From Candidatus Bathyarchaeota archaeon (GTDB lineage Archaea; Thermoproteota; Bathyarchaeia; Bathyarchaeales; Bathycorpusculaceae), in assembly GCA_963770935.1 (NCBI GenBank), contig CAVYRJ010000011.1, positions 105,382 through 169,381 of the forward strand: a stretch of 64,000 nucleotides of DNA, read 5' to 3'. The translations under genes and the position numbers were made by a program. Positions 1 to 64,000 of the stretch are shown in pieces (position 1 is the first letter of the stretch; each line of letters starts with the position of its first letter). The notes beneath the pieces are model-generated. The model made no database searches and was not told where the DNA came from. It saw only the letters and a list, made by a program, of their open reading frames with translations.

Positions 1-392
1 AAGCCAACCTATTTAGTATGGATGTCGGAAGAAAAATCAGCGTGCGTTCAGCATCAAAACTCTTGGCTAACGTACTGTTCAACCGTAGATACTCGCCATT
101 ATTCACGCAGACAATCGTCGGCGGTTTAGATGATGAAGGCGCATCGCTCTATGTGCTTGACGTCTTAGGGTCACTTATTCCTGACAAGTACGCAGTTGTG
201 GGTTCAGGCACAGAAATCGCAATGGGTGTTCTCGAAGAAGGCTATAAGGAAACCATGACTGCTAACGAAGCAAAAGAGCTTGTTACGCGGTCGATAAAGT
301 CAGCGGTTAGCCGAGATTCCATGAGCGGTGACGGAATTGACTTCCTTATTATAACTAAGGAAGGCGTTGCTGAAGAATCCATAAAGTTTTAG
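1..392 (+). CDS. psmB: proteasome beta subunit (5' truncated by window edge)
   Basis: Ntn-hydrolase motifs IVGGLD..G..LY..D..GS, GSG, RDSMSGDGID. Confidence 0.95.
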   Translation, partial: ANLFSMDVGRKISVRSASKLLANVLFNRRYSPLFTQTIVGGLDDEGASLYVLDVLGSLIPDKYAVVGSGTEIAMGVLEEGYKETMTANEAKELVTRSIKSAVSRDSMSGDGIDFLIITKEGVAEESIKF

Positions 393-469
393 CCAACCCT
401 TAATTTTTATTTTTTAGGTATAACAGGCAATTCAGCCCTTCGTAGGTTTGTGTTTGAGGAAGGTATGTT

Positions 470-1099
470 ATGTCGTTTGAATTAACCCAAGAAGAAGGAG
501 AATTCCTAATCAGCTTAGCCCGAAACACAGTAAAACAATATTTGGAAACAAGCAAAGCCCCAAAACCGCCCAAAGAAACACCTAAAAAACTCTTCGAGCA
601 CTGCGGCGTCTTTGTCACCATCAACAGTTTTGGGCAAGGCGAGAAGATGCTTCGCGGTTGCATCGGCTACCCCTACCCTACAAGTCCTTTAGTTGAAGCT
701 GTGATTGACAGCGCTGTTAACGCTGCAACGGAGGATCCACGCTTTGAGCCCATGTCCATAGCAGAGTTAGGTCATGTTGTTTTTGAAGTCAGCGTTCTCA
801 CACCTCCCGAACCAGTCGAAGTAGCCAACCCTAAAGAATACGTGAGCAAAATCAAAGTTGGAGAAGACGGCTTAATTATCGAACGTGGATATCACAAGGG
901 TTTGCTTCTGCCCCAGGTCCCCATGGAGTGGGGTTGGTGTGAAGAAGAGTTTTTATGCCAGTGCTGCATGAAAGCGGGGTTGCCACCAGACAGTTGGCTA
1001 ACAAAAGAAGCAAAAATCTACAAGTTCAAAGCAATAATCTTTGACGAAGAAACACCCAACGGCAAAGTCAAACGTCTAAACCTAACAAATAAGTCTTAA
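470..1099 (+). CDS. AMMECR1 / TIGR00296 family protein
   Basis: GVFVT, LRGCIG, EDPRF, EVSVLTPP, GLLLPQV motifs. Confidence 0.95.
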   Translation: MSFELTQEEGEFLISLARNTVKQYLETSKAPKPPKETPKKLFEHCGVFVTINSFGQGEKMLRGCIGYPYPTSPLVEAVIDSAVNAATEDPRFEPMSIAELGHVVFEVSVLTPPEPVEVANPKEYVSKIKVGEDGLIIERGYHKGLLLPQVPMEWGWCEEEFLCQCCMKAGLPPDSWLTKEAKIYKFKAIIFDEETPNGKVKRLNLTNKS

Positions 1100-2235
1100 T
1101 CTAACAGGGTTTCAACGATTGAAACTGCTCGATCTAAACCCTTAAACTTGTTAGAGAACTCGCTTAAAACCGTCATATTTTTGTCGTAGGTTTCTTTTTC
1201 GATCTGCATTTTTTCGATTGCTTTTTTGAGTTGTTTTTTGTTCTTTGCTGTTATGGAGCAGTTTAGGTCTTGTAGTTTAGCTGCGTTGCCTAGCTGTTCG
1301 GGCTGGGTTGGGATGCAGATGCTTGGTTTAGCATACTTGATGGTTTCAAAGCATGTTGCGTGTCCGCCGCTAAAAATCACAAATTTAGCATTTTTCATGG
1401 CTTCTTGTCGTTCTTCGTGCGAGAGCCATGTGTGGAGTTCGCAGTTGCCGATTTTCGTTGAAGCCTTCTTTCCTGGGGTGCCCAGACTTATAACGCATTT
1501 GGTTTTAAGTTTTCCAAGCACAGGGAGAAGGGTTTTCAGAAGTTTTGCTCTTGTTCCCGTGGGTCCGCTGATTGGAGCAAAAATATGATCTTGGGAGCCC
1601 CTAACAGGTGCTGTGTCGACGAAAGCTCCCACATACTCAGCGCTTCCGTTTAATCCTACATTCTCCAAGTTACCGATGTTATATTCGGAAACCGTATAGG
1701 GCGGTGGGTTGTCAGGGATTATGATTTTTGAGCAATTCTTTACGTACCGTTCAACCACGCGTTCTCCCGGACTGAGAAGAGCCGAGAAACCGTAGCTTGG
1801 TCTAATCATGTTGGCGATGTATACTGAGGGAATTTTCCATCTTTGGGCAAGGCGAAGAGCGTTTATGTCGCCGTCAGCAATAAGGATGTCTGGCGCAATG
1901 TCATGGAGGTTTTCTCTTAAGTCATAGTAGCGGTGGATGGTTTCCATGGCATTGGAGGTCTTGAGTTCAAACTTTTTTTGCTCCATGTTAAAGAGTGGAA
2001 GTGGAACTAGGAGGTTGAGAAGTGATGCCGACGTGTTTATGCCGTGAGCATTTTCATACCAGGCAACTGGTGTGCACTCGTAAACATGACTGAACTCTTT
2101 TTGGAGCATCTCATAGGCTTTTTTACCTGAAAAAAAGAACAGTTCGTGACCGTTTTTCTCCAGCCGTTTCCCTAATGGAATAATTCGTGAAACGTGTCCT
2201 AATCCGAGTTCGGAGCAGCTGAGTAACAGTCGCAT
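1096..2235 (-). CDS. GT-B glycosyltransferase (GT28/MJ1255-like)
   Basis: N-terminal GLGHVSR; C-terminal GGHAT..E and P.QPEQ..NA. Confidence 0.8.
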   Translation of the reverse strand: MRLLLSCSELGLGHVSRIIPLGKRLEKNGHELFFFSGKKAYEMLQKEFSHVYECTPVAWYENAHGINTSASLLNLLVPLPLFNMEQKKFELKTSNAMETIHRYYDLRENLHDIAPDILIADGDINALRLAQRWKIPSVYIANMIRPSYGFSALLSPGERVVERYVKNCSKIIIPDNPPPYTVSEYNIGNLENVGLNGSAEYVGAFVDTAPVRGSQDHIFAPISGPTGTRAKLLKTLLPVLGKLKTKCVISLGTPGKKASTKIGNCELHTWLSHEERQEAMKNAKFVIFSGGHATCFETIKYAKPSICIPTQPEQLGNAAKLQDLNCSITAKNKKQLKKAIEKMQIEKETYDKNMTVLSEFSNKFKGLDRAVSIVETLLD

Positions 2236-2328
2236 ATAGCATCAGTTAAGTGCAAGATTATATTTGAACTATCCCTTAATGGAGAAAAAAAGCAAGCATT
2301 TTAAGTTCAAAGCACCAACACTACAAGT

Positions 2329-3183
2329 ATGTTCATTCCAAGAAACCTATTAGAGGATAAACTTAGGCAAATCCTCGCCGACGACATCGGACAGGGCGAT
2401 GTGACAGCGGCAGCAGTTATTCCCTCAAATTTAATTGTCAAAGCAGAGCTTATTGCTAAAGAAGAGGGTGTAGTGGCTGGAATTGAAGAAGCAACTTTTT
2501 TTGCCGAAACCTTAGGGCTCAGCGTTAAAGCCAAGGTTTCTGACGGAGAAAAAATAAAAAACAAACAAGTCCTACTGCAGATTTCAGGTGATGCCCAAAC
2601 AATCCTTTCAGTTGAGAGAACAATGCTTAATCTTCTTTCGCGAATGAGCGGCATAGCAACCAAAACGCGAACGCTAACAGAGAGACTTGAGACGGCAAAG
2701 GTGAAAGCGAAAATTGCTGCAACACGCAAATCCGCCCCTGGACTGCTTTACTTCGACAAAAAAGCCGTAGTCATTGGAAGCGGTGACCCACATAGGCTGC
2801 ATCTGGATGATATGATTCTGATTAAGGATAATCACCTTGTTATTGTTGGAAGCGTTGAGGAAGCCGTTAGAAAAGCTAAGGCTAATGCCTCTTTCACCAA
2901 AAAAATCGAGGTTGAAGTAACTAATGTTGAGGATGCCTTGAAGGCAGCAAAAGTTGGAGCTGATATCGTTATGTTTGATAATTTTTCTCCAAAACAAGCC
3001 AAAGAAGCAAGCCAAGCGCTTAAGAAAGCGGGGTTTGGTAGCGTATTGCTTGAAGTTAGCGGCGGAATAATAGGCGATAACCTTTTGCAGTATGCGAAGG
3101 CAAATGTTGACATTATAAGTATGGGGGAAATAACTAACAGCGTAAAAGCGTTAGATATCAGTTTGGAAATATTGAAAAATTAA
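2329..3183 (+). CDS. nadC: nicotinate-nucleotide pyrophosphorylase (carboxylating)
   Basis: TRKS.PG, HR..L.D.ILIKDNH, IEVEV, MFDNF, EVSGGI. Confidence 0.95.
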   Translation: MFIPRNLLEDKLRQILADDIGQGDVTAAAVIPSNLIVKAELIAKEEGVVAGIEEATFFAETLGLSVKAKVSDGEKIKNKQVLLQISGDAQTILSVERTMLNLLSRMSGIATKTRTLTERLETAKVKAKIAATRKSAPGLLYFDKKAVVIGSGDPHRLHLDDMILIKDNHLVIVGSVEEAVRKAKANASFTKKIEVEVTNVEDALKAAKVGADIVMFDNFSPKQAKEASQALKKAGFGSVLLEVSGGIIGDNLLQYAKANVDIISMGEITNSVKALDISLEILKN

Positions 3184-3199
3184 AAAGAAAGGGTGCTTT

Positions 3200-3784
3200 T
3201 TAGCCGAGAGCCGTTATTACCCATGTTTCCACCAATGATGCAATAATAAGAAAGGCAGCAACGATTCCGATTAATATTGCAGTGTTTTTGAGTTCTCTCC
3301 ATCGGCGTTGGGTTAATCTGCGAAACAGCCATATGCTTTCTGAGATACCGATAGAGTAGGAGACATATTCTAACAAAAACGTTAATCCTATACCAATTAA
3401 TCCCAAGATTGCTGTGGTTAGTGAAATGTTGGGTACCGCTGCTGAAGCGGCAGTGACGCTTTGTAATCTGAGGGTGGCTCCTAAAGCGATACCAGTGTTT
3501 AGCATTACGAATAAGCCAAATACGGCACCTGCAAGAGGAATAAACATCGCAAGGCAAAGCAGAAAGTTGTTTAAGAAAATATGCTGGATTAACGTGCCAT
3601 TGGCGGTGTTATTAGTAACCGTTTGGTTTAGGGTATCATTTATCAGTCTAGCGTATTCATCGCTTATTGGCACTAATGTACCTATTAATGTAGTCGCAAT
3701 TGCGAGGATAAGCATGAAGATTACTGAGTAGATTCTCTTGCGTTTAGGTGAAGCTTCTTTCCAGAACGAAAATGGAATATTCAT
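3200..3784 (-). CDS. SpoIIM-like membrane protein
   Basis: IFLNN motif, several TM helices, C-terminal A..ET. Confidence 0.7.
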   Translation of the reverse strand: MNIPFSFWKEASPKRKRIYSVIFMLILAIATTLIGTLVPISDEYARLINDTLNQTVTNNTANGTLIQHIFLNNFLLCLAMFIPLAGAVFGLFVMLNTGIALGATLRLQSVTAASAAVPNISLTTAILGLIGIGLTFLLEYVSYSIGISESIWLFRRLTQRRWRELKNTAILIGIVAAFLIIASLVETWVITALG

Positions 3785-3796
3785 GTAGTTAACCTT

Positions 3797-4489
3797 CTAT
3801 TTTTGCGGTTTAATTTTTAAAGCTCTGAATCCTCTTGCAATGGGATTTAACGTTTCAGACAATTTAACCTTTGTTAATACTCCTTGCGTATCCACGCTGA
3901 ATCCGCGTACGTCATGCTCGTTTGCGATAAGCGAATGAAGATACACCCCGTTACCCAGGAATCTGGGTTGGCACATCAGCGGCAACCCCAACAAAACATT
4001 CTCTTTCTCATCCATTGCTTTTTGGGCAGCAAACAGAATCGCTTCTGCCCCAGCAGTCAACTCAGCTATCCGTACAGCCACGCTTTCTTTGCCAATAGCC
4101 AACATGTCTATGCCATGAAGCCGCTTGATTTCACAGGCGATTTTTCTGAGCTTTGGCAGAATCTTGAGAATGTTCTGTCTTCCTTTACTTGATGCTCGAA
4201 GGTTCATGAGCTCAACAGGTGATAGCTCTTCGACTGAAACTCCTCCAAGCGACATATCCAAATGCACAACATCAGCCTTCATTTTATCGAGTAAGCTTCT
4301 GCAGAGCTCAGCTTCATGCACAATCACATCAAATCCAGTTTCAACTTCTCTAAAAATCGGTTCAGCTAACCGAAATGATGGTTCCCTATAGGGTGGTTCA
4401 ACCAATACCGAAACAGAAGCAACATGGCAGACGGGGTTAAACTGATCGTCTAGTGTAGCTGCCGCAGAATCTGCTGAAATAATTTTCAA
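3797..4489 (-). CDS. DUF4152-like archaeal protein
   Basis: ISADS, VEPPY, VHLDMSLGG, AIGKES..VRIAEL. Confidence 0.7.
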   Translation of the reverse strand: MKIISADSAAATLDDQFNPVCHVASVSVLVEPPYREPSFRLAEPIFREVETGFDVIVHEAELCRSLLDKMKADVVHLDMSLGGVSVEELSPVELMNLRASSKGRQNILKILPKLRKIACEIKRLHGIDMLAIGKESVAVRIAELTAGAEAILFAAQKAMDEKENVLLGLPLMCQPRFLGNGVYLHSLIANEHDVRGFSVDTQGVLTKVKLSETLNPIARGFRALKIKPQK

Positions 4490-4527
4490 ATTTTACACCT
4501 AACAATATAGTGAGATTTGAGCAGAAA

Positions 4528-5169
4528 TTAATTTTCCCCTTCACATTCACGAGCCGTCTTTAAGCCCAAAGCTAAAAGGTACATTTCACTGCTTTGTTGG
4601 CGGCTTGCCTGAGGTTTCACCAACTTGACCTCCTCAAAGAGCGTTTTTATATTTAACAGGAAGTCATTGAGTAGGTCACCTTCGAAGACTTTGACAAAAA
4701 AGTTCCCGTTTGGTCTTAGCACACATTGGGCGATTTCGAGGGCTTGGGTGGCTAAGTCAATTTGTCTTGCGTGGTCAACTTCCCATACACCCGTGATGTT
4801 TGGGGCAGCATCACAGAGAACTACGTCTGCTTTTCGCGGAATAAACGAGATGATTTGATCAACAATTCCTGGCTCAGTGAAGTCGGCGATAATTGTTCGG
4901 ATGTATTCCTGAGTGAAAGGTTCAATTGCCTTTAAGTCAATACCTAAAACGAAGCCATGTTTGCCCGTCATTTTTCTTGCTGCTTGAATCCAGCCACCGG
5001 GAGCCGCGCCTAAATCAACAACTACATCGCGTAATTTAATGAAGCCATATTTCTCGTTAGCTTGAACCAGCTTGTATATGGATCGGCTGCGATAGTTTTC
5101 TTCTTTAGCTTTTTTATAATAATATTCGTTTTTTCTTTCACGTATCCAAGCTTTCGGCAACGGAATCAT
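4528..5169 (-). CDS. rlmE: 23S rRNA U2552 2'-O-methyltransferase
   Basis: YRSRS.YKL, DLGAAPGGW, DAAPNITG, KP.ASR..SSE.Y. Confidence 0.95.
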   Translation of the reverse strand: MIPLPKAWIRERKNEYYYKKAKEENYRSRSIYKLVQANEKYGFIKLRDVVVDLGAAPGGWIQAARKMTGKHGFVLGIDLKAIEPFTQEYIRTIIADFTEPGIVDQIISFIPRKADVVLCDAAPNITGVWEVDHARQIDLATQALEIAQCVLRPNGNFFVKVFEGDLLNDFLLNIKTLFEEVKLVKPQASRQQSSEMYLLALGLKTARECEGEN

Positions 5170-5578
5170 CCTCGGGCATGCTGGGTTCTGATACGTCTGC
5201 GCTTGGACCTTCAGGAGTAACTGGAGCTTCTTTTCCCAAGTTAAGTATCCAATCGGTTAGTTTTGGGCAACTTTTCGGTGAAAGAGCAGTTGTTGGGTCG
5301 CATCTTGCGTTGTCTGGGCAAAGAAGGCATGGGCAGTCTACGATGGTTTCTATTGATGCAGGCAACCTTTTAGGGTAGAGCCTGTATGTCCATCTGCCTT
5401 CTTGGAGTTCTTTTTCCCTGCGGATAAGTCCTTTCTCTTCAAGTTTGATTGAGACGCGTGAGCCTTCGCGGCTGCTTGCGCCGAGTTCACGCCATAAATC
5501 TGATTGAAGAACACCCTGATAGCCTGTACCGACGACGTAGTGGAGTGCTTTCTGTTCAAGGTCATTGCGTTTAGGCAT
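5138..5578 (-). CDS. winged-helix regulator with C-terminal Cys cluster
   Basis: GVLQSDLWRELG.SSREGSR...KLE..GLI wHTH; CPCxxC..C..C. Confidence 0.75.
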   Translation of the reverse strand: MPKRNDLEQKALHYVVGTGYQGVLQSDLWRELGASSREGSRVSIKLEEKGLIRREKELQEGRWTYRLYPKRLPASIETIVDCPCLLCPDNARCDPTTALSPKSCPKLTDWILNLGKEAPVTPEGPSADVSEPSMPEDDSVAESLDT

Positions 5579-5647
5579 TTAGATCAGTTCCAAATAATAC
5601 AGTAATATAAGCGTTGGATTCACATAAAAATATGTATCCCCAGTTAA

Positions 5648-6688
5648 ATGTGGAATGACATGAAAAAGGCAAAGAAAACTGATTTGGGCAATTACTGCTT
5701 GGGCATCGAATCCTCAGCTGACGACTTCGGAGTTGGCATAGCCACGTTTGGCGGTGAAATCTTAGCTAACAAATCCGACGGATATATCCCAGCGGAAGGC
5801 GGAATCCACCCTAGAGAGGCAGCAAGGCACCATGCGGAAGTAGCCGATAAGGTGCTTAAGGAGGCTTTTTCAAAAGCCGGCGTAAAACCCGACGAATTAA
5901 CGGTTATCGCGTTTTCTCAGGGACCAGGCTTAGGACCATCGTTGCGTACGGGAGCAACCGTCGCGCGAGCTTTGGCATCGTACCTTAAGGTTCCACTCGT
6001 AGGTGTCAACCATTCGGTAGCCCACATAGAAATCGGAAAACTTAAAACAGGCGCTCAAGACCCCGTGACGCTCTACGCTTCAGGAGGCAACACAATGGTT
6101 ACCGCCTTCGAATCGGGACGCTACCGCGTGTTCGGCGAAACCTTAGATATTGCGCTTGGCAACTGTTTGGACGTTTTTGCTCGGGAAGCAGGGCTTAAGC
6201 ACAAGAAGGGTTTGCCGCTTGGCGCATCCGTTGAGCAGTTGGCGGCTAAAGGTGAAAAGCTGGTTTCTTTGCCGTATGTGGTCAAGGGCATGGATTTGTC
6301 GCTTAGCGGCTTGTTAACAGCGGCAACAACTGTGCTACAGAAGGGTGATTGCAGGCTGGAGGATTTGTGTTACAGTCTCCAAGAACACGCCTTCTCAATG
6401 GTTACTGAAGTTACTGAACGGGCGTTGGCACATACCGAAAAAAAGGAGGTCTTGCTGACTGGAGGAGTGGCGGCAAACAAACGTCTACAATCAATGCTTG
6501 CCATAATCGCTGAGGAGCATGATGCCCGCTTCAATGTGGTTCCGCTGGAGTTTGCTACTGACAACGGCGCCATGATTGCATGGACAGGAACCTTAGCCTA
6601 TCGGCATGGGTTAGTTACGCCTGTTGATGAGAGTTTTGTGAAGTTACGTTGGAGAGTCGACAAGGTGGATGTGCCATGGATACAATAG
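5648..6688 (+). CDS. kae1: KEOPS t6A synthase Kae1
   Basis: GIESSAD, GGIHPREAA.HH, GPG.GP.L, VNH..AH, GGVAAN, DNGAMIA. Confidence 0.97.
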   Translation: MWNDMKKAKKTDLGNYCLGIESSADDFGVGIATFGGEILANKSDGYIPAEGGIHPREAARHHAEVADKVLKEAFSKAGVKPDELTVIAFSQGPGLGPSLRTGATVARALASYLKVPLVGVNHSVAHIEIGKLKTGAQDPVTLYASGGNTMVTAFESGRYRVFGETLDIALGNCLDVFAREAGLKHKKGLPLGASVEQLAAKGEKLVSLPYVVKGMDLSLSGLLTAATTVLQKGDCRLEDLCYSLQEHAFSMVTEVTERALAHTEKKEVLLTGGVAANKRLQSMLAIIAEEHDARFNVVPLEFATDNGAMIAWTGTLAYRHGLVTPVDESFVKLRWRVDKVDVPWIQ

Positions 6689-7347
6689 ATAAAGTAGACA
6701 CGGCAAAGCTGCTTAAGAAAGGCGCCGAAGCCAGCCTTTTCCTTGCTGGATTGGCATGAACGAAAAGTAATCGTTAAAGTCCGAATTCCAAAAAGGTACC
6801 GCCCGCCAGCACTGGATGAGCGGATTCGAAGTTACCGCACGGTGCATGAGCCTCAGTTGATGCATGAAGCCAAAGCCGCTGGGGTGCCGACGCCGCTGAT
6901 TTACATGGTAAACGTACCACGAATCCTCAATTATCATGGAGTACATTGAAGGGCAGCAAGTAAAACAGGTTCTAAACAGGGTTTCCAAAGCGGAGCGCCA
7001 TGACTTATGCGTTAAAATCGGCGAATCCATCGCAAGACTCCACAGACATGGCTTAATCCATGGCGACCTAACGACCTCCAACATGATACTAAGTCCCAAA
7101 GGAGAAGTTTTCTTTGTCGACTTTGGTTTAGGCGAAAAAAACATCGAACTCGAAGCGCAAGGCGTGGATTTGCATTTGCTCAAGCGTGCATTGCAGAGTA
7201 CGCACTTCCAGCATTGGGAAGAATGCTTCCAAAACGTGCTTGTGCGGCTACACATCCATTTTAGGCGTGCAAGTGGCGGAAAAGGTTTATGAGAAAATCA
7301 GGGAAATAGAGAGGCGTGGGCGCTATGTTGAAGAACGCAAACAATGA
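6676..7347 (+). CDS. bud32: KEOPS kinase Bud32 (several frameshifts, probably assembly errors)
   Basis: KKGAEA, K.R.PK.YR, HGDLTTSN, DFGL, RRGRY spread over frames directly after kae1. Confidence 0.9.
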
Positions 7348-7989
7348 AGTATGCCAAATTCCCAAACGCAAGGTTGTCTTTTTTGCAACGGGCAACATCA
7401 ACAAATTCAATGAGGCACGAAGCATCCTTAGCCAACATGGCCTCGCAGTCGGCATGCTCAAGCTGAAAGGGGACGAAATACAGAGCGAGAGCCTAAAAGA
7501 AATCGCACAAAAAAGCGTCATAAAATGCTTATCAGACGGTGCCGCTTACCGATTTTTGTGGAGGACGCAGGCTTATTTATCGATGCCTTAAGCGGTTTTC
7601 CCGGTCCATACGCCGCTTACGTTTACCACACTATCCACAACAGCGGTATCCTAAAACTCATGGAGAACTGGTAGAATAGGCATGCTAAATTCCAATCCGT
7701 CATAGCCTACTGCGACGAACAAACCACTTGCGAACCTATATGTTTCGAGGGCGAATCCAAGGGCGAAATAACCTTGGCTGAACGCAAAGAACAGGGCAAG
7801 TCAGGTTTCGGCTTTGACCCAATCTTCCAGCCAGAAGGCAGCGACAAAACGTTTGCGGAAATGACTATCGAGGAAAAGAACGGTTACTCGCACAGGGCGA
7901 TGGCTATACGCAAATTTGCTGAATGGTACATGAAACAGATAAGCCTAAGAGCTCAATTTGCACAAAACAAAATTTTATATTGGTATTGA
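7344..7989 (+). CDS. rdgB: XTP/dITP diphosphatase (HAM1/RdgB), interrupted reading frame
   Basis: [19 protein letters not shown]....[22 protein letters not shown] across frames. Confidence 0.88.
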
Positions 7990-8021
7990 TGCATAAGCAG
8001 AATTGGTGAGAGTGCAATTAT

Positions 8022-8531
8022 ATGATTCGAAATGCCGCAAGAGTCAAGTCTCCTTATGAGGGCTTAATTACTGCCTTAGCCATAGGCGGATTCTTCGTCA
8101 TATTGGGTTCTGTCTTTGCCTTTACACCCGGAATCGTACAGGATTCAAACGCGTTCGTTTCAGACTTAACAACAGTATCGTTTCCGTTTGGCAGTCCAGG
8201 TTCAACAATGAGCCTGCTAGGTCCAGCGAACCCAGCCGACCATCAGGACTTCTACACTGCAGTCATGAATTTCCTTATAGGCGTCGGGGTTCTGCAAATC
8301 GTAGTTTTAGCCCTCAGGTTGGCGGTGCATTCGCGGACTAGTCGGATAGCTGAAAGTGTTGGCGACTTGATATTTTGGCTGGGTGCCGCAGCTGTGGCAA
8401 ACATTTTCCTATTAGCAGGAACACTCAACAGCTGGTTCCAATTCTGGTCAGCATTAATCATTCTCATCGGTCTATCGTTGATTGGGCGGTTCTTCGTGCA
8501 TATGGCAGGCAAGTTCCGACGGCACGAATAA
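8022..8531 (+). CDS. 4-TM membrane protein, paralogue of 27388-27891
   Basis: hydrophobic helices; shared PANPA.H, R.AE, FWLG, WF.FW. Confidence 0.75.
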   Translation: MIRNAARVKSPYEGLITALAIGGFFVILGSVFAFTPGIVQDSNAFVSDLTTVSFPFGSPGSTMSLLGPANPADHQDFYTAVMNFLIGVGVLQIVVLALRLAVHSRTSRIAESVGDLIFWLGAAAVANIFLLAGTLNSWFQFWSALIILIGLSLIGRFFVHMAGKFRRHE

Positions 8532-8620
8532 GAGAGGTAAAAATTTCGGATTTTTCTCTTAAAGGGATTACTTTTAAATATTCGTTGGGTGTGGATAAGG
8601 GTGCAGTTTAAGGTGTAAGC

Positions 8621-9061
8621 ATGCCAAAGCAAGAAAAAGGGAAATCCCATTCAATGCGCCCAGTCAGCAGGCGTCCTCCAAGCTGGTGCAAGTATCAGCC
8701 TGAAGAAGTAGATTCATTCATAATTAAACTGGCTAAAGAAGGCCACTCACTAAGCGCAATAGGCACAATTCTAAGAGATCAATATGCTATTCCATTGGTG
8801 AAACCAATAACGGGCAAGAGCATAAGCGATACGCTAAAAGCAGCAAACTTGGCTCCAACCATGCCTGAAGACCTATCCAACCTCATGAAAAAGGCGCAGA
8901 GCCTCGCCGTCCACATGGACAAAAACAAGAAAGACCTCCACAACAAACGCAACATGCAAATCATCGAAGCCCAAATCCACAAGCTATCCCGCTACTACAA
9001 GCGTGAGGGCGTTATCGCTAAGAACTGGAAGTACGTGCCAAAAATCGCTTCCGTAACCTAA
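8621..9061 (+). CDS. rps15: 30S ribosomal protein S15 (uS15)
   Basis: IG.ILRDQY.IP, PEDL..L, DLHNKR, L.RYYK. Confidence 0.97.
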   Translation: MPKQEKGKSHSMRPVSRRPPSWCKYQPEEVDSFIIKLAKEGHSLSAIGTILRDQYAIPLVKPITGKSISDTLKAANLAPTMPEDLSNLMKKAQSLAVHMDKNKKDLHNKRNMQIIEAQIHKLSRYYKREGVIAKNWKYVPKIASVT

Positions 9062-9138
9062 ACTTTTCTTTCTATTTTAGATTTTATCTATTTCTTATAC
9101 GCCAGCTTTAAATCCCATCAGCCCTTTTAGGCAAAGAA

Positions 9139-10614
9139 GTGATTAGGATGGCAATGCAGCAAAAATCCATCGAAGGCTTCTTAGAGGCAGAAAACGAAGC
9201 GGCAAAGGTAATTTTGGAAACTGTCAAGAAAGACGGCTTTGTTTTGGTGTTTTCGCATTTGGATGCAGATGGGGTAGCAGCTGCAGGCGTCATAGGTAAA
9301 ATGCTCTATCGACTCAATGCACGTTTCCGAATTCGAGTGATGCAGTGGGTTGATGACAAAATCATCGGCGAAGTCATCGCAGACAAACCGCAACTGGTTA
9401 TTTTGACTGATTTTGGAAGTGGCTATCTGGACTTGCTAAACGAGAAAATCCCAAATGTTAAGGTTGTAATTCTTGATCACCATCAAATAACCAGCAAAGT
9501 TGTTAACCCAAATTTTGTGCAGGTTAACCCGCACCTCTTCGGCATCGATGGGGCGACAGATGTTAGCGGTTCAGGCGTGGCTTATTTTGCTGCTAGGGCT
9601 GTGAATTCGGCAAACATGGATTTAGCACCTATAGCCTTGGTTGGCGCCTTGGGTGACATGCAGGACAAGTATGAACAACGCAGCCTACAAAGCCTAAACG
9701 AAATAATAGTTAACGATGGGGTCTCAACTGGCTTGTTAAAAGTTGAGAAGGACTTAATTTTCTTCGGTCGAGAAACAAGACCCATCTACAAGATGTTAGC
9801 TACCACAACTAACCCGTTTATTCCAGGACTTAGCGGTCAAGAAACTGAAGCATTAAATTTTGTAGCAAACCTAGGCATTCCCCTCAAGCAGGGTGACAAG
9901 CTGAGGGCTCTTTGTGACTTAACCAACGAAGAGCGGAAACGGCTCTGTTCTGCTCTTGCTGACTACCTGCTATCTAGGGGGTTGCACATGGAAGTTGAAA
10001 ACCTTATTGGCTACGTTTATGTTTTGACTAAGGAAGAACCCAACACGGCGCTTCGTGATGGACGGGAATTCGCGGTTGTTTTGAATTCGGCAGGACGTAT
10101 GGACCGTCCAAGCCTCGGCATCGCTATCTGTATGGGCGACCGTAAAGCAGCTCTTGAAGAATCCAACAAAATTCTTGAAGACTACCGCAAGAACATTAAC
10201 AAATACCTTGGTTGGGTAAGCGAAAAACCTGAACGTATGCGTGAACTCCAAAACATATATGTCATCTACGGGGAGAACTTTATCAACGAAAAAATCATCG
10301 GCACTGTTTCCTCCATTATTGTGTCAAGTCTTGCCAACAACGAAAAACCGCTCTTAGCGTTTGCTAACATCGAGGCAGAGAAAGCGGCAAAGTTTTCCGG
10401 CAGAACAACCGAAGCTGCACTGCGCAAAGGCGTCAACCTAGGAGATGTTATGCGTCTTGCTTCTGAAGCCAACGGCGGAAAGGGGGGAGGACACAACATC
10501 GCAGCAGGCGCACAAGTACCTTTGGATAAGATTGAGGCTTTTCTGAAGTTGGCAGATGAGTTGATTGGAAGGCAATTGAAGGGGGAGAAGCTTGCAAGCA
10601 ACAATAACGCTTGA
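9139..10614 (+). CDS. RecJ/Cdc45-like DHH phosphoesterase (GAN type)
   Basis: HLDADG, DFGSG, LDHH, GGGHNIAAGA; conserved position after rps15. Confidence 0.9.
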   Translation: MIRMAMQQKSIEGFLEAENEAAKVILETVKKDGFVLVFSHLDADGVAAAGVIGKMLYRLNARFRIRVMQWVDDKIIGEVIADKPQLVILTDFGSGYLDLLNEKIPNVKVVILDHHQITSKVVNPNFVQVNPHLFGIDGATDVSGSGVAYFAARAVNSANMDLAPIALVGALGDMQDKYEQRSLQSLNEIIVNDGVSTGLLKVEKDLIFFGRETRPIYKMLATTTNPFIPGLSGQETEALNFVANLGIPLKQGDKLRALCDLTNEERKRLCSALADYLLSRGLHMEVENLIGYVYVLTKEEPNTALRDGREFAVVLNSAGRMDRPSLGIAICMGDRKAALEESNKILEDYRKNINKYLGWVSEKPERMRELQNIYVIYGENFINEKIIGTVSSIIVSSLANNEKPLLAFANIEAEKAAKFSGRTTEAALRKGVNLGDVMRLASEANGGKGGGHNIAAGAQVPLDKIEAFLKLADELIGRQLKGEKLASNNNA

Positions 10615-10843
10615 GTACAAAAGCGAGAAAACCGCGCAGGCTGTTTCAGAGGCGGTTTCGCCTGACAACTTCAAAACCCCAGTTGGGCTACAAGTTAAGA
10701 CCATACGAGAAAAAAACAAAGTCATAACAGAAATAGACTGCGAAGGTAAACTCGTAACCTTCACAGCAACCATAGACGATTTGCTCTTTAGTGCATCGAC
10801 CGCAGAAAAAACTCTTTATACAATAAACAAAATCAAAACCTAA
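10592..10843 (+). CDS. pcc1: KEOPS subunit Pcc1
   Basis: A.AV..AVSPDN and ATIDDLL motifs; rps15-DHH-pcc1 order. Confidence 0.85.
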   Translation: MQATITLEYKSEKTAQAVSEAVSPDNFKTPVGLQVKTIREKNKVITEIDCEGKLVTFTATIDDLLFSASTAEKTLYTINKIKT

Positions 10844-10905
10844 GTTATCGCTGCCTTAAATTTTAAATATAAAAACCGTGAAAATTAGTCGAACTTTGAT
10901 AAACA

Positions 10906-11170
10906 TGCCCAAAATATCCGTTAAATTCGCTTTATCCATCTATTCACTGTTCATCGGCTTATATAATGATGATCTTTTGGATAGCTCTCGTCACAACGAA
11001 CCAGATTTTGCCTGAGCAGATTCCTTGGGCTATCTCGTTCCATTTGGCAGGAGAATTCGCAACAGCCCTTTTGCTGATTGTTTCCGGGGTGGGTTTATGG
11101 AAAAGTAAGGGTTGGACAAAGATCACTAATCTAAAGAAAGAACGGTTAGGCGAAATTACATATGCCAACG
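10906..11170 (+). pseudogene. fragment of small membrane protein
   Basis: hydrophobic FHLAGEF.TA.LL..SG segment, interrupted frame; ends approximate. Confidence 0.35.
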
Positions 11171-11200
11171 TTAACCCTGTTTTTCGCTCAAGTTTTTTCT

Positions 11201-12959
11201 TCACTGGAACCTTTTTGGGTCTGTGTCAATGTCCACGATTGTGGGTTTGTCTGATTTGAGGGCTTTGTCCACGGCGGCTTCCAGTTGGTTTGGCTCAGTG
11301 ACTTTGATTCCTATGCCTCCTGAGTGTTGGGCGAAGTCAGCGAAGTTATAATCAAATAGATCAGTTTGCCAGCCCTCATATCCCTCAACTTTCTGTTCCT
11401 GCATAATCATACCCAAATGCTTGTTGTTCATAACAAACACTTTGACTGGCAAATTGTACTTCAAAGCTGTTAAGAAATCGCCCAATACCATGGTTAAGCC
11501 GCCATCGCCAGTTAAACACACAATCTGCCGTTTAGGATAAGCCAAAGCCGCAGCCAATGCTCCTGGCAAACCAAAGCCCATGGTCGCCAAGGTTCCGCTC
11601 ATGACCATCTTCTGCGTTTTCTTCATTCTAAAGTTTCTTCCAAACCACCAGCAGTTCTCGCCAACATCAAGAGAAATCACAGCGTCATCAGCGATTTTAT
11701 CATTCAAAACTTTGATTATGAACTGTGGTCTGATGGGTTTCATGCTGGAATTGGCTTCTTTTTCAAGCTGGTTTAGCCACACCTGCTTTAACCGTGTAAC
11801 CTCAGCTAAATAATTCGGATTGTGTTTGTGCTTAACTTTCTCAGTTAGTTTCGGAATCAAAACTGCACTGTTGCCCAGCAAGGCAACTTCAACTGGGTAT
11901 CTGCGAGCAATCATCAATGGGTTAATGTCGATTTGGACTGTGACGTTTCTGTGGAATAAGCGATAAATCCGAAAACGATGAGCCAATTGCAATAAGTAAA
12001 TCTGCCTTTGTCATGAGTTCACTTGCAGATGTTGAGCCTATTCCGCCGTGGCACCCTACATAAAGTGATTCGTTTTCGTCAACTACACCTTTAGCTCTAA
12101 AAGTAGCCATAATAGGAGCATTAATTTTGGAGGCCAACTTTAACAGTTTATTTCCTTGCCCTCTTGCGCCAAAACCAGCTAAAATAACAGGTCTGCTGGC
12201 TGAATCGATAACTTTTGCTGCCTTCTCAACTAGCCATTCCTCCTGTCCGTAAGCCATGTTGGGCATTCTGCCCTCGAAAGGCAAAATCTCAGCTTCATAC
12301 GGCAACTTTTGTACATCGTTGGGAATCCCGATGTGAGCCACACCCTGATCCAAAAGCGCATACTTAATGGCCAAAGTAGCCAGCGAAGTAGTCTGGTCCT
12401 GAGTCATCAAGGTTTTATTGTAGACGGTTAACGGTTCAAAAAATGCTTGCTGATCAATTTCTTGGATGGCACCCTGCCCAATATGTTTGCGGGGAACCAT
12501 ACCAGTCAACGCCAAAACAGGCGAATGATCCAGCTGCGCATCGTACAATCCAGTTACTAAGTTGGTTGCGCCTGGACCCGAAATTCCAAGGCAAGCCGCC
12601 ACATGCCCAGTCAATTTGCCGTAAGCTGAAGCCATAAACGCTGCAGTTTCTTCGTGGCGAACCTGAATATACTTGACTCTGCCGTTTGTTTTCCGTATGG
12701 CATCCACCAATCCAAGCGTTGATGTACCAGGTATACCGAAAACGTACTGGACACCCCACGCGGCAATCTGGTTAATTAGCACCTCAGAAACAGTGTGTTC
12801 AACCGTTTTTTCTTCGGACTTTTCCGCCAAAAGAACAAAAGCTGATTTGGGTGCTCCACAAACTGGGCAAACCCACTCTTTAGGCAAATCAGCAAACGCT
12901 ACTTTCTCTTTCGTGTCATCATAAACAAAATTGCAAACTGTACACCTATATTTTGCCAT
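11201..12959 (-). CDS. rubredoxin-fused ThDP-dependent enzyme, pyruvate oxidase family (frameshift ~11940)
   Basis: CxxC...CPVC rubredoxin; FGIPG, VRHE..AAFMA, GPGATN; GDGG..M...NN ThDP motif. Confidence 0.9.
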
Positions 12960-13075
12960 AACAAAACCTTCAAAACGCTATTAGAACTAAATCGTTTCGC
13001 CCTTATCAGTTTATTGGAATAAAAAAATCGAACAATTTTTATAAACTGCTCCAGTCCTATTCACTATAAAGAGAG

Positions 13076-14017
13076 ATGAGTATTTTGGAGAATTGGGATG
13101 TCATAATCATCGGCGCTGGCTCCGCAGGGTTAGCCGCTGGAATATACACGGTGCGCAGTGGACTAAAATCATTGATTTTAGACGAGAAACTTCCAGGCGG
13201 AACAATCTCGGACGCCTCAACGGTTGTGAATTATCCTGGATTTGCAGAAATTAGCGGTGGGGAACTAGCGGAGAAAATGGCACTTCACTGCCGAAAAGTC
13301 GGCGCAGTCATCCACGATTTGGAACCAGTCACCGAATTAGAGCTTACAGGCGAAAATAAAATCGTGAAAACCCCAAAAGCCACTTACGAAGCCAAAGCTG
13401 TCATAATCTCGCAGGGTTCACATTACAGAGAAATCGGGGTTAAAGGCGAAAAAGAGTTCCGAGGAAGAGGAGTAAGCTACTGCGGAGTCTGTGATGGGCC
13501 ATTCTTTAGGGGCAAAAAAGTTTTGGTTGTTGGCGGCGGAAACTCAGCTTGCATTACCACCCTTTATCTTTCAGGTCTTGCTGCGCAGGTTACTGTGATT
13601 CATAGGCGGGAGGCTTTCAGGGCGGAACAATCCTTGGTGACAGATATAGGTGCCAAGAGCAACGTAAACATTATGTGGAACACGGAAATTCGGGAAATAA
13701 AGGGCGACAAACAAGTCAAAGACGTCACTCTAATTGATAACTTGACTGGAAAAACAAGCGATCTAGCCGTTGATGCGGTTTTTGTGCAAGTCGGTGAAGC
13801 ACCTAATAGCCAAATCGCCAAATCCAGCGGTGTAGAAACAGATGAGCATGGCTACATCAAAATCGACATCCACCAGCAAACCAATCTGCCTGGAGTTTAC
13901 GCAGCGGGCGACGTGACTAATCATCCAGTTAAACAAGTTGGCACTGCTGTAGGGCAAGGCATCACTGCGGCTTTGGAAGCGTACAGCCACATTAGACGAC
14001 CGTATTACAGAAAATAG
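13076..14017 (+). CDS. trxB: thioredoxin reductase
   Basis: GAGSAG, CGVCDG, GGGNSA, AAGD. Confidence 0.93.
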   Translation: MSILENWDVIIIGAGSAGLAAGIYTVRSGLKSLILDEKLPGGTISDASTVVNYPGFAEISGGELAEKMALHCRKVGAVIHDLEPVTELELTGENKIVKTPKATYEAKAVIISQGSHYREIGVKGEKEFRGRGVSYCGVCDGPFFRGKKVLVVGGGNSACITTLYLSGLAAQVTVIHRREAFRAEQSLVTDIGAKSNVNIMWNTEIREIKGDKQVKDVTLIDNLTGKTSDLAVDAVFVQVGEAPNSQIAKSSGVETDEHGYIKIDIHQQTNLPGVYAAGDVTNHPVKQVGTAVGQGITAALEAYSHIRRPYYRK

Positions 14018-14120
14018 AGAGAAAGGATTATAATATTCTTAACCTCTTTTCATGTTTTCAATCAGCCCAAGCATGCTAAAGCGGTAATTAGCGGCTAAAC
14101 GGTGAAATGAGGTTTACAGA

Positions 14121-15347
14121 TTGAGTGAAAAATGTCTCGCGGTAGTGGAAATCGACCAAGACCTATGTAGCCGATGTTTTGTCTGCAAGTCAATTTGCCC
14201 CTATGAAGCAATAAAGGCGGATTCAACGGGAAAAGTTGAAATTAACAGTCAAGATTGCCAAGTATGCGGCATTTGCTACAGTGCTTGTCCATCTGCAGCT
14301 ATAAAAATGCAGTATTATACTTACGATAACCTATCTGAATACCTAAAGAAGGCACAGGAAAAAACCAAAAAAGGCGCTGACACGCTGGTTTTGATGTGCC
14401 GAGGAAACTCGCCTTCCACAGGTGAAGTGCAAGATATCATTAAAGCACAAGGCTTGAAAGTTGACAATTACATGGCACTTCGTTTGCCCTGTGCGGGCAG
14501 AGTTCCAACAGACTTTGTTTTTGAAGCGTTAAATTCAGGAGTCAAAAACATTGTCTCCGTTCAATGTGAAGACCCCTTCTGCCGCTACAAAGAAGGAACA
14601 AAAATCAACACAAGAAGACTCGTTTTGGCTCGCAATATTCTTAAACAGTTAGGCTTTGACGAGAACGCAGTTAGAGTTGTAAAGTTTTCAAGAAAAGCAA
14701 TCTACGATGTGCAGAAATGTGTAGGCTGCGACAAATGCATTTTCATTTGTCCCTACGGCGCACTTGAGTTCGAGTCGTTTGCAACCCCAAAAGTTAACGA
14801 AGAGAAATGTGTCGGCTGTGGCGCATGCCAACTGGTTTGTCCACACCACGCTATACAAGTGAAGGGCTTCGAATTCGAGGATGTTGTTGATCGGTATGGG
14901 AAATCGCTTGAGCAGCTGAAAGCTAAAGGCAAAGGTCCAGCTGTTCTCGCATTTGTCTGTCAATGGTCAGAGTTTTCAGCGCTAGACAACCCAAACAAAA
15001 CTTTTGAAGGCAAAAACGTGTTGGCGCTGGAAGTTCCATGCTTCAAATCCCTAGACCCAGTCCATATAATCAACGCATTAAATTGCGGCTTTGACGGTGT
15101 CATGGGTGTAGTTTGTTCATCCAAAGATTGCAAACTCCAAGAAGGAAGAGACACAGCAGAACGTAACTTGGCTGCACTTCAAGTTGCACTCAAAAAGCTA
15201 GGTCTGCTTGACCGATTCGAGCTCTACGAGGAATCACCCCGTTGTGCGGGCGAATTTGAACAGAAACTCGATGAATTCTACAAGAAAATTTGTGCTTTAC
15301 CTAAACGTGAAGTAACTGTGGAGGCGACTGCAAAACGTACAAAATAG
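14121..15347 (+). CDS. tandem (2x[4Fe-4S] ferredoxin + MvhD/FlpD-like) x2 Fe-S protein
   Basis: four CxxCxxCxxxCP motifs; two MvhD-like segments (LPCAGRV..C..C; VPC..GFDGV..C..C). Confidence 0.85.
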   Translation: MSEKCLAVVEIDQDLCSRCFVCKSICPYEAIKADSTGKVEINSQDCQVCGICYSACPSAAIKMQYYTYDNLSEYLKKAQEKTKKGADTLVLMCRGNSPSTGEVQDIIKAQGLKVDNYMALRLPCAGRVPTDFVFEALNSGVKNIVSVQCEDPFCRYKEGTKINTRRLVLARNILKQLGFDENAVRVVKFSRKAIYDVQKCVGCDKCIFICPYGALEFESFATPKVNEEKCVGCGACQLVCPHHAIQVKGFEFEDVVDRYGKSLEQLKAKGKGPAVLAFVCQWSEFSALDNPNKTFEGKNVLALEVPCFKSLDPVHIINALNCGFDGVMGVVCSSKDCKLQEGRDTAERNLAALQVALKKLGLLDRFELYEESPRCAGEFEQKLDEFYKKICALPKREVTVEATAKRTK

Positions 15348-16174
15348 TAAGCAAAAAAGAACTTGTTCCAAAAATTAAACTGTTTGAAGTCGAAGCCCCT
15401 GACGTTGCGGCTCAATCGCAAGCTGGTCAATTCTTAATCGTGATACACGGCAAAACAGGCGAACGAATACCCCTAACCATTAGCGGTTATGACCGATCAA
15501 AAGGAACAATTTCGTTTGCTTTCCATGAAGTAGGCAAAACCACCAAAGGAATAGGTTTGCTAAATCAAGGCGACTGCATCGATAACGTTACTGGTCCACT
15601 TGGCAATCCATCAGAAATCAAAAATTACGGCAAAGTCCTCTGTGTCGGTGGAAGCGTCATGATTGCACCGCTACTATTGCAAGTTAAAGCAATGAAGGAA
15701 GCAGGCAACAAGGTAACTACAGTCCTTGGTGCAAGAACAAAAGAATTCATCATGATGGAAAACGAAGCAAAAGCCCTCAGCGACAAAGTCTATGTTGCAA
15801 CTGACGATGGCTCGGTGGGCTACAAGGGATTAGATTTCCTAAAAGATCTGCTGAAAACAGAAAAGTTTGACCGATGTGTTGTCATGGGTCCAGTTATCCT
15901 AATGAAGGATGTTAGCGAAATCACCAAGCCCTACAACATTCCCACAATCGTAACCTTAACTCCGATTATGGTTGATGGCATGGGCATGTGTGGTGTATGC
16001 CGAGTTACGGTTGATGGCAAAATGATGTTCGGCTGCGTGGATGGTCCAGAGTTTGACGGTCACAAAACTAACTTTGACGAGTTAATTCTGCGTCAACGAA
16101 CGATGCTTCCTGAAGAACGTTTGAGTTCAGTATTGTCTGAAATGAGTGGAGGATGTAAGTGTGGCAGAAGTTAA
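15335..16174 (+). CDS. nfnA: NfnA/SudB subunit of bifurcating transhydrogenase
   Basis: YKIV.K, AGQF, GERIPLTI, GPLG, DG.GMCG.CRV, CVDGPEF; frame extends upstream of track start to ACG at 15335. Confidence 0.9.
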   Translation, partial: TYKIVSKKELVPKIKLFEVEAPDVAAQSQAGQFLIVIHGKTGERIPLTISGYDRSKGTISFAFHEVGKTTKGIGLLNQGDCIDNVTGPLGNPSEIKNYGKVLCVGGSVMIAPLLLQVKAMKEAGNKVTTVLGARTKEFIMMENEAKALSDKVYVATDDGSVGYKGLDFLKDLLKTEKFDRCVVMGPVILMKDVSEITKPYNIPTIVTLTPIMVDGMGMCGVCRVTVDGKMMFGCVDGPEFDGHKTNFDELILRQRTMLPEERLSSVLSEMSGGCKCGRS

Positions 16175-17570
16175 GCCTAAACCAAAGTTAAACAAGAAAG
16201 CTGTAGAAATGGCAAAGCAAGAGCCTAAAGTTCGCGCCAAAAACTTCAGTGAAGTAGCTTTAGGTTACACTGAAGAAGAAGCCTTAGAAGAAGCAAGCCG
16301 GTGCCTACAGTGCCCCAAGCCTCAATGCGTGACAGGGTGTCCCGTCGAGGTTCCCATTTCATCATTCATCAAATGTATCCGAGAGAAAAAGTACGCTGAA
16401 GGCATAGCTACCATAAAATCAAAAAATGCTCTGCCAGCTGTTTGTGGACGTGTATGCCCTCAAGAGGAGCAGTGCCAGAAAAAATGTGTCATCGGCAAGA
16501 TGGGTGAACCAGTAAGCATCGGACGCTTAGAACGGTTCTTAGCAGATTGGGAACGGCAAAACGGCTCGCAACTCCCCCCAAAAACCCCAGCCACAGGCAA
16601 AAAAGTAGCCATCGTAGGCGCTGGTCCAGCAGGATTAACGGCTGCAGCTGACCTAGTTAAGCTTGGTCACGAAATCACCATGTTTGAAGCGCTGCATGTT
16701 GGCGGCGGCGTGCTCATGTATGGTATTCCAGAGTTCAGGTTGCCCAAAGAAATTGTGCAAAACGAAGTTAACTATGTCCAAAAGCTAGGCGTTGACTTGC
16801 GCCTTGGCAATTTGGTCGGCAGAATCCACACCATCCCCGAGCTAATGAAGAATGGGTACGATGCAGTTTTCATTGGAAGCGGTGCTGGTTTGCCTCAGTT
16901 CACTGGTTGTTCTGGGGAGAACCTTGGCGGAATCTACTCAGCTAATGAGTTTCTCATTCGTGTTAACCTTATGAAAGCATACCTGTTTCCTGAATATGAT
17001 ACTCCAATACGCCTCGGTAAGCATGTAGTCGTTATCGGCGGCGGAAACGTAGCCATGGATTGTGCAAGAAGCAGCATGCGACTTGGCAGTGAAGTATGCT
17101 TGCTCTATAGACGCTCAAGAAACGAGCTACCAGCAAGACATGAAGAAATCGAGAACGCCGAAGAAGAAGGCTTAATCTGCAAGTTCCTTGCCGCTCCAGT
17201 TGAATTCTACGGTGACGAAAAAGGCTGGGTTAAATCCATGAAAGTCATTGCAATGGAACTCACTGAACCAGATGCTAAGGGTAGAAGGGGAGTAAAAACG
17301 GTTCCAGGCAGCGAATTCATCATGGATGTCGACACAGTAATCATCGCCATCGGACAAACACCAAACCCAATCATCCAACGCACCACAGGCGGCTTACAAA
17401 GCGACCCAAGACACGGAACCATATGCGTTAACGAGGTCGGCAAAACCAGCTTAGACGGAGTTTACGCAGGCGGAGACGTGGCAACAGGAGCAGCAACAGT
17501 CATTAGCGCAATGGGAGCAGGCAAACGCGCAGCCAAAGCAATGCACGAATACCTAAGCAACAAAAAATAA
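16161..17570 (+). CDS. nfnB: NfnB/SudA (GltD-like) subunit
   Basis: EASRCLQC..P.C..GCP, GRVCPQE.QC, GAGPAG, GGGNVAMD; GGAGG before GTG. Confidence 0.92.
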   Translation: MAEVKPKPKLNKKAVEMAKQEPKVRAKNFSEVALGYTEEEALEEASRCLQCPKPQCVTGCPVEVPISSFIKCIREKKYAEGIATIKSKNALPAVCGRVCPQEEQCQKKCVIGKMGEPVSIGRLERFLADWERQNGSQLPPKTPATGKKVAIVGAGPAGLTAAADLVKLGHEITMFEALHVGGGVLMYGIPEFRLPKEIVQNEVNYVQKLGVDLRLGNLVGRIHTIPELMKNGYDAVFIGSGAGLPQFTGCSGENLGGIYSANEFLIRVNLMKAYLFPEYDTPIRLGKHVVVIGGGNVAMDCARSSMRLGSEVCLLYRRSRNELPARHEEIENAEEEGLICKFLAAPVEFYGDEKGWVKSMKVIAMELTEPDAKGRRGVKTVPGSEFIMDVDTVIIAIGQTPNPIIQRTTGGLQSDPRHGTICVNEVGKTSLDGVYAGGDVATGAATVISAMGAGKRAAKAMHEYLSNKK

Positions 17571-17757
17571 TCCTACACCAAAGACTTTCTGAATCTATAG
17601 CCCTTTTGTTATCTTATTCCTTCTTTTAAGGCACTTACACTAACAATGTTCTTGACCAACCAAAAAGGCATTAACGACATTTATGCAATCTCTTGGTGAC
17701 AGAGCCTTCAACTCTGAGTCTCTTGAACAACTATTTTACTGAAGGGATTTTAGGACT

Positions 17758-19009
17758 TTACTCTGTGTAATTGCTATTTTTTTCGTTGTTCTTCACTTTT
17801 CTAAATAGCAGAAACACAGTCGCAAATGCAGCTAAACTTGCGACTGTAATAATCACGACTGTTTGTTGGATGAGGTCTTTTTGGTCAGCGTTTGTCTCTG
17901 TATCTGTAGTGTTATCGTTTGGTTGGTAGTTTATCGGTGGCGTGGTAGATGAGGAGTCGAAGATGGTAGTTGCAGATTGTGCTGTCGCTGATGGTGAAGC
18001 TGGGTTGCCCTGCTGATTTGGCGGTGATTGTGAAGGTTTTGGTGTAGGTTTTAGTTTGATCTCGCTCATGTTTAGGGGGCTCCCTCCTTGGTAACACCAG
18101 AAAACCTGTCCGTCGTCAGCCCAAACATAAGCATTAACGTAAACCACGTTTCCGCTAAATTCAAGAAGTACACTCCAGAATGGGTAGAGTGCATTATAGT
18201 TTCTGGGGTAGCTTCCTAAATTGGCTGTCTCTTTGGTTACCGTTATATTGAATTTGCTTATCCAGTTACTGATGTACTGCTTGGCGTTGTCTATGGCTTG
18301 CTCTTTTGATATGTTTACCTCTGTGCCTCCAATTGGGTATGCAGCTCGGTTATCTTCAATGTTCTTCAAGACACCATTGTCAAAAGTTATGCTGACATGG
18401 TTAAAAACAACTCCATTTCGAGATATTGTCCACGCGAAGTTTGTTGAGTTTATCGAGTTAGAGGCATTTATGGTTGGAGGGAAAGTTGTAGGAATTGACA
18501 TTTTTGAAACACTTAAGTTAATGTCTCCTTGGGTAACGTTCATTGTTTTAGTTTCATCGACAAGTGACAGCATCCTAACGAGATCAGATGAATCAATGCC
18601 AATACATTCTCCAAGTTTACCAAGGACCCGCGCAGCCACCTGAGCCATATTCGCATTGGCATAGGTGTAGTCGCTTATGGGTGAACCTGAAAGGGGCTGA
18701 ATACCGCATTGCTTTAAAACGCCGTTCATAAACACGAATACAACATGTATTGTGCTGGAGTTTGATTTCAAGTCGTAAGTAACGCTCTCCCATTTAGTTG
18801 GATCGTTGGGTCCCGAGGGAAGAGAGTATTCGCTGCGAAAAACGATGGAATATTGGTTCATGTCAAAGGGCAGAACGTTGTTGATGTAGGTTTGCGATTT
18901 TTCCTGAAGTATAGATGTGTCTGAGGAAACGTAAGAAAATTGCCCAAATGGAATAACCATTGTTAAGCAAACCAATCATCACTAAAACTGTTTTCTTAGA
19001 AGGTTTCAT
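17758..19009 (-). CDS. secreted protein with Pro/Ser/Thr linker and C-terminal TM anchor
   Basis: signal peptide from ATG 19009 (frameshift near 18975), low-complexity linker, TM followed by basic tail. Confidence 0.7.
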
Positions 19010-19176
19010 TTTACAACGCTGCCCTAATACGGTGTAGAAATGAACTTGTATTTAGCTCTCCTTAAGGAACAGATTGTTCCAAAAGAGGAACAGCAGCATT
19101 CAAACGTTTCCCACAGGCCATAACCGTCTTGAGTTGCCATATAGTAATATAGCTACTAAGACATGTGAATTGTTAT

Positions 19177-19895
19177 ATGCGTAAGATTAAAGGCTCAAGC
19201 AGCTACCTCAAAAACCAAGTAAGAAAAAACCTTGCCAAAGCGGCTCTTAGCGCACTCATATTTGCGGCTGTCTTTTCAATTTTGATTTACAGAATTCTAT
19301 CGACGCTTCAAATTGGCTTTTTTGAAGAAGCAGGTTTCGTTTTCTTAATTGCACCACTAGTTGCTTTCTACTTTTATCTGCGTAAGTACCACATCTACAA
19401 CGGCGGTTGGCAAGGCGAAAAACAAGTCGCCAAACTCTTAAGCAACACATTGAGCGATGATTATTATCTATTAAATGACTTGTATCTGCGTGATGGCGGA
19501 GGAGATATCGACCACATCGTCTTGGGACCCAATGGGGTTTTCGTTTTGGAGACCAAAAACTGGAGCGGCAGCATTTCTTGCAACGGCGACGAATGGCAAC
19601 GAGCTGGCAAACGCAACTTTTCAGGCAGCCCAAGTCGACAGGTGAAGCGAAACGCAGCCAAAATCAAGCAATTAATCGACAACTCCCCAAATCTAAGACA
19701 GTTGGGCATATGGGTTGAAGGTATAGTTGTCTTCACAAACAAACATGTCGACGCTTCATGTAAACAACTCCACTGTGCCTATCCTTAAGCTTACGCAACT
19801 TCCCAGCCACCTAATTGCTCATAGAAATTCTAGGATCATCTCTCACTGAACAGCTAGAAGCCATCGGACAAGAAATCCTTAAACATAAACATTAA
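19177..19895 (+). CDS. membrane-anchored NERD nuclease-domain protein (3' frameshifts)
   Basis: 2 TM, G..GE, DIDH..GPNG.F..ETKN. Confidence 0.85.
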
Positions 19896-20581
19896 TGCTA
19901 CAGTTAGGTGGCGTAATTTTTAGCCATGCTCTTCTTTTCACGAACGCAAAAGATGTAATTGTAGTTATCAGTAGGGTACCAATTAGAAAAGAATTGAAAA
20001 AAAGTAGCGAAGGGTTTTGAGCTGTCCAAATTGAGATGGACGCCAAAATATAGAGCGAAATTATTCCAGTGAACAATTGCAGAGCATGAAGAATTCTTCT
20101 TGCTTGACAGGCTCTTGACTTTACCCAGTTCAAGCAGGTTTCGATTCTTTCTGAAACATCAGGCAAATCGTCCAGCAGCAAAGCTAACCCAGCCAAAATA
20201 AAAAAACGCCCACATTAACAGCTAAGTCACTTGAAGTAATCAGAAAGAGGCTAATCAGAGAGACAGGACGTAAACAACACGACAAAAACCAAGCCGACAA
20301 GCAAGACAAAGAGAGCCGTATACATAATGGTGAAACAAGAAACGCCCTGTATGTAAGGCTCGGCCGATTGCAGCGCTGGGAAAGATATTGATTACTGCTG
20401 CGGCAAGTGCCAGCCAAAAGAGGTTGCCGTCAAGCAGATATGGTGCGTAGGGATGCCAATATGGGTAAGCTCTGTAATAGCCAAAGATGATCCCAGCAAC
20501 ACATGCTATTGTGATTAGTGCATTGAAGATTAACGCTAAACTGAATATTTTCTTTAAGATTACTCCGACGGAACCAGCCAT
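19879..20581 (-). CDS. multi-pass membrane protein (frameshifted)
   Basis: two consecutive hydrophobic ORFs; LFHHY.YG and DDLPDVS motifs. Confidence 0.65.
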
Positions 20582-20683
20582 TTTTATGCCGTAACCCTAT
20601 ATAAAGCCCTTTAACTTTAAATTTTTATTAAGAAAGTCTGCTTAACCATCTTTTATAAGTAACGCATGTTAGGAGAAAAAACT

Positions 20684-21380
20684 ATGAAGTTTGAAATTAA
20701 ATATAAACCATCATACGCCATGCTGGTTGCTACCATAGACCAAGGCGAAACCATAACGGCGGAATCAGGCGCATTAACCTACATGACCCCAAACATTGAA
20801 GTACACACACGCAAACGTGAAAAAAGCCTCCTTGGATCGTTGGGTTTAACCCTTATAGGCGGGCAATCATTTTGGGTAAACGACTACACAGCCACCAACG
20901 GGTCGGGAGAAGCAGCTTTTGTTGCTGCACCAGTCGGCGACATCAAGCAACTGGATATTGCACCCGGGAAGCGGTTACGTTATTCAGAAATCCGCCTACA
21001 TCGCATCTACGTCAGGCATCGATTTAGACGTGAAATGGGAAGGCTTCACTAAAGGTCTCTTTGGTCAAGGACTGTTTATGCTTAAAGCCACGGTAGCGGA
21101 CAGATGTTCATAAACACTTTTGGCGCAATAGACACTCACACTTTGCAGCCTGGACAAACCTTAATTGTTGACAACTTCCATCTTGTCGGCTTTAGCGAAA
21201 GCTGCAGCTACAAAGTCACGCGGCTTGGCGGACTAAAAGAAACTTTACTTAGCGGCGAAGGCTTAGTCACCCAAATCACAGGACCAGGAGAGGTCCACAT
21301 CCAAACAAAGAACCTGCAAGAATTCACACGAGTGGCTTTGGACTCTGCTTGAACCCAAAGTGCGTTCGACTGCAAGGTAA
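20684..21380 (+). CDS. AIM24 / TIGR00266 family protein (frameshifted)
   Basis: AESGAL.YM, G.SF..N, VDN.HLV, SGEGLV...TGPG. Confidence 0.88.
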
Positions 21381-21414
21381 GCACAACTTTTATTTTTTTC
21401 TTTTTCTTTAGCAC

Positions 21415-21798
21415 TTGAACTTGGGCGAAACTATGAATAGCATAGGATTAGGCATACTTGTCGGTTTCATTATTACTGTAATTCTAAGCGTAATCTACCC
21501 AGGAATCGGATACATTCTCGGCGGTTTCTTAGGCGGAATAATCGCTGGACTCATCGCTAGAGGCGTATTAGGCGGTTCGATTGCTGGTTTTCTCTCAGGA
21601 GTATTTAGCGCAATAGCGTTGGCGATTCTGTCGTTTCTAGGCTTTATTGTTGTAGGCGGTATCACCCATGGCGTTCTTGGAGTACTGTTTGGAGGCTTAG
21701 CAGGATTAGCCCTTGGCATAATCGTTCTTATCTTGGGCGTTCTTGTCTCGGTATTATCTGCAATCGGCGGTTTAATTGGCGGCGCAATAACAAGGTAA
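21415..21798 (+). CDS. Gly-rich membrane protein (DUF5518-like)
   Basis: GGFLGG.IAG and GGLIGG TM repeats. Confidence 0.7.
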   Translation: MNLGETMNSIGLGILVGFIITVILSVIYPGIGYILGGFLGGIIAGLIARGVLGGSIAGFLSGVFSAIALAILSFLGFIVVGGITHGVLGVLFGGLAGLALGIIVLILGVLVSVLSAIGGLIGGAITR

Positions 21799-21805
21799 GA
21801 CGTGT

Positions 21806-23360
21806 TTATCTGTCAAGCATGAAGGTTTTCTCATGTGTTGCCTGCTCTGGAATACGGTCCAGAATCATTTTTTCCTCTGGCTTTTTGCTTAAAACGATTG
21901 GCGATAGTTGCCCAGCCAACTTCATCGCAGAAGACAACTTGCTGCTTCTCTCCGCGTAGATTTCAAACAAGACACCATTTTTGTGTACGGTGCCGCCGAG
22001 CTTTGCATGTAAAACAACACCTGCACCTTTCTCTTTGGGTGCTCCAGCTTCACGGGCAATCCGCACAATATCGTCTGTGCTTAGCCAGAGAACTTTGCCA
22101 GCTTGCTCCGAACGCACCACAGCCGATTCAGATCCAACAGGCAAATCTTCAGGTTTAACATCTGGGTTTCCGCCTTGTGCAGCGATGATTTCACGCATCT
22201 TCTTCATTGCTTTGCCTGAATCAATCATATCCTCAGCCATCCCCACGAGCATTTTCCACACCAACCATTTCAAAAAGCATGCCTGCTAGGCTAACGGCTT
22301 TCTCACGCAAATCAGGCGGTCCACCACCCATAAGAGTCATCAACGCCTCCTTTGCTTCCAACGCTGGTCCGATGCCACAGCCTAAAGGTTGGTCTCCAAA
22401 AGTTAAGGCACATTGGATGTTTAATCCTAAACGTTTTCCCAAATCCACAAAATCCGAAGCCAAAGTGTAGGCTTCTGTCCGCGTTTTGATTTTGGCTCCC
22501 ATGCCTGTTGGGATGTCAATGGCGACATGGGTGGCTCCGATGGCTTTTTTCTTGCTTAGAATCGAGGGCAAAAGCATGGGGTCGATTCCTAATGGGTATT
22601 CAACTTGGATGAATAGGTCGTCAGCTGGCGCCAGCTCCAAAGACCCACCCCAAACCAAGCAGCCGTTGGTTTTTGCTACAACGTCCTTGATTTCTTTTAT
22701 TGATAGGTTTACTGGGCAGAGCGTTTCCACTCGGTCTGCCGTTCCAGCGGGAGAAGTGATTGCCCTCGATGATGTTTTGGGAATTGTGAATCCTGCAGCC
22801 GCCACAATGGGAACAACGAGCATGCTGGTTTTGTCGCCTGGAATTCCGCCGACGCTGTGTTTGTCAAGGATGGGTCCTTTGCCAAAATCGAGTGTTTTGC
22901 CCGTAGTAATCATAGCTCTCGACAGGGCTTCAGTTTCGCTTGTGCTTAGTCCATGAATGCTAAGCGCCGTAAGGAAAGCGGCGATTTCAACCGTGCTCAA
23001 ATGCCTCTCAACCACATCCTTCACAATAGCTACAAGGTCCCCTTCACGCAAACGTTCACCATGCAGTTTAGCACGGATGTTAAAGAGTGATTCAGGAAGT
23101 GGAGCCAACTCCACCTTAACTGTCTCAGCCTCTTTTACCCCAAGCGCGGCAACGGTTTCTCGGTAGAGTCCAATGCGGTTTGGGGGAAAATAAACAGCGA
23201 TGTTGGCGATGGCAATCATTTCTTTACCCTTGCAGGATATTTTTATTCTGTCTGAACTGTGCACACCGAGCAGGTTGGCACTTTGTTCGCTGAGCAAGGC
23301 GATTCTGCTGCCGCCCGTGGTAATCATTAGGACTTCAACGCTTAATTCCATCTGAGACAC
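21806..23360 (-). CDS. deoA: AMP phosphorylase (frameshift ~22240)
   Basis: DKHSVGGIPGDKTS, KTSSRAITSPAGTAD, AR.AGAP..KGAG; divergent from rbcL. Confidence 0.93.
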
Positions 23361-23436
23361 GTCAATACCAATTAAGCTGGGGAATAGTTAAAGATTTTAA
23401 GGCAAAGCCAATCAGTCTAGCAACGAGGATTGCTCT

Positions 23437-24661
23437 TTGAAGTATCTTGACTTTGTGGATTTAACTTACAAGCCCAAAGAAACTGATTTAATATGCACCT
23501 TCCAGGTTGAGCCTGAAGGCATAAGCCTTAAAGAGGCGGCCGGCGGTGTGGCGGCGGAAAGCTCCGTTGGCACATGGACTGAACTGACAACTGAGCAGCC
23601 TTACGTTAAGCGACTAGCAGCACACGTCTTCAGCATTAACGGCGACATAATCAAAATTGCCTATCCTATCGAGCTCTTTGAGTCTGCCAACATGCCAAAC
23701 ATCCTTAGCAGCGTAGCTGGGAACGTTTTCGGGCTTAAAGCACTAAAAAACCTCCGTCTACTCGACATAGAATTTCCCAAAAATCTCTTGACCAGCTTTA
23801 AAGGACCAGCCTTTGGCATAGCTGGAATACGCAATCTCCTAAAAATCCCCCAGCGCCCCCTTGTCGGCACCATAATCAAGCCTAAACTGGGGTTAGAAAC
23901 CAAAGACCACGCAAAAGTAGCATATGAAGCGTGGTTTGGCGGCTGTGACGTTGTGAAAGACGATGAGAACCTGAGTAGTCAAAAATTCAACCCCTTCGAC
24001 CGAACGCTTAACCCAGACGTTGGAGAGCCGCGACAAAGCTCAAGACGAGACCGGTGAACGCAAAGTCTATATGATAAACATCACCGCCGAAACCAACACA
24101 ATGCTAAAACGCGCCCAAGCCGTCGTTGACCAAGGAGGCGAATATGTGATGGTGGACATCTTAACCTGCGGCTGGTCAGCACTGCAAACATTGCGTGAAC
24201 AAAACTTCAAACTTGTCATTCACGCTCACCGCGCTGGACACGCCGCTTTCACCAAGAACCCCAAACACGGCATCGCCATGAAACCTATCGCGACCGTCGC
24301 AAGGGTAATCGGCGTTGACCAGCTTCACGTTGGAACTGTTGTGGGGAAAATGTCTGAGACTAAAACGGAAGTCCTAGAGAATATCGATGCTTGCAAAGCA
24401 GAAATGGGCGGTTTGAAGCCTGTTTTGCCCGTTGCCAGCGGCGGACTGCATCCCCGATTGGTTCCAGCATTAATGGAGACTTTCGGCAACGACTTTGTTA
24501 TCCAAGCAGGCGGCGGAATCCATGGACACCCCGACGGCACAGTAGCAGGCGCCAAAGCCATGAGGCAAGCAGTCGACGCAACACTATATGGAAAAACACT
24601 TCAGGAATACGCAAAAAACCACATAGAGCTCGCCCTTGCCCTAAAACAATGGAAAACCTAA
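23437..24661 (+). CDS. rbcL: form III RuBisCO (frameshift ~24000)
   Basis: AAESSVGTW, KPKLGL, GCDVVKDDE, HAHRAGH, ASGGLHP, GGGIHGHP. Confidence 0.96.
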
Positions 24662-24737
24662 CAAGTCGATTAGTCACCTATTTTTTTCTATCTGACCTTT
24701 ATCCTATTGTTTTTTGCCGAAATAGCTGTTTCTCAGC

Positions 24738-25656
24738 TTAGAAAAACCATGGGTATCTTCGTCGCATGACCTCGACGATGCATTGGGGTGCGATTATGCC
24801 TTCTTCGCAGATTAAGCCATGGATGTAGCGGTTGGGGGTCACGTCGAAAGCTGGGTTGCGCACTATAAGTTTTGGGGGGGCTTCGCTCCAAACCTCTATT
24901 GGGTTTCGTTGTTCAATTTTTTCGCATTCGCCTTGGAGGGTTTCTGGGTCGAACTTTAGCAGTTCCGAAACAACATAGAGAGGTACTTTGGCTTCATGCG
25001 CTAACACTGCGATTCCGCTAGATCCAATCTTGTTGACTACATTGCCTTCCGAGGTGATTGCGTCGGCTCCCACAATTACGACATCCACGTTTCCCATGAA
25101 CGTCCGCGCAGCCGAGTCAACTATAAAGGTTGTTTCAATGCCTAAATCAACTAGTTCTTTGGCTGTTATTCTTCCTTGAAAAGCAGGGCGTGTCTCGGTG
25201 CAGATTACCTTGAAGTTTTTGCCATCCGCTTTAGCTTTTGCTAGCAATCGGGTTACAGTTGAGGAGTGGCAATGAGTGAAAACCACGGAGCCGTCTTTGG
25301 ATGCGTTTAGCTCCAATTTCTGCAATGAGTTCTCTTGAAGCCTCCAAGTCTTTGAGGAATTGGCTGACGTTCGAAATTACATTTTTCTTCAGTTCGTCGA
25401 CTTTTTCTGTGTTGGCGTTTTGGGCTTGAATGATTACCCAGCGTATTGCATTACGCATTAGGGGCTCGGTTTCTCTGGAATCTGAAAAAATGGTTTGGGC
25501 TTCTTTGAGTTCGGCAAAGAAAGCAGGTTTGTTTTTTGCTTTGGTCTGCTCTGCTTGGGTTTTGATGGCGTTGATGGCAGCAATGGCGACGTTTCGTGCG
25601 CCTTGAACTTGGAGTTTGCGTATTTTTTCTGCTGTTGAATGGATTGTTTCTGCCAT
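24738..25656 (-). CDS. ribose-1,5-bisphosphate isomerase (frameshift ~25310)
   Basis: VQGA, THCHSS, ETRP..QG, GADAI, NKIG, NPAFDVTP; context with deoA and rbcL. Confidence 0.92.
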
Positions 25657-25739
25657 AATCTTCAACTTGAACGGCTTTGTTTTTAATTATTTGTGGAGAA
25701 GGATATAAGCAAATACATACCCAATGGTTAGTGAATGTT

Positions 25740-26879
25740 ATGTTGCCCGATGAAGATAGCGTCAACAGTATCCTGAAGCCATACGTCCAGCCTTGGTATG
25801 ATTCCGTCGAGAATCCGCAGAAAGCTCAGGCGCAGGTGCTGGCTGATTTGGTAGAAAAATACGCCTCTACAGAATACGGTGTAAACCACAACGCTTCCCA
25901 AATCAAAGACATTGCTGATTATCGGGCTAATTTTCCCATAATTGACTATTCAGGACTCATCCCGCATCTGGTACAAGTGAAAGAACGAAGTTACAGGGCG
26001 TTTTTGTCTGAACCGCCTGAAACTTGGGTTATGACGAGAGGCTCAACAGGAAAATCTAAAGTTTTACCTGCAACTAAAACACATCTTAAACAAATCTACA
26101 GTTGCGGTGCACGAGGACTCATAAACTATGCAGTAAGAAAAAAGAACTATGGAGTCTTTCTTGGTGTCATTCTTAACCTTAATTTTCCCTCAAATGTCCA
26201 CATCATGGACGTAGATGGCAAACAAGTCACTTACGGCTACAGTTCAGGTACCTACGCTCGACTTAACCCCATGTTTGACAGAGTGAGCTTATTGCCTCGG
26301 CAAGAAGAAATCGATGCTTTAGGCAATGGTGTAGGTAGAGAAGATTGGGAAAAACGGTTTGAACTAGCTTATCAGATGGCGCAAAACCAGAATGTAACTG
26401 CAACGATGGGCGTTACCCCGGTGATTCTTTCTTTTGCTAGATATATCAAGCGTAAATACGGAAAAAAACCAGTAGACGTTTGGAATCCTCAAGCGCTCTT
26501 TTGTACCAGCGTTCCCAAAATCCAATTCAAATACGGACCTATCCTTAAGAAGTATTTCGGTGACGTACCCATTGTGGAAATGTATACGGCCACAGAAGGA
26601 GTCTTCGGACAGCAACTCGACGATTATCCCTACATAACCCCAAATTATGACTCATACCTTTTCGAAGTCGCCACAGCTAAAGGAGTGAAGATGCTTCACG
26701 AGCTTAAACGGGGTGAATGGGGCAGCCTAATTATTTCCTCATGTATGTTCCCACGTTACGAAATAGGTGATTTGATTGAGGCAGCAGGCAAAAACTATTT
26801 CCGGGTTTTCGGAAGAAAAAAAACCTTAACGCTCCTTGAACATAAGCTCTACAGAGCGTTTTTAGGCTGGATAATCTAA
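25740..26879 (+). CDS. GH3 family adenylate-forming enzyme (short)
   Basis: TRGSTGKSK.LP, Y.ATEG, RY.IGD. Confidence 0.8.
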   Translation: MLPDEDSVNSILKPYVQPWYDSVENPQKAQAQVLADLVEKYASTEYGVNHNASQIKDIADYRANFPIIDYSGLIPHLVQVKERSYRAFLSEPPETWVMTRGSTGKSKVLPATKTHLKQIYSCGARGLINYAVRKKNYGVFLGVILNLNFPSNVHIMDVDGKQVTYGYSSGTYARLNPMFDRVSLLPRQEEIDALGNGVGREDWEKRFELAYQMAQNQNVTATMGVTPVILSFARYIKRKYGKKPVDVWNPQALFCTSVPKIQFKYGPILKKYFGDVPIVEMYTATEGVFGQQLDDYPYITPNYDSYLFEVATAKGVKMLHELKRGEWGSLIISSCMFPRYEIGDLIEAAGKNYFRVFGRKKTLTLLEHKLYRAFLGWII

Positions 26880-27271
26880 GGTGGCTTAGGAGAACGCTTC
26901 CGGGCACCCATTGCAACGTAAATTGCGCCGAAAATGATGATTATGCCAATTATTAACAGCATTATAGCCCAACTTTGTCCTGAATCCACAGTGAAAAAGC
27001 CACTTAGTTGCAGCACAGAGAAAAGCCCAAACGTGATAAGTATTAAACCGCCGATTAAATAGCCAATAAATCCAGTTTCACCTTTCTCTTGCCTCTCACC
27101 CTTCTCCTGTTTTTCCTGTTTCTCGTTCTTCTCTGATTTCTCGTCTTTTCTGCGATACGGTTGAACAGGCGCTGGTGGACTTGGGGGAGCAGCTTTCAGT
27201 GATGTTCCGCAGTGTGGGCAGAAAACCATATTTTCGTCAACTTTGTTGCCACATTTTGGACAAAACGACAT
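26876..27271 (-). CDS. zinc-ribbon membrane protein
   Basis: CPKCG...FCPHCG, EK-rich linker, 2 TM. Confidence 0.85.
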   Translation of the reverse strand: MSFCPKCGNKVDENMVFCPHCGTSLKAAPPSPPAPVQPYRRKDEKSEKNEKQEKQEKGERQEKGETGFIGYLIGGLILITFGLFSVLQLSGFFTVDSGQSWAIMLLIIGIIIIFGAIYVAMGARKRSPKPP

Positions 27272-27387
27272 TCAAATTCATCCTATTTACATTTTATCAG
27301 GTCTGAGTATTTAAAATATGCACTTGCTTCCTTAAAGAGAAAGATATATTTGCTTTATTTTCTATTCTCGAATGGAGAAAATCCAGC

Positions 27388-27891
27388 TTGAAGATCAACT
27401 TGAACCTCCAAGGATTATCAGATAAGAAAAAAGAAAGCCTGTTAAGTGCCCTCTACATTGGCTCGGTCTTCATAATTTTTGCTTTGGTTTACTACATCCA
27501 TATATCAGACAACCTCTGGGAAGGCTTGATTGACTTCTTCACATCCCTAACGCTTGCCACTGTTCCAACAACCGGCATCTCTTTGCCTGCGCCTGCAAAC
27601 CCAGCCGCCCACATAAACCTCTATACAGCAGCTTTCCATTTCACCATAGGTTTAGGTATTTTAGAAATCATTATATTATTTTTAAGAGTAGGATTACATT
27701 CATCTGTGTTACGATTAGCAGAGACCATTGAAAACATTGTTTTCTGGCTTGGCACAAGCTACCTAATAGCGGCTTACCTGATGAACATGACATTGCAGGG
27801 TGAGTGGTTTGTCTTCTGGGCTGGACTAATACTCATCTTCGGCTTAGCGCTGATCGCTAGGGCATTCGTGCTCTTAACCCCCAAACGATAA
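27388..27891 (+). CDS. 4-TM membrane protein, paralogue of 8022-8531
   Basis: motifs shared with the 8022 ORF. Confidence 0.75.
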   Translation: MKINLNLQGLSDKKKESLLSALYIGSVFIIFALVYYIHISDNLWEGLIDFFTSLTLATVPTTGISLPAPANPAAHINLYTAAFHFTIGLGILEIIILFLRVGLHSSVLRLAETIENIVFWLGTSYLIAAYLMNMTLQGEWFVFWAGLILIFGLALIARAFVLLTPKR

Positions 27892-27892
27892 C

Positions 27893-28630
27893 CTATTTTT
27901 TCTTTATTTTAAGTTTCCACCAAAGCCCCATTATTTGCCGAAACATATTCCAAGAATCCTTGAATAAGCTAACTTTGGTGCCCCTGCCGCTTTTCCATTC
28001 TACCGCAATCTCTTTTACTTTAAAGCCCTGACTTTGCGCTCTAACCAAGATTTCTGTGTCCCAAAACCAATGAGTCGCCTCAACCTTGTCAAGCAACTCC
28101 ATAAGCGGCTCTCTTTTGAAGGCTTTGAAGCCACACTGGTGGTCCCGAAGTTTAGAGCCAAGTAGGTTCCTGACTAAAAAATTATAAGTTTTAGAGCTAA
28201 TGCCTCTACTAAATGTTCGTTCAGCCTTGCTTTCTGCCATCATTCTAGACCCAGTTGAGAAATCGTAGCCTTCAACCGTGATGGCTTCAACAAGGGGCTT
28301 TAGGTACTTGAGGTCAGTGGCTAAATCCAGATCCATATAAACTAGAGTTTCCCCGCAACTTTGTTTAAATGCGTTTTTGAGTGCAGTTCCTCTGCCTAGA
28401 CGTTTTTCACGGTGAATGTGCTTAACGCCTAGGATTTTTTGGGATAGTTCATCGGCCCGTTCAGCGGTTCCGTCAGTGCTGCCATCTTCAGCAATAATCA
28501 CCTCATATGATTGGGTGAATTGATTTAGGGTTTGGATTGTTTTCTCTACCGCTGGCTGCAAATAGTCCATTTCGTTATAGGCTGGAAGCACTACGGAAAC
28601 CTGAATTGTTGGGCTATTTGGTATTGTCAT
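27893..28630 (-). CDS. GT2 dolichol-phosphate hexosyltransferase (DPM/DPG synthase-like)
   Basis: PAYNE, EDGSTD, MDLD, GSR, D.QCGFK. Confidence 0.9.
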   Translation of the reverse strand: MTIPNSPTIQVSVVLPAYNEMDYLQPAVEKTIQTLNQFTQSYEVIIAEDGSTDGTAERADELSQKILGVKHIHREKRLGRGTALKNAFKQSCGETLVYMDLDLATDLKYLKPLVEAITVEGYDFSTGSRMMAESKAERTFSRGISSKTYNFLVRNLLGSKLRDHQCGFKAFKREPLMELLDKVEATHWFWDTEILVRAQSQGFKVKEIAVEWKSGRGTKVSLFKDSWNMFRQIMGLWWKLKIKKK

Positions 28631-30492
28631 TAAGCGAAATACCAGCTTGGGAACCACTTAAGATAACTATGTACATACGAAGTGGAAATAGGCGCACCTG
28701 AAATCACTGGGTAGAAGAGCAGAAACATCGCTACTGCACCAGCAAATATTGCTATTGCAGCAACCTTTCCCATCCGAGTGTTCCAATATTGGTTAATGAA
28801 ATATGTTATCCCAAGGCAAAGTAGGGGTACGCTTAGGTAGAAATGATAAATGTAGGTTGCTCTGCCTATGAAAACGTATGGAAGCCACGAGAAGAAGAAC
28901 ACAGCAACTATGAATATCGCAGGTAAATCCCAACCCTCTGCTCTTATGCTGATGCGTCGGTGGATAGATGACTTCGATATTCGACTCCGCAAATTATCTA
29001 ACAATTCTCTTCCATGAATCGCCCTCTCTGTAAGCACAAGCATCAGCGCAAAGCCAACCCACCAAACCACTGGGTTTCCTAGAACTGTGATGGTGGAAAC
29101 CACGTTATTGGGTAGGTAGGATATGTCGAACCATCTTGGAACAGTTACTCCATCTATCCTAAACATGAATGGCCAAGACCACCAAGGGGCTGAAGCAGAA
29201 TCAGTTACGGTGCCTGAATGGAAATTGAACATAGCTAACTGTAGATTAATAATTGTTGGGAAAGAATCACCTGCAAGCATTTCAGGAATATATGTCAAAA
29301 AGTAAATGAGTGCTAAAATTCCTACAAATCCCAGCAGCAACCATATTGGATAGTTAAAGAAAGCAACATATTTGTCAGCTAAGCTCGCCTTTAACTTTGC
29401 TAGGTCCTTAAACCGGATGGCTACGAGCAGCGCAAGCAAACCCAACGCACTGTAGAGAATAAACCATTTTGTTGAAAACCCTAGCGCAACGAAAACTACG
29501 GCTAGAAACAGTGGCAGAACAGAGGTTTTCCAGCCGCTCTTAACAACGTTCATGAAGTAAATCAGGAAGAACAACTGCGAAAGCAGAGAAAAGAACACCA
29601 CGTAAGTATCTACTGTACCGATGCGTGCCATGGTGAAATGCATAAAGTCAAAAGAAAACAGGAAAGCAGCGGAAAACCCTCCAATCCAAGTTCCAAACAA
29701 CTTCTTTCCCAATAGGTACATTAATGGAACCATAAAAGTAGCAAATATTACACCCATTATTCGCCAGCCAAAAGATGTTTCTCCAAAAACTGCAACTCCA
29801 ATGGATTGGATTATTTTTCCCAGTGGAGGATGGGTTCGCTCATGTGGAATTTGATGGTTAACATAGTTTTCTGCCGACCTAGCAAAGTAGACCTCGTCAA
29901 AATACATCTTTGACATATAAGACGGCGGAATCTCAAGTTTGTCCTGTTCATCAACTAACTTTCCTAAGGTGGTGTCGGTGGTATTTTCACCTATTATTTC
30001 AACGATTGAAATTTGTTGGTTGCTTTGACTTTCTACTCCGATTTCGGTGATTTCTATGAATGGTGTTGGTGCTTGGTCAGTAGGGTTGGTAATGCCCCAG
30101 TTGGAGAACATAGGTTGAGAATCATAATTTACTGCTGTAACGTTGAATTCTAAATATTGCGTGTCAGCATTCAAACTTAGTTTTTGGTAAACTGAGTAGT
30201 CTGTGCCTCTTGGTTGAAGTCCATCATTGAATTGTCCAATGTAACTCCAGTTTCCAGGCTCACCAGAATACACCGAGACTGTGGCGTTGCCGCTTCTAAC
30301 CCAAAAGTAAACACTCTGAACCTGCTGGTTTGAACCCAAGTTAATGTAGAAGCTCTCCTGTTGGGTGCTTTGCCAATTCGTCACAGGCGCATTAACTAAA
30401 CCGACATTCCAAGCTGCTATTCCAAAGAAGACGATGGATAACAAAACAATAGTTATCAAATCTTTCTTTGTGATTTTTATTTCCATTTTCAT
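28630..30492 (-). CDS. PMT family (GT39) protein mannosyltransferase-like
   Basis: FDEVY, HPPLGK, FGWR, S..WSWP, GNP..WW, Y.YH. Confidence 0.88.
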   Translation of the reverse strand: MKMEIKITKKDLITIVLLSIVFFGIAAWNVGLVNAPVTNWQSTQQESFYINLGSNQQVQSVYFWVRSGNATVSVYSGEPGNWSYIGQFNDGLQPRGTDYSVYQKLSLNADTQYLEFNVTAVNYDSQPMFSNWGITNPTDQAPTPFIEITEIGVESQSNQQISIVEIIGENTTDTTLGKLVDEQDKLEIPPSYMSKMYFDEVYFARSAENYVNHQIPHERTHPPLGKIIQSIGVAVFGETSFGWRIMGVIFATFMVPLMYLLGKKLFGTWIGGFSAAFLFSFDFMHFTMARIGTVDTYVVFFSLLSQLFFLIYFMNVVKSGWKTSVLPLFLAVVFVALGFSTKWFILYSALGLLALLVAIRFKDLAKLKASLADKYVAFFNYPIWLLLGFVGILALIYFLTYIPEMLAGDSFPTIINLQLAMFNFHSGTVTDSASAPWWSWPFMFRIDGVTVPRWFDISYLPNNVVSTITVLGNPVVWWVGFALMLVLTERAIHGRELLDNLRSRISKSSIHRRISIRAEGWDLPAIFIVAVFFFSWLPYVFIGRATYIYHFYLSVPLLCLGITYFINQYWNTRMGKVAAIAIFAGAVAMFLLFYPVISGAPISTSYVHSYLKWFPSWYFA

Positions 30493-31757
30493 TTCGGCGG
30501 CTCACCTGATTCTTGAGTTTGGATTAACGTTGCGGGTTCTGTTTTGAGCCATCCGCGTCCTTTCTGCTCATACCACAATAGCAGGGATGCATATGCAAGC
30601 ATGAATAAATTGATAGCGCTTATTAACGGAACAATAGGATCTCGAGTTAAATCGGCAAAATTAGGGTAAGCGGCTCTGAGTGCATACATAACATACGCTT
30701 CATTCAAAAACAATGTCCCGGTCAAAACTACGTAGAGAAGACGTGTTTTTTTGATAAGCGGAAACATCAAAGCTAACATAGCTATCGCAGGAAACATGTA
30801 GCGCTCGTGAATACGTGTTGGAAGCATAAAGAAGCTAAAAAGTAGCATGAATGCAGCAAAGATAGCCAGATAATCGCCTGAAACTTTGAAGCGCTTATGC
30901 AAAACATAGAGTGTGAATGCAGTGGCTACGCCAAATAATGCCCATCCTGCAATGAACAGGTTTCCATCCGGTACCCATAATAAACCGAGCAAACCCCATA
31001 AATTAAAAGCGTTAATCGAAGCATACGCGTAGCCTCCATAAGCACCGAAGTATATGCCGCTCAAGAAAGAAATTGGGTTGCTCCATTCAAAGGGCAAAAT
31101 AACCAAAAAAACCGTTGCGGCAAAGGCTATCACAGATGTCAGCAGCCTCTTTAAACCATCCTTCTTATAAATCAGCAGAATAATCAACGGAACTAAAGCG
31201 ATGCCCTGCGGTTTAGTCAAGATACCCAACGCGAATGCAGCTGCGGAGAGTTCCGGTTTCCTTTTAAGAGCCAGAAACAAGGAAAGGACCAAAAAGAAAG
31301 TGTAGACAGCATCATATTGTCCCCAAACTGCGGCGTTGAAGATTACTGCTGGGTTTAAAACATAGAAAGCTACTGAAAGAATAGCAATTCTAAATGTTGT
31401 TTGTCTTCGAACGAAAAAATAAATAAGAAGTCCCGTGGCTAAATCAAAAAGGTTCGGGACCACCTTAACCATACTTGCCAAACTCATGCTTAAAGCGTTG
31501 GCTAATGATCCGAATGCCCAAAAAATGTAGACATTGAAAGGCGGATAGTCTGCAAATCCAGCAAGAGAATAGAAGGGTCTTATTCCATGTTGGGTTGCTG
31601 TGTTAAACCAGGATATAAAATCGTTTGTATCTATTTGGTATCCCTGCAGGGGGAGCAGTAGAACCCTGACTAAGAAGGCGACTAAAAGTAACACAGCTAA
31701 AATAGTGAATTCGCGTCTTGGAAACGAGAAGTTAACCGCGTTTTCCCCCTCTGCCAA
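30489..31757 (-). CDS. GT-C lipid-donor glycosyltransferase
   Basis: DYPP, NPA.I....WGQ.D, KPQ, HERY; multi-TM. Confidence 0.8.
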   Translation of the reverse strand: MAEGENAVNFSFPRREFTILAVLLLVAFLVRVLLLPLQGYQIDTNDFISWFNTATQHGIRPFYSLAGFADYPPFNVYIFWAFGSLANALSMSLASMVKVVPNLFDLATGLLIYFFVRRQTTFRIAILSVAFYVLNPAVIFNAAVWGQYDAVYTFFLVLSLFLALKRKPELSAAAFALGILTKPQGIALVPLIILLIYKKDGLKRLLTSVIAFAATVFLVILPFEWSNPISFLSGIYFGAYGGYAYASINAFNLWGLLGLLWVPDGNLFIAGWALFGVATAFTLYVLHKRFKVSGDYLAIFAAFMLLFSFFMLPTRIHERYMFPAIAMLALMFPLIKKTRLLYVVLTGTLFLNEAYVMYALRAAYPNFADLTRDPIVPLISAINLFMLAYASLLLWYEQKGRGWLKTEPATLIQTQESGEPPK

Positions 31758-31979
31758 ATATTTGTTATCATGGCATAAGAAGCTTTTTCCAAAAAAGCCT
31801 TTGCTATTCTATAAAAGACACCTATTGGGTTTGTTGTGTTATAATTTACTTCTAAGTTAATTTTACCCTCCAAAACCCCTATTAAATTATTAGTCACTAA
31901 GCCAAAAAACCCTAAGAATCAAAACATCAAAATTTTTTAAGCAAGGATGAGAATAAGCCTTTGCTTAAGGTGGTGCTTG

Positions 31980-33380
31980 ATGGAGAAACTGCGTGTTTTT
32001 TCTTCAAGATCAGGTTTAGTTAAGATTGTAGGTATAATAATTATTGCGATTATTGTTGCAGGAAGTTTAGGCTTAGGTTTTTACGTTGCACTCAATCAGC
32101 AACCCCCTATAGCAAGTCCTACGCCCTCGCCTGAACCGAGCCCAACTCCCACTCTAAATCCTACTTCTTCTCAAAAACCAACTCCGAATCCAGGGACGCC
32201 AACTCCTATACCGAGCCCAACACAGAGTCCTTCACTGACACCAACCCCTACTCAAAGCCCAACCCCTTCTCTCTCTCCAACACCAAGTCCAACTCAAATC
32301 TCAACTCCGACTCCGGCTCCTACACCATCACCAACACCAAGTCCAACTCCCTCTACAACACCAATCCCAACTCCAACCTCCACATGGAACCTGCAAACCG
32401 TAGATTCACCCGGAAACGTAGGCATGTTTTCTTCTATCGCTTTGGACTCCAACAATAACCCGAACATAGGATACTATGATTTTACGAATGGTAATTTGAA
32501 GTTTGCAAAGTGGACTGGTTTAGTTTGGAGTATACAAACGGTAGATTCAAGCTTCTTGGGCTATGCCAGTAGTTGTTCTATTGCTTTGGGCTCCAACAAT
32601 AACCCACACATGAGCTACTATGACGCTGCAAATCGTGATTTGAAGCATGCTACGTGGACTGGCTCAATATGGAATATACAAACCGTAGATTCAACGGGCG
32701 ACATTGGCACATACTCTTCTATGGCCTTGGACTCCAGCAATAACCCACATATAAGCTACTATGACGCTGGGCATGGTTATTTGAAGTATGCTGAGTGGAC
32801 TGGTTCAGCTTGGAGTATACAAACTGTGGATGCAGCGTATGACGTTGGGGCTACTTCTTCTATTGCTTTGGATTCTAATGATAAGCCACATATAAGCTAC
32901 TTTCAGGTTTCTAATCATGATTTGAAGTATGCTACATGGAATGGTTCAGTCGGACTCCATGGTCCATTATGGAATATAAAAACTATAGACTCAGCAGGAA
33001 TCGTTGGTGCGTACTCTTCTATTGCTTTGGATTCCAATAATAACCCTCACATATGCTACTATGACGCTACGAATGATGATTTGAAGTATGCTGAGTGGAC
33101 TGGTTCAGTTTGGAGTATACAAACGGTAGACTCAGCAGGAGCGGTTGGCATGTATTGTTCTATTGCTTTAGGTTCCAACAATAGCCCATACATAAGCTAC
33201 TATGATGGTCATTTGAAGTGTGCTGCGCGGACTGGTTTAGTATGGAGTATACAAACCGTAGACTCAACAGGAATCGTTGGCGAGTATTCTTCTATTGCTT
33301 TGGATTCTAACACCAACAAACCTCGCATAAGCTACTTCGACCGTACGAATTTGGATTTAAAGTATGCTTCAATGAGTTGA
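31980..33380 (+). CDS. membrane-anchored surface protein: TM, Pro/Thr/Ser linker, repeat domain
   Basis: N-terminal TM, ~90 aa PT/PS linker, seven ~48-aa repeats. Confidence 0.85.
   Translation: MEKLRVFSSRSGLVKIVGIIIIAIIVAGSLGLGFYVALNQQPPIASPTPSPEPSPTPTLNPTSSQKPTPNPGTPTPIPSPTQSPSLTPTPTQSPTPSLSPTPSPTQISTPTPAPTPSPTPSPTPSTTPIPTPTSTWNLQTVDSPGNVGMFSSIALDSNNNPNIGYYDFTNGNLKFAKWTGLVWSIQTVDSSFLGYASSCSIALGSNNNPHMSYYDAANRDLKHATWTGSIWNIQTVDSTGDIGTYSSMALDSSNNPHISYYDAGHGYLKYAEWTGSAWSIQTVDAAYDVGATSSIALDSNDKPHISYFQVSNHDLKYATWNGSVGLHGPLWNIKTIDSAGIVGAYSSIALDSNNNPHICYYDATNDDLKYAEWTGSVWSIQTVDSAGAVGMYCSIALGSNNSPYISYYDGHLKCAARTGLVWSIQTVDSTGIVGEYSSIALDSNTNKPRISYFDRTNLDLKYASMS
32385..33370 (+). repeat. seven intragenic ~144-bp repeats (probable beta-propeller blades)
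   Basis: W.IQTVDS.G.VG..SSIALDSNNNPHISYYD...DLKYA repeated at protein and DNA level. Confidence 0.85.
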
Positions 33381-33730
33381 CATCGAGGCTTTTGCCTATA
33401 AGGAACTAAGACATTGGGTGATGCCGCGCTTTTTCAACGATTATTTGAGGCATTTAGATAAGGTGAAACAATTTCATAGAATTGAGAGATATGAAAGGGG
33501 GAACCTGAACGCACTTTAGACAAGAGGTAATTCAAAAAACCATAATGACAATTTTTTTCTTCGTTGTGACACCTACTTGTGACATACATAACGCAAAGAC
33601 AGAACTGGTTATTTTGCTGAAAGCAGAACCCTTAGGGTCGAATGCTACAGAGAACCATGACGCCGTGATAGAATTCAGTAACAGCGGTGAGAGCTTAAAT
33701 CACTTCTCTTTGATAAAATCGATGGAAGAA

Positions 33731-33776
33731 TTGGAGCCTTCGGCGGGATTTGGACCCGCGACCATTACCTTACCAA
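33731..33776 (+). repeat. att copy 1 (antisense 3' part of tRNA-Thr)
   Basis: ttggagccttcggcgggatttggacccgcgaccattaccttaccaa, identical to 54873-54918. Confidence 0.95.
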
Positions 33777-34663
33777 CTTCTTCTGGAAGATTAAAGCTGC
33801 CCAATGATAGCTCCGCTGTCGATTTCTGGCTAAATTTCAACCAATTTCTAAGAATTGATTACCAACCAGATTATGCTAAAGACATAATGCGTAAGGCACA
33901 AGAATTCTATCAATGCTTGGCAAGCGGCAACCTTTCGGGGCTTAAAATGCTTCCAACCGAAAAACGACGCAGGGCAATGCTGGCTCTATCGGCGCTATCA
34001 AAATTCACAGGCTGCCATGATAAATTTACTTAATTAGTTAAAGCATATGGATTAAAATGGTCCGTTAACAACGATGATATCATTATCGCTCGGTTGATTA
34101 AATACAGCGGCGGAACTGGAAGCGAACGCACTAGCGACCTTTTCAACTGGGTAAAGAAAGTGAAAAATGAAATTCCCGATTTCAGTACGTTTATGGATTT
34201 CACTGTCGCTACGGGTTTGAGGTTGGGTGAAGCAATAGAAAGCTACAAATTAATCGTTGAATTGAGCGAACAAAACAAACTGAATGAATATTACAATGCC
34301 GAGCGTTGCGTTCTTGAACACTTTAGGTTCAAATCTATATTCATTCGCAGAACAAAGAAGGCATTTATGAGTTTTGCTTCCAATGAGCTAATTGAGAGAG
34401 TACGAGAAAGTGGATTCAAACCAACAAACGATATAATCAGAAAACGAATTCAGCGACGCAAACTAAAACTTTGTTTTCCAGATTTGCGAGAGCTTTGGGC
34501 AAGCCGAGCGGTTAGGCATCTTAGCCAACCAGAAATTGACTTTCTACAAGGGAGAGTTTCAGCGTCGGTTTTCATGAGAAATTATTTCAACCCTGCGTGG
34601 ATAAGCGATTTAAAGAAAAGGGCAATTAAAAATGTGAATAAACTATTGCAAGTCGCTTCTTAA
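33777..34663 (+). pseudogene. SSV1-type integrase C-terminal part, element A (in-frame TAA at 34031)
   Basis: TGLR..EA, LEHFRF, DFLQGR...SVFMRNY; ORFs 33545 and 34094 are the same frame across one stop. Confidence 0.88.
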
Positions 34664-34911
34664 TCCTTATCCTATTCCTTTTTATTGAAACCGAATCCGC
34701 ACCTTGATCTAAACCAAGTAGTATAGCACCAATTACACCAATAGCCGCTGCAAGTACTCTTATCGCTATTACAATTTAATTCATGCAAACCACTGGCTTT
34801 CTCTTTTCAACTGACTAAGGATATAACACTTTTCAAGCAACTCAGTAAAGAAAAAGTTAGCGGGAGAGCAAAAAACTAAAAGATTATTTTAATTAAATAA
34901 GTGATATTTTA

Positions 34912-35868
34912 TTACGCAATTCTCTTAATGGACTTTTCATCCAATCCTTTGCCATCCCAATCATATGAAGGGTTGTCTCCTGTAACGTCATCAAAGATAA
35001 GCGACCATCCACTTCTATTGACAATAATTTGGTATGCTGAATTTTTGTCAAAAAAGAGATGTTTTATCTGGTCATAGGCTTTGCTGACGAATTGCGTCCA
35101 ATGCGGACTCTCTATCCAAGGCATAGAAGAAAACACTTCTTTATCTGGTTCGTATTTCACAGTTCTGTTTGGAGGGTAATGCTCAATCTTTTTATTACCC
35201 TGATGAAAGGTAAATTTACACGTTTTGTTCGCCCATTTTGAATAGAAACCAAACATGATGCAAAATTTGGTAACTTCATCGAAAGGTATAACCCGAATAC
35301 TAAAGGAGTTTAACTGAGAATCATTATAAATCTTGTTTGCTTCGTTTAAAGCTTCATTATATATTTTTTCAAGAAGAGGATTATCTATCCCAAACTTTGT
35401 TACATCTACGTCAGCCAACGGAATTGGATATGACTTATTTTCTTTTTCAATTTTTAATTCGTTTTTGCTCTGTTTCTTTTTTTCATCAACAATTCGTTTA
35501 GTCTTTTCTTCTTGTTCGATTTTGTTTTCTACAGAAACATTATTTACAATGTTGTGGTCACCGATTACTTGAACACTTCGTGATGACTTTTTCTGTGACT
35601 GATTGGACGTTCTTTTGCCTGAACTGTTTTCTTTTTCTCCAAAATTTTCAATAAACTTCAAAACTACCGACCCAATTGATTCTGGTTTTAGCATACTTCC
35701 AGCACTCAGGATAAAGAAAATAACAGTAATACCCCAAGAAATTTGACCTGATATAGTTGTCCACTGACTATTTATGGAAACAACTAAAAAAATCAAACCC
35801 ACCACTAAGGTTGCTAACCCTGCAAGATAGCCATCTTTCTTCTTGTCATCCATGTCATTCCAATACAC
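34912..35868 (-). CDS. hypothetical protein with 2 N-terminal TM helices
   Basis: 318-aa ORF, 2 TM followed by a soluble domain. Confidence 0.7.
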   Translation of the reverse strand: MYWNDMDDKKKDGYLAGLATLVVGLIFLVVSINSQWTTISGQISWGITVIFFILSAGSMLKPESIGSVVLKFIENFGEKENSSGKRTSNQSQKKSSRSVQVIGDHNIVNNVSVENKIEQEEKTKRIVDEKKKQSKNELKIEKENKSYPIPLADVDVTKFGIDNPLLEKIYNEALNEANKIYNDSQLNSFSIRVIPFDEVTKFCIMFGFYSKWANKTCKFTFHQGNKKIEHYPPNRTVKYEPDKEVFSSMPWIESPHWTQFVSKAYDQIKHLFFDKNSAYQIIVNRSGWSLIFDDVTGDNPSYDWDGKGLDEKSIKRIA

Positions 35869-35978
35869 CGAATATACTATTTTTATTTTTTGATAAAAAA
35901 GAAAACATATCTTAAAATTGTATATTTCTCAGAACGCAAAAACTTAACCCTGAAATAGTGTTAAAATGGAAGAACAAG

Positions 35979-36647
35979 TCATATGTAGTAATCGTCTAAC
36001 GATTTTTCATCTTTTCTCGCTTTCAATAAAAGGAGCAAGCTGACACTCACAATTGCAACAATAAAGAAAAGCAAAATAATGTTGGACGAGGCAAACCATT
36101 TGTCGGGGTAAAACATAATAATAGTAACCGAAGATAAGAAAATTAATCCCAAGAAAAATGGTCGGCAATTCTTCATTTTTTCTGATATGAACTTTTTGAA
36201 TTCTTTAAAGGTAAACTGTTTATGTAAATTCTTCGGTCTTTTTTCCAAGTAAAAGTAAAAGCTAATACCTAAAATCGCCGCTACAAGGAACAGAATAAGA
36301 GCGATTCTTAAAACACCAAAAATCAATAAACCAAAAAGAAACATGAAAATTCCCAGAATAGTGTAACTATACTGCAAAAACATTTTTGAATTATCTTGGA
36401 ACATAATCGAAGCTGTTTTTCCAATTGTATCTTTGGAAAGCCCTAAAACCATAAAAAGAGCATACATTGATTAAAGGACAATTAAGATATTAATTAGAGG
36501 AATCAAATCCAAAGTTCCGAATTGATAAACTAAATTTAGGATTGGATATTGAGTTTTTACGTAGGCAAAAACTGCCAGTAAGCCAAATATGAATATGGCA
36601 CGAATTTCATCGGTTCTGCTTACATCTTCGTTGTTGTCTTTACTCAA
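35979..36647 (-). CDS. multi-pass membrane protein (in-frame TAA at 36471)
   Basis: hydrophobic frame continues upstream past one stop to TTG 36647. Confidence 0.55.
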
Positions 36648-36777
36648 ATTTTCACTTGCTTGTTAGTTATATCATTGGCTAATTAGTTTTGTGTCAAATT
36701 GTTACATGATGAATTTTGCTAATGCAAAAACTTAAAGCCGCAATCACGAAATAAAGGTGAAATGGTAGCGATGAATC

Positions 36778-37068
36778 ATGAGCGGTATTGATGGAGAAGA
36801 GTTGAAGAATTTTGTTAGCTCAACAATAGACAGCATCGAAGCTGGATTAAAAGGTAAGAGCAAAGAATACGTTCTTAATGGAAGTATTAAGTTTGAAGTG
36901 GCAGTGTTAACTGCTAAAAAAGGCGAAGGCGGTTTGAAATTGTTTGTTGTTGACCTTTCTGGAAAGAAAAGCAAAGAAAGCACTTCAAAAATTACTTTCG
37001 AAGTTATAGATAAGGGAAAACAAAAAGGCGGCGGATTTGTAATAACACAACCACGTTCTTTCGGATAG
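36778..37068 (+). CDS. Trypco2-like small protein
   Basis: L..FV..T...I..G, I.FEVAV....GEGGLKL.VV..G......SKITF pattern. Confidence 0.6.
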   Translation: MSGIDGEELKNFVSSTIDSIEAGLKGKSKEYVLNGSIKFEVAVLTAKKGEGGLKLFVVDLSGKKSKESTSKITFEVIDKGKQKGGGFVITQPRSFG

Positions 37069-37857
37069 ACTTTTTCTTTAAGGCACGATTTTTGTTGACT
37101 GGCGAAACAAAAGAGCAACCAACAGGCGATTAGACTGGTTTGTAAGTTACTAAATTATTTTTACCTTTTGTGGACTCATTTTTTGGAAAGTCAAAAAAAG
37201 TTTACGGAAGTTATCCAATTTAACACCTATGATAGAATTCGATAGAAGGTTTTTTCAAGATTTCGGGCGTATGGGTATCGTTAAAGCGTCAATAATTGCG
37301 CTTCTTTAGCTAAATTGGGCTTTAAAAGTAGACGTTACAATCCGAAAAAACCATTCACGTCAAAACCTCCAACTTTATCCTATCGGACTAAAATTGAAAC
37401 GTTCAATTCTAACTTATTTAGTCAAATAGAACCCATTTTTGACTCCTACTTATGTTTTTACCAATCATTTTCTTAACTCATATGGACAATGTCAGAGCTT
37501 CATTTAGAATACTGTTGAAAATCTCCATGCAAGACAAACGAGCGTTCTGTTCGTTGATACTTCGTTAATTTTAGTGTCGAAAACTGTAATAACTGTGTTA
37601 TAATTAAGTTAAGGAATCATGCACTTTAGTTCCCCAGAGTACACCTACTTTTAGACTCCGTTTCAAAACCGCATAAATTAGGTACTTATGATTATAGGAG
37701 ATAGCATTTGTACTTGTCTCGTGGCTCTGCTCAAGCTCAAAGAGAAAGAAGCAGAAAGATGAACCAATAACTGATGAATGGCTAACCTTTTCTTAGAATA
37801 CTGCTTGAATAAGCTTATATTAAATATGCTTTAGACTAATTAACTGGAGATAACTGC

Positions 37858-38286
37858 TTGAATTTCAAGCTCAGAAGAAATAAATCATTATTTATTATCG
37901 TTATACTGATAGTTGTTTGGATTGTTATCTCGACGTTTATTTTATTGAACACTTCGATCGTCAGGGCACAGATAAATGGTGTAGACGGTTTAATAATGAA
38001 TTCAACTTTATCTTTATCTGGCATCTTTCTCGCAGTAATAGGCATACTGCTCGCCATCTATTGGTCAAACGCCTTGTCGGCTGAAATAAGAAGATCAATC
38101 AAGATGCTGTTAGTTGCAATAACTACTTTAACTGTTTTGAGCGGTGTAACATGCTCAGTCGCTTTTGCAGGGTTACTTTTTGAATCTCAAGACGTGATAT
38201 TACCATTGGTTTTTCTCTTCTTTTCAACAATATACTTTTTCATTACAAGCACAGTAATCCTAGTGTGGATTTCAGTAGGCAGGTAA
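37858..38286 (+). CDS. 4-TM membrane protein
   Basis: hydrophobic ORF, first gene of a tight three-gene run. Confidence 0.65.
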   Translation: MNFKLRRNKSLFIIVILIVVWIVISTFILLNTSIVRAQINGVDGLIMNSTLSLSGIFLAVIGILLAIYWSNALSAEIRRSIKMLLVAITTLTVLSGVTCSVAFAGLLFESQDVILPLVFLFFSTIYFFITSTVILVWISVGR

Positions 38287-38292
38287 AATGGC

Positions 38293-38592
38293 TTGATAGC
38301 CCTTAACAAAGTGCAAAGGGAAATTTTTGCGAATCGTTATGAACTAAGAAAATACTTGGAACCTAACCAGATACGCTATAAGGATCTAACGAAAGATCTT
38401 CACGAAACACTTCTAAAGAATTTAAAAGTTAAAAAACTCAGCGAGACCTATCTAGTCAACATTCTTCACCAAGCACTAAGTGAAGATGATCGCCTAATCC
38501 AATACATAAAAAATCAGAAACCTCTTCCTCCTCAAGATGATATAGAAGGAATAGTTTTTGCAGTTGCTTACCTAGTTTCGGGAATTGGATAG
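38293..38592 (+). CDS. hypothetical protein
   Basis: 99-aa ORF tightly packed in the run. Confidence 0.6.
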   Translation: MIALNKVQREIFANRYELRKYLEPNQIRYKDLTKDLHETLLKNLKVKKLSETYLVNILHQALSEDDRLIQYIKNQKPLPPQDDIEGIVFAVAYLVSGIG

Positions 38593-38609
38593 TCAGGGAG
38601 GTTCAAACT

Positions 38610-39772
38610 CTGAGTAAATCAAATATTGGCAAACAAGAAATCGACAAAGAAGCGAAAAAAGCTGTTGAAATAATTACTAATGTTGCAAACAAATACGACA
38701 TTCGAATTTCAAAAGAAAGAAAATTCGTGCTTCAAGAACTCTCCATACAAGAATTTTCAGAGAACAATGAATTGAAGGAAATAAGAATTCCCTTTGATGA
38801 TAAGACTACAGCGATTGCGCTGATTAAATTTAAAAAGCAAACTGCCAAAGAATTATTGTCTAAAAGCGATCAGTTCTTGGCAGCAAACAAGGATCATCTA
38901 AAGATGCTGAAAAAAGGAGTAGATGTTTGGAATAACTGGAGAAAAAAATATCCTTTAATTAAACCAAACCTTAGCGGAGCAAACTTACACAATGCAAACC
39001 TTATTGGAATAGACTTAAACAAAGTTGACCTAAGCGCAGCAGATCTTAGCGGAGCAAACTTAACCGATGCAAACCTTATTGAAGCAAATCTTGGCAGAGC
39101 AAATCTTAATGGGGCAATCATGATTAGGGCAAAATTGAATCGCGCAAATCTTGCTGATTGTAGAGTCTTTGGTGTTTCTGCTTGGAGTATAAAAGGTTTA
39201 GCAGAAGCAAGGCAATCGAATCTTGTAATCACCCCTTATGGTGAGCATACTATCACAGTAGATGATCTTGAAGTCGCTCAATTCATTTACATTCTCCTTC
39301 ATAGCGAGAAGATCCATAGAGTGATTGATACTTTAACATCCAAAGCTGTGCTTATACTTGGTCGTTTTACTCCAGAGCGAAAAACCGTATTGGATGCTAT
39401 TAGAGTGGAGCTTCGGAAACGAAACTATCTGCCAATATTATTCGATTTTGAAAAGCCTTCTAGTCGGACTTAACAGAAACAATTAAAACTTTAGCTCATA
39501 TGGCACGTTTCGTTATTGCTGACATCACAGATCTTAAGAGCGAACCTCAGGAATTAAGTGGCGTTATTCCATTTCTTCCATCAGTTCCAATTCAGCCAAT
39601 TATGCAGTCTTCTGCCGAAGAATACGTTTTGTTTGAAAACTTCGAGCGCTACAATTGGGTTCTTAAACCTCATCGATACAATGACATAGGTGATTTGACC
39701 AAGTTTCTGGAGGAAAAAGTCATTGCTCCAGCCGAAGAAAAAGCAAAAGAATTACAAAAAAAATGTCTTTAA
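38610..39772 (+). CDS. pentapeptide-repeat protein with C-terminal TIR-like alpha/beta domain (frameshift ~39470)
   Basis: A(N/D)L repeats; VLILGRF...LFDFEKP...ARFVIADITD..S.PQEL; GGAGG before in-frame CTG at 38610. Confidence 0.8.
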
Positions 39773-40178
39773 ATAAAAAAAGAATGCGAGTACATCTTTC
39801 ATAGATATTTACAAACTGTAACAACATATTATTTCCAACAACTCGTCGATTGTCCGTACGACATATTCTTTATTTGTTTGAATAATTGCACAAAACTGAA
39901 AGGCTTTATTGTCTTCAGTCTTGTACAACACATGAAATCTTTGTTCATGCATCTTTCTTTATATCTGGCACTTTCAATTTAGTTTTTTTTGTCGTCGCCT
40001 TTTAGTCTTTGTGGGACCTGCTCAATCTTTCGTTGGAAGTCTGAAGTTCATTCTGCTTCTATTATCAATTTCACCATTAGTTCTTTGAATATACCCAAGA
40101 AATAAATCTCCAAACATCACATTTCCTCATCCAAACTCTATTATAGTACTAAAAAAAATATTCAGTCTATAGTTCTCT

Positions 40179-41974
40179 TCAAAAAATCTCAAGTTTGGGA
40201 TAACCTATAGTACATTCTGGTAGAGCAATAAAATTTTCATAAAGCCACGGTTCACTTGGTTGATTCTTATGTTCAATTACCAAACCATAACTATCACTAT
40301 TTATCCGGTTCCTCTTTGTATCCGCTTTAAGCAGACTTTTAATCTTTGGCAAATCTAACAAAACTGGCTTAGTTCGCCATCTCCCCCGCGCCATAGAAAG
40401 TGCCTCTATTTGTTTCGTAAACAATGTATGCTTGATATCTTGTCGTGTTCTAAGTTCTGTTATTGAACCATCAGCTAATTTCAAAAAATCTTCATAGAAA
40501 TACTGCCAGCCATGACGCCCGACAGCGGACTCACCTTCTCCTTTTAAGATGTATGTTTTGGCTCGGAAAAACGATAAATCTCCTTTGCCTTTGACATCCA
40601 TCACGACAGGAATTGAGTGTTCTCCGTCGCTTAATTCAAAGTGTTTTCCAGCCATATCCTCTTCTGTAAAGATCGAGTCAGTATCCATTGCATAGATTCT
40701 TCCAGTGCATTTATCGAAAAGTCGGCTCATGACCGCATGTGAACTCGCCAGCACAGTTGAATAAGCTGGAAAGTTGGAAGTTCTCGCGATCGGATGCGAT
40801 TGACCTGTTTTCCACTTAGACTATTTAAGACGGCTTTACCGAACATGTTCTCGTTTTCAGATTGTTTGCCTTCGATCCGTTTTAGGAGCATATCGGCGTA
40901 TTTTTCATGTATGTTTGAGCGTTTGAAAATCGGTTTGTAAGCATGTGCAATTGAAAGAATCTCAGCTTTAGCTGCAATAATATCGAATGTGTGATAAAAG
41001 CCACTGATGATTCCTGTCGCATAGAAATTATTGGTGCCACGCAAAGGCAAGCCCCAAAGATCGTTCTCTGTTTTGAAAACGCCTTCCACCCAACCGTAAT
41101 TGTGGTCATCAAGTGCTACATCTTTATCTGTATTTAATTCGCCAATTTTGCAAGATTCTGCTCCTACAATATCGAGCGCTCTTGAACCAACCAAACAAGT
41201 GGGATACAAAGATTTTACATCTTTATAGGTCACGTTCGGAGAAAAACCTGTTATGAATCCTTCGCTACGACCTGCAAAGCAACAGCTCTTGATTAATCGT
41301 TCCAACGGTGGCACTGTAACAGTACGTTTAATACGCATCAAACGACGTGGTAACTCAAAAGTATCTCGCGCTAAAGTTCCAGCGCTCGCATGGTCAACTG
41401 GATTCGCCCCAAAACTTTCATCTAACCATTTCACAATTCTGGCTGTAATAACGGCGTCCGCCGCAGCATACTCGACAAAATCTCGGCGTTCTTTTTCGTT
41501 TTGCCATCCACGTAAACCAAGCCACTCTGGTTTTGCCAGCTTTGGATAACCCACGATTTCACCCGCATCAGCTAATCGGCGCACTCCAAAATTCTGCAGC
41601 AACGGTCTTACGTCGTACACATCCGCATTGAAACCTCGAAACGAAATTTTGCCAATCGTCTTAACCCCGCGCGTTTTATACTTAACATGGTTTGAGCCCA
41701 GCAACTCTTCAATCGAACCAAGATCGGGCAAAATAACGAAACCATACAATACTTTGATGAAACGATGACCAATCAACCAATCTTTCAAGTCACCCGCGTT
41801 CTCCAACACAACGGTATTTTCTGAAACGCCGTTTGAGAATTGGACACTTTGAACATCTTCAGGCGCATTAACCCTACCCGACATTAAAAATTCAGAATCA
41901 AAACCCCACGCCGAACACAATTTGCCCTGCTTTTTTGCCTTAACAAAATTTTTGCCGTAAGTGTGGTTGTCCAT
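40179..41974 (-). CDS. polB: family B DNA polymerase, protein-primed-like, ~600 aa (one frameshift in an A-run ~40810)
   Basis: ExoI FDSE, ExoIII YAAAD, FAGRSE, motif A DVKSLYP, motif B KAVLNSLSGK, motif C YAMDTDS, KTY. Confidence 0.9.
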
Positions 41975-42863
41975 ATATACACCTTAAATAGAAACTTGTT
42001 TTCTGACGACATTCTAGTTTGTTTTACTGTTTTAAGCTCATTTACGGTGTATTCGGTATAGTCGCGCTTTTGCTTTAATGCGACTATATACTTTTACACT
42101 CAAAAGTGTAATCGCCAAAAAACTTGAATTTCTAATTTTTTAGAATCCACTCGTTCAAATTTCTTTTAATTCAATTATTTTTTTTAATCATTCTTTAACA
42201 GGTAAATCAATTTTTAGTTTTAATATTTGAGTGGGTTCGGCGGAAATCTGAGTATAAGTATTCTTCTTTTTTTGTTGGATCAAATGCACACTGGCAGAAA
42301 GCAGGATCAGTGGTCTTTTCGAAGTAAATTTTTCTCTGCCCAGATTGGCTGCATTTCTTGCATTCCAAATAGAAAAATTGTACTGCGCCAAAACTGTCTA
42401 TGCTGAATTGGTAGTTGGGTACAAAATGGCTCTTTATTTCTAAAGTGGTCTGATGTTCTAAGTGACTTTGAATCTAAAGGAGTCACAAAAAGTGAAGTTG
42501 CGCGGGCGGTTTTGTTAGCTGCTTGTCATACAGCTAATTCAAATGAAATGATGATTTGGACAAAAGTCCGTGCTGCGTTTTTGCATAAACGTACCATTGA
42601 TGAAAAACAAAAAAAGCTGATACATGAAACAGATTGGTTGCTGTTAAATAATTTTACTTTCATCTTTTTTGATATACTTTCAATTTTTAGTAATATGGAA
42701 GTTTTACATATGTCTGAAACCTCGCTGTCAATTTTTAGAATAGCTGTCGATTATAAAGTTGAACAGTCTCAACGAATTCAAACTGAACTAATTAATTTCC
42801 TAAACAAGTTCAAGACGGCTAATACCCAAATAAAACAAAAAACTCGTCAGGTGTTTAGAAATA

Positions 42864-43139
42864 ATGAAGACAATTTGTTCAGTATGTGGAAAAGAAGGGT
42901 TCCTTCAAGTGCGTGGCAAGAGTCGGCGTGTCGGTCACTATAGAGGTTTTAAAGGTAAGACTCGCGTGGTTGAGTGGCATGCTTTAACGGCAGAAGTGGT
43001 AATCAATAAGAAAACGGTAATCAATAAGGAAGAAAAGAATAAGCTATTTTTGAACCGTTTTGGAGAAACTCGGAGAGAGTTGGAGCCTTCGGCGGGATTT
43101 GGACCCGCGACCATTACCTTACCAAGGACCGGAAAATAG
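42864..43139 (+). CDS. integrase N-terminal part, element A (Zn-finger-like)
   Basis: CSVCG..G...H...H; reads att as LEPSAGFGPATITLP, the same frame as int(C) at att copy 1. Confidence 0.8.
   Translation: MKTICSVCGKEGFLQVRGKSRRVGHYRGFKGKTRVVEWHALTAEVVINKKTVINKEEKNKLFLNRFGETRRELEPSAGFGPATITLPRTGK
43080..43127 (+). repeat. att copy 2 (junction of elements A and B)
   Basis: 48 bp identical to 54873-54920. Confidence 0.95.
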
Positions 43140-43147
43140 GAGACCAA

Positions 43148-43975
43148 TTGAACTTTGCGACCTTTAATTGGGTCGAATTTAGTAAATTTGTCCACGGGAA
43201 GTACGCAAAATCTAACGCACCTAAAGTAATGAGTTACTCAAAACGATATTTTTACTTGCTTGAAACAGGGGATATCGGAAAAATTAACTCCTTTCCACCA
43301 ACTATCAAGACCGATGTCATCAAGTGCCTAATCATAGTCACCAAGTATATGGGTCTCCATGAACAATTCAAAGCTGCACTGAAAAGCTATGGAATAAAGG
43401 TAAGCCGACCAGACGCTTTCGCCGCCTTTCTTCGACTCTACAACAACCACAGCAGCAACTTGGACGAATGGTTTGCCAAAGTTGAGCCAGTACTAACTCA
43501 ACAAGAAAATTTGCTCCTTAGGTTTTTACGGTTGACTGGACTTCGAGCAAACGAGGGAATCACCAGTTTTAACAAGATAATTGAGCTTTCAAAGCAAGGA
43601 AAATTAAGCGATTACCTGAACAGTGAACTTGGAATCCTGGAGCATTTTCGATACAAAGCAGATTTCTTGCGGGGAACGAAGAATGCTTTCATCAGCATTG
43701 TGCCTGAGAGTATTATCGACGAAATCTCAAATAGCCAACCCGTAACTTACGCAGGAGTGATTAAGAAATTACAGAGACGCAAGATTCCCAGTCGAATCAG
43801 CGAGTTACGCGATTACTACGGCACTTTCATGATTAAGCACGGGCTCGTTGCTCAAGAAGCCGATTTGCTCTGCGGTAGAATTCCACCCAGTATATTCGTC
43901 AGGCATTATTTTTCTCCAGCAATAAAAGAACTTAGAGACAGAACACTGCGAGCCCTGAATGAAATGGTCGAATAG
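43148..43975 (+). CDS. SSV1-type tyrosine integrase C-terminal part, element B
   Basis: TGLRANE, LEHFRY, LRGTKNAF, ELRDYY, GRIPPSIFVRHY; homologous to 33777-34663. Confidence 0.9.
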   Translation: MNFATFNWVEFSKFVHGKYAKSNAPKVMSYSKRYFYLLETGDIGKINSFPPTIKTDVIKCLIIVTKYMGLHEQFKAALKSYGIKVSRPDAFAAFLRLYNNHSSNLDEWFAKVEPVLTQQENLLLRFLRLTGLRANEGITSFNKIIELSKQGKLSDYLNSELGILEHFRYKADFLRGTKNAFISIVPESIIDEISNSQPVTYAGVIKKLQRRKIPSRISELRDYYGTFMIKHGLVAQEADLLCGRIPPSIFVRHYFSPAIKELRDRTLRALNEMVE

Positions 43976-44093
43976 GCTCAATCCAGCGGAAGGTTATCCG
44001 AAGCGCATACGCCATGAATTCAATCATTTGTAGTAAAAGGTTGGAAAACTGAATTCCGCAGTCAGTGACCAAGAAAAATGCTTTATACAAAGA

Positions 44094-45584
44094 ATGTTCA
44101 TAATGGTCACTGTGCTTACAATTCTTCATTTATCTGATTTACATCGATCGCCGATCGCTCCAGTATCAAACGACATGTTGATGTCTTGTTTGTTGCAGGA
44201 CTTGGAAAAACAAAAATCGGAAGATCCAGTCATTCCCGCCTGTGATGTAGCGGTGATAACTGGCGATCTTATAATGGGGGTAGAATATGATGACGCCAAT
44301 TTTTCTGAGACTTTTGCCTCTCAGTACCGCGAAGCAAAGAGTTTTCTTATTCGGTTAAGTCAAGAATTGTTTGCTGGAAACATAGGTAGGATATTTGTCA
44401 CGCCGGGAAATCATGATGTATGTTGGCAGATTTGTAGACAGTCTATGGAATCCATAGAAACAACTGGTCGAATTGATGTATCGCGCCTCCTTGAAGGAGT
44501 AAATAGTCCGTATCGATGGTCTTGGGGCGATTTGCGTCTTTATCGCATTAGAGACTTCGATATTTACAAATCTCGACTTAGATATTTCAAGGAATTTTTT
44601 GACGATTTTTACAAAACACATGGCTACACATTTAATCTTGAAGATAATGAACAGGTAAATAATTTTGTTACGGAAGACCAAAAAATGCTGTTCACCGGAT
44701 TTAGTTCATTATATGGAAATGATTGCTTCGACCATCGTGGCAGGATTTCATCTGACTGCGTCGCTAGAAATGGATTGAGGATGAGAAAATACGAAACGGC
44801 TAACATTCCAGTGAAAATCGCTTTTTGGCATCACAGTTTAGAGAGTTCAGGATATGGGGTTGATCACTTGAATCGTGATGAAGTTCTGCCTTTATTGATT
44901 GATCAAGGATACACGCTAGGACTCCATGGGCATCAGCACAAAAGCGGAGTTGTTTCTTTTGCTTATCATTTAAATCCTGAGGGCTTTATGCCAGTAATTT
45001 CCAGCGGTTCCCTTTGCGCAGATCAATACTCAATTCCTCAAGGATACCGAAGGCAATATAACTTAATTGAAATAAATGAAGTAGAGTGCAAAGCGAAGAT
45101 TCACGTAAGGGAATGGTTTGATAACACTAGATTAGTTTCCGCAAGACTTCACGAATTCGGAGGAAAAGGTTGGATAGTAAAGGATCTTCCTTTGCTTAGA
45201 GACGAAATCAAGAGGAAGTCACAGATCTTGGAGAAAACTTTACCATTAGTTGACAAAGCAGAATTGCTCTTAAGAGAAAAGAAGTATGAAGATGCTCTTG
45301 GTTTGTTGAAAAAACTGCCACAAGATATGCCGATAGTTCGGAGCCTTCTAGTCGAAACTCTGCACTCACTTGCAAGATGGGACGACATAGTTCGCTTGAT
45401 TTCGAAACCTTTGAATCCCAATGAGCTTTCAGTTGTAGTGAATGCTCTGTGCAGAAAAAAAGATTTTGAATCGGCAAATTTGTTTATTCGAGAATGTGAG
45501 CGAGATCAGTTGACTTACGACAAGATATTCATCAATTTGCTTTGGAAAAGGGTTGAAGCGGAAAAAGAAGTTGCCTTGAGGTAG
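44094..45584 (+). CDS. calcineurin-like metallophosphoesterase with C-terminal TPR-like helices
   Basis: HLSDLH, TGDL, PGNHD, WHH, HGHQH. Confidence 0.88.
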   Translation: MFIMVTVLTILHLSDLHRSPIAPVSNDMLMSCLLQDLEKQKSEDPVIPACDVAVITGDLIMGVEYDDANFSETFASQYREAKSFLIRLSQELFAGNIGRIFVTPGNHDVCWQICRQSMESIETTGRIDVSRLLEGVNSPYRWSWGDLRLYRIRDFDIYKSRLRYFKEFFDDFYKTHGYTFNLEDNEQVNNFVTEDQKMLFTGFSSLYGNDCFDHRGRISSDCVARNGLRMRKYETANIPVKIAFWHHSLESSGYGVDHLNRDEVLPLLIDQGYTLGLHGHQHKSGVVSFAYHLNPEGFMPVISSGSLCADQYSIPQGYRRQYNLIEINEVECKAKIHVREWFDNTRLVSARLHEFGGKGWIVKDLPLLRDEIKRKSQILEKTLPLVDKAELLLREKKYEDALGLLKKLPQDMPIVRSLLVETLHSLARWDDIVRLISKPLNPNELSVVVNALCRKKDFESANLFIRECERDQLTYDKIFINLLWKRVEAEKEVALR

Positions 45585-45591
45585 AACAAGA

Positions 45592-47901
45592 ATGAAATTT
45601 CAAATTGAAATAACCAAAATCTTGGAAATCCTTTCAACAAAAATTTATGATTCTCCCTTTGCACTTCTTAGAGAAAATGTGCAGAATGCATACGATGCTG
45701 TGTTGTTAAGAAAGCATCGGACTCCCGACGAGTTTTCACCGCGAATTGACGTGAAAATTATGCCTGGTTCTGTTGAAGTCCGAGATAACGGTATTGGGAT
45801 GACAGTTGATGATCTGAGAAACCATTTTTGGCGTGCGGGAGCCAGCGGAAAGAATAACGTCGAAGCCATTTCAGCGGCAGTTGTTGGAACTTTTGGAATA
45901 GGTGGGCTCGCCGATTCGGCGTTTGCCAAAAGTCGACTGGTCGTCACAGAATCTGCGAGTAATAATACGCGAACAAGGTGCCAGGCTACTAAAGACACTC
46001 TTTCGTTAGATCAAGATTGCATTTCGATGGAAATCTTACGCGACTTAATGATCCTGGAACGATACGTCTCGCCGAACCTCCTGCTGGACTAGATATCGGT
46101 TAAGCAGGCAATTGACTGATCTAAAAACTTTTGTTGAACATGTGCCAATACCTATCTTTGTAAATGATGAGCAAGTCAGTATGAAACCTCTTGAATACTC
46201 TTGCCCGATTCGAGATGGCATTACTTGGTCAACGTAGATCCAAGCAAAATAATCAACTTCCTTGGAATGTGACTTGAAAGTCTGAAAATTCAGAGAGCGG
46301 AATTTCCGCCTGGATTCTAATGGGAAAACATTAAGTCTAGGTGGCAATTTGATAGAGCTACGCGCTTCGCTGAGCAAGGAATTCGGAAATAAATAATGAC
46401 TTTCCGAGTGGCTTTGGATCGTCTAGGAGTGGCGTGTACTCCGTTTTATTCCTTCGGCGGCGTTGTCATCTCAAAACTTCTTCAACCAACCGCAGGATGT
46501 GATGCTGAGAATGCGCGTCCGAGTTTTGATGATTACCTCTTATAGTAGGAGACGATTGCTCCAATTGTCGCTGACTCTCCCTATACGGATATGAACACTT
46601 ATTTTATGAGTTGGGTTGCCCGAGAAGAAAGAGATTGCCTGCTAGGAAACCTGAAAGCTTCTCTTTAACAACAGGGAAGAAAATGAGCTTAAGGAAGTGG
46701 GTGAGTTGCCAAGAAAGATTTACGTTAAGTACTATAACGGTTCGCAGGAGTCCGTTGCAAAGGAACTAGGAACTGAAGAGACCTGGTTAATTCAGATCGC
46801 CAGTAGTAATCCCCGTGGTCGTTGCGAAGCTGAGTACCTTGCAGGATTTACCAATGCACATTTGGTCTCGGGTGAACCTCGCGTAACTTCATTTCGACCC
46901 GACAATTCATGGAGTCGAGACGAGGCGGCGCTGTGTTTTCAAAATAGGTCAAGTTGTAGGGTCTGATTATTTCTTGCCTGTGAAATAAGATTTGGCAAGA
47001 TTAGTCATAATTTACCTTTGCTCGTTAATGATGCAGTCACACCGCCGGTTTTAACCCGGATCCGAGCAATAGCACAATTCAAACTTTACTTCAGTGCTAT
47101 AGTGCTGATTTTTTGGTTTTCAATTCTTACGTAAAAGACTTCGTGCGAACTATTGTTTTCCCACGTATTGCACAACTTGTGCCGAGCAGCACCAGAGGAG
47201 GCGCTGAAGCCTTTCTGAGCATTTTGCGAAGACAAAAAGAAGCATTTGAATATGATCAATCTGAGATAAGGCAGGTGGATGATGTCATCGCAGACTTTGT
47301 AAAAGGATCAGGGACGTAACCGAGGCAATTGATGCAGCATTAGCCGCAGCTAGAAAGCAGAAACAAGTAGTTTCCGTTAGCGATGTCAAAACAGTTACAT
47401 CAATAATGCCTGATATTGTATCAAATCAGCAAGTGCTTGAGGTGGAAGAGGAAAAAAGTAGGGGAATAAACTATTCAGCTTTTCCCCCGAGACCGGCAAT
47501 AATTTCGAATGACGTTGAGACAGATGCAAAGAGACCAGGATTAGAAGATTCAGAAATCGATGTTTGGTTATAAAGGTCTTCTCTGTTTATCTGAGAAAGC
47601 TTATGGCGATAGAGCCGAATTCTTCTATCAACCGCATTATACAGAAATTATTTGGGGTGGTCAAAGAATTATCTTCATATTTCGCCATCTTTCTGGAACT
47701 TTTGGATTCTATTATGATGTAGAACTAAACTAGTTAATGGCTATTCCATCCGGCGGAGCAAGTTACGAAACCATGACGCTAGTTCTAAAAAACTCTGTAT
47801 TCCTACCCATTCCGTCAACTCTTTTTCAATGCTTCGCCCCTCATAAGAACGAGAAAAAGAAATTCGATGTCAGATACGATCTTTTATACCCAGAATCCTA
47901 A
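45592..47901 (+). pseudogene. HSP90-like GHKL ATPase, ~770 codons, multiple disruptions
   Basis: IY....LRENVQNAYDA, DNGIGM, GTFGIG; coding-like fragments continue to TAA 47899. Confidence 0.75.
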
Positions 47902-48149
47902 ACGTAATAACTTTCATTTTCTTTTTCATTCTCAGTCGATAGCATTATTGGTGCAGGAGTACGCAGAGCCTTTGAAATATGTCTCTTGTTAATTTGAGGT
48001 CCTTTTGCCAATCCGACATTTTTAACTATAACTCCAATAAATTTTTTTGAGACATCTTCGGGCTTAACTTACTCATCGGTCTAACCCTCCCAAATTGGTT
48101 TAAAGGAGAGAGACAAATTGAGATCCTTTTCGAAAGCATCAAAATGCAA

Positions 48150-48255
48150 CTTTGTGGCAGGATTCCGCCAAGCATATTCGCGAGGCATTATTTTTCTCCA
48201 GCCATAAAGGAACTTAGAGAACGAACGTTAAAAGCTTTGGAAGAGATGGAGATTG
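48150..48255 (+). pseudogene. orphan 3' end of a third integrase
   Basis: LCGRIPPSIFARHYFSPAIKELRERTL matches the int(C)B C-terminus with mostly synonymous differences. Confidence 0.85.
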
Positions 48256-48505
48256 AAGCAATAAAAAATGGCTATGGGCAAAATTCTAACGGAGGTGATT
48301 GGGGATGCTTGCAGGTGAAGACTTGTACGAAGCAATTATAACAGAACGGCTCTCTCGCTATCGCTGGCGCAAAAAACGAAATGGATGAGCTCTATTTTCT
48401 AATACAATTACCTAAATAGAAAAAGGGTCTTAAAGAGTTGGGTAAGATTAATACTGTTAGAACAACTAAAAGACTGGTCAGTGAACTAATAAGGTCTGAC
48501 TAATC

Positions 48506-49453
48506 GTGAGTAAATCAAATGCAGATAGCAATCATTCAAAAAATGAGGATTGGAAGACAAAATTTGTACAACGTAAAATGAAAGAAAGCGGCTATCAATT
48601 AGAGGATTCCGTTTACTCCATATTTTCAAAACACTTACCTGACTGTGAGATTGAGCAGAATCATCACTTCTCTGATTGGGAGACAGGTAAAGACAGAGAA
48701 ATAGACCTAAAAATTACTTACTCAGTTACTGTCCCATCAATTTTTATAGAATATGTTTTTCTTATTGAATGTAAGCAACTTCCAGATAATTTTTGGACTT
48801 TCGTGCGAAGCCGGCAGCAGCGCATGGTTTTTAAAAATTCAATTTCGATTTGGGATCATGTTGGAATAGATGGACGTCAGGAAAAAGTAGTGGATATTTT
48901 GGATCCAATTTTTAAGGTAAACAAGATTGTTTGCGATTCATATGCTCAAACCTATAAAGAATTTTTGCCAGACATAGCTAAAGGAAACCCTGACAATATT
49001 AAATCCAACAATCGCACGGACAACATAAGAACCTCGGAAATTGAATTAGCTAAGGCTTTCTATTTTGAAAAAAGGGAAGCTTTGCAACAAGCAGAAATAG
49101 GGCGGGTATTGGAAGACATTGTCGATAATATTCAGATATTTTACCCTATGATTATTTTTCAAGGTAACTTATTTGAAGCAAATATGCAATCTGACCCGCC
49201 CGAGGTGAGGAGCATAGGAAGTGCTCATCTAAATCACTTCTCAATTCAGGATAAAGAAAATATCAGGATGGTTATTGATGTAGTCCATATTGATAGCTTA
49301 GAGCAGTTTATCGACAATCAAATACTTCCTGAAATCGCGCGGATTAAAGAGAATAGTTCAAAATTGTGGGAATCTTACAAATCTCAAGTAAAATCCCTAA
49401 GACTACGATATAATCGCGGCGAGATCAAATACTCGAAAGACTCACTTTTCTAG
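48506..49453 (+). CDS. PD-(D/E)XK restriction-endonuclease-fold protein
   Basis: SGYQLE..V, DREIDL, LIECK. Confidence 0.75.
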   Translation: MSKSNADSNHSKNEDWKTKFVQRKMKESGYQLEDSVYSIFSKHLPDCEIEQNHHFSDWETGKDREIDLKITYSVTVPSIFIEYVFLIECKQLPDNFWTFVRSRQQRMVFKNSISIWDHVGIDGRQEKVVDILDPIFKVNKIVCDSYAQTYKEFLPDIAKGNPDNIKSNNRTDNIRTSEIELAKAFYFEKREALQQAEIGRVLEDIVDNIQIFYPMIIFQGNLFEANMQSDPPEVRSIGSAHLNHFSIQDKENIRMVIDVVHIDSLEQFIDNQILPEIARIKENSSKLWESYKSQVKSLRLRYNRGEIKYSKDSLF

Positions 49454-49535
49454 CTCAACGAATCAATCTCACTAAAAATAGAAATAGACTCTAAAATTTG
49501 TTTAAGTGAGCGATCAACACTGAAGGGATCACCCC

Positions 49536-51080
49536 TCATATTAAGAGTTTATAGAGCTTGTCTATCTTGTGTTGATCAACTTTTCCTTCGCATGTTGGTA
49601 TTAACTTGAGTAAGTATTGCCTTGCTTTAAAAGAACCGTATATTTGGCTATTCAGCTAGCGCGAAATCTACTATTCTTGAGCAATCGTTAGATGACAGGG
49701 AAGTCTTGATATTTTGAATTATTTCCGCGTTAGTCCCTGCGATATCAAAACAGTCACTTCGTCCAAATTCGGCCACAAATTCACCTTTATTTCTCGCCGC
49801 GATTTCTTTCAAGTCTGGCGACCTTGAGAGCTGTGCAACGATTTCAAGAATCGCTGATTTGCACATCGGTGTGGCTGTCTCAAAATACCACTTTAGAAGT
49901 GACTCAAACAATTGAGCGCCTTCTTCTCGGTCTCTTTCGAGAATGGCTTCTTTTAGAAAAATGAAAACGTTTCTGTTATCTTTCGAGTTGCTAGATAAAT
50001 CAAAGAGTCCCACCGCTTCTAGCAAATCGGCGTAGGCTTGCTTGAGAACGGAATATTCCATGTCTTTAATCGTTTGAAGAATTGCGGGTTCATCCAGTGG
50101 TTGTATTGAGTGGATTGTTCCCTGAAGTATGCTCCTTCTTGATTCTCTTCCTTTGGGGAGTTGAATTGGCGGCCTCACTGTTGGAGGCGCTTGCCCACCT
50201 GGTTTAACGACTTTCAATACTTCTTGGACAATAAATGCAATACCTTTGCTAGTTGGGATTCCATGATGCCAGCTAGAAGCAATGACTTGCTTCGAATGAA
50301 GGCAGCATTAACATTATGCCACACCGGCAGGATGACTTTTCTGCCTTCGATTTCTTTTGCAACAAGTCCTTCAAGCTCCCTTTGCGGCCAATCTTTTTTG
50401 AAAAAATTTTCGCTAAGGATTACTATACCATAACCTGATTTAGCAATACCTTCATCTATTGATTTATGAAGTCGGTCTCCAATTTTGATTTCCGATTCAT
50501 CATACCAAACCTTTAGTCCAGCCGCTGTAAGCGCATCTCTTAAAGGTCTTGCAATTGAATCTTTATCTTCCGAGGCGTGACTTATGAATACGTCCCAAGT
50601 ATCATCTGTCCTTTGCGTCGTGATCTTTCCCTCTTCCACTTGTTCGGTCACTATCTTTGGCTTAGAACGCGATATATTTGTCTTTTGAATTATCACTTTA
50701 TTTGCTGGGTATCCGTATGCCTTAGAGCGGAATTTTTCTCTTGCAGCTTTATTTTTTGCCAACTGAAGAATTTTGTTTTTGTTTGATGAAAATAAATCCA
50801 CCTTAATGAAGGTTAGTTCGCCTTTACTTCTATTCACCTCTATTAAATCTCGACTTTTCAAAGCATGGGTTACATCAAGAACACGTTTTGAAGTAATTTT
50901 ACACCCTGGTTTTAGCGTATTAAGATTCAGCGCGATTTCTTTTGCTGTTTTCCCACTGCTTTTATTTCGGTAGATTTCTTCAAAAACGTCCTGCTTATCT
51001 TCAGATCCGCTGAGGAAGTCTGCCGCTTTAATAATTTGCATGTCTCCATACGTTCTAACGTCGGCTGTACCAATTACCAT
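49536..51080 (-). CDS. wHTH-TIR-helical domain protein (frameshifts ~50260 and ~49650)
   Basis: DVFISHASEDK, VWYD, W.QRE catalytic Glu, LPVWH; restored frame continues GIPTSKGI... and NSQIYGSFKA. Confidence 0.85.
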
Positions 51081-51081
51081 T

Positions 51082-51276
51082 TTACGATTTGCCCTTCTTT
51101 GTTACTCCAGGATAAGGTTTAACCTTGCCAAACTTGGTTCTAATATTTCCTGCACCCATTCCAGTTGCCAAATCAATTTCTTCGGATGTGGCTCCGCTTT
51201 TCAAGAGTTGAATAATTAATAAATTTTTTATTGATTTTAGCTCCTTCAACGAATCTTTATCTTTTTCTAAACTCAC
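51082..51276 (-). CDS. small HTH protein
   Basis: L.SIKNLLI..L...GATSEEI..ATG.....I; 1-nt gap to the TIR gene. Confidence 0.7.
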   Translation of the reverse strand: MSLEKDKDSLKELKSIKNLLIIQLLKSGATSEEIDLATGMGAGNIRTKFGKVKPYPGVTKKGKS

Positions 51277-51288
51277 CCATCAACCCTC

Positions 51289-51711
51289 CTACATCTCTGG
51301 TTTTGATTTTTCGGTCATTGTTTTTCCCATAGCCTTATGGATCTCAATTCCAAAATCTTCAAGGGAGAAAAGACTTTTTCCTCGGGTTCCACCTTGTACA
51401 CCAACTTGTTCAGCTATGCCCACTCTTGTCCACTTTTTCCAGTTCTCAGATACATCAGCTGGGTACATTCCTGAACGCTCAAATAATTCTTTAGTCGTTC
51501 TTTTACCGTCTGAACTCGAATATACAATTTTTTGTGATTCAGATCGTACTTGCTCACTTAATATTTTGCCAACCTCGGCATGGCTGGTTACTTTAATCCA
51601 TTTGGTGAGTTCTTGAATTGATGAAATCATTTGTTCTGTTTTGATTGACTGTTTATTTAGCGCATCCACTAATTGTTCTTCTATTGGCCGAGTGTCCTTC
51701 TTCTTACTCAT
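51289..51711 (-). CDS. coiled-coil + wHTH protein
   Basis: IVY..SDG..T..E....G...VS..W..W...G; paralogous to neighbours. Confidence 0.75.
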   Translation of the reverse strand: MSKKKDTRPIEEQLVDALNKQSIKTEQMISSIQELTKWIKVTSHAEVGKILSEQVRSESQKIVYSSSDGKRTTKELFERSGMYPADVSENWKKWTRVGIAEQVGVQGGTRGKSLFSLEDFGIEIHKAMGKTMTEKSKPEM

Positions 51712-52081
51712 CGGTCGCATCTCCATCTTTTGGAAGCCCTTTGATTGTTGGAACTTGGATCCCGATTGATTTAAGAGAAACTACCCGCTTGAATCGCCCT
51801 TGTGTCCCTGCGGGCATCACAATGGGTACAGTCGCCCATCTTTGCCACATATTTTTAACTGTCTGATGAGTAATCTGCATCCCAGTGCTGGATACAATTT
51901 GAGCAATGTCCCGTGTACTTTTGTCACCTTTTGAGAGTTCATAAACAAGCCTGTCTACATCATCCCTTAACGTTGCTGCTACCATTTTGGTAAATGTCGT
52001 CCATACCGAGAATTTTACCCAAAATGTAAGTTCCTCGATTTTTGCATTCAAATCTTTCGTTTTTTCATCCAAATTACTCAC
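51704..52081 (-). CDS. coiled-coil + wHTH protein
   Basis: LVYELS.G..S.RDIA......TV..MW..W. Confidence 0.75.
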   Translation of the reverse strand: MSNLDEKTKDLNAKIEELTFWVKFSVWTTFTKMVAATLRDDVDRLVYELSKGDKSTRDIAQIVSSTGMQITHQTVKNMWQRWATVPIVMPAGTQGRFKRVVSLKSIGIQVPTIKGLPKDGDATDE

Positions 52082-52383
52082 TCCAAGCTTTTGAAGTAGT
52101 ATTTCTTTCCGCCTTTTTCTTCATAAAGAACTAACCCGAGTTCAAGAAGGCCTGAAAGATGTTGTGAAACATTAGGTTGAGTGGTCATGAGTTCAGAAGC
52201 AATGTCGCCAACTGTGTGTTTGTTATCACAGAGTTCATAAATTTTTTTCTTAGTTTCGGTCTTCAAAATGCTATCCTTTGCTTTCATAATTGCTTCGCCG
52301 TTGGCAAGTTTTAAAACTGAAAGTATTTTCTGCAAAAGTTGCTTAATCTCAATGTCATTTTGATCCATTTGATTCTCAAGCAC
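52078..52383 (-). CDS. ArsR-like wHTH protein
   Basis: IYELCD...TVGDIA.EL..TQPNVSQHL..L...GLV. Confidence 0.85.
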   Translation of the reverse strand: MLENQMDQNDIEIKQLLQKILSVLKLANGEAIMKAKDSILKTETKKKIYELCDNKHTVGDIASELMTTQPNVSQHLSGLLELGLVLYEEKGGKKYYFKSLE

Positions 52384-53019
52384 CCACCTAACCTATTGAT
52401 TAATTGTGCTTATAATGTTTGTGATATTTCAGGATGTCAAGTTACTCATTAAGATACTAACTTAGATCTATTTTACATTTTGTTAAATTTCTAATAATTT
52501 TAGAGTTTTTGTAAAGATTATAGATATATACAATAAATTGAAGATATATGTAATGATAATGATTGTCTACGAGCTATGAAGGTCTCGTGAAGATATTGTT
52601 AAATTATAGTGACGAATTACTCACTAAGAATTTTTTTGCCTCCAAATCAACCAAAAAAGCATCATTTTAATAATTAACTAGCCTACTCATCAATGTCAGT
52701 TCCAATTGTCTTATAAGATCATATCAATACGCTCATTGGTTCATTAATGGTTAAGCGATGTCAATATATTATATTTTACAAATCCTGAGATTAGCAATTT
52801 TTTAACATCAATTTACCTATTTTTTATGCGTTAGAATCAGACATCTATGTTTGTCATAAGGTTGTGGAATGATTAAGATAAAGAAGATCCTAACTGAGAT
52901 TTTCACATAAGGCGCTATTATGTAGGCAATGCTCGATAAACCCCATAGTCGGTGTACCTCTAATCAAAACTCAAATTTTATCAGAATATTTTAGAAAAGA
53001 TTTTTGGACACAACCTTGT

Positions 53020-53713
53020 GGGCAACTGGTGACCGGACGGAATAACATTTCTGCCTCTGCGGAATTTTTGGTTAACTGGAAAGTACCCGTCAAACCGGTG
53101 ATGTAATTATCACCAGCGATTGGGTGCTTACTTGCTTGGATAATATGATTTAACTCGCTTAACTCAAATTGGGAGCCTTTCCTCAGATCGACGGAGAACT
53201 GGCCGAGGTCCCAAAAACGAGTTAGACGAGTCAAAGGACAATAAAAAACGTGAGGAAATTAATAACTTATAATAGTGTCATGATCATGGACGTTTTCGGG
53301 GCCATTACAATTAGCCCGGGTCCCCGTGATTCTCGTTCATATTGTTGCAGGGTGGCAACTTGGCGCGGAAACACCTGAAAAGGAGCTCAATTTGTCTCTC
53401 TCCTATAAACCGTTTTTGGAGGATCAACCCTATTAAGAACTCAAGCCTGAGGAAACTCCAAAAGTGGTTTATACGAGTTAAATGATTTGCCTAAATCGGG
53501 GTCTAATTAGTGTCTCTCGAGGACACAATGAACGTAGAATAGAAGAAAGCGCAAGACTTAGGAAGCCTAAGGGAGCCTTCCATGGCACCGATTTTTAACA
53601 TAACAGTTCAGACGTTCATTAACCGAGTTCAAATTGCTTTCTGAAAATCTTGAATCAATTTATAAGCCGAGTTGAGTTAGCAAAGGCAAAGTGAAAAAGC
53701 AGTCGTATTGCCC
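53020..53713 (+). ncRNA. candidate large structured non-coding RNA (~700 nt)
   Basis: many helices found by eye with G-U wobbles on the + strand, e.g. 53404-21/53456-73, 53026-32/53110-16, 53527-35/53612-20; ends inferred from 53020-25/53708-13. Confidence 0.55.
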
Positions 53714-53743
53714 CTCAATTTAGTTTTAATAAACATTATTTGT

Positions 53744-54340
53744 CTAACTGGATAAATCCCCTTGCTTCTTCTGTAACCCGCGCAGCTTCAAAAAAGAATA
53801 TTCTTCTTCTTGCCGCTTCAATTCGGAATCCAAAATATCTCGTATCTTGTTAAAATAAAAACAATCGAAAAGTGTACTGTTTGGGAGTGCGTCTGGAGAT
53901 ATGGCGATGTTCGGAGTTTTTTTGCGCTTGGGATCCTTAAAATATTCTACCACTCTATGTACCGGAATAAGCGCTTGTGTAGTGTTTTCTCCAAGCTTGT
54001 CAAAACCGGCTAGAAACAGGAAATTTCCGGATTCACTGTAAAACGCTTCATTGAGTTTATTTTCCTTTTCATCTTTGACACACCATCGCCAGCTACTTTC
54101 AGCCACAGGCGTCGAGCCTTTAACCTGAATATCTATTTCCGCGTGTTCTTTCCTATAAACATAGTCTACCCCAATATTATCTGCGGCTCTTGTTGCACCG
54201 ATTAATCTCCAATCCAAAAGGATCATTGTTTTTTCCAATAAATTCGTTGCAAGGCCGTCCGTTTTTTCGCTGTCTTCTGGTTTCTTGGATGGTGTCCTGA
54301 GAAGTAATCGCGGGGTGTGATGTTTAGGTAATTTCTCCAT
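53744..54340 (-). CDS. PD-(D/E)XK-fold protein (DUF4365-like)
   Basis: E...DNIGVD...IQVKGS. Confidence 0.6.
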   Translation of the reverse strand: MEKLPKHHTPRLLLRTPSKKPEDSEKTDGLATNLLEKTMILLDWRLIGATRAADNIGVDYVYRKEHAEIDIQVKGSTPVAESSWRWCVKDEKENKLNEAFYSESGNFLFLAGFDKLGENTTQALIPVHRVVEYFKDPKRKKTPNIAISPDALPNSTLFDCFYFNKIRDILDSELKRQEEEYSFLKLRGLQKKQGDLSS

Positions 54341-54364
54341 TTATTTTTGATCTCCTTTGAAACT

Positions 54365-54532
54365 TTACTCATCTATTTTCTCGACAATTAACTTATCCCC
54401 ATTAATCCTAACTTTCACTCGGCTCGGAATATGGAAAGGGAATGCGCTATCAAGCATTAAATGGCTCGGCAGATACAAAATTCCAGTCGAACTTTTGGAT
54501 GATTTTTCGATTTTTGTAGTTCCTTCTATCAT
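54365..54532 (-). CDS. AbrB/SpoVT-like small DNA-binding protein
   Basis: TG.LYLP.....DS.FPF....VKV.I.GDKLIVE. Confidence 0.65.
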   Translation of the reverse strand: MIEGTTKIEKSSKSSTGILYLPSHLMLDSAFPFHIPSRVKVRINGDKLIVEKIDE

Positions 54533-54645
54533 GTTTTGCAAGTCCTTATGATATAACATAATTCGTTCTTTATAAGATATACTATAAAATATATTATAAG
54601 ATAGTATTAAATATGTGTGGGGGCTAATATTATTCGGCGAGAAAA

Positions 54646-54939
54646 ATGCTTAGCAAAACTGAACAGGAATATCTGAGAAATCCATTGAGCTTCAACCCAG
54701 ATTATGCAAAAGTGCTCAAAAGTCGCGTCACAGCTAAGGCACGTGCATTCAATGAAGATCTGAACTTGTTATCATCGGCTGGATTAGTTACTCAGAATTG
54801 TAACCAAGTTACAGGATTTAGTAACCAAAGTTTGGGTTTAGATCAGTCTCTATTAACAAATCAGGGGCAAAATTGGAGCCTTCGGCGGGATTTGGACCCG
54901 CGACCATTACCTTACCAAGGTAACGCCCCACCGGACTAG
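54646..54939 (+). CDS. putative integrase N-terminal part, element B (runs into antisense tRNA)
   Basis: position equivalent to int(N) of element A; reads att as WSLRRDLDPRPLPYQG. Confidence 0.55.
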   Translation: MLSKTEQEYLRNPLSFNPDYAKVLKSRVTAKARAFNEDLNLLSSAGLVTQNCNQVTGFSNQSLGLDQSLLTNQGQNWSLRRDLDPRPLPYQGNAPPD

Positions 54940-54950
54940 GCTACGAAGGC
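54874..54950 (-). tRNA. tRNA-Thr(GGT)
   Basis: cloverleaf GCCTTCG/CGAAGGC, anticodon arm TTACC-TTGGTAA-GGTAA, T arm GCGGG-TCCAAAT-CCCGC, encoded CCA. Confidence 0.95.
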
Positions 54951-55340
54951 ATTTTTGTTCTTCCCACAAACAACATGCGATACTAAATAAAATGCTTGCG
55001 GTTTAGATTTCGCCAATGAAGAAAAAATTAACAAAAATTGAGCTTTAGCCCAAAGATCGAGTTAATCTTATATGCCGTAGGAATGAGCTCTAACATTCTT
55101 ACACACTCACACCCACACTACTCAACATAGAAACCATGATGACTGTGTGAGACAAGACCTCTTTCCACGCAGAAATCGCAAGCCAGAAACAACCCAAACC
55201 AAGAAAGCAACCCTTTCTAAAGCTTCAAGTGTGGTGTCCAGTTTTTAGGGTCCACACCCACACAAAGAGAAAAACAAAGAAATCGTTTGGCAAATAAATA
55301 TTAAAGCAACCTAACCTATTTCACACTGCGCAAACCATGT

Positions 55341-55428
55341 GCAGGGGTCTCCAAGCCAGGTCAACGGAGTAGGGCTTAGGACCCTATCGCGTAGGCGTTC
55401 GTGGGTTCGAATCCCACCCCCTGCACCA
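55341..55428 (+). tRNA. tRNA-Leu(TAG)
   Basis: GCAGGGG/CCCCTGC, TAGGG-CTTAGGA-CCCTA, long variable arm, TTCGAAT, CCA. Confidence 0.96.
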
Positions 55429-55774
55429 ACTATGGTAAAATAATCAGAGGGTTTAAGAAAGGGTTTTTTTGGACTTAGAATCTCCTCTTGTGGAAGAGCT
55501 TGTGTCTGTTAAAGCCGGCGATAAACTGAAAACCCGCCTTCTATCAGACGCAAGCTTCCACTTCTGTTTTGGCAGTTTTGAGACGTAGTCGTTTTCGTCT
55601 ATTAAAAAGCGTTTTTTCAAGTCGAATGTAAATGATTTAAAAAATGCTTAAAAAGGCATTTTTATGCCCCAATAGAGCAACTTGTATCAATGGGAAGGAA
55701 AGATTTAGCAAATCAGAACATAAAGTTGGTTTTTGAAAAATTCTGATCACCCGCTAATTTTTGGAGTTTAATAT

Positions 55775-56428
55775 CTATTTCTTCACTTCGCATTTGGCGA
55801 AATCTTCTTTGAATTTCTTAATTCCAATTTCAGTTAACGGATGATTCCACATCTTTGCTAAGACATCGGCTGGTATTGTTGCAATATGTGCTCCAGCTTT
55901 TGCTGCTTCTAAAACATGAATCGGATGCCTAATGCTTGCAACAATAACTTTTGTCTTAAATCCATAGTTCTTGTAAATTTGCATTATATCTCGAATTAAA
56001 TTCATTCCATCTTCAGATATATCATCCAGTCTTCCAATAAAAGGCGATACGAAGCTTGCGCCTGCCTTTGCTGCAATTAACGCTTGACTTGCACTAAATA
56101 CTAGTGTTACATTTGTTTTAATTCCCCTCTCTTCGAGTATTCTTGCAGCGTTAATTCCTTCCTGAGTAAACGCAATTTTTATTACAATATTTTTTGCCCA
56201 CTTTGAATATACTTCTGCCTCGCGAACAATTTCATTACAAGTATCTGCATTGCCTTCAACCGAAATAGGTCCCTTTATTACTTGTGCAATTTCGGCAATT
56301 ATCTCTTGTTGACTTTTTCCCCCTTCTTTTGCGCAAAGTGTGGGATTCGTTGTAACCCCATCGACAACTCCAAGTGCGGCTGCTTTTTTGATCTGTTCAA
56401 TATTTGCAGAATCTAAAAAGAATTCCAT
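55775..56428 (-). CDS. tal: transaldolase (short TalC/FSA family)
   Basis: FFLDSA, GVTTNP, NVTLVFS, SPFIGRLDD, ASIR. Confidence 0.93.
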   Translation of the reverse strand: MEFFLDSANIEQIKKAAALGVVDGVTTNPTLCAKEGGKSQQEIIAEIAQVIKGPISVEGNADTCNEIVREAEVYSKWAKNIVIKIAFTQEGINAARILEERGIKTNVTLVFSASQALIAAKAGASFVSPFIGRLDDISEDGMNLIRDIMQIYKNYGFKTKVIVASIRHPIHVLEAAKAGAHIATIPADVLAKMWNHPLTEIGIKKFKEDFAKCEVKK

Positions 56429-56463
56429 AATTTTTCACTCCAATTTGATATCATATTAAGCAA

Positions 56464-57495
56464 TTAAAACTCTTCCCCACTAATGGACTGCAATTCATTT
56501 TTATAGTTCTCTCGAACGAATTTTGCAATTCCCTCTGAGTCAAGCCCATATTTTTTCATAAGTTCAAGGGGTTCTCCTGATTCGCAGAAAATATTTCTTA
56601 TCCCATGCCGCTTTAATGTGCATGGGGTCGACTTTCCTAATTCGCTTAAGACTTCTGCAATTGCTCCTCCGAGTCCACCTGTTATTTGATGGTCTTCAAC
56701 GCTAATTATCAGGCCGGTTTTTTTTGCCCAAAATTTGATCGCATCTTCATCAATTGGCTTAATTGTATGACAATCAATTACTGCACACGAGATTCCTTCG
56801 GATTCAAGTTTCTCTGCTGCAATTATTGACTCATATACTTGTGGTCCGCATGCAAAAATTGCCACATCTTCTCCGTCCCGGTAAATATTTGCCTTTCCAA
56901 TTGTGAATGGTGTTAAATGTGTAGTAAATGAAGGCATTTTCTCTCGACATGACCTAATGTAAACTGGATTTTTTGTTTTGCTTGCATCAATCGTTGCTTT
57001 TCTTGCCTCTTCAACATCTGCTGGAACAATGACTGTCATATTCGGAAGAACTCTAGTAATTGCAATGTCTTCTAATGCTTGGTGAGATGCACCATCTGGT
57101 CCAACTGTTACTCCCGTATGTGAACCGTGTAATTTTACTGGCACATTATTATAACAAAGTGAAACACGAATCTGATCCCAATTTCTTCCAGGCGAGAAAA
57201 CCCCGTACGCAGAGATAAAAACCGTTTTCCCCGAAGAAGCAATTCCTGCAGCAACTCCTGCTAAATTCTGCTCAGAAACTCCAACTTGAACAAATCGATC
57301 TGGATACTTTTCCGCAAACCAATGCGTTCTCGTACTTTCAGAAACATCGGCAGTCAATACCCAAAAATTTGGATTTTCAGCTCCAATCTCAACTAATGCT
57401 TTTCCAAATCCATCCCGACTTGGTTTCTTATTCTGAGGAGCATCAATATTTTCGATCAGCCCCATTTGCTTATTTATTTTTGATGAATTTACCAT
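56464..57495 (-). CDS. transketolase C-terminal subunit
   Basis: GVSEQN, GPDGASHQALED, TIKPID, EDH...GGLG. Confidence 0.93.
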   Translation of the reverse strand: MVNSSKINKQMGLIENIDAPQNKKPSRDGFGKALVEIGAENPNFWVLTADVSESTRTHWFAEKYPDRFVQVGVSEQNLAGVAAGIASSGKTVFISAYGVFSPGRNWDQIRVSLCYNNVPVKLHGSHTGVTVGPDGASHQALEDIAITRVLPNMTVIVPADVEEARKATIDASKTKNPVYIRSCREKMPSFTTHLTPFTIGKANIYRDGEDVAIFACGPQVYESIIAAEKLESEGISCAVIDCHTIKPIDEDAIKFWAKKTGLIISVEDHQITGGLGGAIAEVLSELGKSTPCTLKRHGIRNIFCESGEPLELMKKYGLDSEGIAKFVRENYKNELQSISGEEF

Positions 57496-57534
57496 TTAAA
57501 CACCATAAATATTCAAATTTTCTTTTGTACTTGT

Positions 57535-59145
57535 CTAATCCCTCTTTGCATTTCCGTAGAACTTTCGTTCCTTTTCAAGATCTTCTAAGGCTGTTATTGC
57601 TTCTTTATCTCCCGGCGATTTTCCGTGCCACTCGGTAATAAATTCCATGAATGAGATATCTTTTCCAGGCACGGTATGTGCGATTATCATTGTTGGTTTA
57701 TCGATTATTGTTTTCGCTTCGTTACACGCTGAAATAATTTGTTGAATATTATGGCCATCGATACTAATTACGTTCCATCCGAATGCTCTATATTTTTCTT
57801 CAAGTGGTTCAAGTGGAAGAACATCTTCAGTAAATCCATCGATTTGAATATTATTTCGATCCATAATTGCAACTAAATTTCCGAGTTTAAATTTAGATGC
57901 TAAAAGTACCGCTTCCCATATTTGTCCCTCGTTATGCTCACCATCTGAACAGACACAGTAAACCCGCCAACCCTTTTTTTCTCTCTTTCCAACAAGTGCC
58001 ATTCCAACTGCGATCGAAAGTCCCTGGCCAAGAGGACCTGAACAATTCTCGATTCCAGGTAATGATTCTCTATGAGGATGCCCTTGTAGTCTTGATCCCA
58101 ATTTTCTAAGCGTCATTAACTCTTCTTTTGGGAAATATCCTGCCTCAGACATCGTAGCATATAGTCCCGGACAAACGTGTCCGTTTGATAATATAAGTCG
58201 ATCCCGACCTTCCCAATTCGGATTTTTTGGGTCGTGGTTTAAAACATTAAAGTAAAGTGCTGCAAAAACGTCGGCTAAACCCATCGAGCCTGCTGGGTGA
58301 CCTGATTTTGCTGCGTGAAGCATGTTAACAATACTTATCCTAATATTATTTGATAGTAAATAGAGTTTCTGTATATCGGAAATTTTTTTTGCTCCAACTC
58401 CAACCGATGAACTTAGCACAAGAAGCGTTTGTTTTGGAGGTTCGCTAATAAGTTTTGGTGCTTCAACTTCCATAGTTGTTTTCTCCGAATAAATTTGCCA
58501 TTTATTTCGACCTCGTATTCCCGACTCGTAGATATTCTGAACTGCATCTGGAATACTTTTTGCCATAAAAATTGCACTCGATGCCGCAAGAATATTTGCT
58601 CCAGCTATACTAGCACTCTCGGAAGTTACGGGATTTATTCCCCCATCAACTTCAATTTCGAGATCTGGAAATTTCGCTCGAAGAGCCTTGATTTTGGATT
58701 CGACTTCAGCAATATACTTTTGACCGCTATAACCAGGGTTAACGGTCATAATTAGAACTTGCTTAATGCCTTTATCATTGATATATGGATAAAGTTTTTC
58801 GATTGGTGTCGGCGGGTTAATTGCAAGACCTATCCTTCCACCGGAAGCGCGTGTTTTTTCTATTTCACTCCAATCAAAAATAGTCTCAACATGAATTATA
58901 TGCCTATGTTTTCCAGGCACTTTTGAAATCCAATTTTCAGGATCCTTAACCATCCAGTGGAATTCGTAAGAGATTCCTAAGGGAAGATTTGTTAAACTCT
59001 CAAGTCCAATGGTATTATTAGGGACAAAAACATTGTCCATGATGTCTATATGAACAGTTGTAACGCTTGGCTTAACTTTTTCAATCTGAGCTATCAATTC
59101 TTCTCTGCTTTTTACTAAGATTGCGGGTATTACTTCAACGTCCAT
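57535..59145 (-). CDS. fusion of ribulose-phosphate 3-epimerase and transketolase N-terminal subunit
   Basis: HIDIMD, MTVNPG.SGQ, EVDGGI, then SGHPAGS, SNGH, LQGHP, GPLGQG, SDGE..EG in one open frame. Confidence 0.9.
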   Translation of the reverse strand: MDVEVIPAILVKSREELIAQIEKVKPSVTTVHIDIMDNVFVPNNTIGLESLTNLPLGISYEFHWMVKDPENWISKVPGKHRHIIHVETIFDWSEIEKTRASGGRIGLAINPPTPIEKLYPYINDKGIKQVLIMTVNPGYSGQKYIAEVESKIKALRAKFPDLEIEVDGGINPVTSESASIAGANILAASSAIFMAKSIPDAVQNIYESGIRGRNKWQIYSEKTTMEVEAPKLISEPPKQTLLVLSSSVGVGAKKISDIQKLYLLSNNIRISIVNMLHAAKSGHPAGSMGLADVFAALYFNVLNHDPKNPNWEGRDRLILSNGHVCPGLYATMSEAGYFPKEELMTLRKLGSRLQGHPHRESLPGIENCSGPLGQGLSIAVGMALVGKREKKGWRVYCVCSDGEHNEGQIWEAVLLASKFKLGNLVAIMDRNNIQIDGFTEDVLPLEPLEEKYRAFGWNVISIDGHNIQQIISACNEAKTIIDKPTMIIAHTVPGKDISFMEFITEWHGKSPGDKEAITALEDLEKERKFYGNAKRD

Positions 59146-60072
59146 CTGGATCAACTGTTAAACCTGAATTTTTTTACCGTTTGCCATTATGGCTCGCCAA
59201 TTTTTTGAGCACGCGTGTTACAAAATGGATGCCACTATCTATTAAGCCTTCATTAATGAAGCCACCAAATTTTATCCATGGTCATTGATGTTTTGAATGC
59301 TTTGGACTCTGTTAGGGCTTCCAGCTCTTTTCACCTTTTCTTCTGCTCATGTTGTGAAAAAAAACATTGTGTAAACAATACTTTATCTAAGAAGTTGAAT
59401 CTTATGCCACTTAGAAATTACATTAGACAGTCACTTTAAAGTAAGCTTGTTATTGTTTGTTAGTATGCCGTAATATTTCAATTGGGTTTTTAACAAACTA
59501 CAGATTGGCTAATTGATTAACAGAATGCTGCTTGAGGTATTACCTAAAAAACGTATGTGTTTAGCTGTTTTAAGTTGTGTTTGATTCTGAAACATGTGTG
59601 TGCAGGGTTTCTTAGAGGAATATGCAGTGTTTTTTCTACGTTTAGAAGCTCTCTAGGGCAGCTTCCATTTAGAAGATGCAACCCACCTTTGCGGCGTTTT
59701 ATTAAAAACCCATGGAAAAAGCTTCTTTTTAAAAAACCAGCTTAAATCAAAAACAAACAAGAGAAGATGCTGCTGCTACTGCAACTTTTATTTTGCACCA
59801 GTTGCATCAATCAGACACCTGCAAAACTAACCTTCAACAATAGAAAAATCAGATATCAGCCAAAGCCAACACCGCGAAAAACGCCACACCAACCTTATAA
59901 AACCAAGTCAAAAAAACCAAGCAAAATAACGTACAGGCAGTTATCTAAACACACACAAAAAAACTAAATTATAAGCGAATTGATAAGCAACTCATCTCAA
60001 GATAAAGATGAAATAGAAAGAAATTGAGATCTGAATTATTACAACGAAATCATTAAGTATCAACTGACTAGT

Positions 60073-60204
60073 CTAAAGCCAAGAATATTTTGATCGAACA
60101 ACTTTGCATTTAGGGCAGATTGCTAAAATGACTTCACCTTTAACGATCATTTCTGGTTGGTCTATACAGTTGCAGTTTAGACAAGTACAAACTGTTGAGT
60201 CCAT
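60073..60204 (-). CDS. 43-aa zinc-finger microprotein
   Basis: MDSTVCTCLNCNCIDQPEMIVKGEVILAICPKCKVVRSKYSWL; GAGTGA upstream. Confidence 0.6.
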   Translation of the reverse strand: MDSTVCTCLNCNCIDQPEMIVKGEVILAICPKCKVVRSKYSWL

Positions 60205-60440
60205 ATTTTTTCACTCATTTTTCCTTTAAAGTTTGAGTTGGGTTTAAATTCATTACAATATTCATTTGAATATTATGTATCTTAGAAAATTCTTCATCTC
60301 TAAGAGTAATCAATTATTCAATCAGAAGTATTATAAAATTTTTTCGATTGAACAATAACCTGATCGGTTAGCGACTCAAATTTCTTAATTTTTATCTTTT
60401 CAGGGGTTGTAGCACCCCGAAAATTAATCGCTGTTCTTCT

Positions 60441-61301
60441 CTATTGCAAGAAGTCTTTTAGCCGCTTTTTTATGCTTACTACTCCTGCAGGACTTGGCAC
60501 ACTATCACTAACAACGACTTCTTTTGCCCCTGCAGCTCTAATCCTATCAAACGCACAACCCACTAGTAACCCATGAACTGAAGCGCAAATAATTCTCTTG
60601 GCTCCTCCCTTTTTACACACTTGGACAGCCTTAATCATTGTCTCTCCACTAATAATCATATCATCAATTAAAATGACATCTCGACCAGCTATATCTGCAT
60701 CGAGTTTTTCGGAAGTAATTTGCCTAAACGCAAGTGGTCCATGGATATATTCGACCAAGGGTTTTTTCCATACTTACGCCACCCAATTCTTCAACGAAGT
60801 GAGCGGCACCTCGATCTGCTGCAATAAAAACAGGATTTGATATCCGTGGTTTAACATAATCTAGTAAATCGGGAACAATCGATCGACTCTCGATATTTAA
60901 GTCCGACAGAGATTCTTTTTGCTATCACCTGAACCCAAAAAATGACAATTAAATGTAATAAGCTCATCGAGGCCAGCGTTAGACAATAATTTGACGATCA
61001 TAGTTGCAGAATCAGTTTCTCCTGGTCTCGTAATCTCATCTTGCCTCGAGTAGGGAAGATATGGAATAATTGCAGTTACTTTTGCTGCAAATGGTCTTAC
61101 TGCGCTTAGAATTTGTAAAAACTGCAAAACACGCGAATCTTGGTCTGGGTAGCATCTATGTAAAATCACAACATGTTTTTCCTTTAATTTTGCGATCTCA
61201 GGAATGTAGATATAATTCTCACAGTCATGGAATTTCTTTATCTCAATATTTGGCTCTGCGAGATCAAGACAATTTGGACTCACTAATAGAAATTTTTCCA
61301 T
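60441..61301 (-). pseudogene. prs: ribose-phosphate pyrophosphokinase (two frameshifts)
   Basis: F.D.E, PYLPYSRQD, AADRGA, LIDDMIISGET, VHGL. Confidence 0.85.
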
Positions 61302-61736
61302 GCCTCTAATTCGCTAGAAAAGTATAAAAAGCCTACTATGTTGGATTGGCAGATAATAGGTCGCAGGATACATTTTCCCAAGCCCCGACCTTGGGTAGTG
61401 TCGAATGTAGTTCTCTGAGAAAATTTCATCTGCTACTGATATGTCTCCTTTGTTCCAGACTTCATAATAGTACTTCTTAACTATAACTTAGAGTTTGTTT
61501 TCTTCTACCAACTTGTGCTAGAAAACTCCAAACCGCAAAATCTCTTCTGAATATTTGGAAATTTGTAGTTGCCTCAAGAAACTACAAAGCTGTAATGCAT
61601 AGGCCAAACATGATACTATTATTGTTAGGTTAGTATAACTAGAAAATCAATGGTTCACAGAAACCTTATATTCTCAAGTGAAGAAACTGCTAATGTCAGC
61701 CAACTACGAAAGTAAATAGGAAAGGATCAATTAACG

Positions 61737-62216
61737 ATGAGAATAGCGTTTGATCTTGATGGCGTGGTTTTGCATCAAGAAATGTATAGTCTAAAAGCAA
61801 TTGACTCTTGTAAAAATGAACAAGAAAGATTAGAATTAATGAGGTGTTACTATTCACACAGGAGCATTCAGCTAAATCCTGTCGATTTTCTCGCAGATGA
61901 TGACGAGTTATTTTTTATTACTGGTCGGTCAGTTTTGGTCGAAGATTTAACAAAGAAATGGGCAAAGAAGTACTTCCCAATGGCAACTGTCATAGCAACG
62001 CGAACAATACTTCCAAGTTCAGACAGCGATTTGATGACAAAGAATTATGTTAACGACAGGAATAAGGAATGGAGCTTAATTCAGGCTGAGAGAAAAGCCA
62101 AGGCTCTTAATGATAATAATATCGAAGTATTTTTCGAGGATGCTCCAGACGTCGTAAAGCATCTTAGGCGATTATGCAAGAGTACCAAGATTGTACAGTT
62201 CGGCGGCAGATTCTAA
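61737..62216 (+). CDS. HAD-superfamily phosphatase (5'-nucleotidase-like)
   Basis: FDLDGV, ITGR, K, FFEDA. Confidence 0.8.
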   Translation: MRIAFDLDGVVLHQEMYSLKAIDSCKNEQERLELMRCYYSHRSIQLNPVDFLADDDELFFITGRSVLVEDLTKKWAKKYFPMATVIATRTILPSSDSDLMTKNYVNDRNKEWSLIQAERKAKALNDNNIEVFFEDAPDVVKHLRRLCKSTKIVQFGGRF

Positions 62217-62730
62217 TTTATTTTAAGTAAGGTTTCGGAGTAGGGTTTGACCAGATGAGTCTTCATCACAGAACGATGAAGCACATTCCTAATTACCAAC
62301 TTTACAGGGATATAGCTCTCAGACCCGAAGATTTGGCCAATTCCTGTAAAGAAAATGGGCGAGCTACTCTGGCAAGATTTTGACTTGGTCCGAACAAATT
62401 GCGTCAATCAAATGCCCTCATAATGCTTGTGGTTGAAGATGCTGACGCGATCCGAACATCTATACACTAAAATTCTTTGAATTACTTGGGGGTGGAAAAA
62501 AGATGATGGCTGGAACGGGTCCGGAATTCCTAACTTTCGACTTACTGTTTTACCTGGTTTAACAACACTACAACATTTTCTTTTCGTCAATTTTTTTCTA
62601 TTCTATTAGGTCATTTTGAGATGTTACAATTCCATAAAATCCACTCAGCGTAAGCACTTCAAATCATAATTTGGAATTTGAATAATCAAGAAAAAAGGGG
62701 ATTGCGGGTGATTTCTCCATTTACAGAGGA

Positions 62731-62753
62731 TTCGAATCCCACCCCCTTCACCA
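62731..62753 (+). repeat. att-like copy of tRNA-Leu 3' end
   Basis: ttcgaatcccacccccttcacca versus ttcgaatcccaccccctgcacca at 55406-55428. Confidence 0.85.
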
Positions 62754-62774
62754 TTGTGTGTTTTCGTTTTAATG

Positions 62775-63812
62775 TCATGTTTCAAGTAGAATTTGCAGGT
62801 CTACGTCTCGGAAGTGTTGAAATGCTTTTTTCCCGTATTTTTTGTCTACTCTTCCTGCGTAAGTTTGTAGTGCTTTGAGAGCAGCTGTACCGCCAATCTT
62901 TTCCTTAAACGACATTCTCATGACCCAACCTTTGTATCGAAGATACCCAGTGCCAGTCGTTAAATCTTCTTCCTTCACTCCTTTCAACGCAACACGTTCG
63001 CAACAAACCCCAAATTCGGATAAAACCTTGAAAACAGTGTCTTCGACAAAAGACCAAATCGCCAGCGTCTTCTCGCTGCCTCGGTTAGCGAAATAAGTTC
63101 CAGCGTCAACCACAAGATACGCGCACTTCTCTTTCTCGAATTTGCCGCAACTTCCGAGTATCCACAGAAACCTCAACACATGTGCTCTTAAGTTTTCAAG
63201 TTTGTGCTGTTGAGCAAATGTGTCTGTGCCCCATAGTCCCAATGAAGAATGTTGCAAGGTTCCCAGCAAATTGTGAACCGCTTTGAAAGATGCTGTCTCT
63301 TCCTTGGAGAAGGGCAGATTCTCTGGAAAGTCAGCGATTCTTGTCTTAGGTGTTGGAACTTTTGCAGGTTCCATAATCTCTTCTGGCTTCAGCGAAGCAT
63401 GAATAGCCTCTAAACGACTTATTCCTTGGAAAGGTTCGACAAAAGTATGATACTCCTCTTCGGAAATCGGTGCGCCTAGCTTCGCTTCAATGCTTTCACG
63501 GTTCCAAGCGCCCGCCGTTGCTTTCACTGTGTCACATGGAAATCGAGAGCAATGAGCACAGTTTGCCACTCCCGCTTTGTCTACGCATTGGCGTATCAGA
63601 CATTTTCGATTAGGCAACTTTGATTCTTTTGGGATTTTTGCATCTGGAGTTTGGCAGGTCAGGCACGGTGTCTTAATTGGCATGTACCCTAGAATCCTCT
63701 TAGCATTGTTTCTGTATCGTTCAAAATCTTCGGCAGTCATGCCCTTCCGCGGGTAAGGTCCCCAAGGACAAGCACCACAATCAATGCCACATTTGGAAAC
63801 AAGGTTTGGCAC
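62775..63812 (-). CDS. DUF3795-like Cys-rich protein
   Basis: CGIDCGAC, CxxC, C.IRQC, CAHC..FPC. Confidence 0.75.
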   Translation of the reverse strand: MPNLVSKCGIDCGACPWGPYPRKGMTAEDFERYRNNAKRILGYMPIKTPCLTCQTPDAKIPKESKLPNRKCLIRQCVDKAGVANCAHCSRFPCDTVKATAGAWNRESIEAKLGAPISEEEYHTFVEPFQGISRLEAIHASLKPEEIMEPAKVPTPKTRIADFPENLPFSKEETASFKAVHNLLGTLQHSSLGLWGTDTFAQQHKLENLRAHVLRFLWILGSCGKFEKEKCAYLVVDAGTYFANRGSEKTLAIWSFVEDTVFKVLSEFGVCCERVALKGVKEEDLTTGTGYLRYKGWVMRMSFKEKIGGTAALKALQTYAGRVDKKYGKKAFQHFRDVDLQILLET

Positions 63813-64000
63813 TCATTTTACCTCCGAGAAAAAGATGCGGAAAATGTAATAAAAGACTTTCCAAGCTTTACATCGCCTAAGGGTGGCAAAATGCTGTTTT
63901 CAAAAATGTCATCCTCGAAAAAAATTCACTGAAGAACAAATTGAGCAAAGAAAAAAGGGAAAGAGGCTGCGTAGAAACTCTTATTTGGCGATATCGCCAC

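Follow-up and report, generated by a model that had tools for sequence, protein, structure and literature searches.

Two hairpins, A and B1, account for the fold stability of the non-coding region 53020-53713 (694 nt) of the window, i.e., the whole 64,000-nt stretch of DNA analysed here, and by their sequences they are diverged inverted paralogues of one ~125-nt hairpin family, A on the + strand and B1 on the - strand, lying tail to tail. An 11.8-kb element (43128-54873) has integrated at a tRNA-Thr gene, and the region makes up its non-coding portion nearest the tRNA. We put at roughly one half the probability that the hairpins are cis-acting on the DNA of the element, where they would serve the island recombinases as ends for recombination or insertion.

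The first-pass annotation had proposed that the region is a single large structured RNA of a new class, comparable to GOLLD and ROOL. The stems on which this proposal was based can all be read in the sequence, as follows.

53026-32/53110-16, stem, listed together with gacgg/ccgtc and ttctgc/gcggaa
53160-74/53209-24, stem
53286-301/53322-40, stem
53404-21/53456-73, 18-bp stem with two G-U pairs
53557-71, stem
53527-35/53612-20, stem
53148-57/53474-83, long-range pair
53178-86/53447-55, loop-loop pair
gggcaa/ttgccc, end closure

The annotation was also right that the region is GC-richer than the 600 bp before it (0.39-0.44, against 0.27-0.31 in 52350-52950) and that it has no credible ORF. The gap 52384-53743, which is flanked by an ArsR-type HTH gene (52078-52383, - strand) and the gene of a 198-aa protein (53744-54340, - strand), contains no ORF longer than 87 aa, and Pfam, searched at E up to 1 with 18 stop-to-stop frames from 52894-53850, returned nothing. 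A small ORF of 29 codons, starting in the B motif in the genus genomes G020 and G029, was rejected as a gene, since neither window copy keeps it uninterrupted, it is shifted on the metagenome locus L043, and its protein identity is only 57% against a DNA identity of 77%, as compared by eye. The Rfam check likewise found no family in the region: cmscan of the window at gathering scores returned two tRNAs only, and at E up to 10 the three weak matches over 52300-53800 all lie at 52595-52803, outside the region.

Folding statistics agree with dense pairing for the region as a whole but not for most of its parts. Taken whole, the 694 nt exceed dinucleotide shuffles in stability, with z = -2.30 for the + strand and z = -3.93 for the - strand; none of 20 shuffles equalled the native fold of either strand. 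When six parts were compared with 200 shuffles each, hairpin A (53128-53250) gave z = -2.37 (+) and -3.85 (-), and hairpin B1 (53395-53482) gave z = -4.06 (+) and -2.66 (-), whereas 53020-53120, 53280-53345, 53484-53625 and 53626-53713 ranged from +0.5 to -1.8, which is the chance level. The excess of fold stability is thus confined to two hairpins of ~90-125 nt. With four of the six parts at chance, the majority of the stems picked out by eye are no more than chance yields.

Comparison with relatives resolves the region into modules, the matching segments being C (53014-53073), A (53124-53326), B (53377-53482) and D (53459-53546). Together with a further B-type copy elsewhere in the window, the features are the following.

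53014-53073, + strand: module C, a sequence motif with its core at ~53040-53072, recurring in G020, G090, G122, G016, G086 and L043
53128-53250, + strand: hairpin A, a copy of the ~125-nt conserved hairpin repeat (model R1), scoring 129.9 bits with R1
53264-53340, + strand: module A2, found after hairpin A in some relatives, with 72-80% identity to G016 and G065
53377-53546, - strand: module B1/D, the B-type hairpin holding the 18-bp stem, with end motif 53377-53403 and tail D, recognised by recurrence and fold z
48055-48131, - strand: module B2, the other B-type copy of the window, inverted with respect to B1, with 78% identity over 77 nt
53547-53713, no strand assigned: unconserved remainder, folding at chance

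Read in reverse, B1 shares with A the 5' flank, the arm sequences and even words of the loop, and the R1 model scores it weakly, on the - strand (22.3 bits, E 0.037). The pairings 53148-57/53474-83 and 53178-86/53447-55, which had been taken for long-range and loop-loop contacts of an RNA, are accounted for by this inverted paralogy of A and B1, and not by tertiary structure. Module B1/D recurs at 48055-48131 of the window and in G020, G029, G135, G016 and L043, and a sharp boundary motif (53377-53403 in the window) begins the B-type copies in all six that were aligned. The consensus fold of module B misses the 18-bp stem, of which B2, G020 and G029 have only degenerate versions. The local stem of module A2 is at chance level (z = -0.8/-0.6), and module C shows no structure beyond chance either, with an RNAalifold consensus of -1.8 kcal/mol and a sub-region z of -0.6/-0.4. 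As a sequence motif, C has an invariant 9-nt core with a T-rich box ~40 nt upstream in seven genomes or contigs. It occurs mostly without hairpin A, often in ORF-poor DNA, and was noted at 53014-53073 of the window and on L011, L012, L015 and L033.

The structure of hairpin A is supported by covariation, which is observed directly in the alignments. Four copies of 53128-53250 gave a consensus hairpin of 30 pairs, 5 of which are changed on both sides, and the covariance model R1 was built from these four copies. R1 finds the hairpin in 4 of 120 genomes of the genus, the source genome included, and in 5 of 11 metagenome loci that had been preselected by sequence pattern, whereas a sample of 150 further genomes from the order gave no match. 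The 14 matches yield 13 distinct rows, one of them an antisense reading. In this alignment 90.9% of the cells are paired and 16 of the 30 pairs carry double-sided changes, figures that lean towards structure, given an alignment fitted to the model and copies that are mutually related, although the signal is still strong. None of 500 shuffled alignments reached the observed value in four of five measures (2 of 500 did so in the fifth), and sliding the 3' partners by 1-3 columns lowered the pairing to 27-54%. The copies are 65-85% identical, and double-sided pair changes persist while loops and flanks diverge. A conserved asymmetric 5' flank, more conserved than the stem, gives every copy a polarity. 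Taken together, the hairpin family appears to be a genuine, selected structure.

The family is confined to tRNA-linked islands with archaeal-phage-type tyrosine integrases in a few Bathyarchaeota. A limited literature search found no such hairpins in Bathyarchaeota, and within the limits of that search the family is undescribed. Among stretches retrieved by pattern scans, 4 of 7 and 1 of 4 were discarded as chance bacterial matches with no further similarity. In viral contigs the hairpin A pattern returned no stretch and the B-motif pattern returned two, neither of them similar to the region by blastn. The source genome has one R1 match and two B copies, all in a single island (48-54 kb of the window), and three copies with orientations +, - and - are found both on the 7-kb contig L025 and, as R1 matches, on L043. 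At L043:8860-9089, an R1 copy (8860-8982) is accompanied by a weaker blastn match to hairpin A (8999-9089). These copies lie beyond tRNA-Leu, by the end of a PAS histidine-kinase gene, so the family is not confined to the tRNA-Thr side.

Conservation of the region is modular and rearranged, as can be seen directly from the matches. In its own genome the region matches only itself and the 77-nt inverted copy at 48055-48131. Of the other genomes of the genus, 13 of 119 match at E up to 0.01, mostly over short stretches of the AT-rich part or motif C, and only 5 of 119 do so below 1e-7 (G065, G016, G135, G020 and G029). What the relatives share is limited to modules of 40-250 nt, which vary in order and orientation, and 53547-53713 has no relative in its own genome, the genus genomes or the metagenome loci. 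The best case is L043, where C and A are colinear with the window (52985-53236) and 53378-53535 is turned round; G016 has A inverted but not C or D. A and B/D are both + in the window, + and - in L043, and - and + in G016. With modules mutually inverted between loci, an RNA that needs long-range pairs could not survive. The comparison of homologues upholds covariation within hairpin A and shows no conservation of the region as a unit. The modules are found at the same tRNA-Thr/tRNA-Leu locus in G016 and G029, with an integrase, and in L043, with an integrase 3' fragment only; in G135 they lie behind tRNA-Ala.

The placement of the region in an archaeal mobile element, which the annotation had also claimed, is borne out by its closest relatives, which are Bathyarchaeota MAGs, and by the boundaries of the island, which are observed directly.

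54874-54950, - strand: tRNA-Thr(GGU), found by ARAGORN and Rfam; its 3' 47 nt (54874-54920) are attR
43081-43127, - strand: attL, an exact 47-nt copy of the tRNA-Thr 3' part (blastn, 100% over 47 nt)
33732-33776, - strand: third att repeat, exact over 45 nt, the outer boundary of another element in tandem (repeat match)
43148-43975, + strand: intact integrase, 275 aa (Pfam PF16795 Archaeal phage integrase, E 3.5e-07; PHROG integrase)

The integrase starts 21 nt past attL and is 72% identical to the integrase of G020. The 11.8-kb element is the inner of two tandem elements. The second one, at the same att (33732-43127), has an integrase gene (33827-34630) that is interrupted by a stop or frameshifted, and a 415-aa ORF (40727-41974) resembling organellar/viral-type DNA polymerase B (PF03175, E 4.3e-07), a protein-primed-type fragment.

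The cargo of the 11.8-kb element looks like defence genes, judged by family matches. A six-gene operon on the - strand (49648-52383) is a candidate defence system that encodes an ArsR/Csa3-like HTH protein, three small proteins, a ThsB-like TIR protein (PADLOC PDC-S66, E 2.5e-56) and, lastly, a protein of 189 aa that weakly matches an ssDNA-binding domain. A metallophosphoesterase has weak matches to anti-phage families. A 166-aa ORF (45592-46092) corresponds only to the N-terminal quarter of HSP90-like/BbrUII-type ATPases and is followed, up to 48050, by ~2 kb with no ORF longer than 103 aa and no Pfam match; 45592-48050 is probably a decayed defence gene. The annotation had linked the region to the HTH-TIR operon or to a flanking nuclease, and neither link is supported. 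With tblastn, the TIR, HTH, 198-aa and 315-aa proteins were found in the window only and in no other hairpin-bearing locus, and the other hairpin-bearing loci carry different cargo (MrcB-like, PIN, Alba and HTH_45 proteins). The 198-aa protein (53744-54340) matches no family in Pfam, PADLOC, NCBIfam or PHROG, which leaves the label of nuclease unsupported. The tRNA-Leu flanks with and without hairpins are not alignable between loci.

Several of the hairpins adjoin 3' fragments of recombinase genes. The fragments concerned, and the full genes that precede them in the same orientation, are listed here.

Window 48144-48341, + strand: integrase gene 3' fragment adjoining B2 (tblastn: residues 241-274 of the G020 integrase, 91% identical)
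Window 43148-43975 and 48144-48341: full integrase gene, then displaced 3' fragment
G020 (L004) 1189-2031 and 434-540: full integrase gene, then displaced 3' fragment
L025 3-1088 and 1427-1844: the same layout with a recombinase-like gene
L041 13809-13931: integrase 3' fragment, on a contig that ends short of where a full gene would lie

In the window (B2), in G020 and in the metagenome loci L041/L046, a gap of 13-30 nt separates the B-type end from an integrase 3' fragment, and in these three contexts the fragments start within ~3 nt of one common codon. A full-length gene stands upstream in the same orientation in all three contexts that could be checked (window, G020 and L025). Differences at codon positions 1, 2 and 3 between fragments number 1, 1 and 12 for the window against G020, and 2, 4 and 12 and 3, 3 and 10 for the other two comparisons; the fragments differ from the full genes, too, mostly at third positions, and two of the three fragments have no start codon. 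This third-position bias suggests that each fragment belonged until recently to a gene that worked. Contig L025 encodes a 361-aa protein whose stop codon is overlapped by an R1 hairpin, and a copy of the last 138 codons of its gene follows 230 nt later, 340 nt downstream of the gene (65% protein identity), with the R1 hairpin between the two. Searches of Pfam, PHROGs and PDB sequences with the 361-aa protein were blank, and its nearest language-model look-alikes (ESM Atlas) are tyrosine recombinases. The inserts are either tiny (758-776 nt) or recombinase-free, with a hairpin in each. In G016 and G029, no integrase fragment was found beside any hairpin of the hairpin-bearing loci.

Two other arrangements were considered for these fragments and rejected. 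An integrase split in the manner of SSV does not fit, as the intact integrase lies beside the att site and not across it, and the junction of hairpin and fragment is not tRNA-like. Nor can a simple tandem duplication be the source of the fragments in the window and G020, where the DNA that follows the fragment and the DNA that follows the full gene are unrelated.

In our preferred reading as cis-acting DNA elements, the hairpins would probably fold from one DNA strand and would mark the ends or recombination points of small island segments, which the island recombinases may move, invert or insert. The annotation had argued that G-U pairs favour RNA over DNA cruciforms, and on this point the evidence is divided. 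On the modelled strand, G-U pairs do exceed A-C pairs (28 versus 13, counting one duplicate and one antisense row), which favours a single-stranded functional form, with RNA and DNA equally possible. However, only 5 of 12 independent copies fold more stably on this strand than on the other, so that no strand is singled out. Moreover, the opposite polarity of A and B1 means that no single transcript carries both in the 'right' sense. Several points weigh against the cis-acting DNA reading: palindromes may keep their pairing by intrastrand repair without any function, the hairpins of G016 and G029 have no adjacent integrase fragment, the G-U excess fits an RNA equally well, and the recombinase call on L025 is based on language-model look-alikes only.

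A more specific version of this reading, which we find doubtful, is that the B-type hairpins are the distal ends of recombinase-less segments that insert site-specifically in the 3' end of the island integrase gene. Such a segment would supply a replacement gene end, and the old 3' end would stay behind as the fragment beside the hairpin. The version is suggested by the common junction (to within ~3 nt), the full gene upstream in three of three contexts and the third-position bias. If correct, it would amount to cassette capture in archaea by an archaeal-phage-type integrase, with hairpins folded as recombination ends, and could be a route by which defence genes are loaded into tRNA islands; the putative 4.3-kb insert of the window (43865-48146) carries the anti-phage-like phosphoesterase.

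Among the alternatives to cis-acting DNA hairpins, the less probable but still serious one is that the hairpins are small (~125-nt) structured RNAs, e.g., antisense or regulatory RNAs, so that the region holds two or three small RNA genes. Compensatory changes that keep the stem, the G-U excess on the modelled strand (28 to 13), the polarity given by the asymmetric conserved 5' flank, and the lack of any overlapping ORF or protein family would all suit such RNAs. However, neither strand is consistently the stabler (5/12), the copies sit at rearrangement junctions in mixed orientation to neighbouring genes, and the conserved flank is TATA-like and seems too near the stem for a transcript to span the covarying outer stem. 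It is unlikely that the hairpins are functionless palindromic debris of decayed elements, in which intrastrand repair or gene conversion maintains the pairing, and fragile palindromes attract deletions and inversions. Decayed genes do occur in the island (the truncated HSP90-like ATPase at 45592-46092 and the frameshifted integrase at 33827-34630), stability shows no strand bias, and the family distribution is patchy and narrow; but 16 of 30 pairs have double-sided changes among copies that are 65-85% identical with diverged loops and flanks, and the 5' flank is conserved above the stem, which repair within the palindrome would not yield.

A single-strand replication origin or priming site, of a plasmid- or virus-like element that integrates at tRNA genes, is very unlikely. 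A long, imperfect and oriented hairpin of conserved structure in integrative elements would fit this role, and the neighbouring tandem element carries the protein-primed-type DNA polymerase B fragment (40727-41974). However, none of the hairpin-bearing loci yielded a replication initiator gene, and single islands contain several copies of mixed orientation. To the initial proposal of one ~700-nt RNA we give next to no credence. The region is ORF-free and GC-enriched, folds above shuffles on both strands and lies near tRNAs in a mobile element, all of which recommended it, but the stability is absent from four of its six parts, the unit is kept in no relative, the modules are mutually inverted between loci, 53547-53713 lacks any relative, and Rfam gives no match to the region at E up to 10. 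This disposes of a false candidate for a giant archaeal RNA of the GOLLD/ROOL kind, and the case illustrates that inverted paralogous hairpin repeats can mimic one large RNA.

Comparison with known systems places the hairpins among mobile-element features without matching any one of them. GOLLD and ROOL share with the region a non-coding nature and a position near tRNA genes in an integrated mobile element. Unlike them, the region has no Rfam match and no conserved multi-domain architecture, and consists of ~125-nt modules that have been rearranged. Archaeal integrated elements that target tRNA genes, with their tyrosine integrases and tandem arrays, are reviewed in PMC8371274. The island resembles these elements in its exact direct repeats of the tRNA 3' part at both ends, the integrase beside one repeat, the two elements in tandem and the defence-gene cargo. 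It differs from them in the covarying ~125-nt hairpin repeat and in the junctions between hairpins and integrase 3' fragments, and the word 'hairpin' does not occur in the passages of PMC8371274 that were consulted. MITE and REP-like repeats are similar in being short, non-coding, hairpin-forming families with sharp ends; however, the present family has about one to three copies per genome, in one island and not dispersed, and its covariation runs along the whole stem and is not limited to conserved terminal repeats.

The attC sites of integrons are recombination sites of IntI that act as folded single-strand hairpins, with the core sequences RYYYAAC / GTTRRRY and inverted L boxes. The hairpins described here are like attC in being imperfect and ~60-140 nt long, in conserving structure above sequence, in their association with a tyrosine recombinase and in their position between short gene segments. 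In most copies the 5' stem base is ATTTAAC, which fits RYYYAAC, and the 3' base ends in G, a purine, as read by eye from the alignment. In contrast to attC, the second box in each arm is a direct and not an inverted repeat, the integrases of the window, G020, G016, G029 and L042 are of the PF16795 kind and not IntI-type, and the copies are of mixed orientation (L043, L025), with no cassette array by an attI seen. No PF00589 protein was found among the ORFs scanned. The layout at the integrase gene also recalls e14 in icd of E. coli, a prophage that integrates in the 3' end of a protein gene and provides a replacement gene end. A full gene, an inserted segment and a displaced 3' fragment of the same orientation follow one another in both cases (here, the integrase of the window and G020, and L025). 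The target here would, however, be the recombinase gene of the island itself, and the inserts are tiny or recombinase-free, with a hairpin in each.

What remains is a covariation-supported hairpin family at places where island DNA was inverted or joined to the ends of recombinase genes. If the hairpins do act as recombination ends, they would reveal a way in which defence islands are put together at the tRNA genes of uncultured archaea and would offer a testable substrate for an archaeal-phage-type integrase.

We note two further features of the DNA beyond tRNA-Thr. The last 23 nt of tRNA-Leu(UAG) (55341-55428) recur at 62731-62753 with 95.7% identity, 7.3 kb downstream; this could possibly be an old att scar, though core pentose-phosphate genes intervene. 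Among the genes there, a single ORF (57535-59154) encodes ribulose-phosphate 3-epimerase joined with the N-terminal half of a transketolase; the transketolase is split, and its C-terminal half has a gene of its own (56464-57495).
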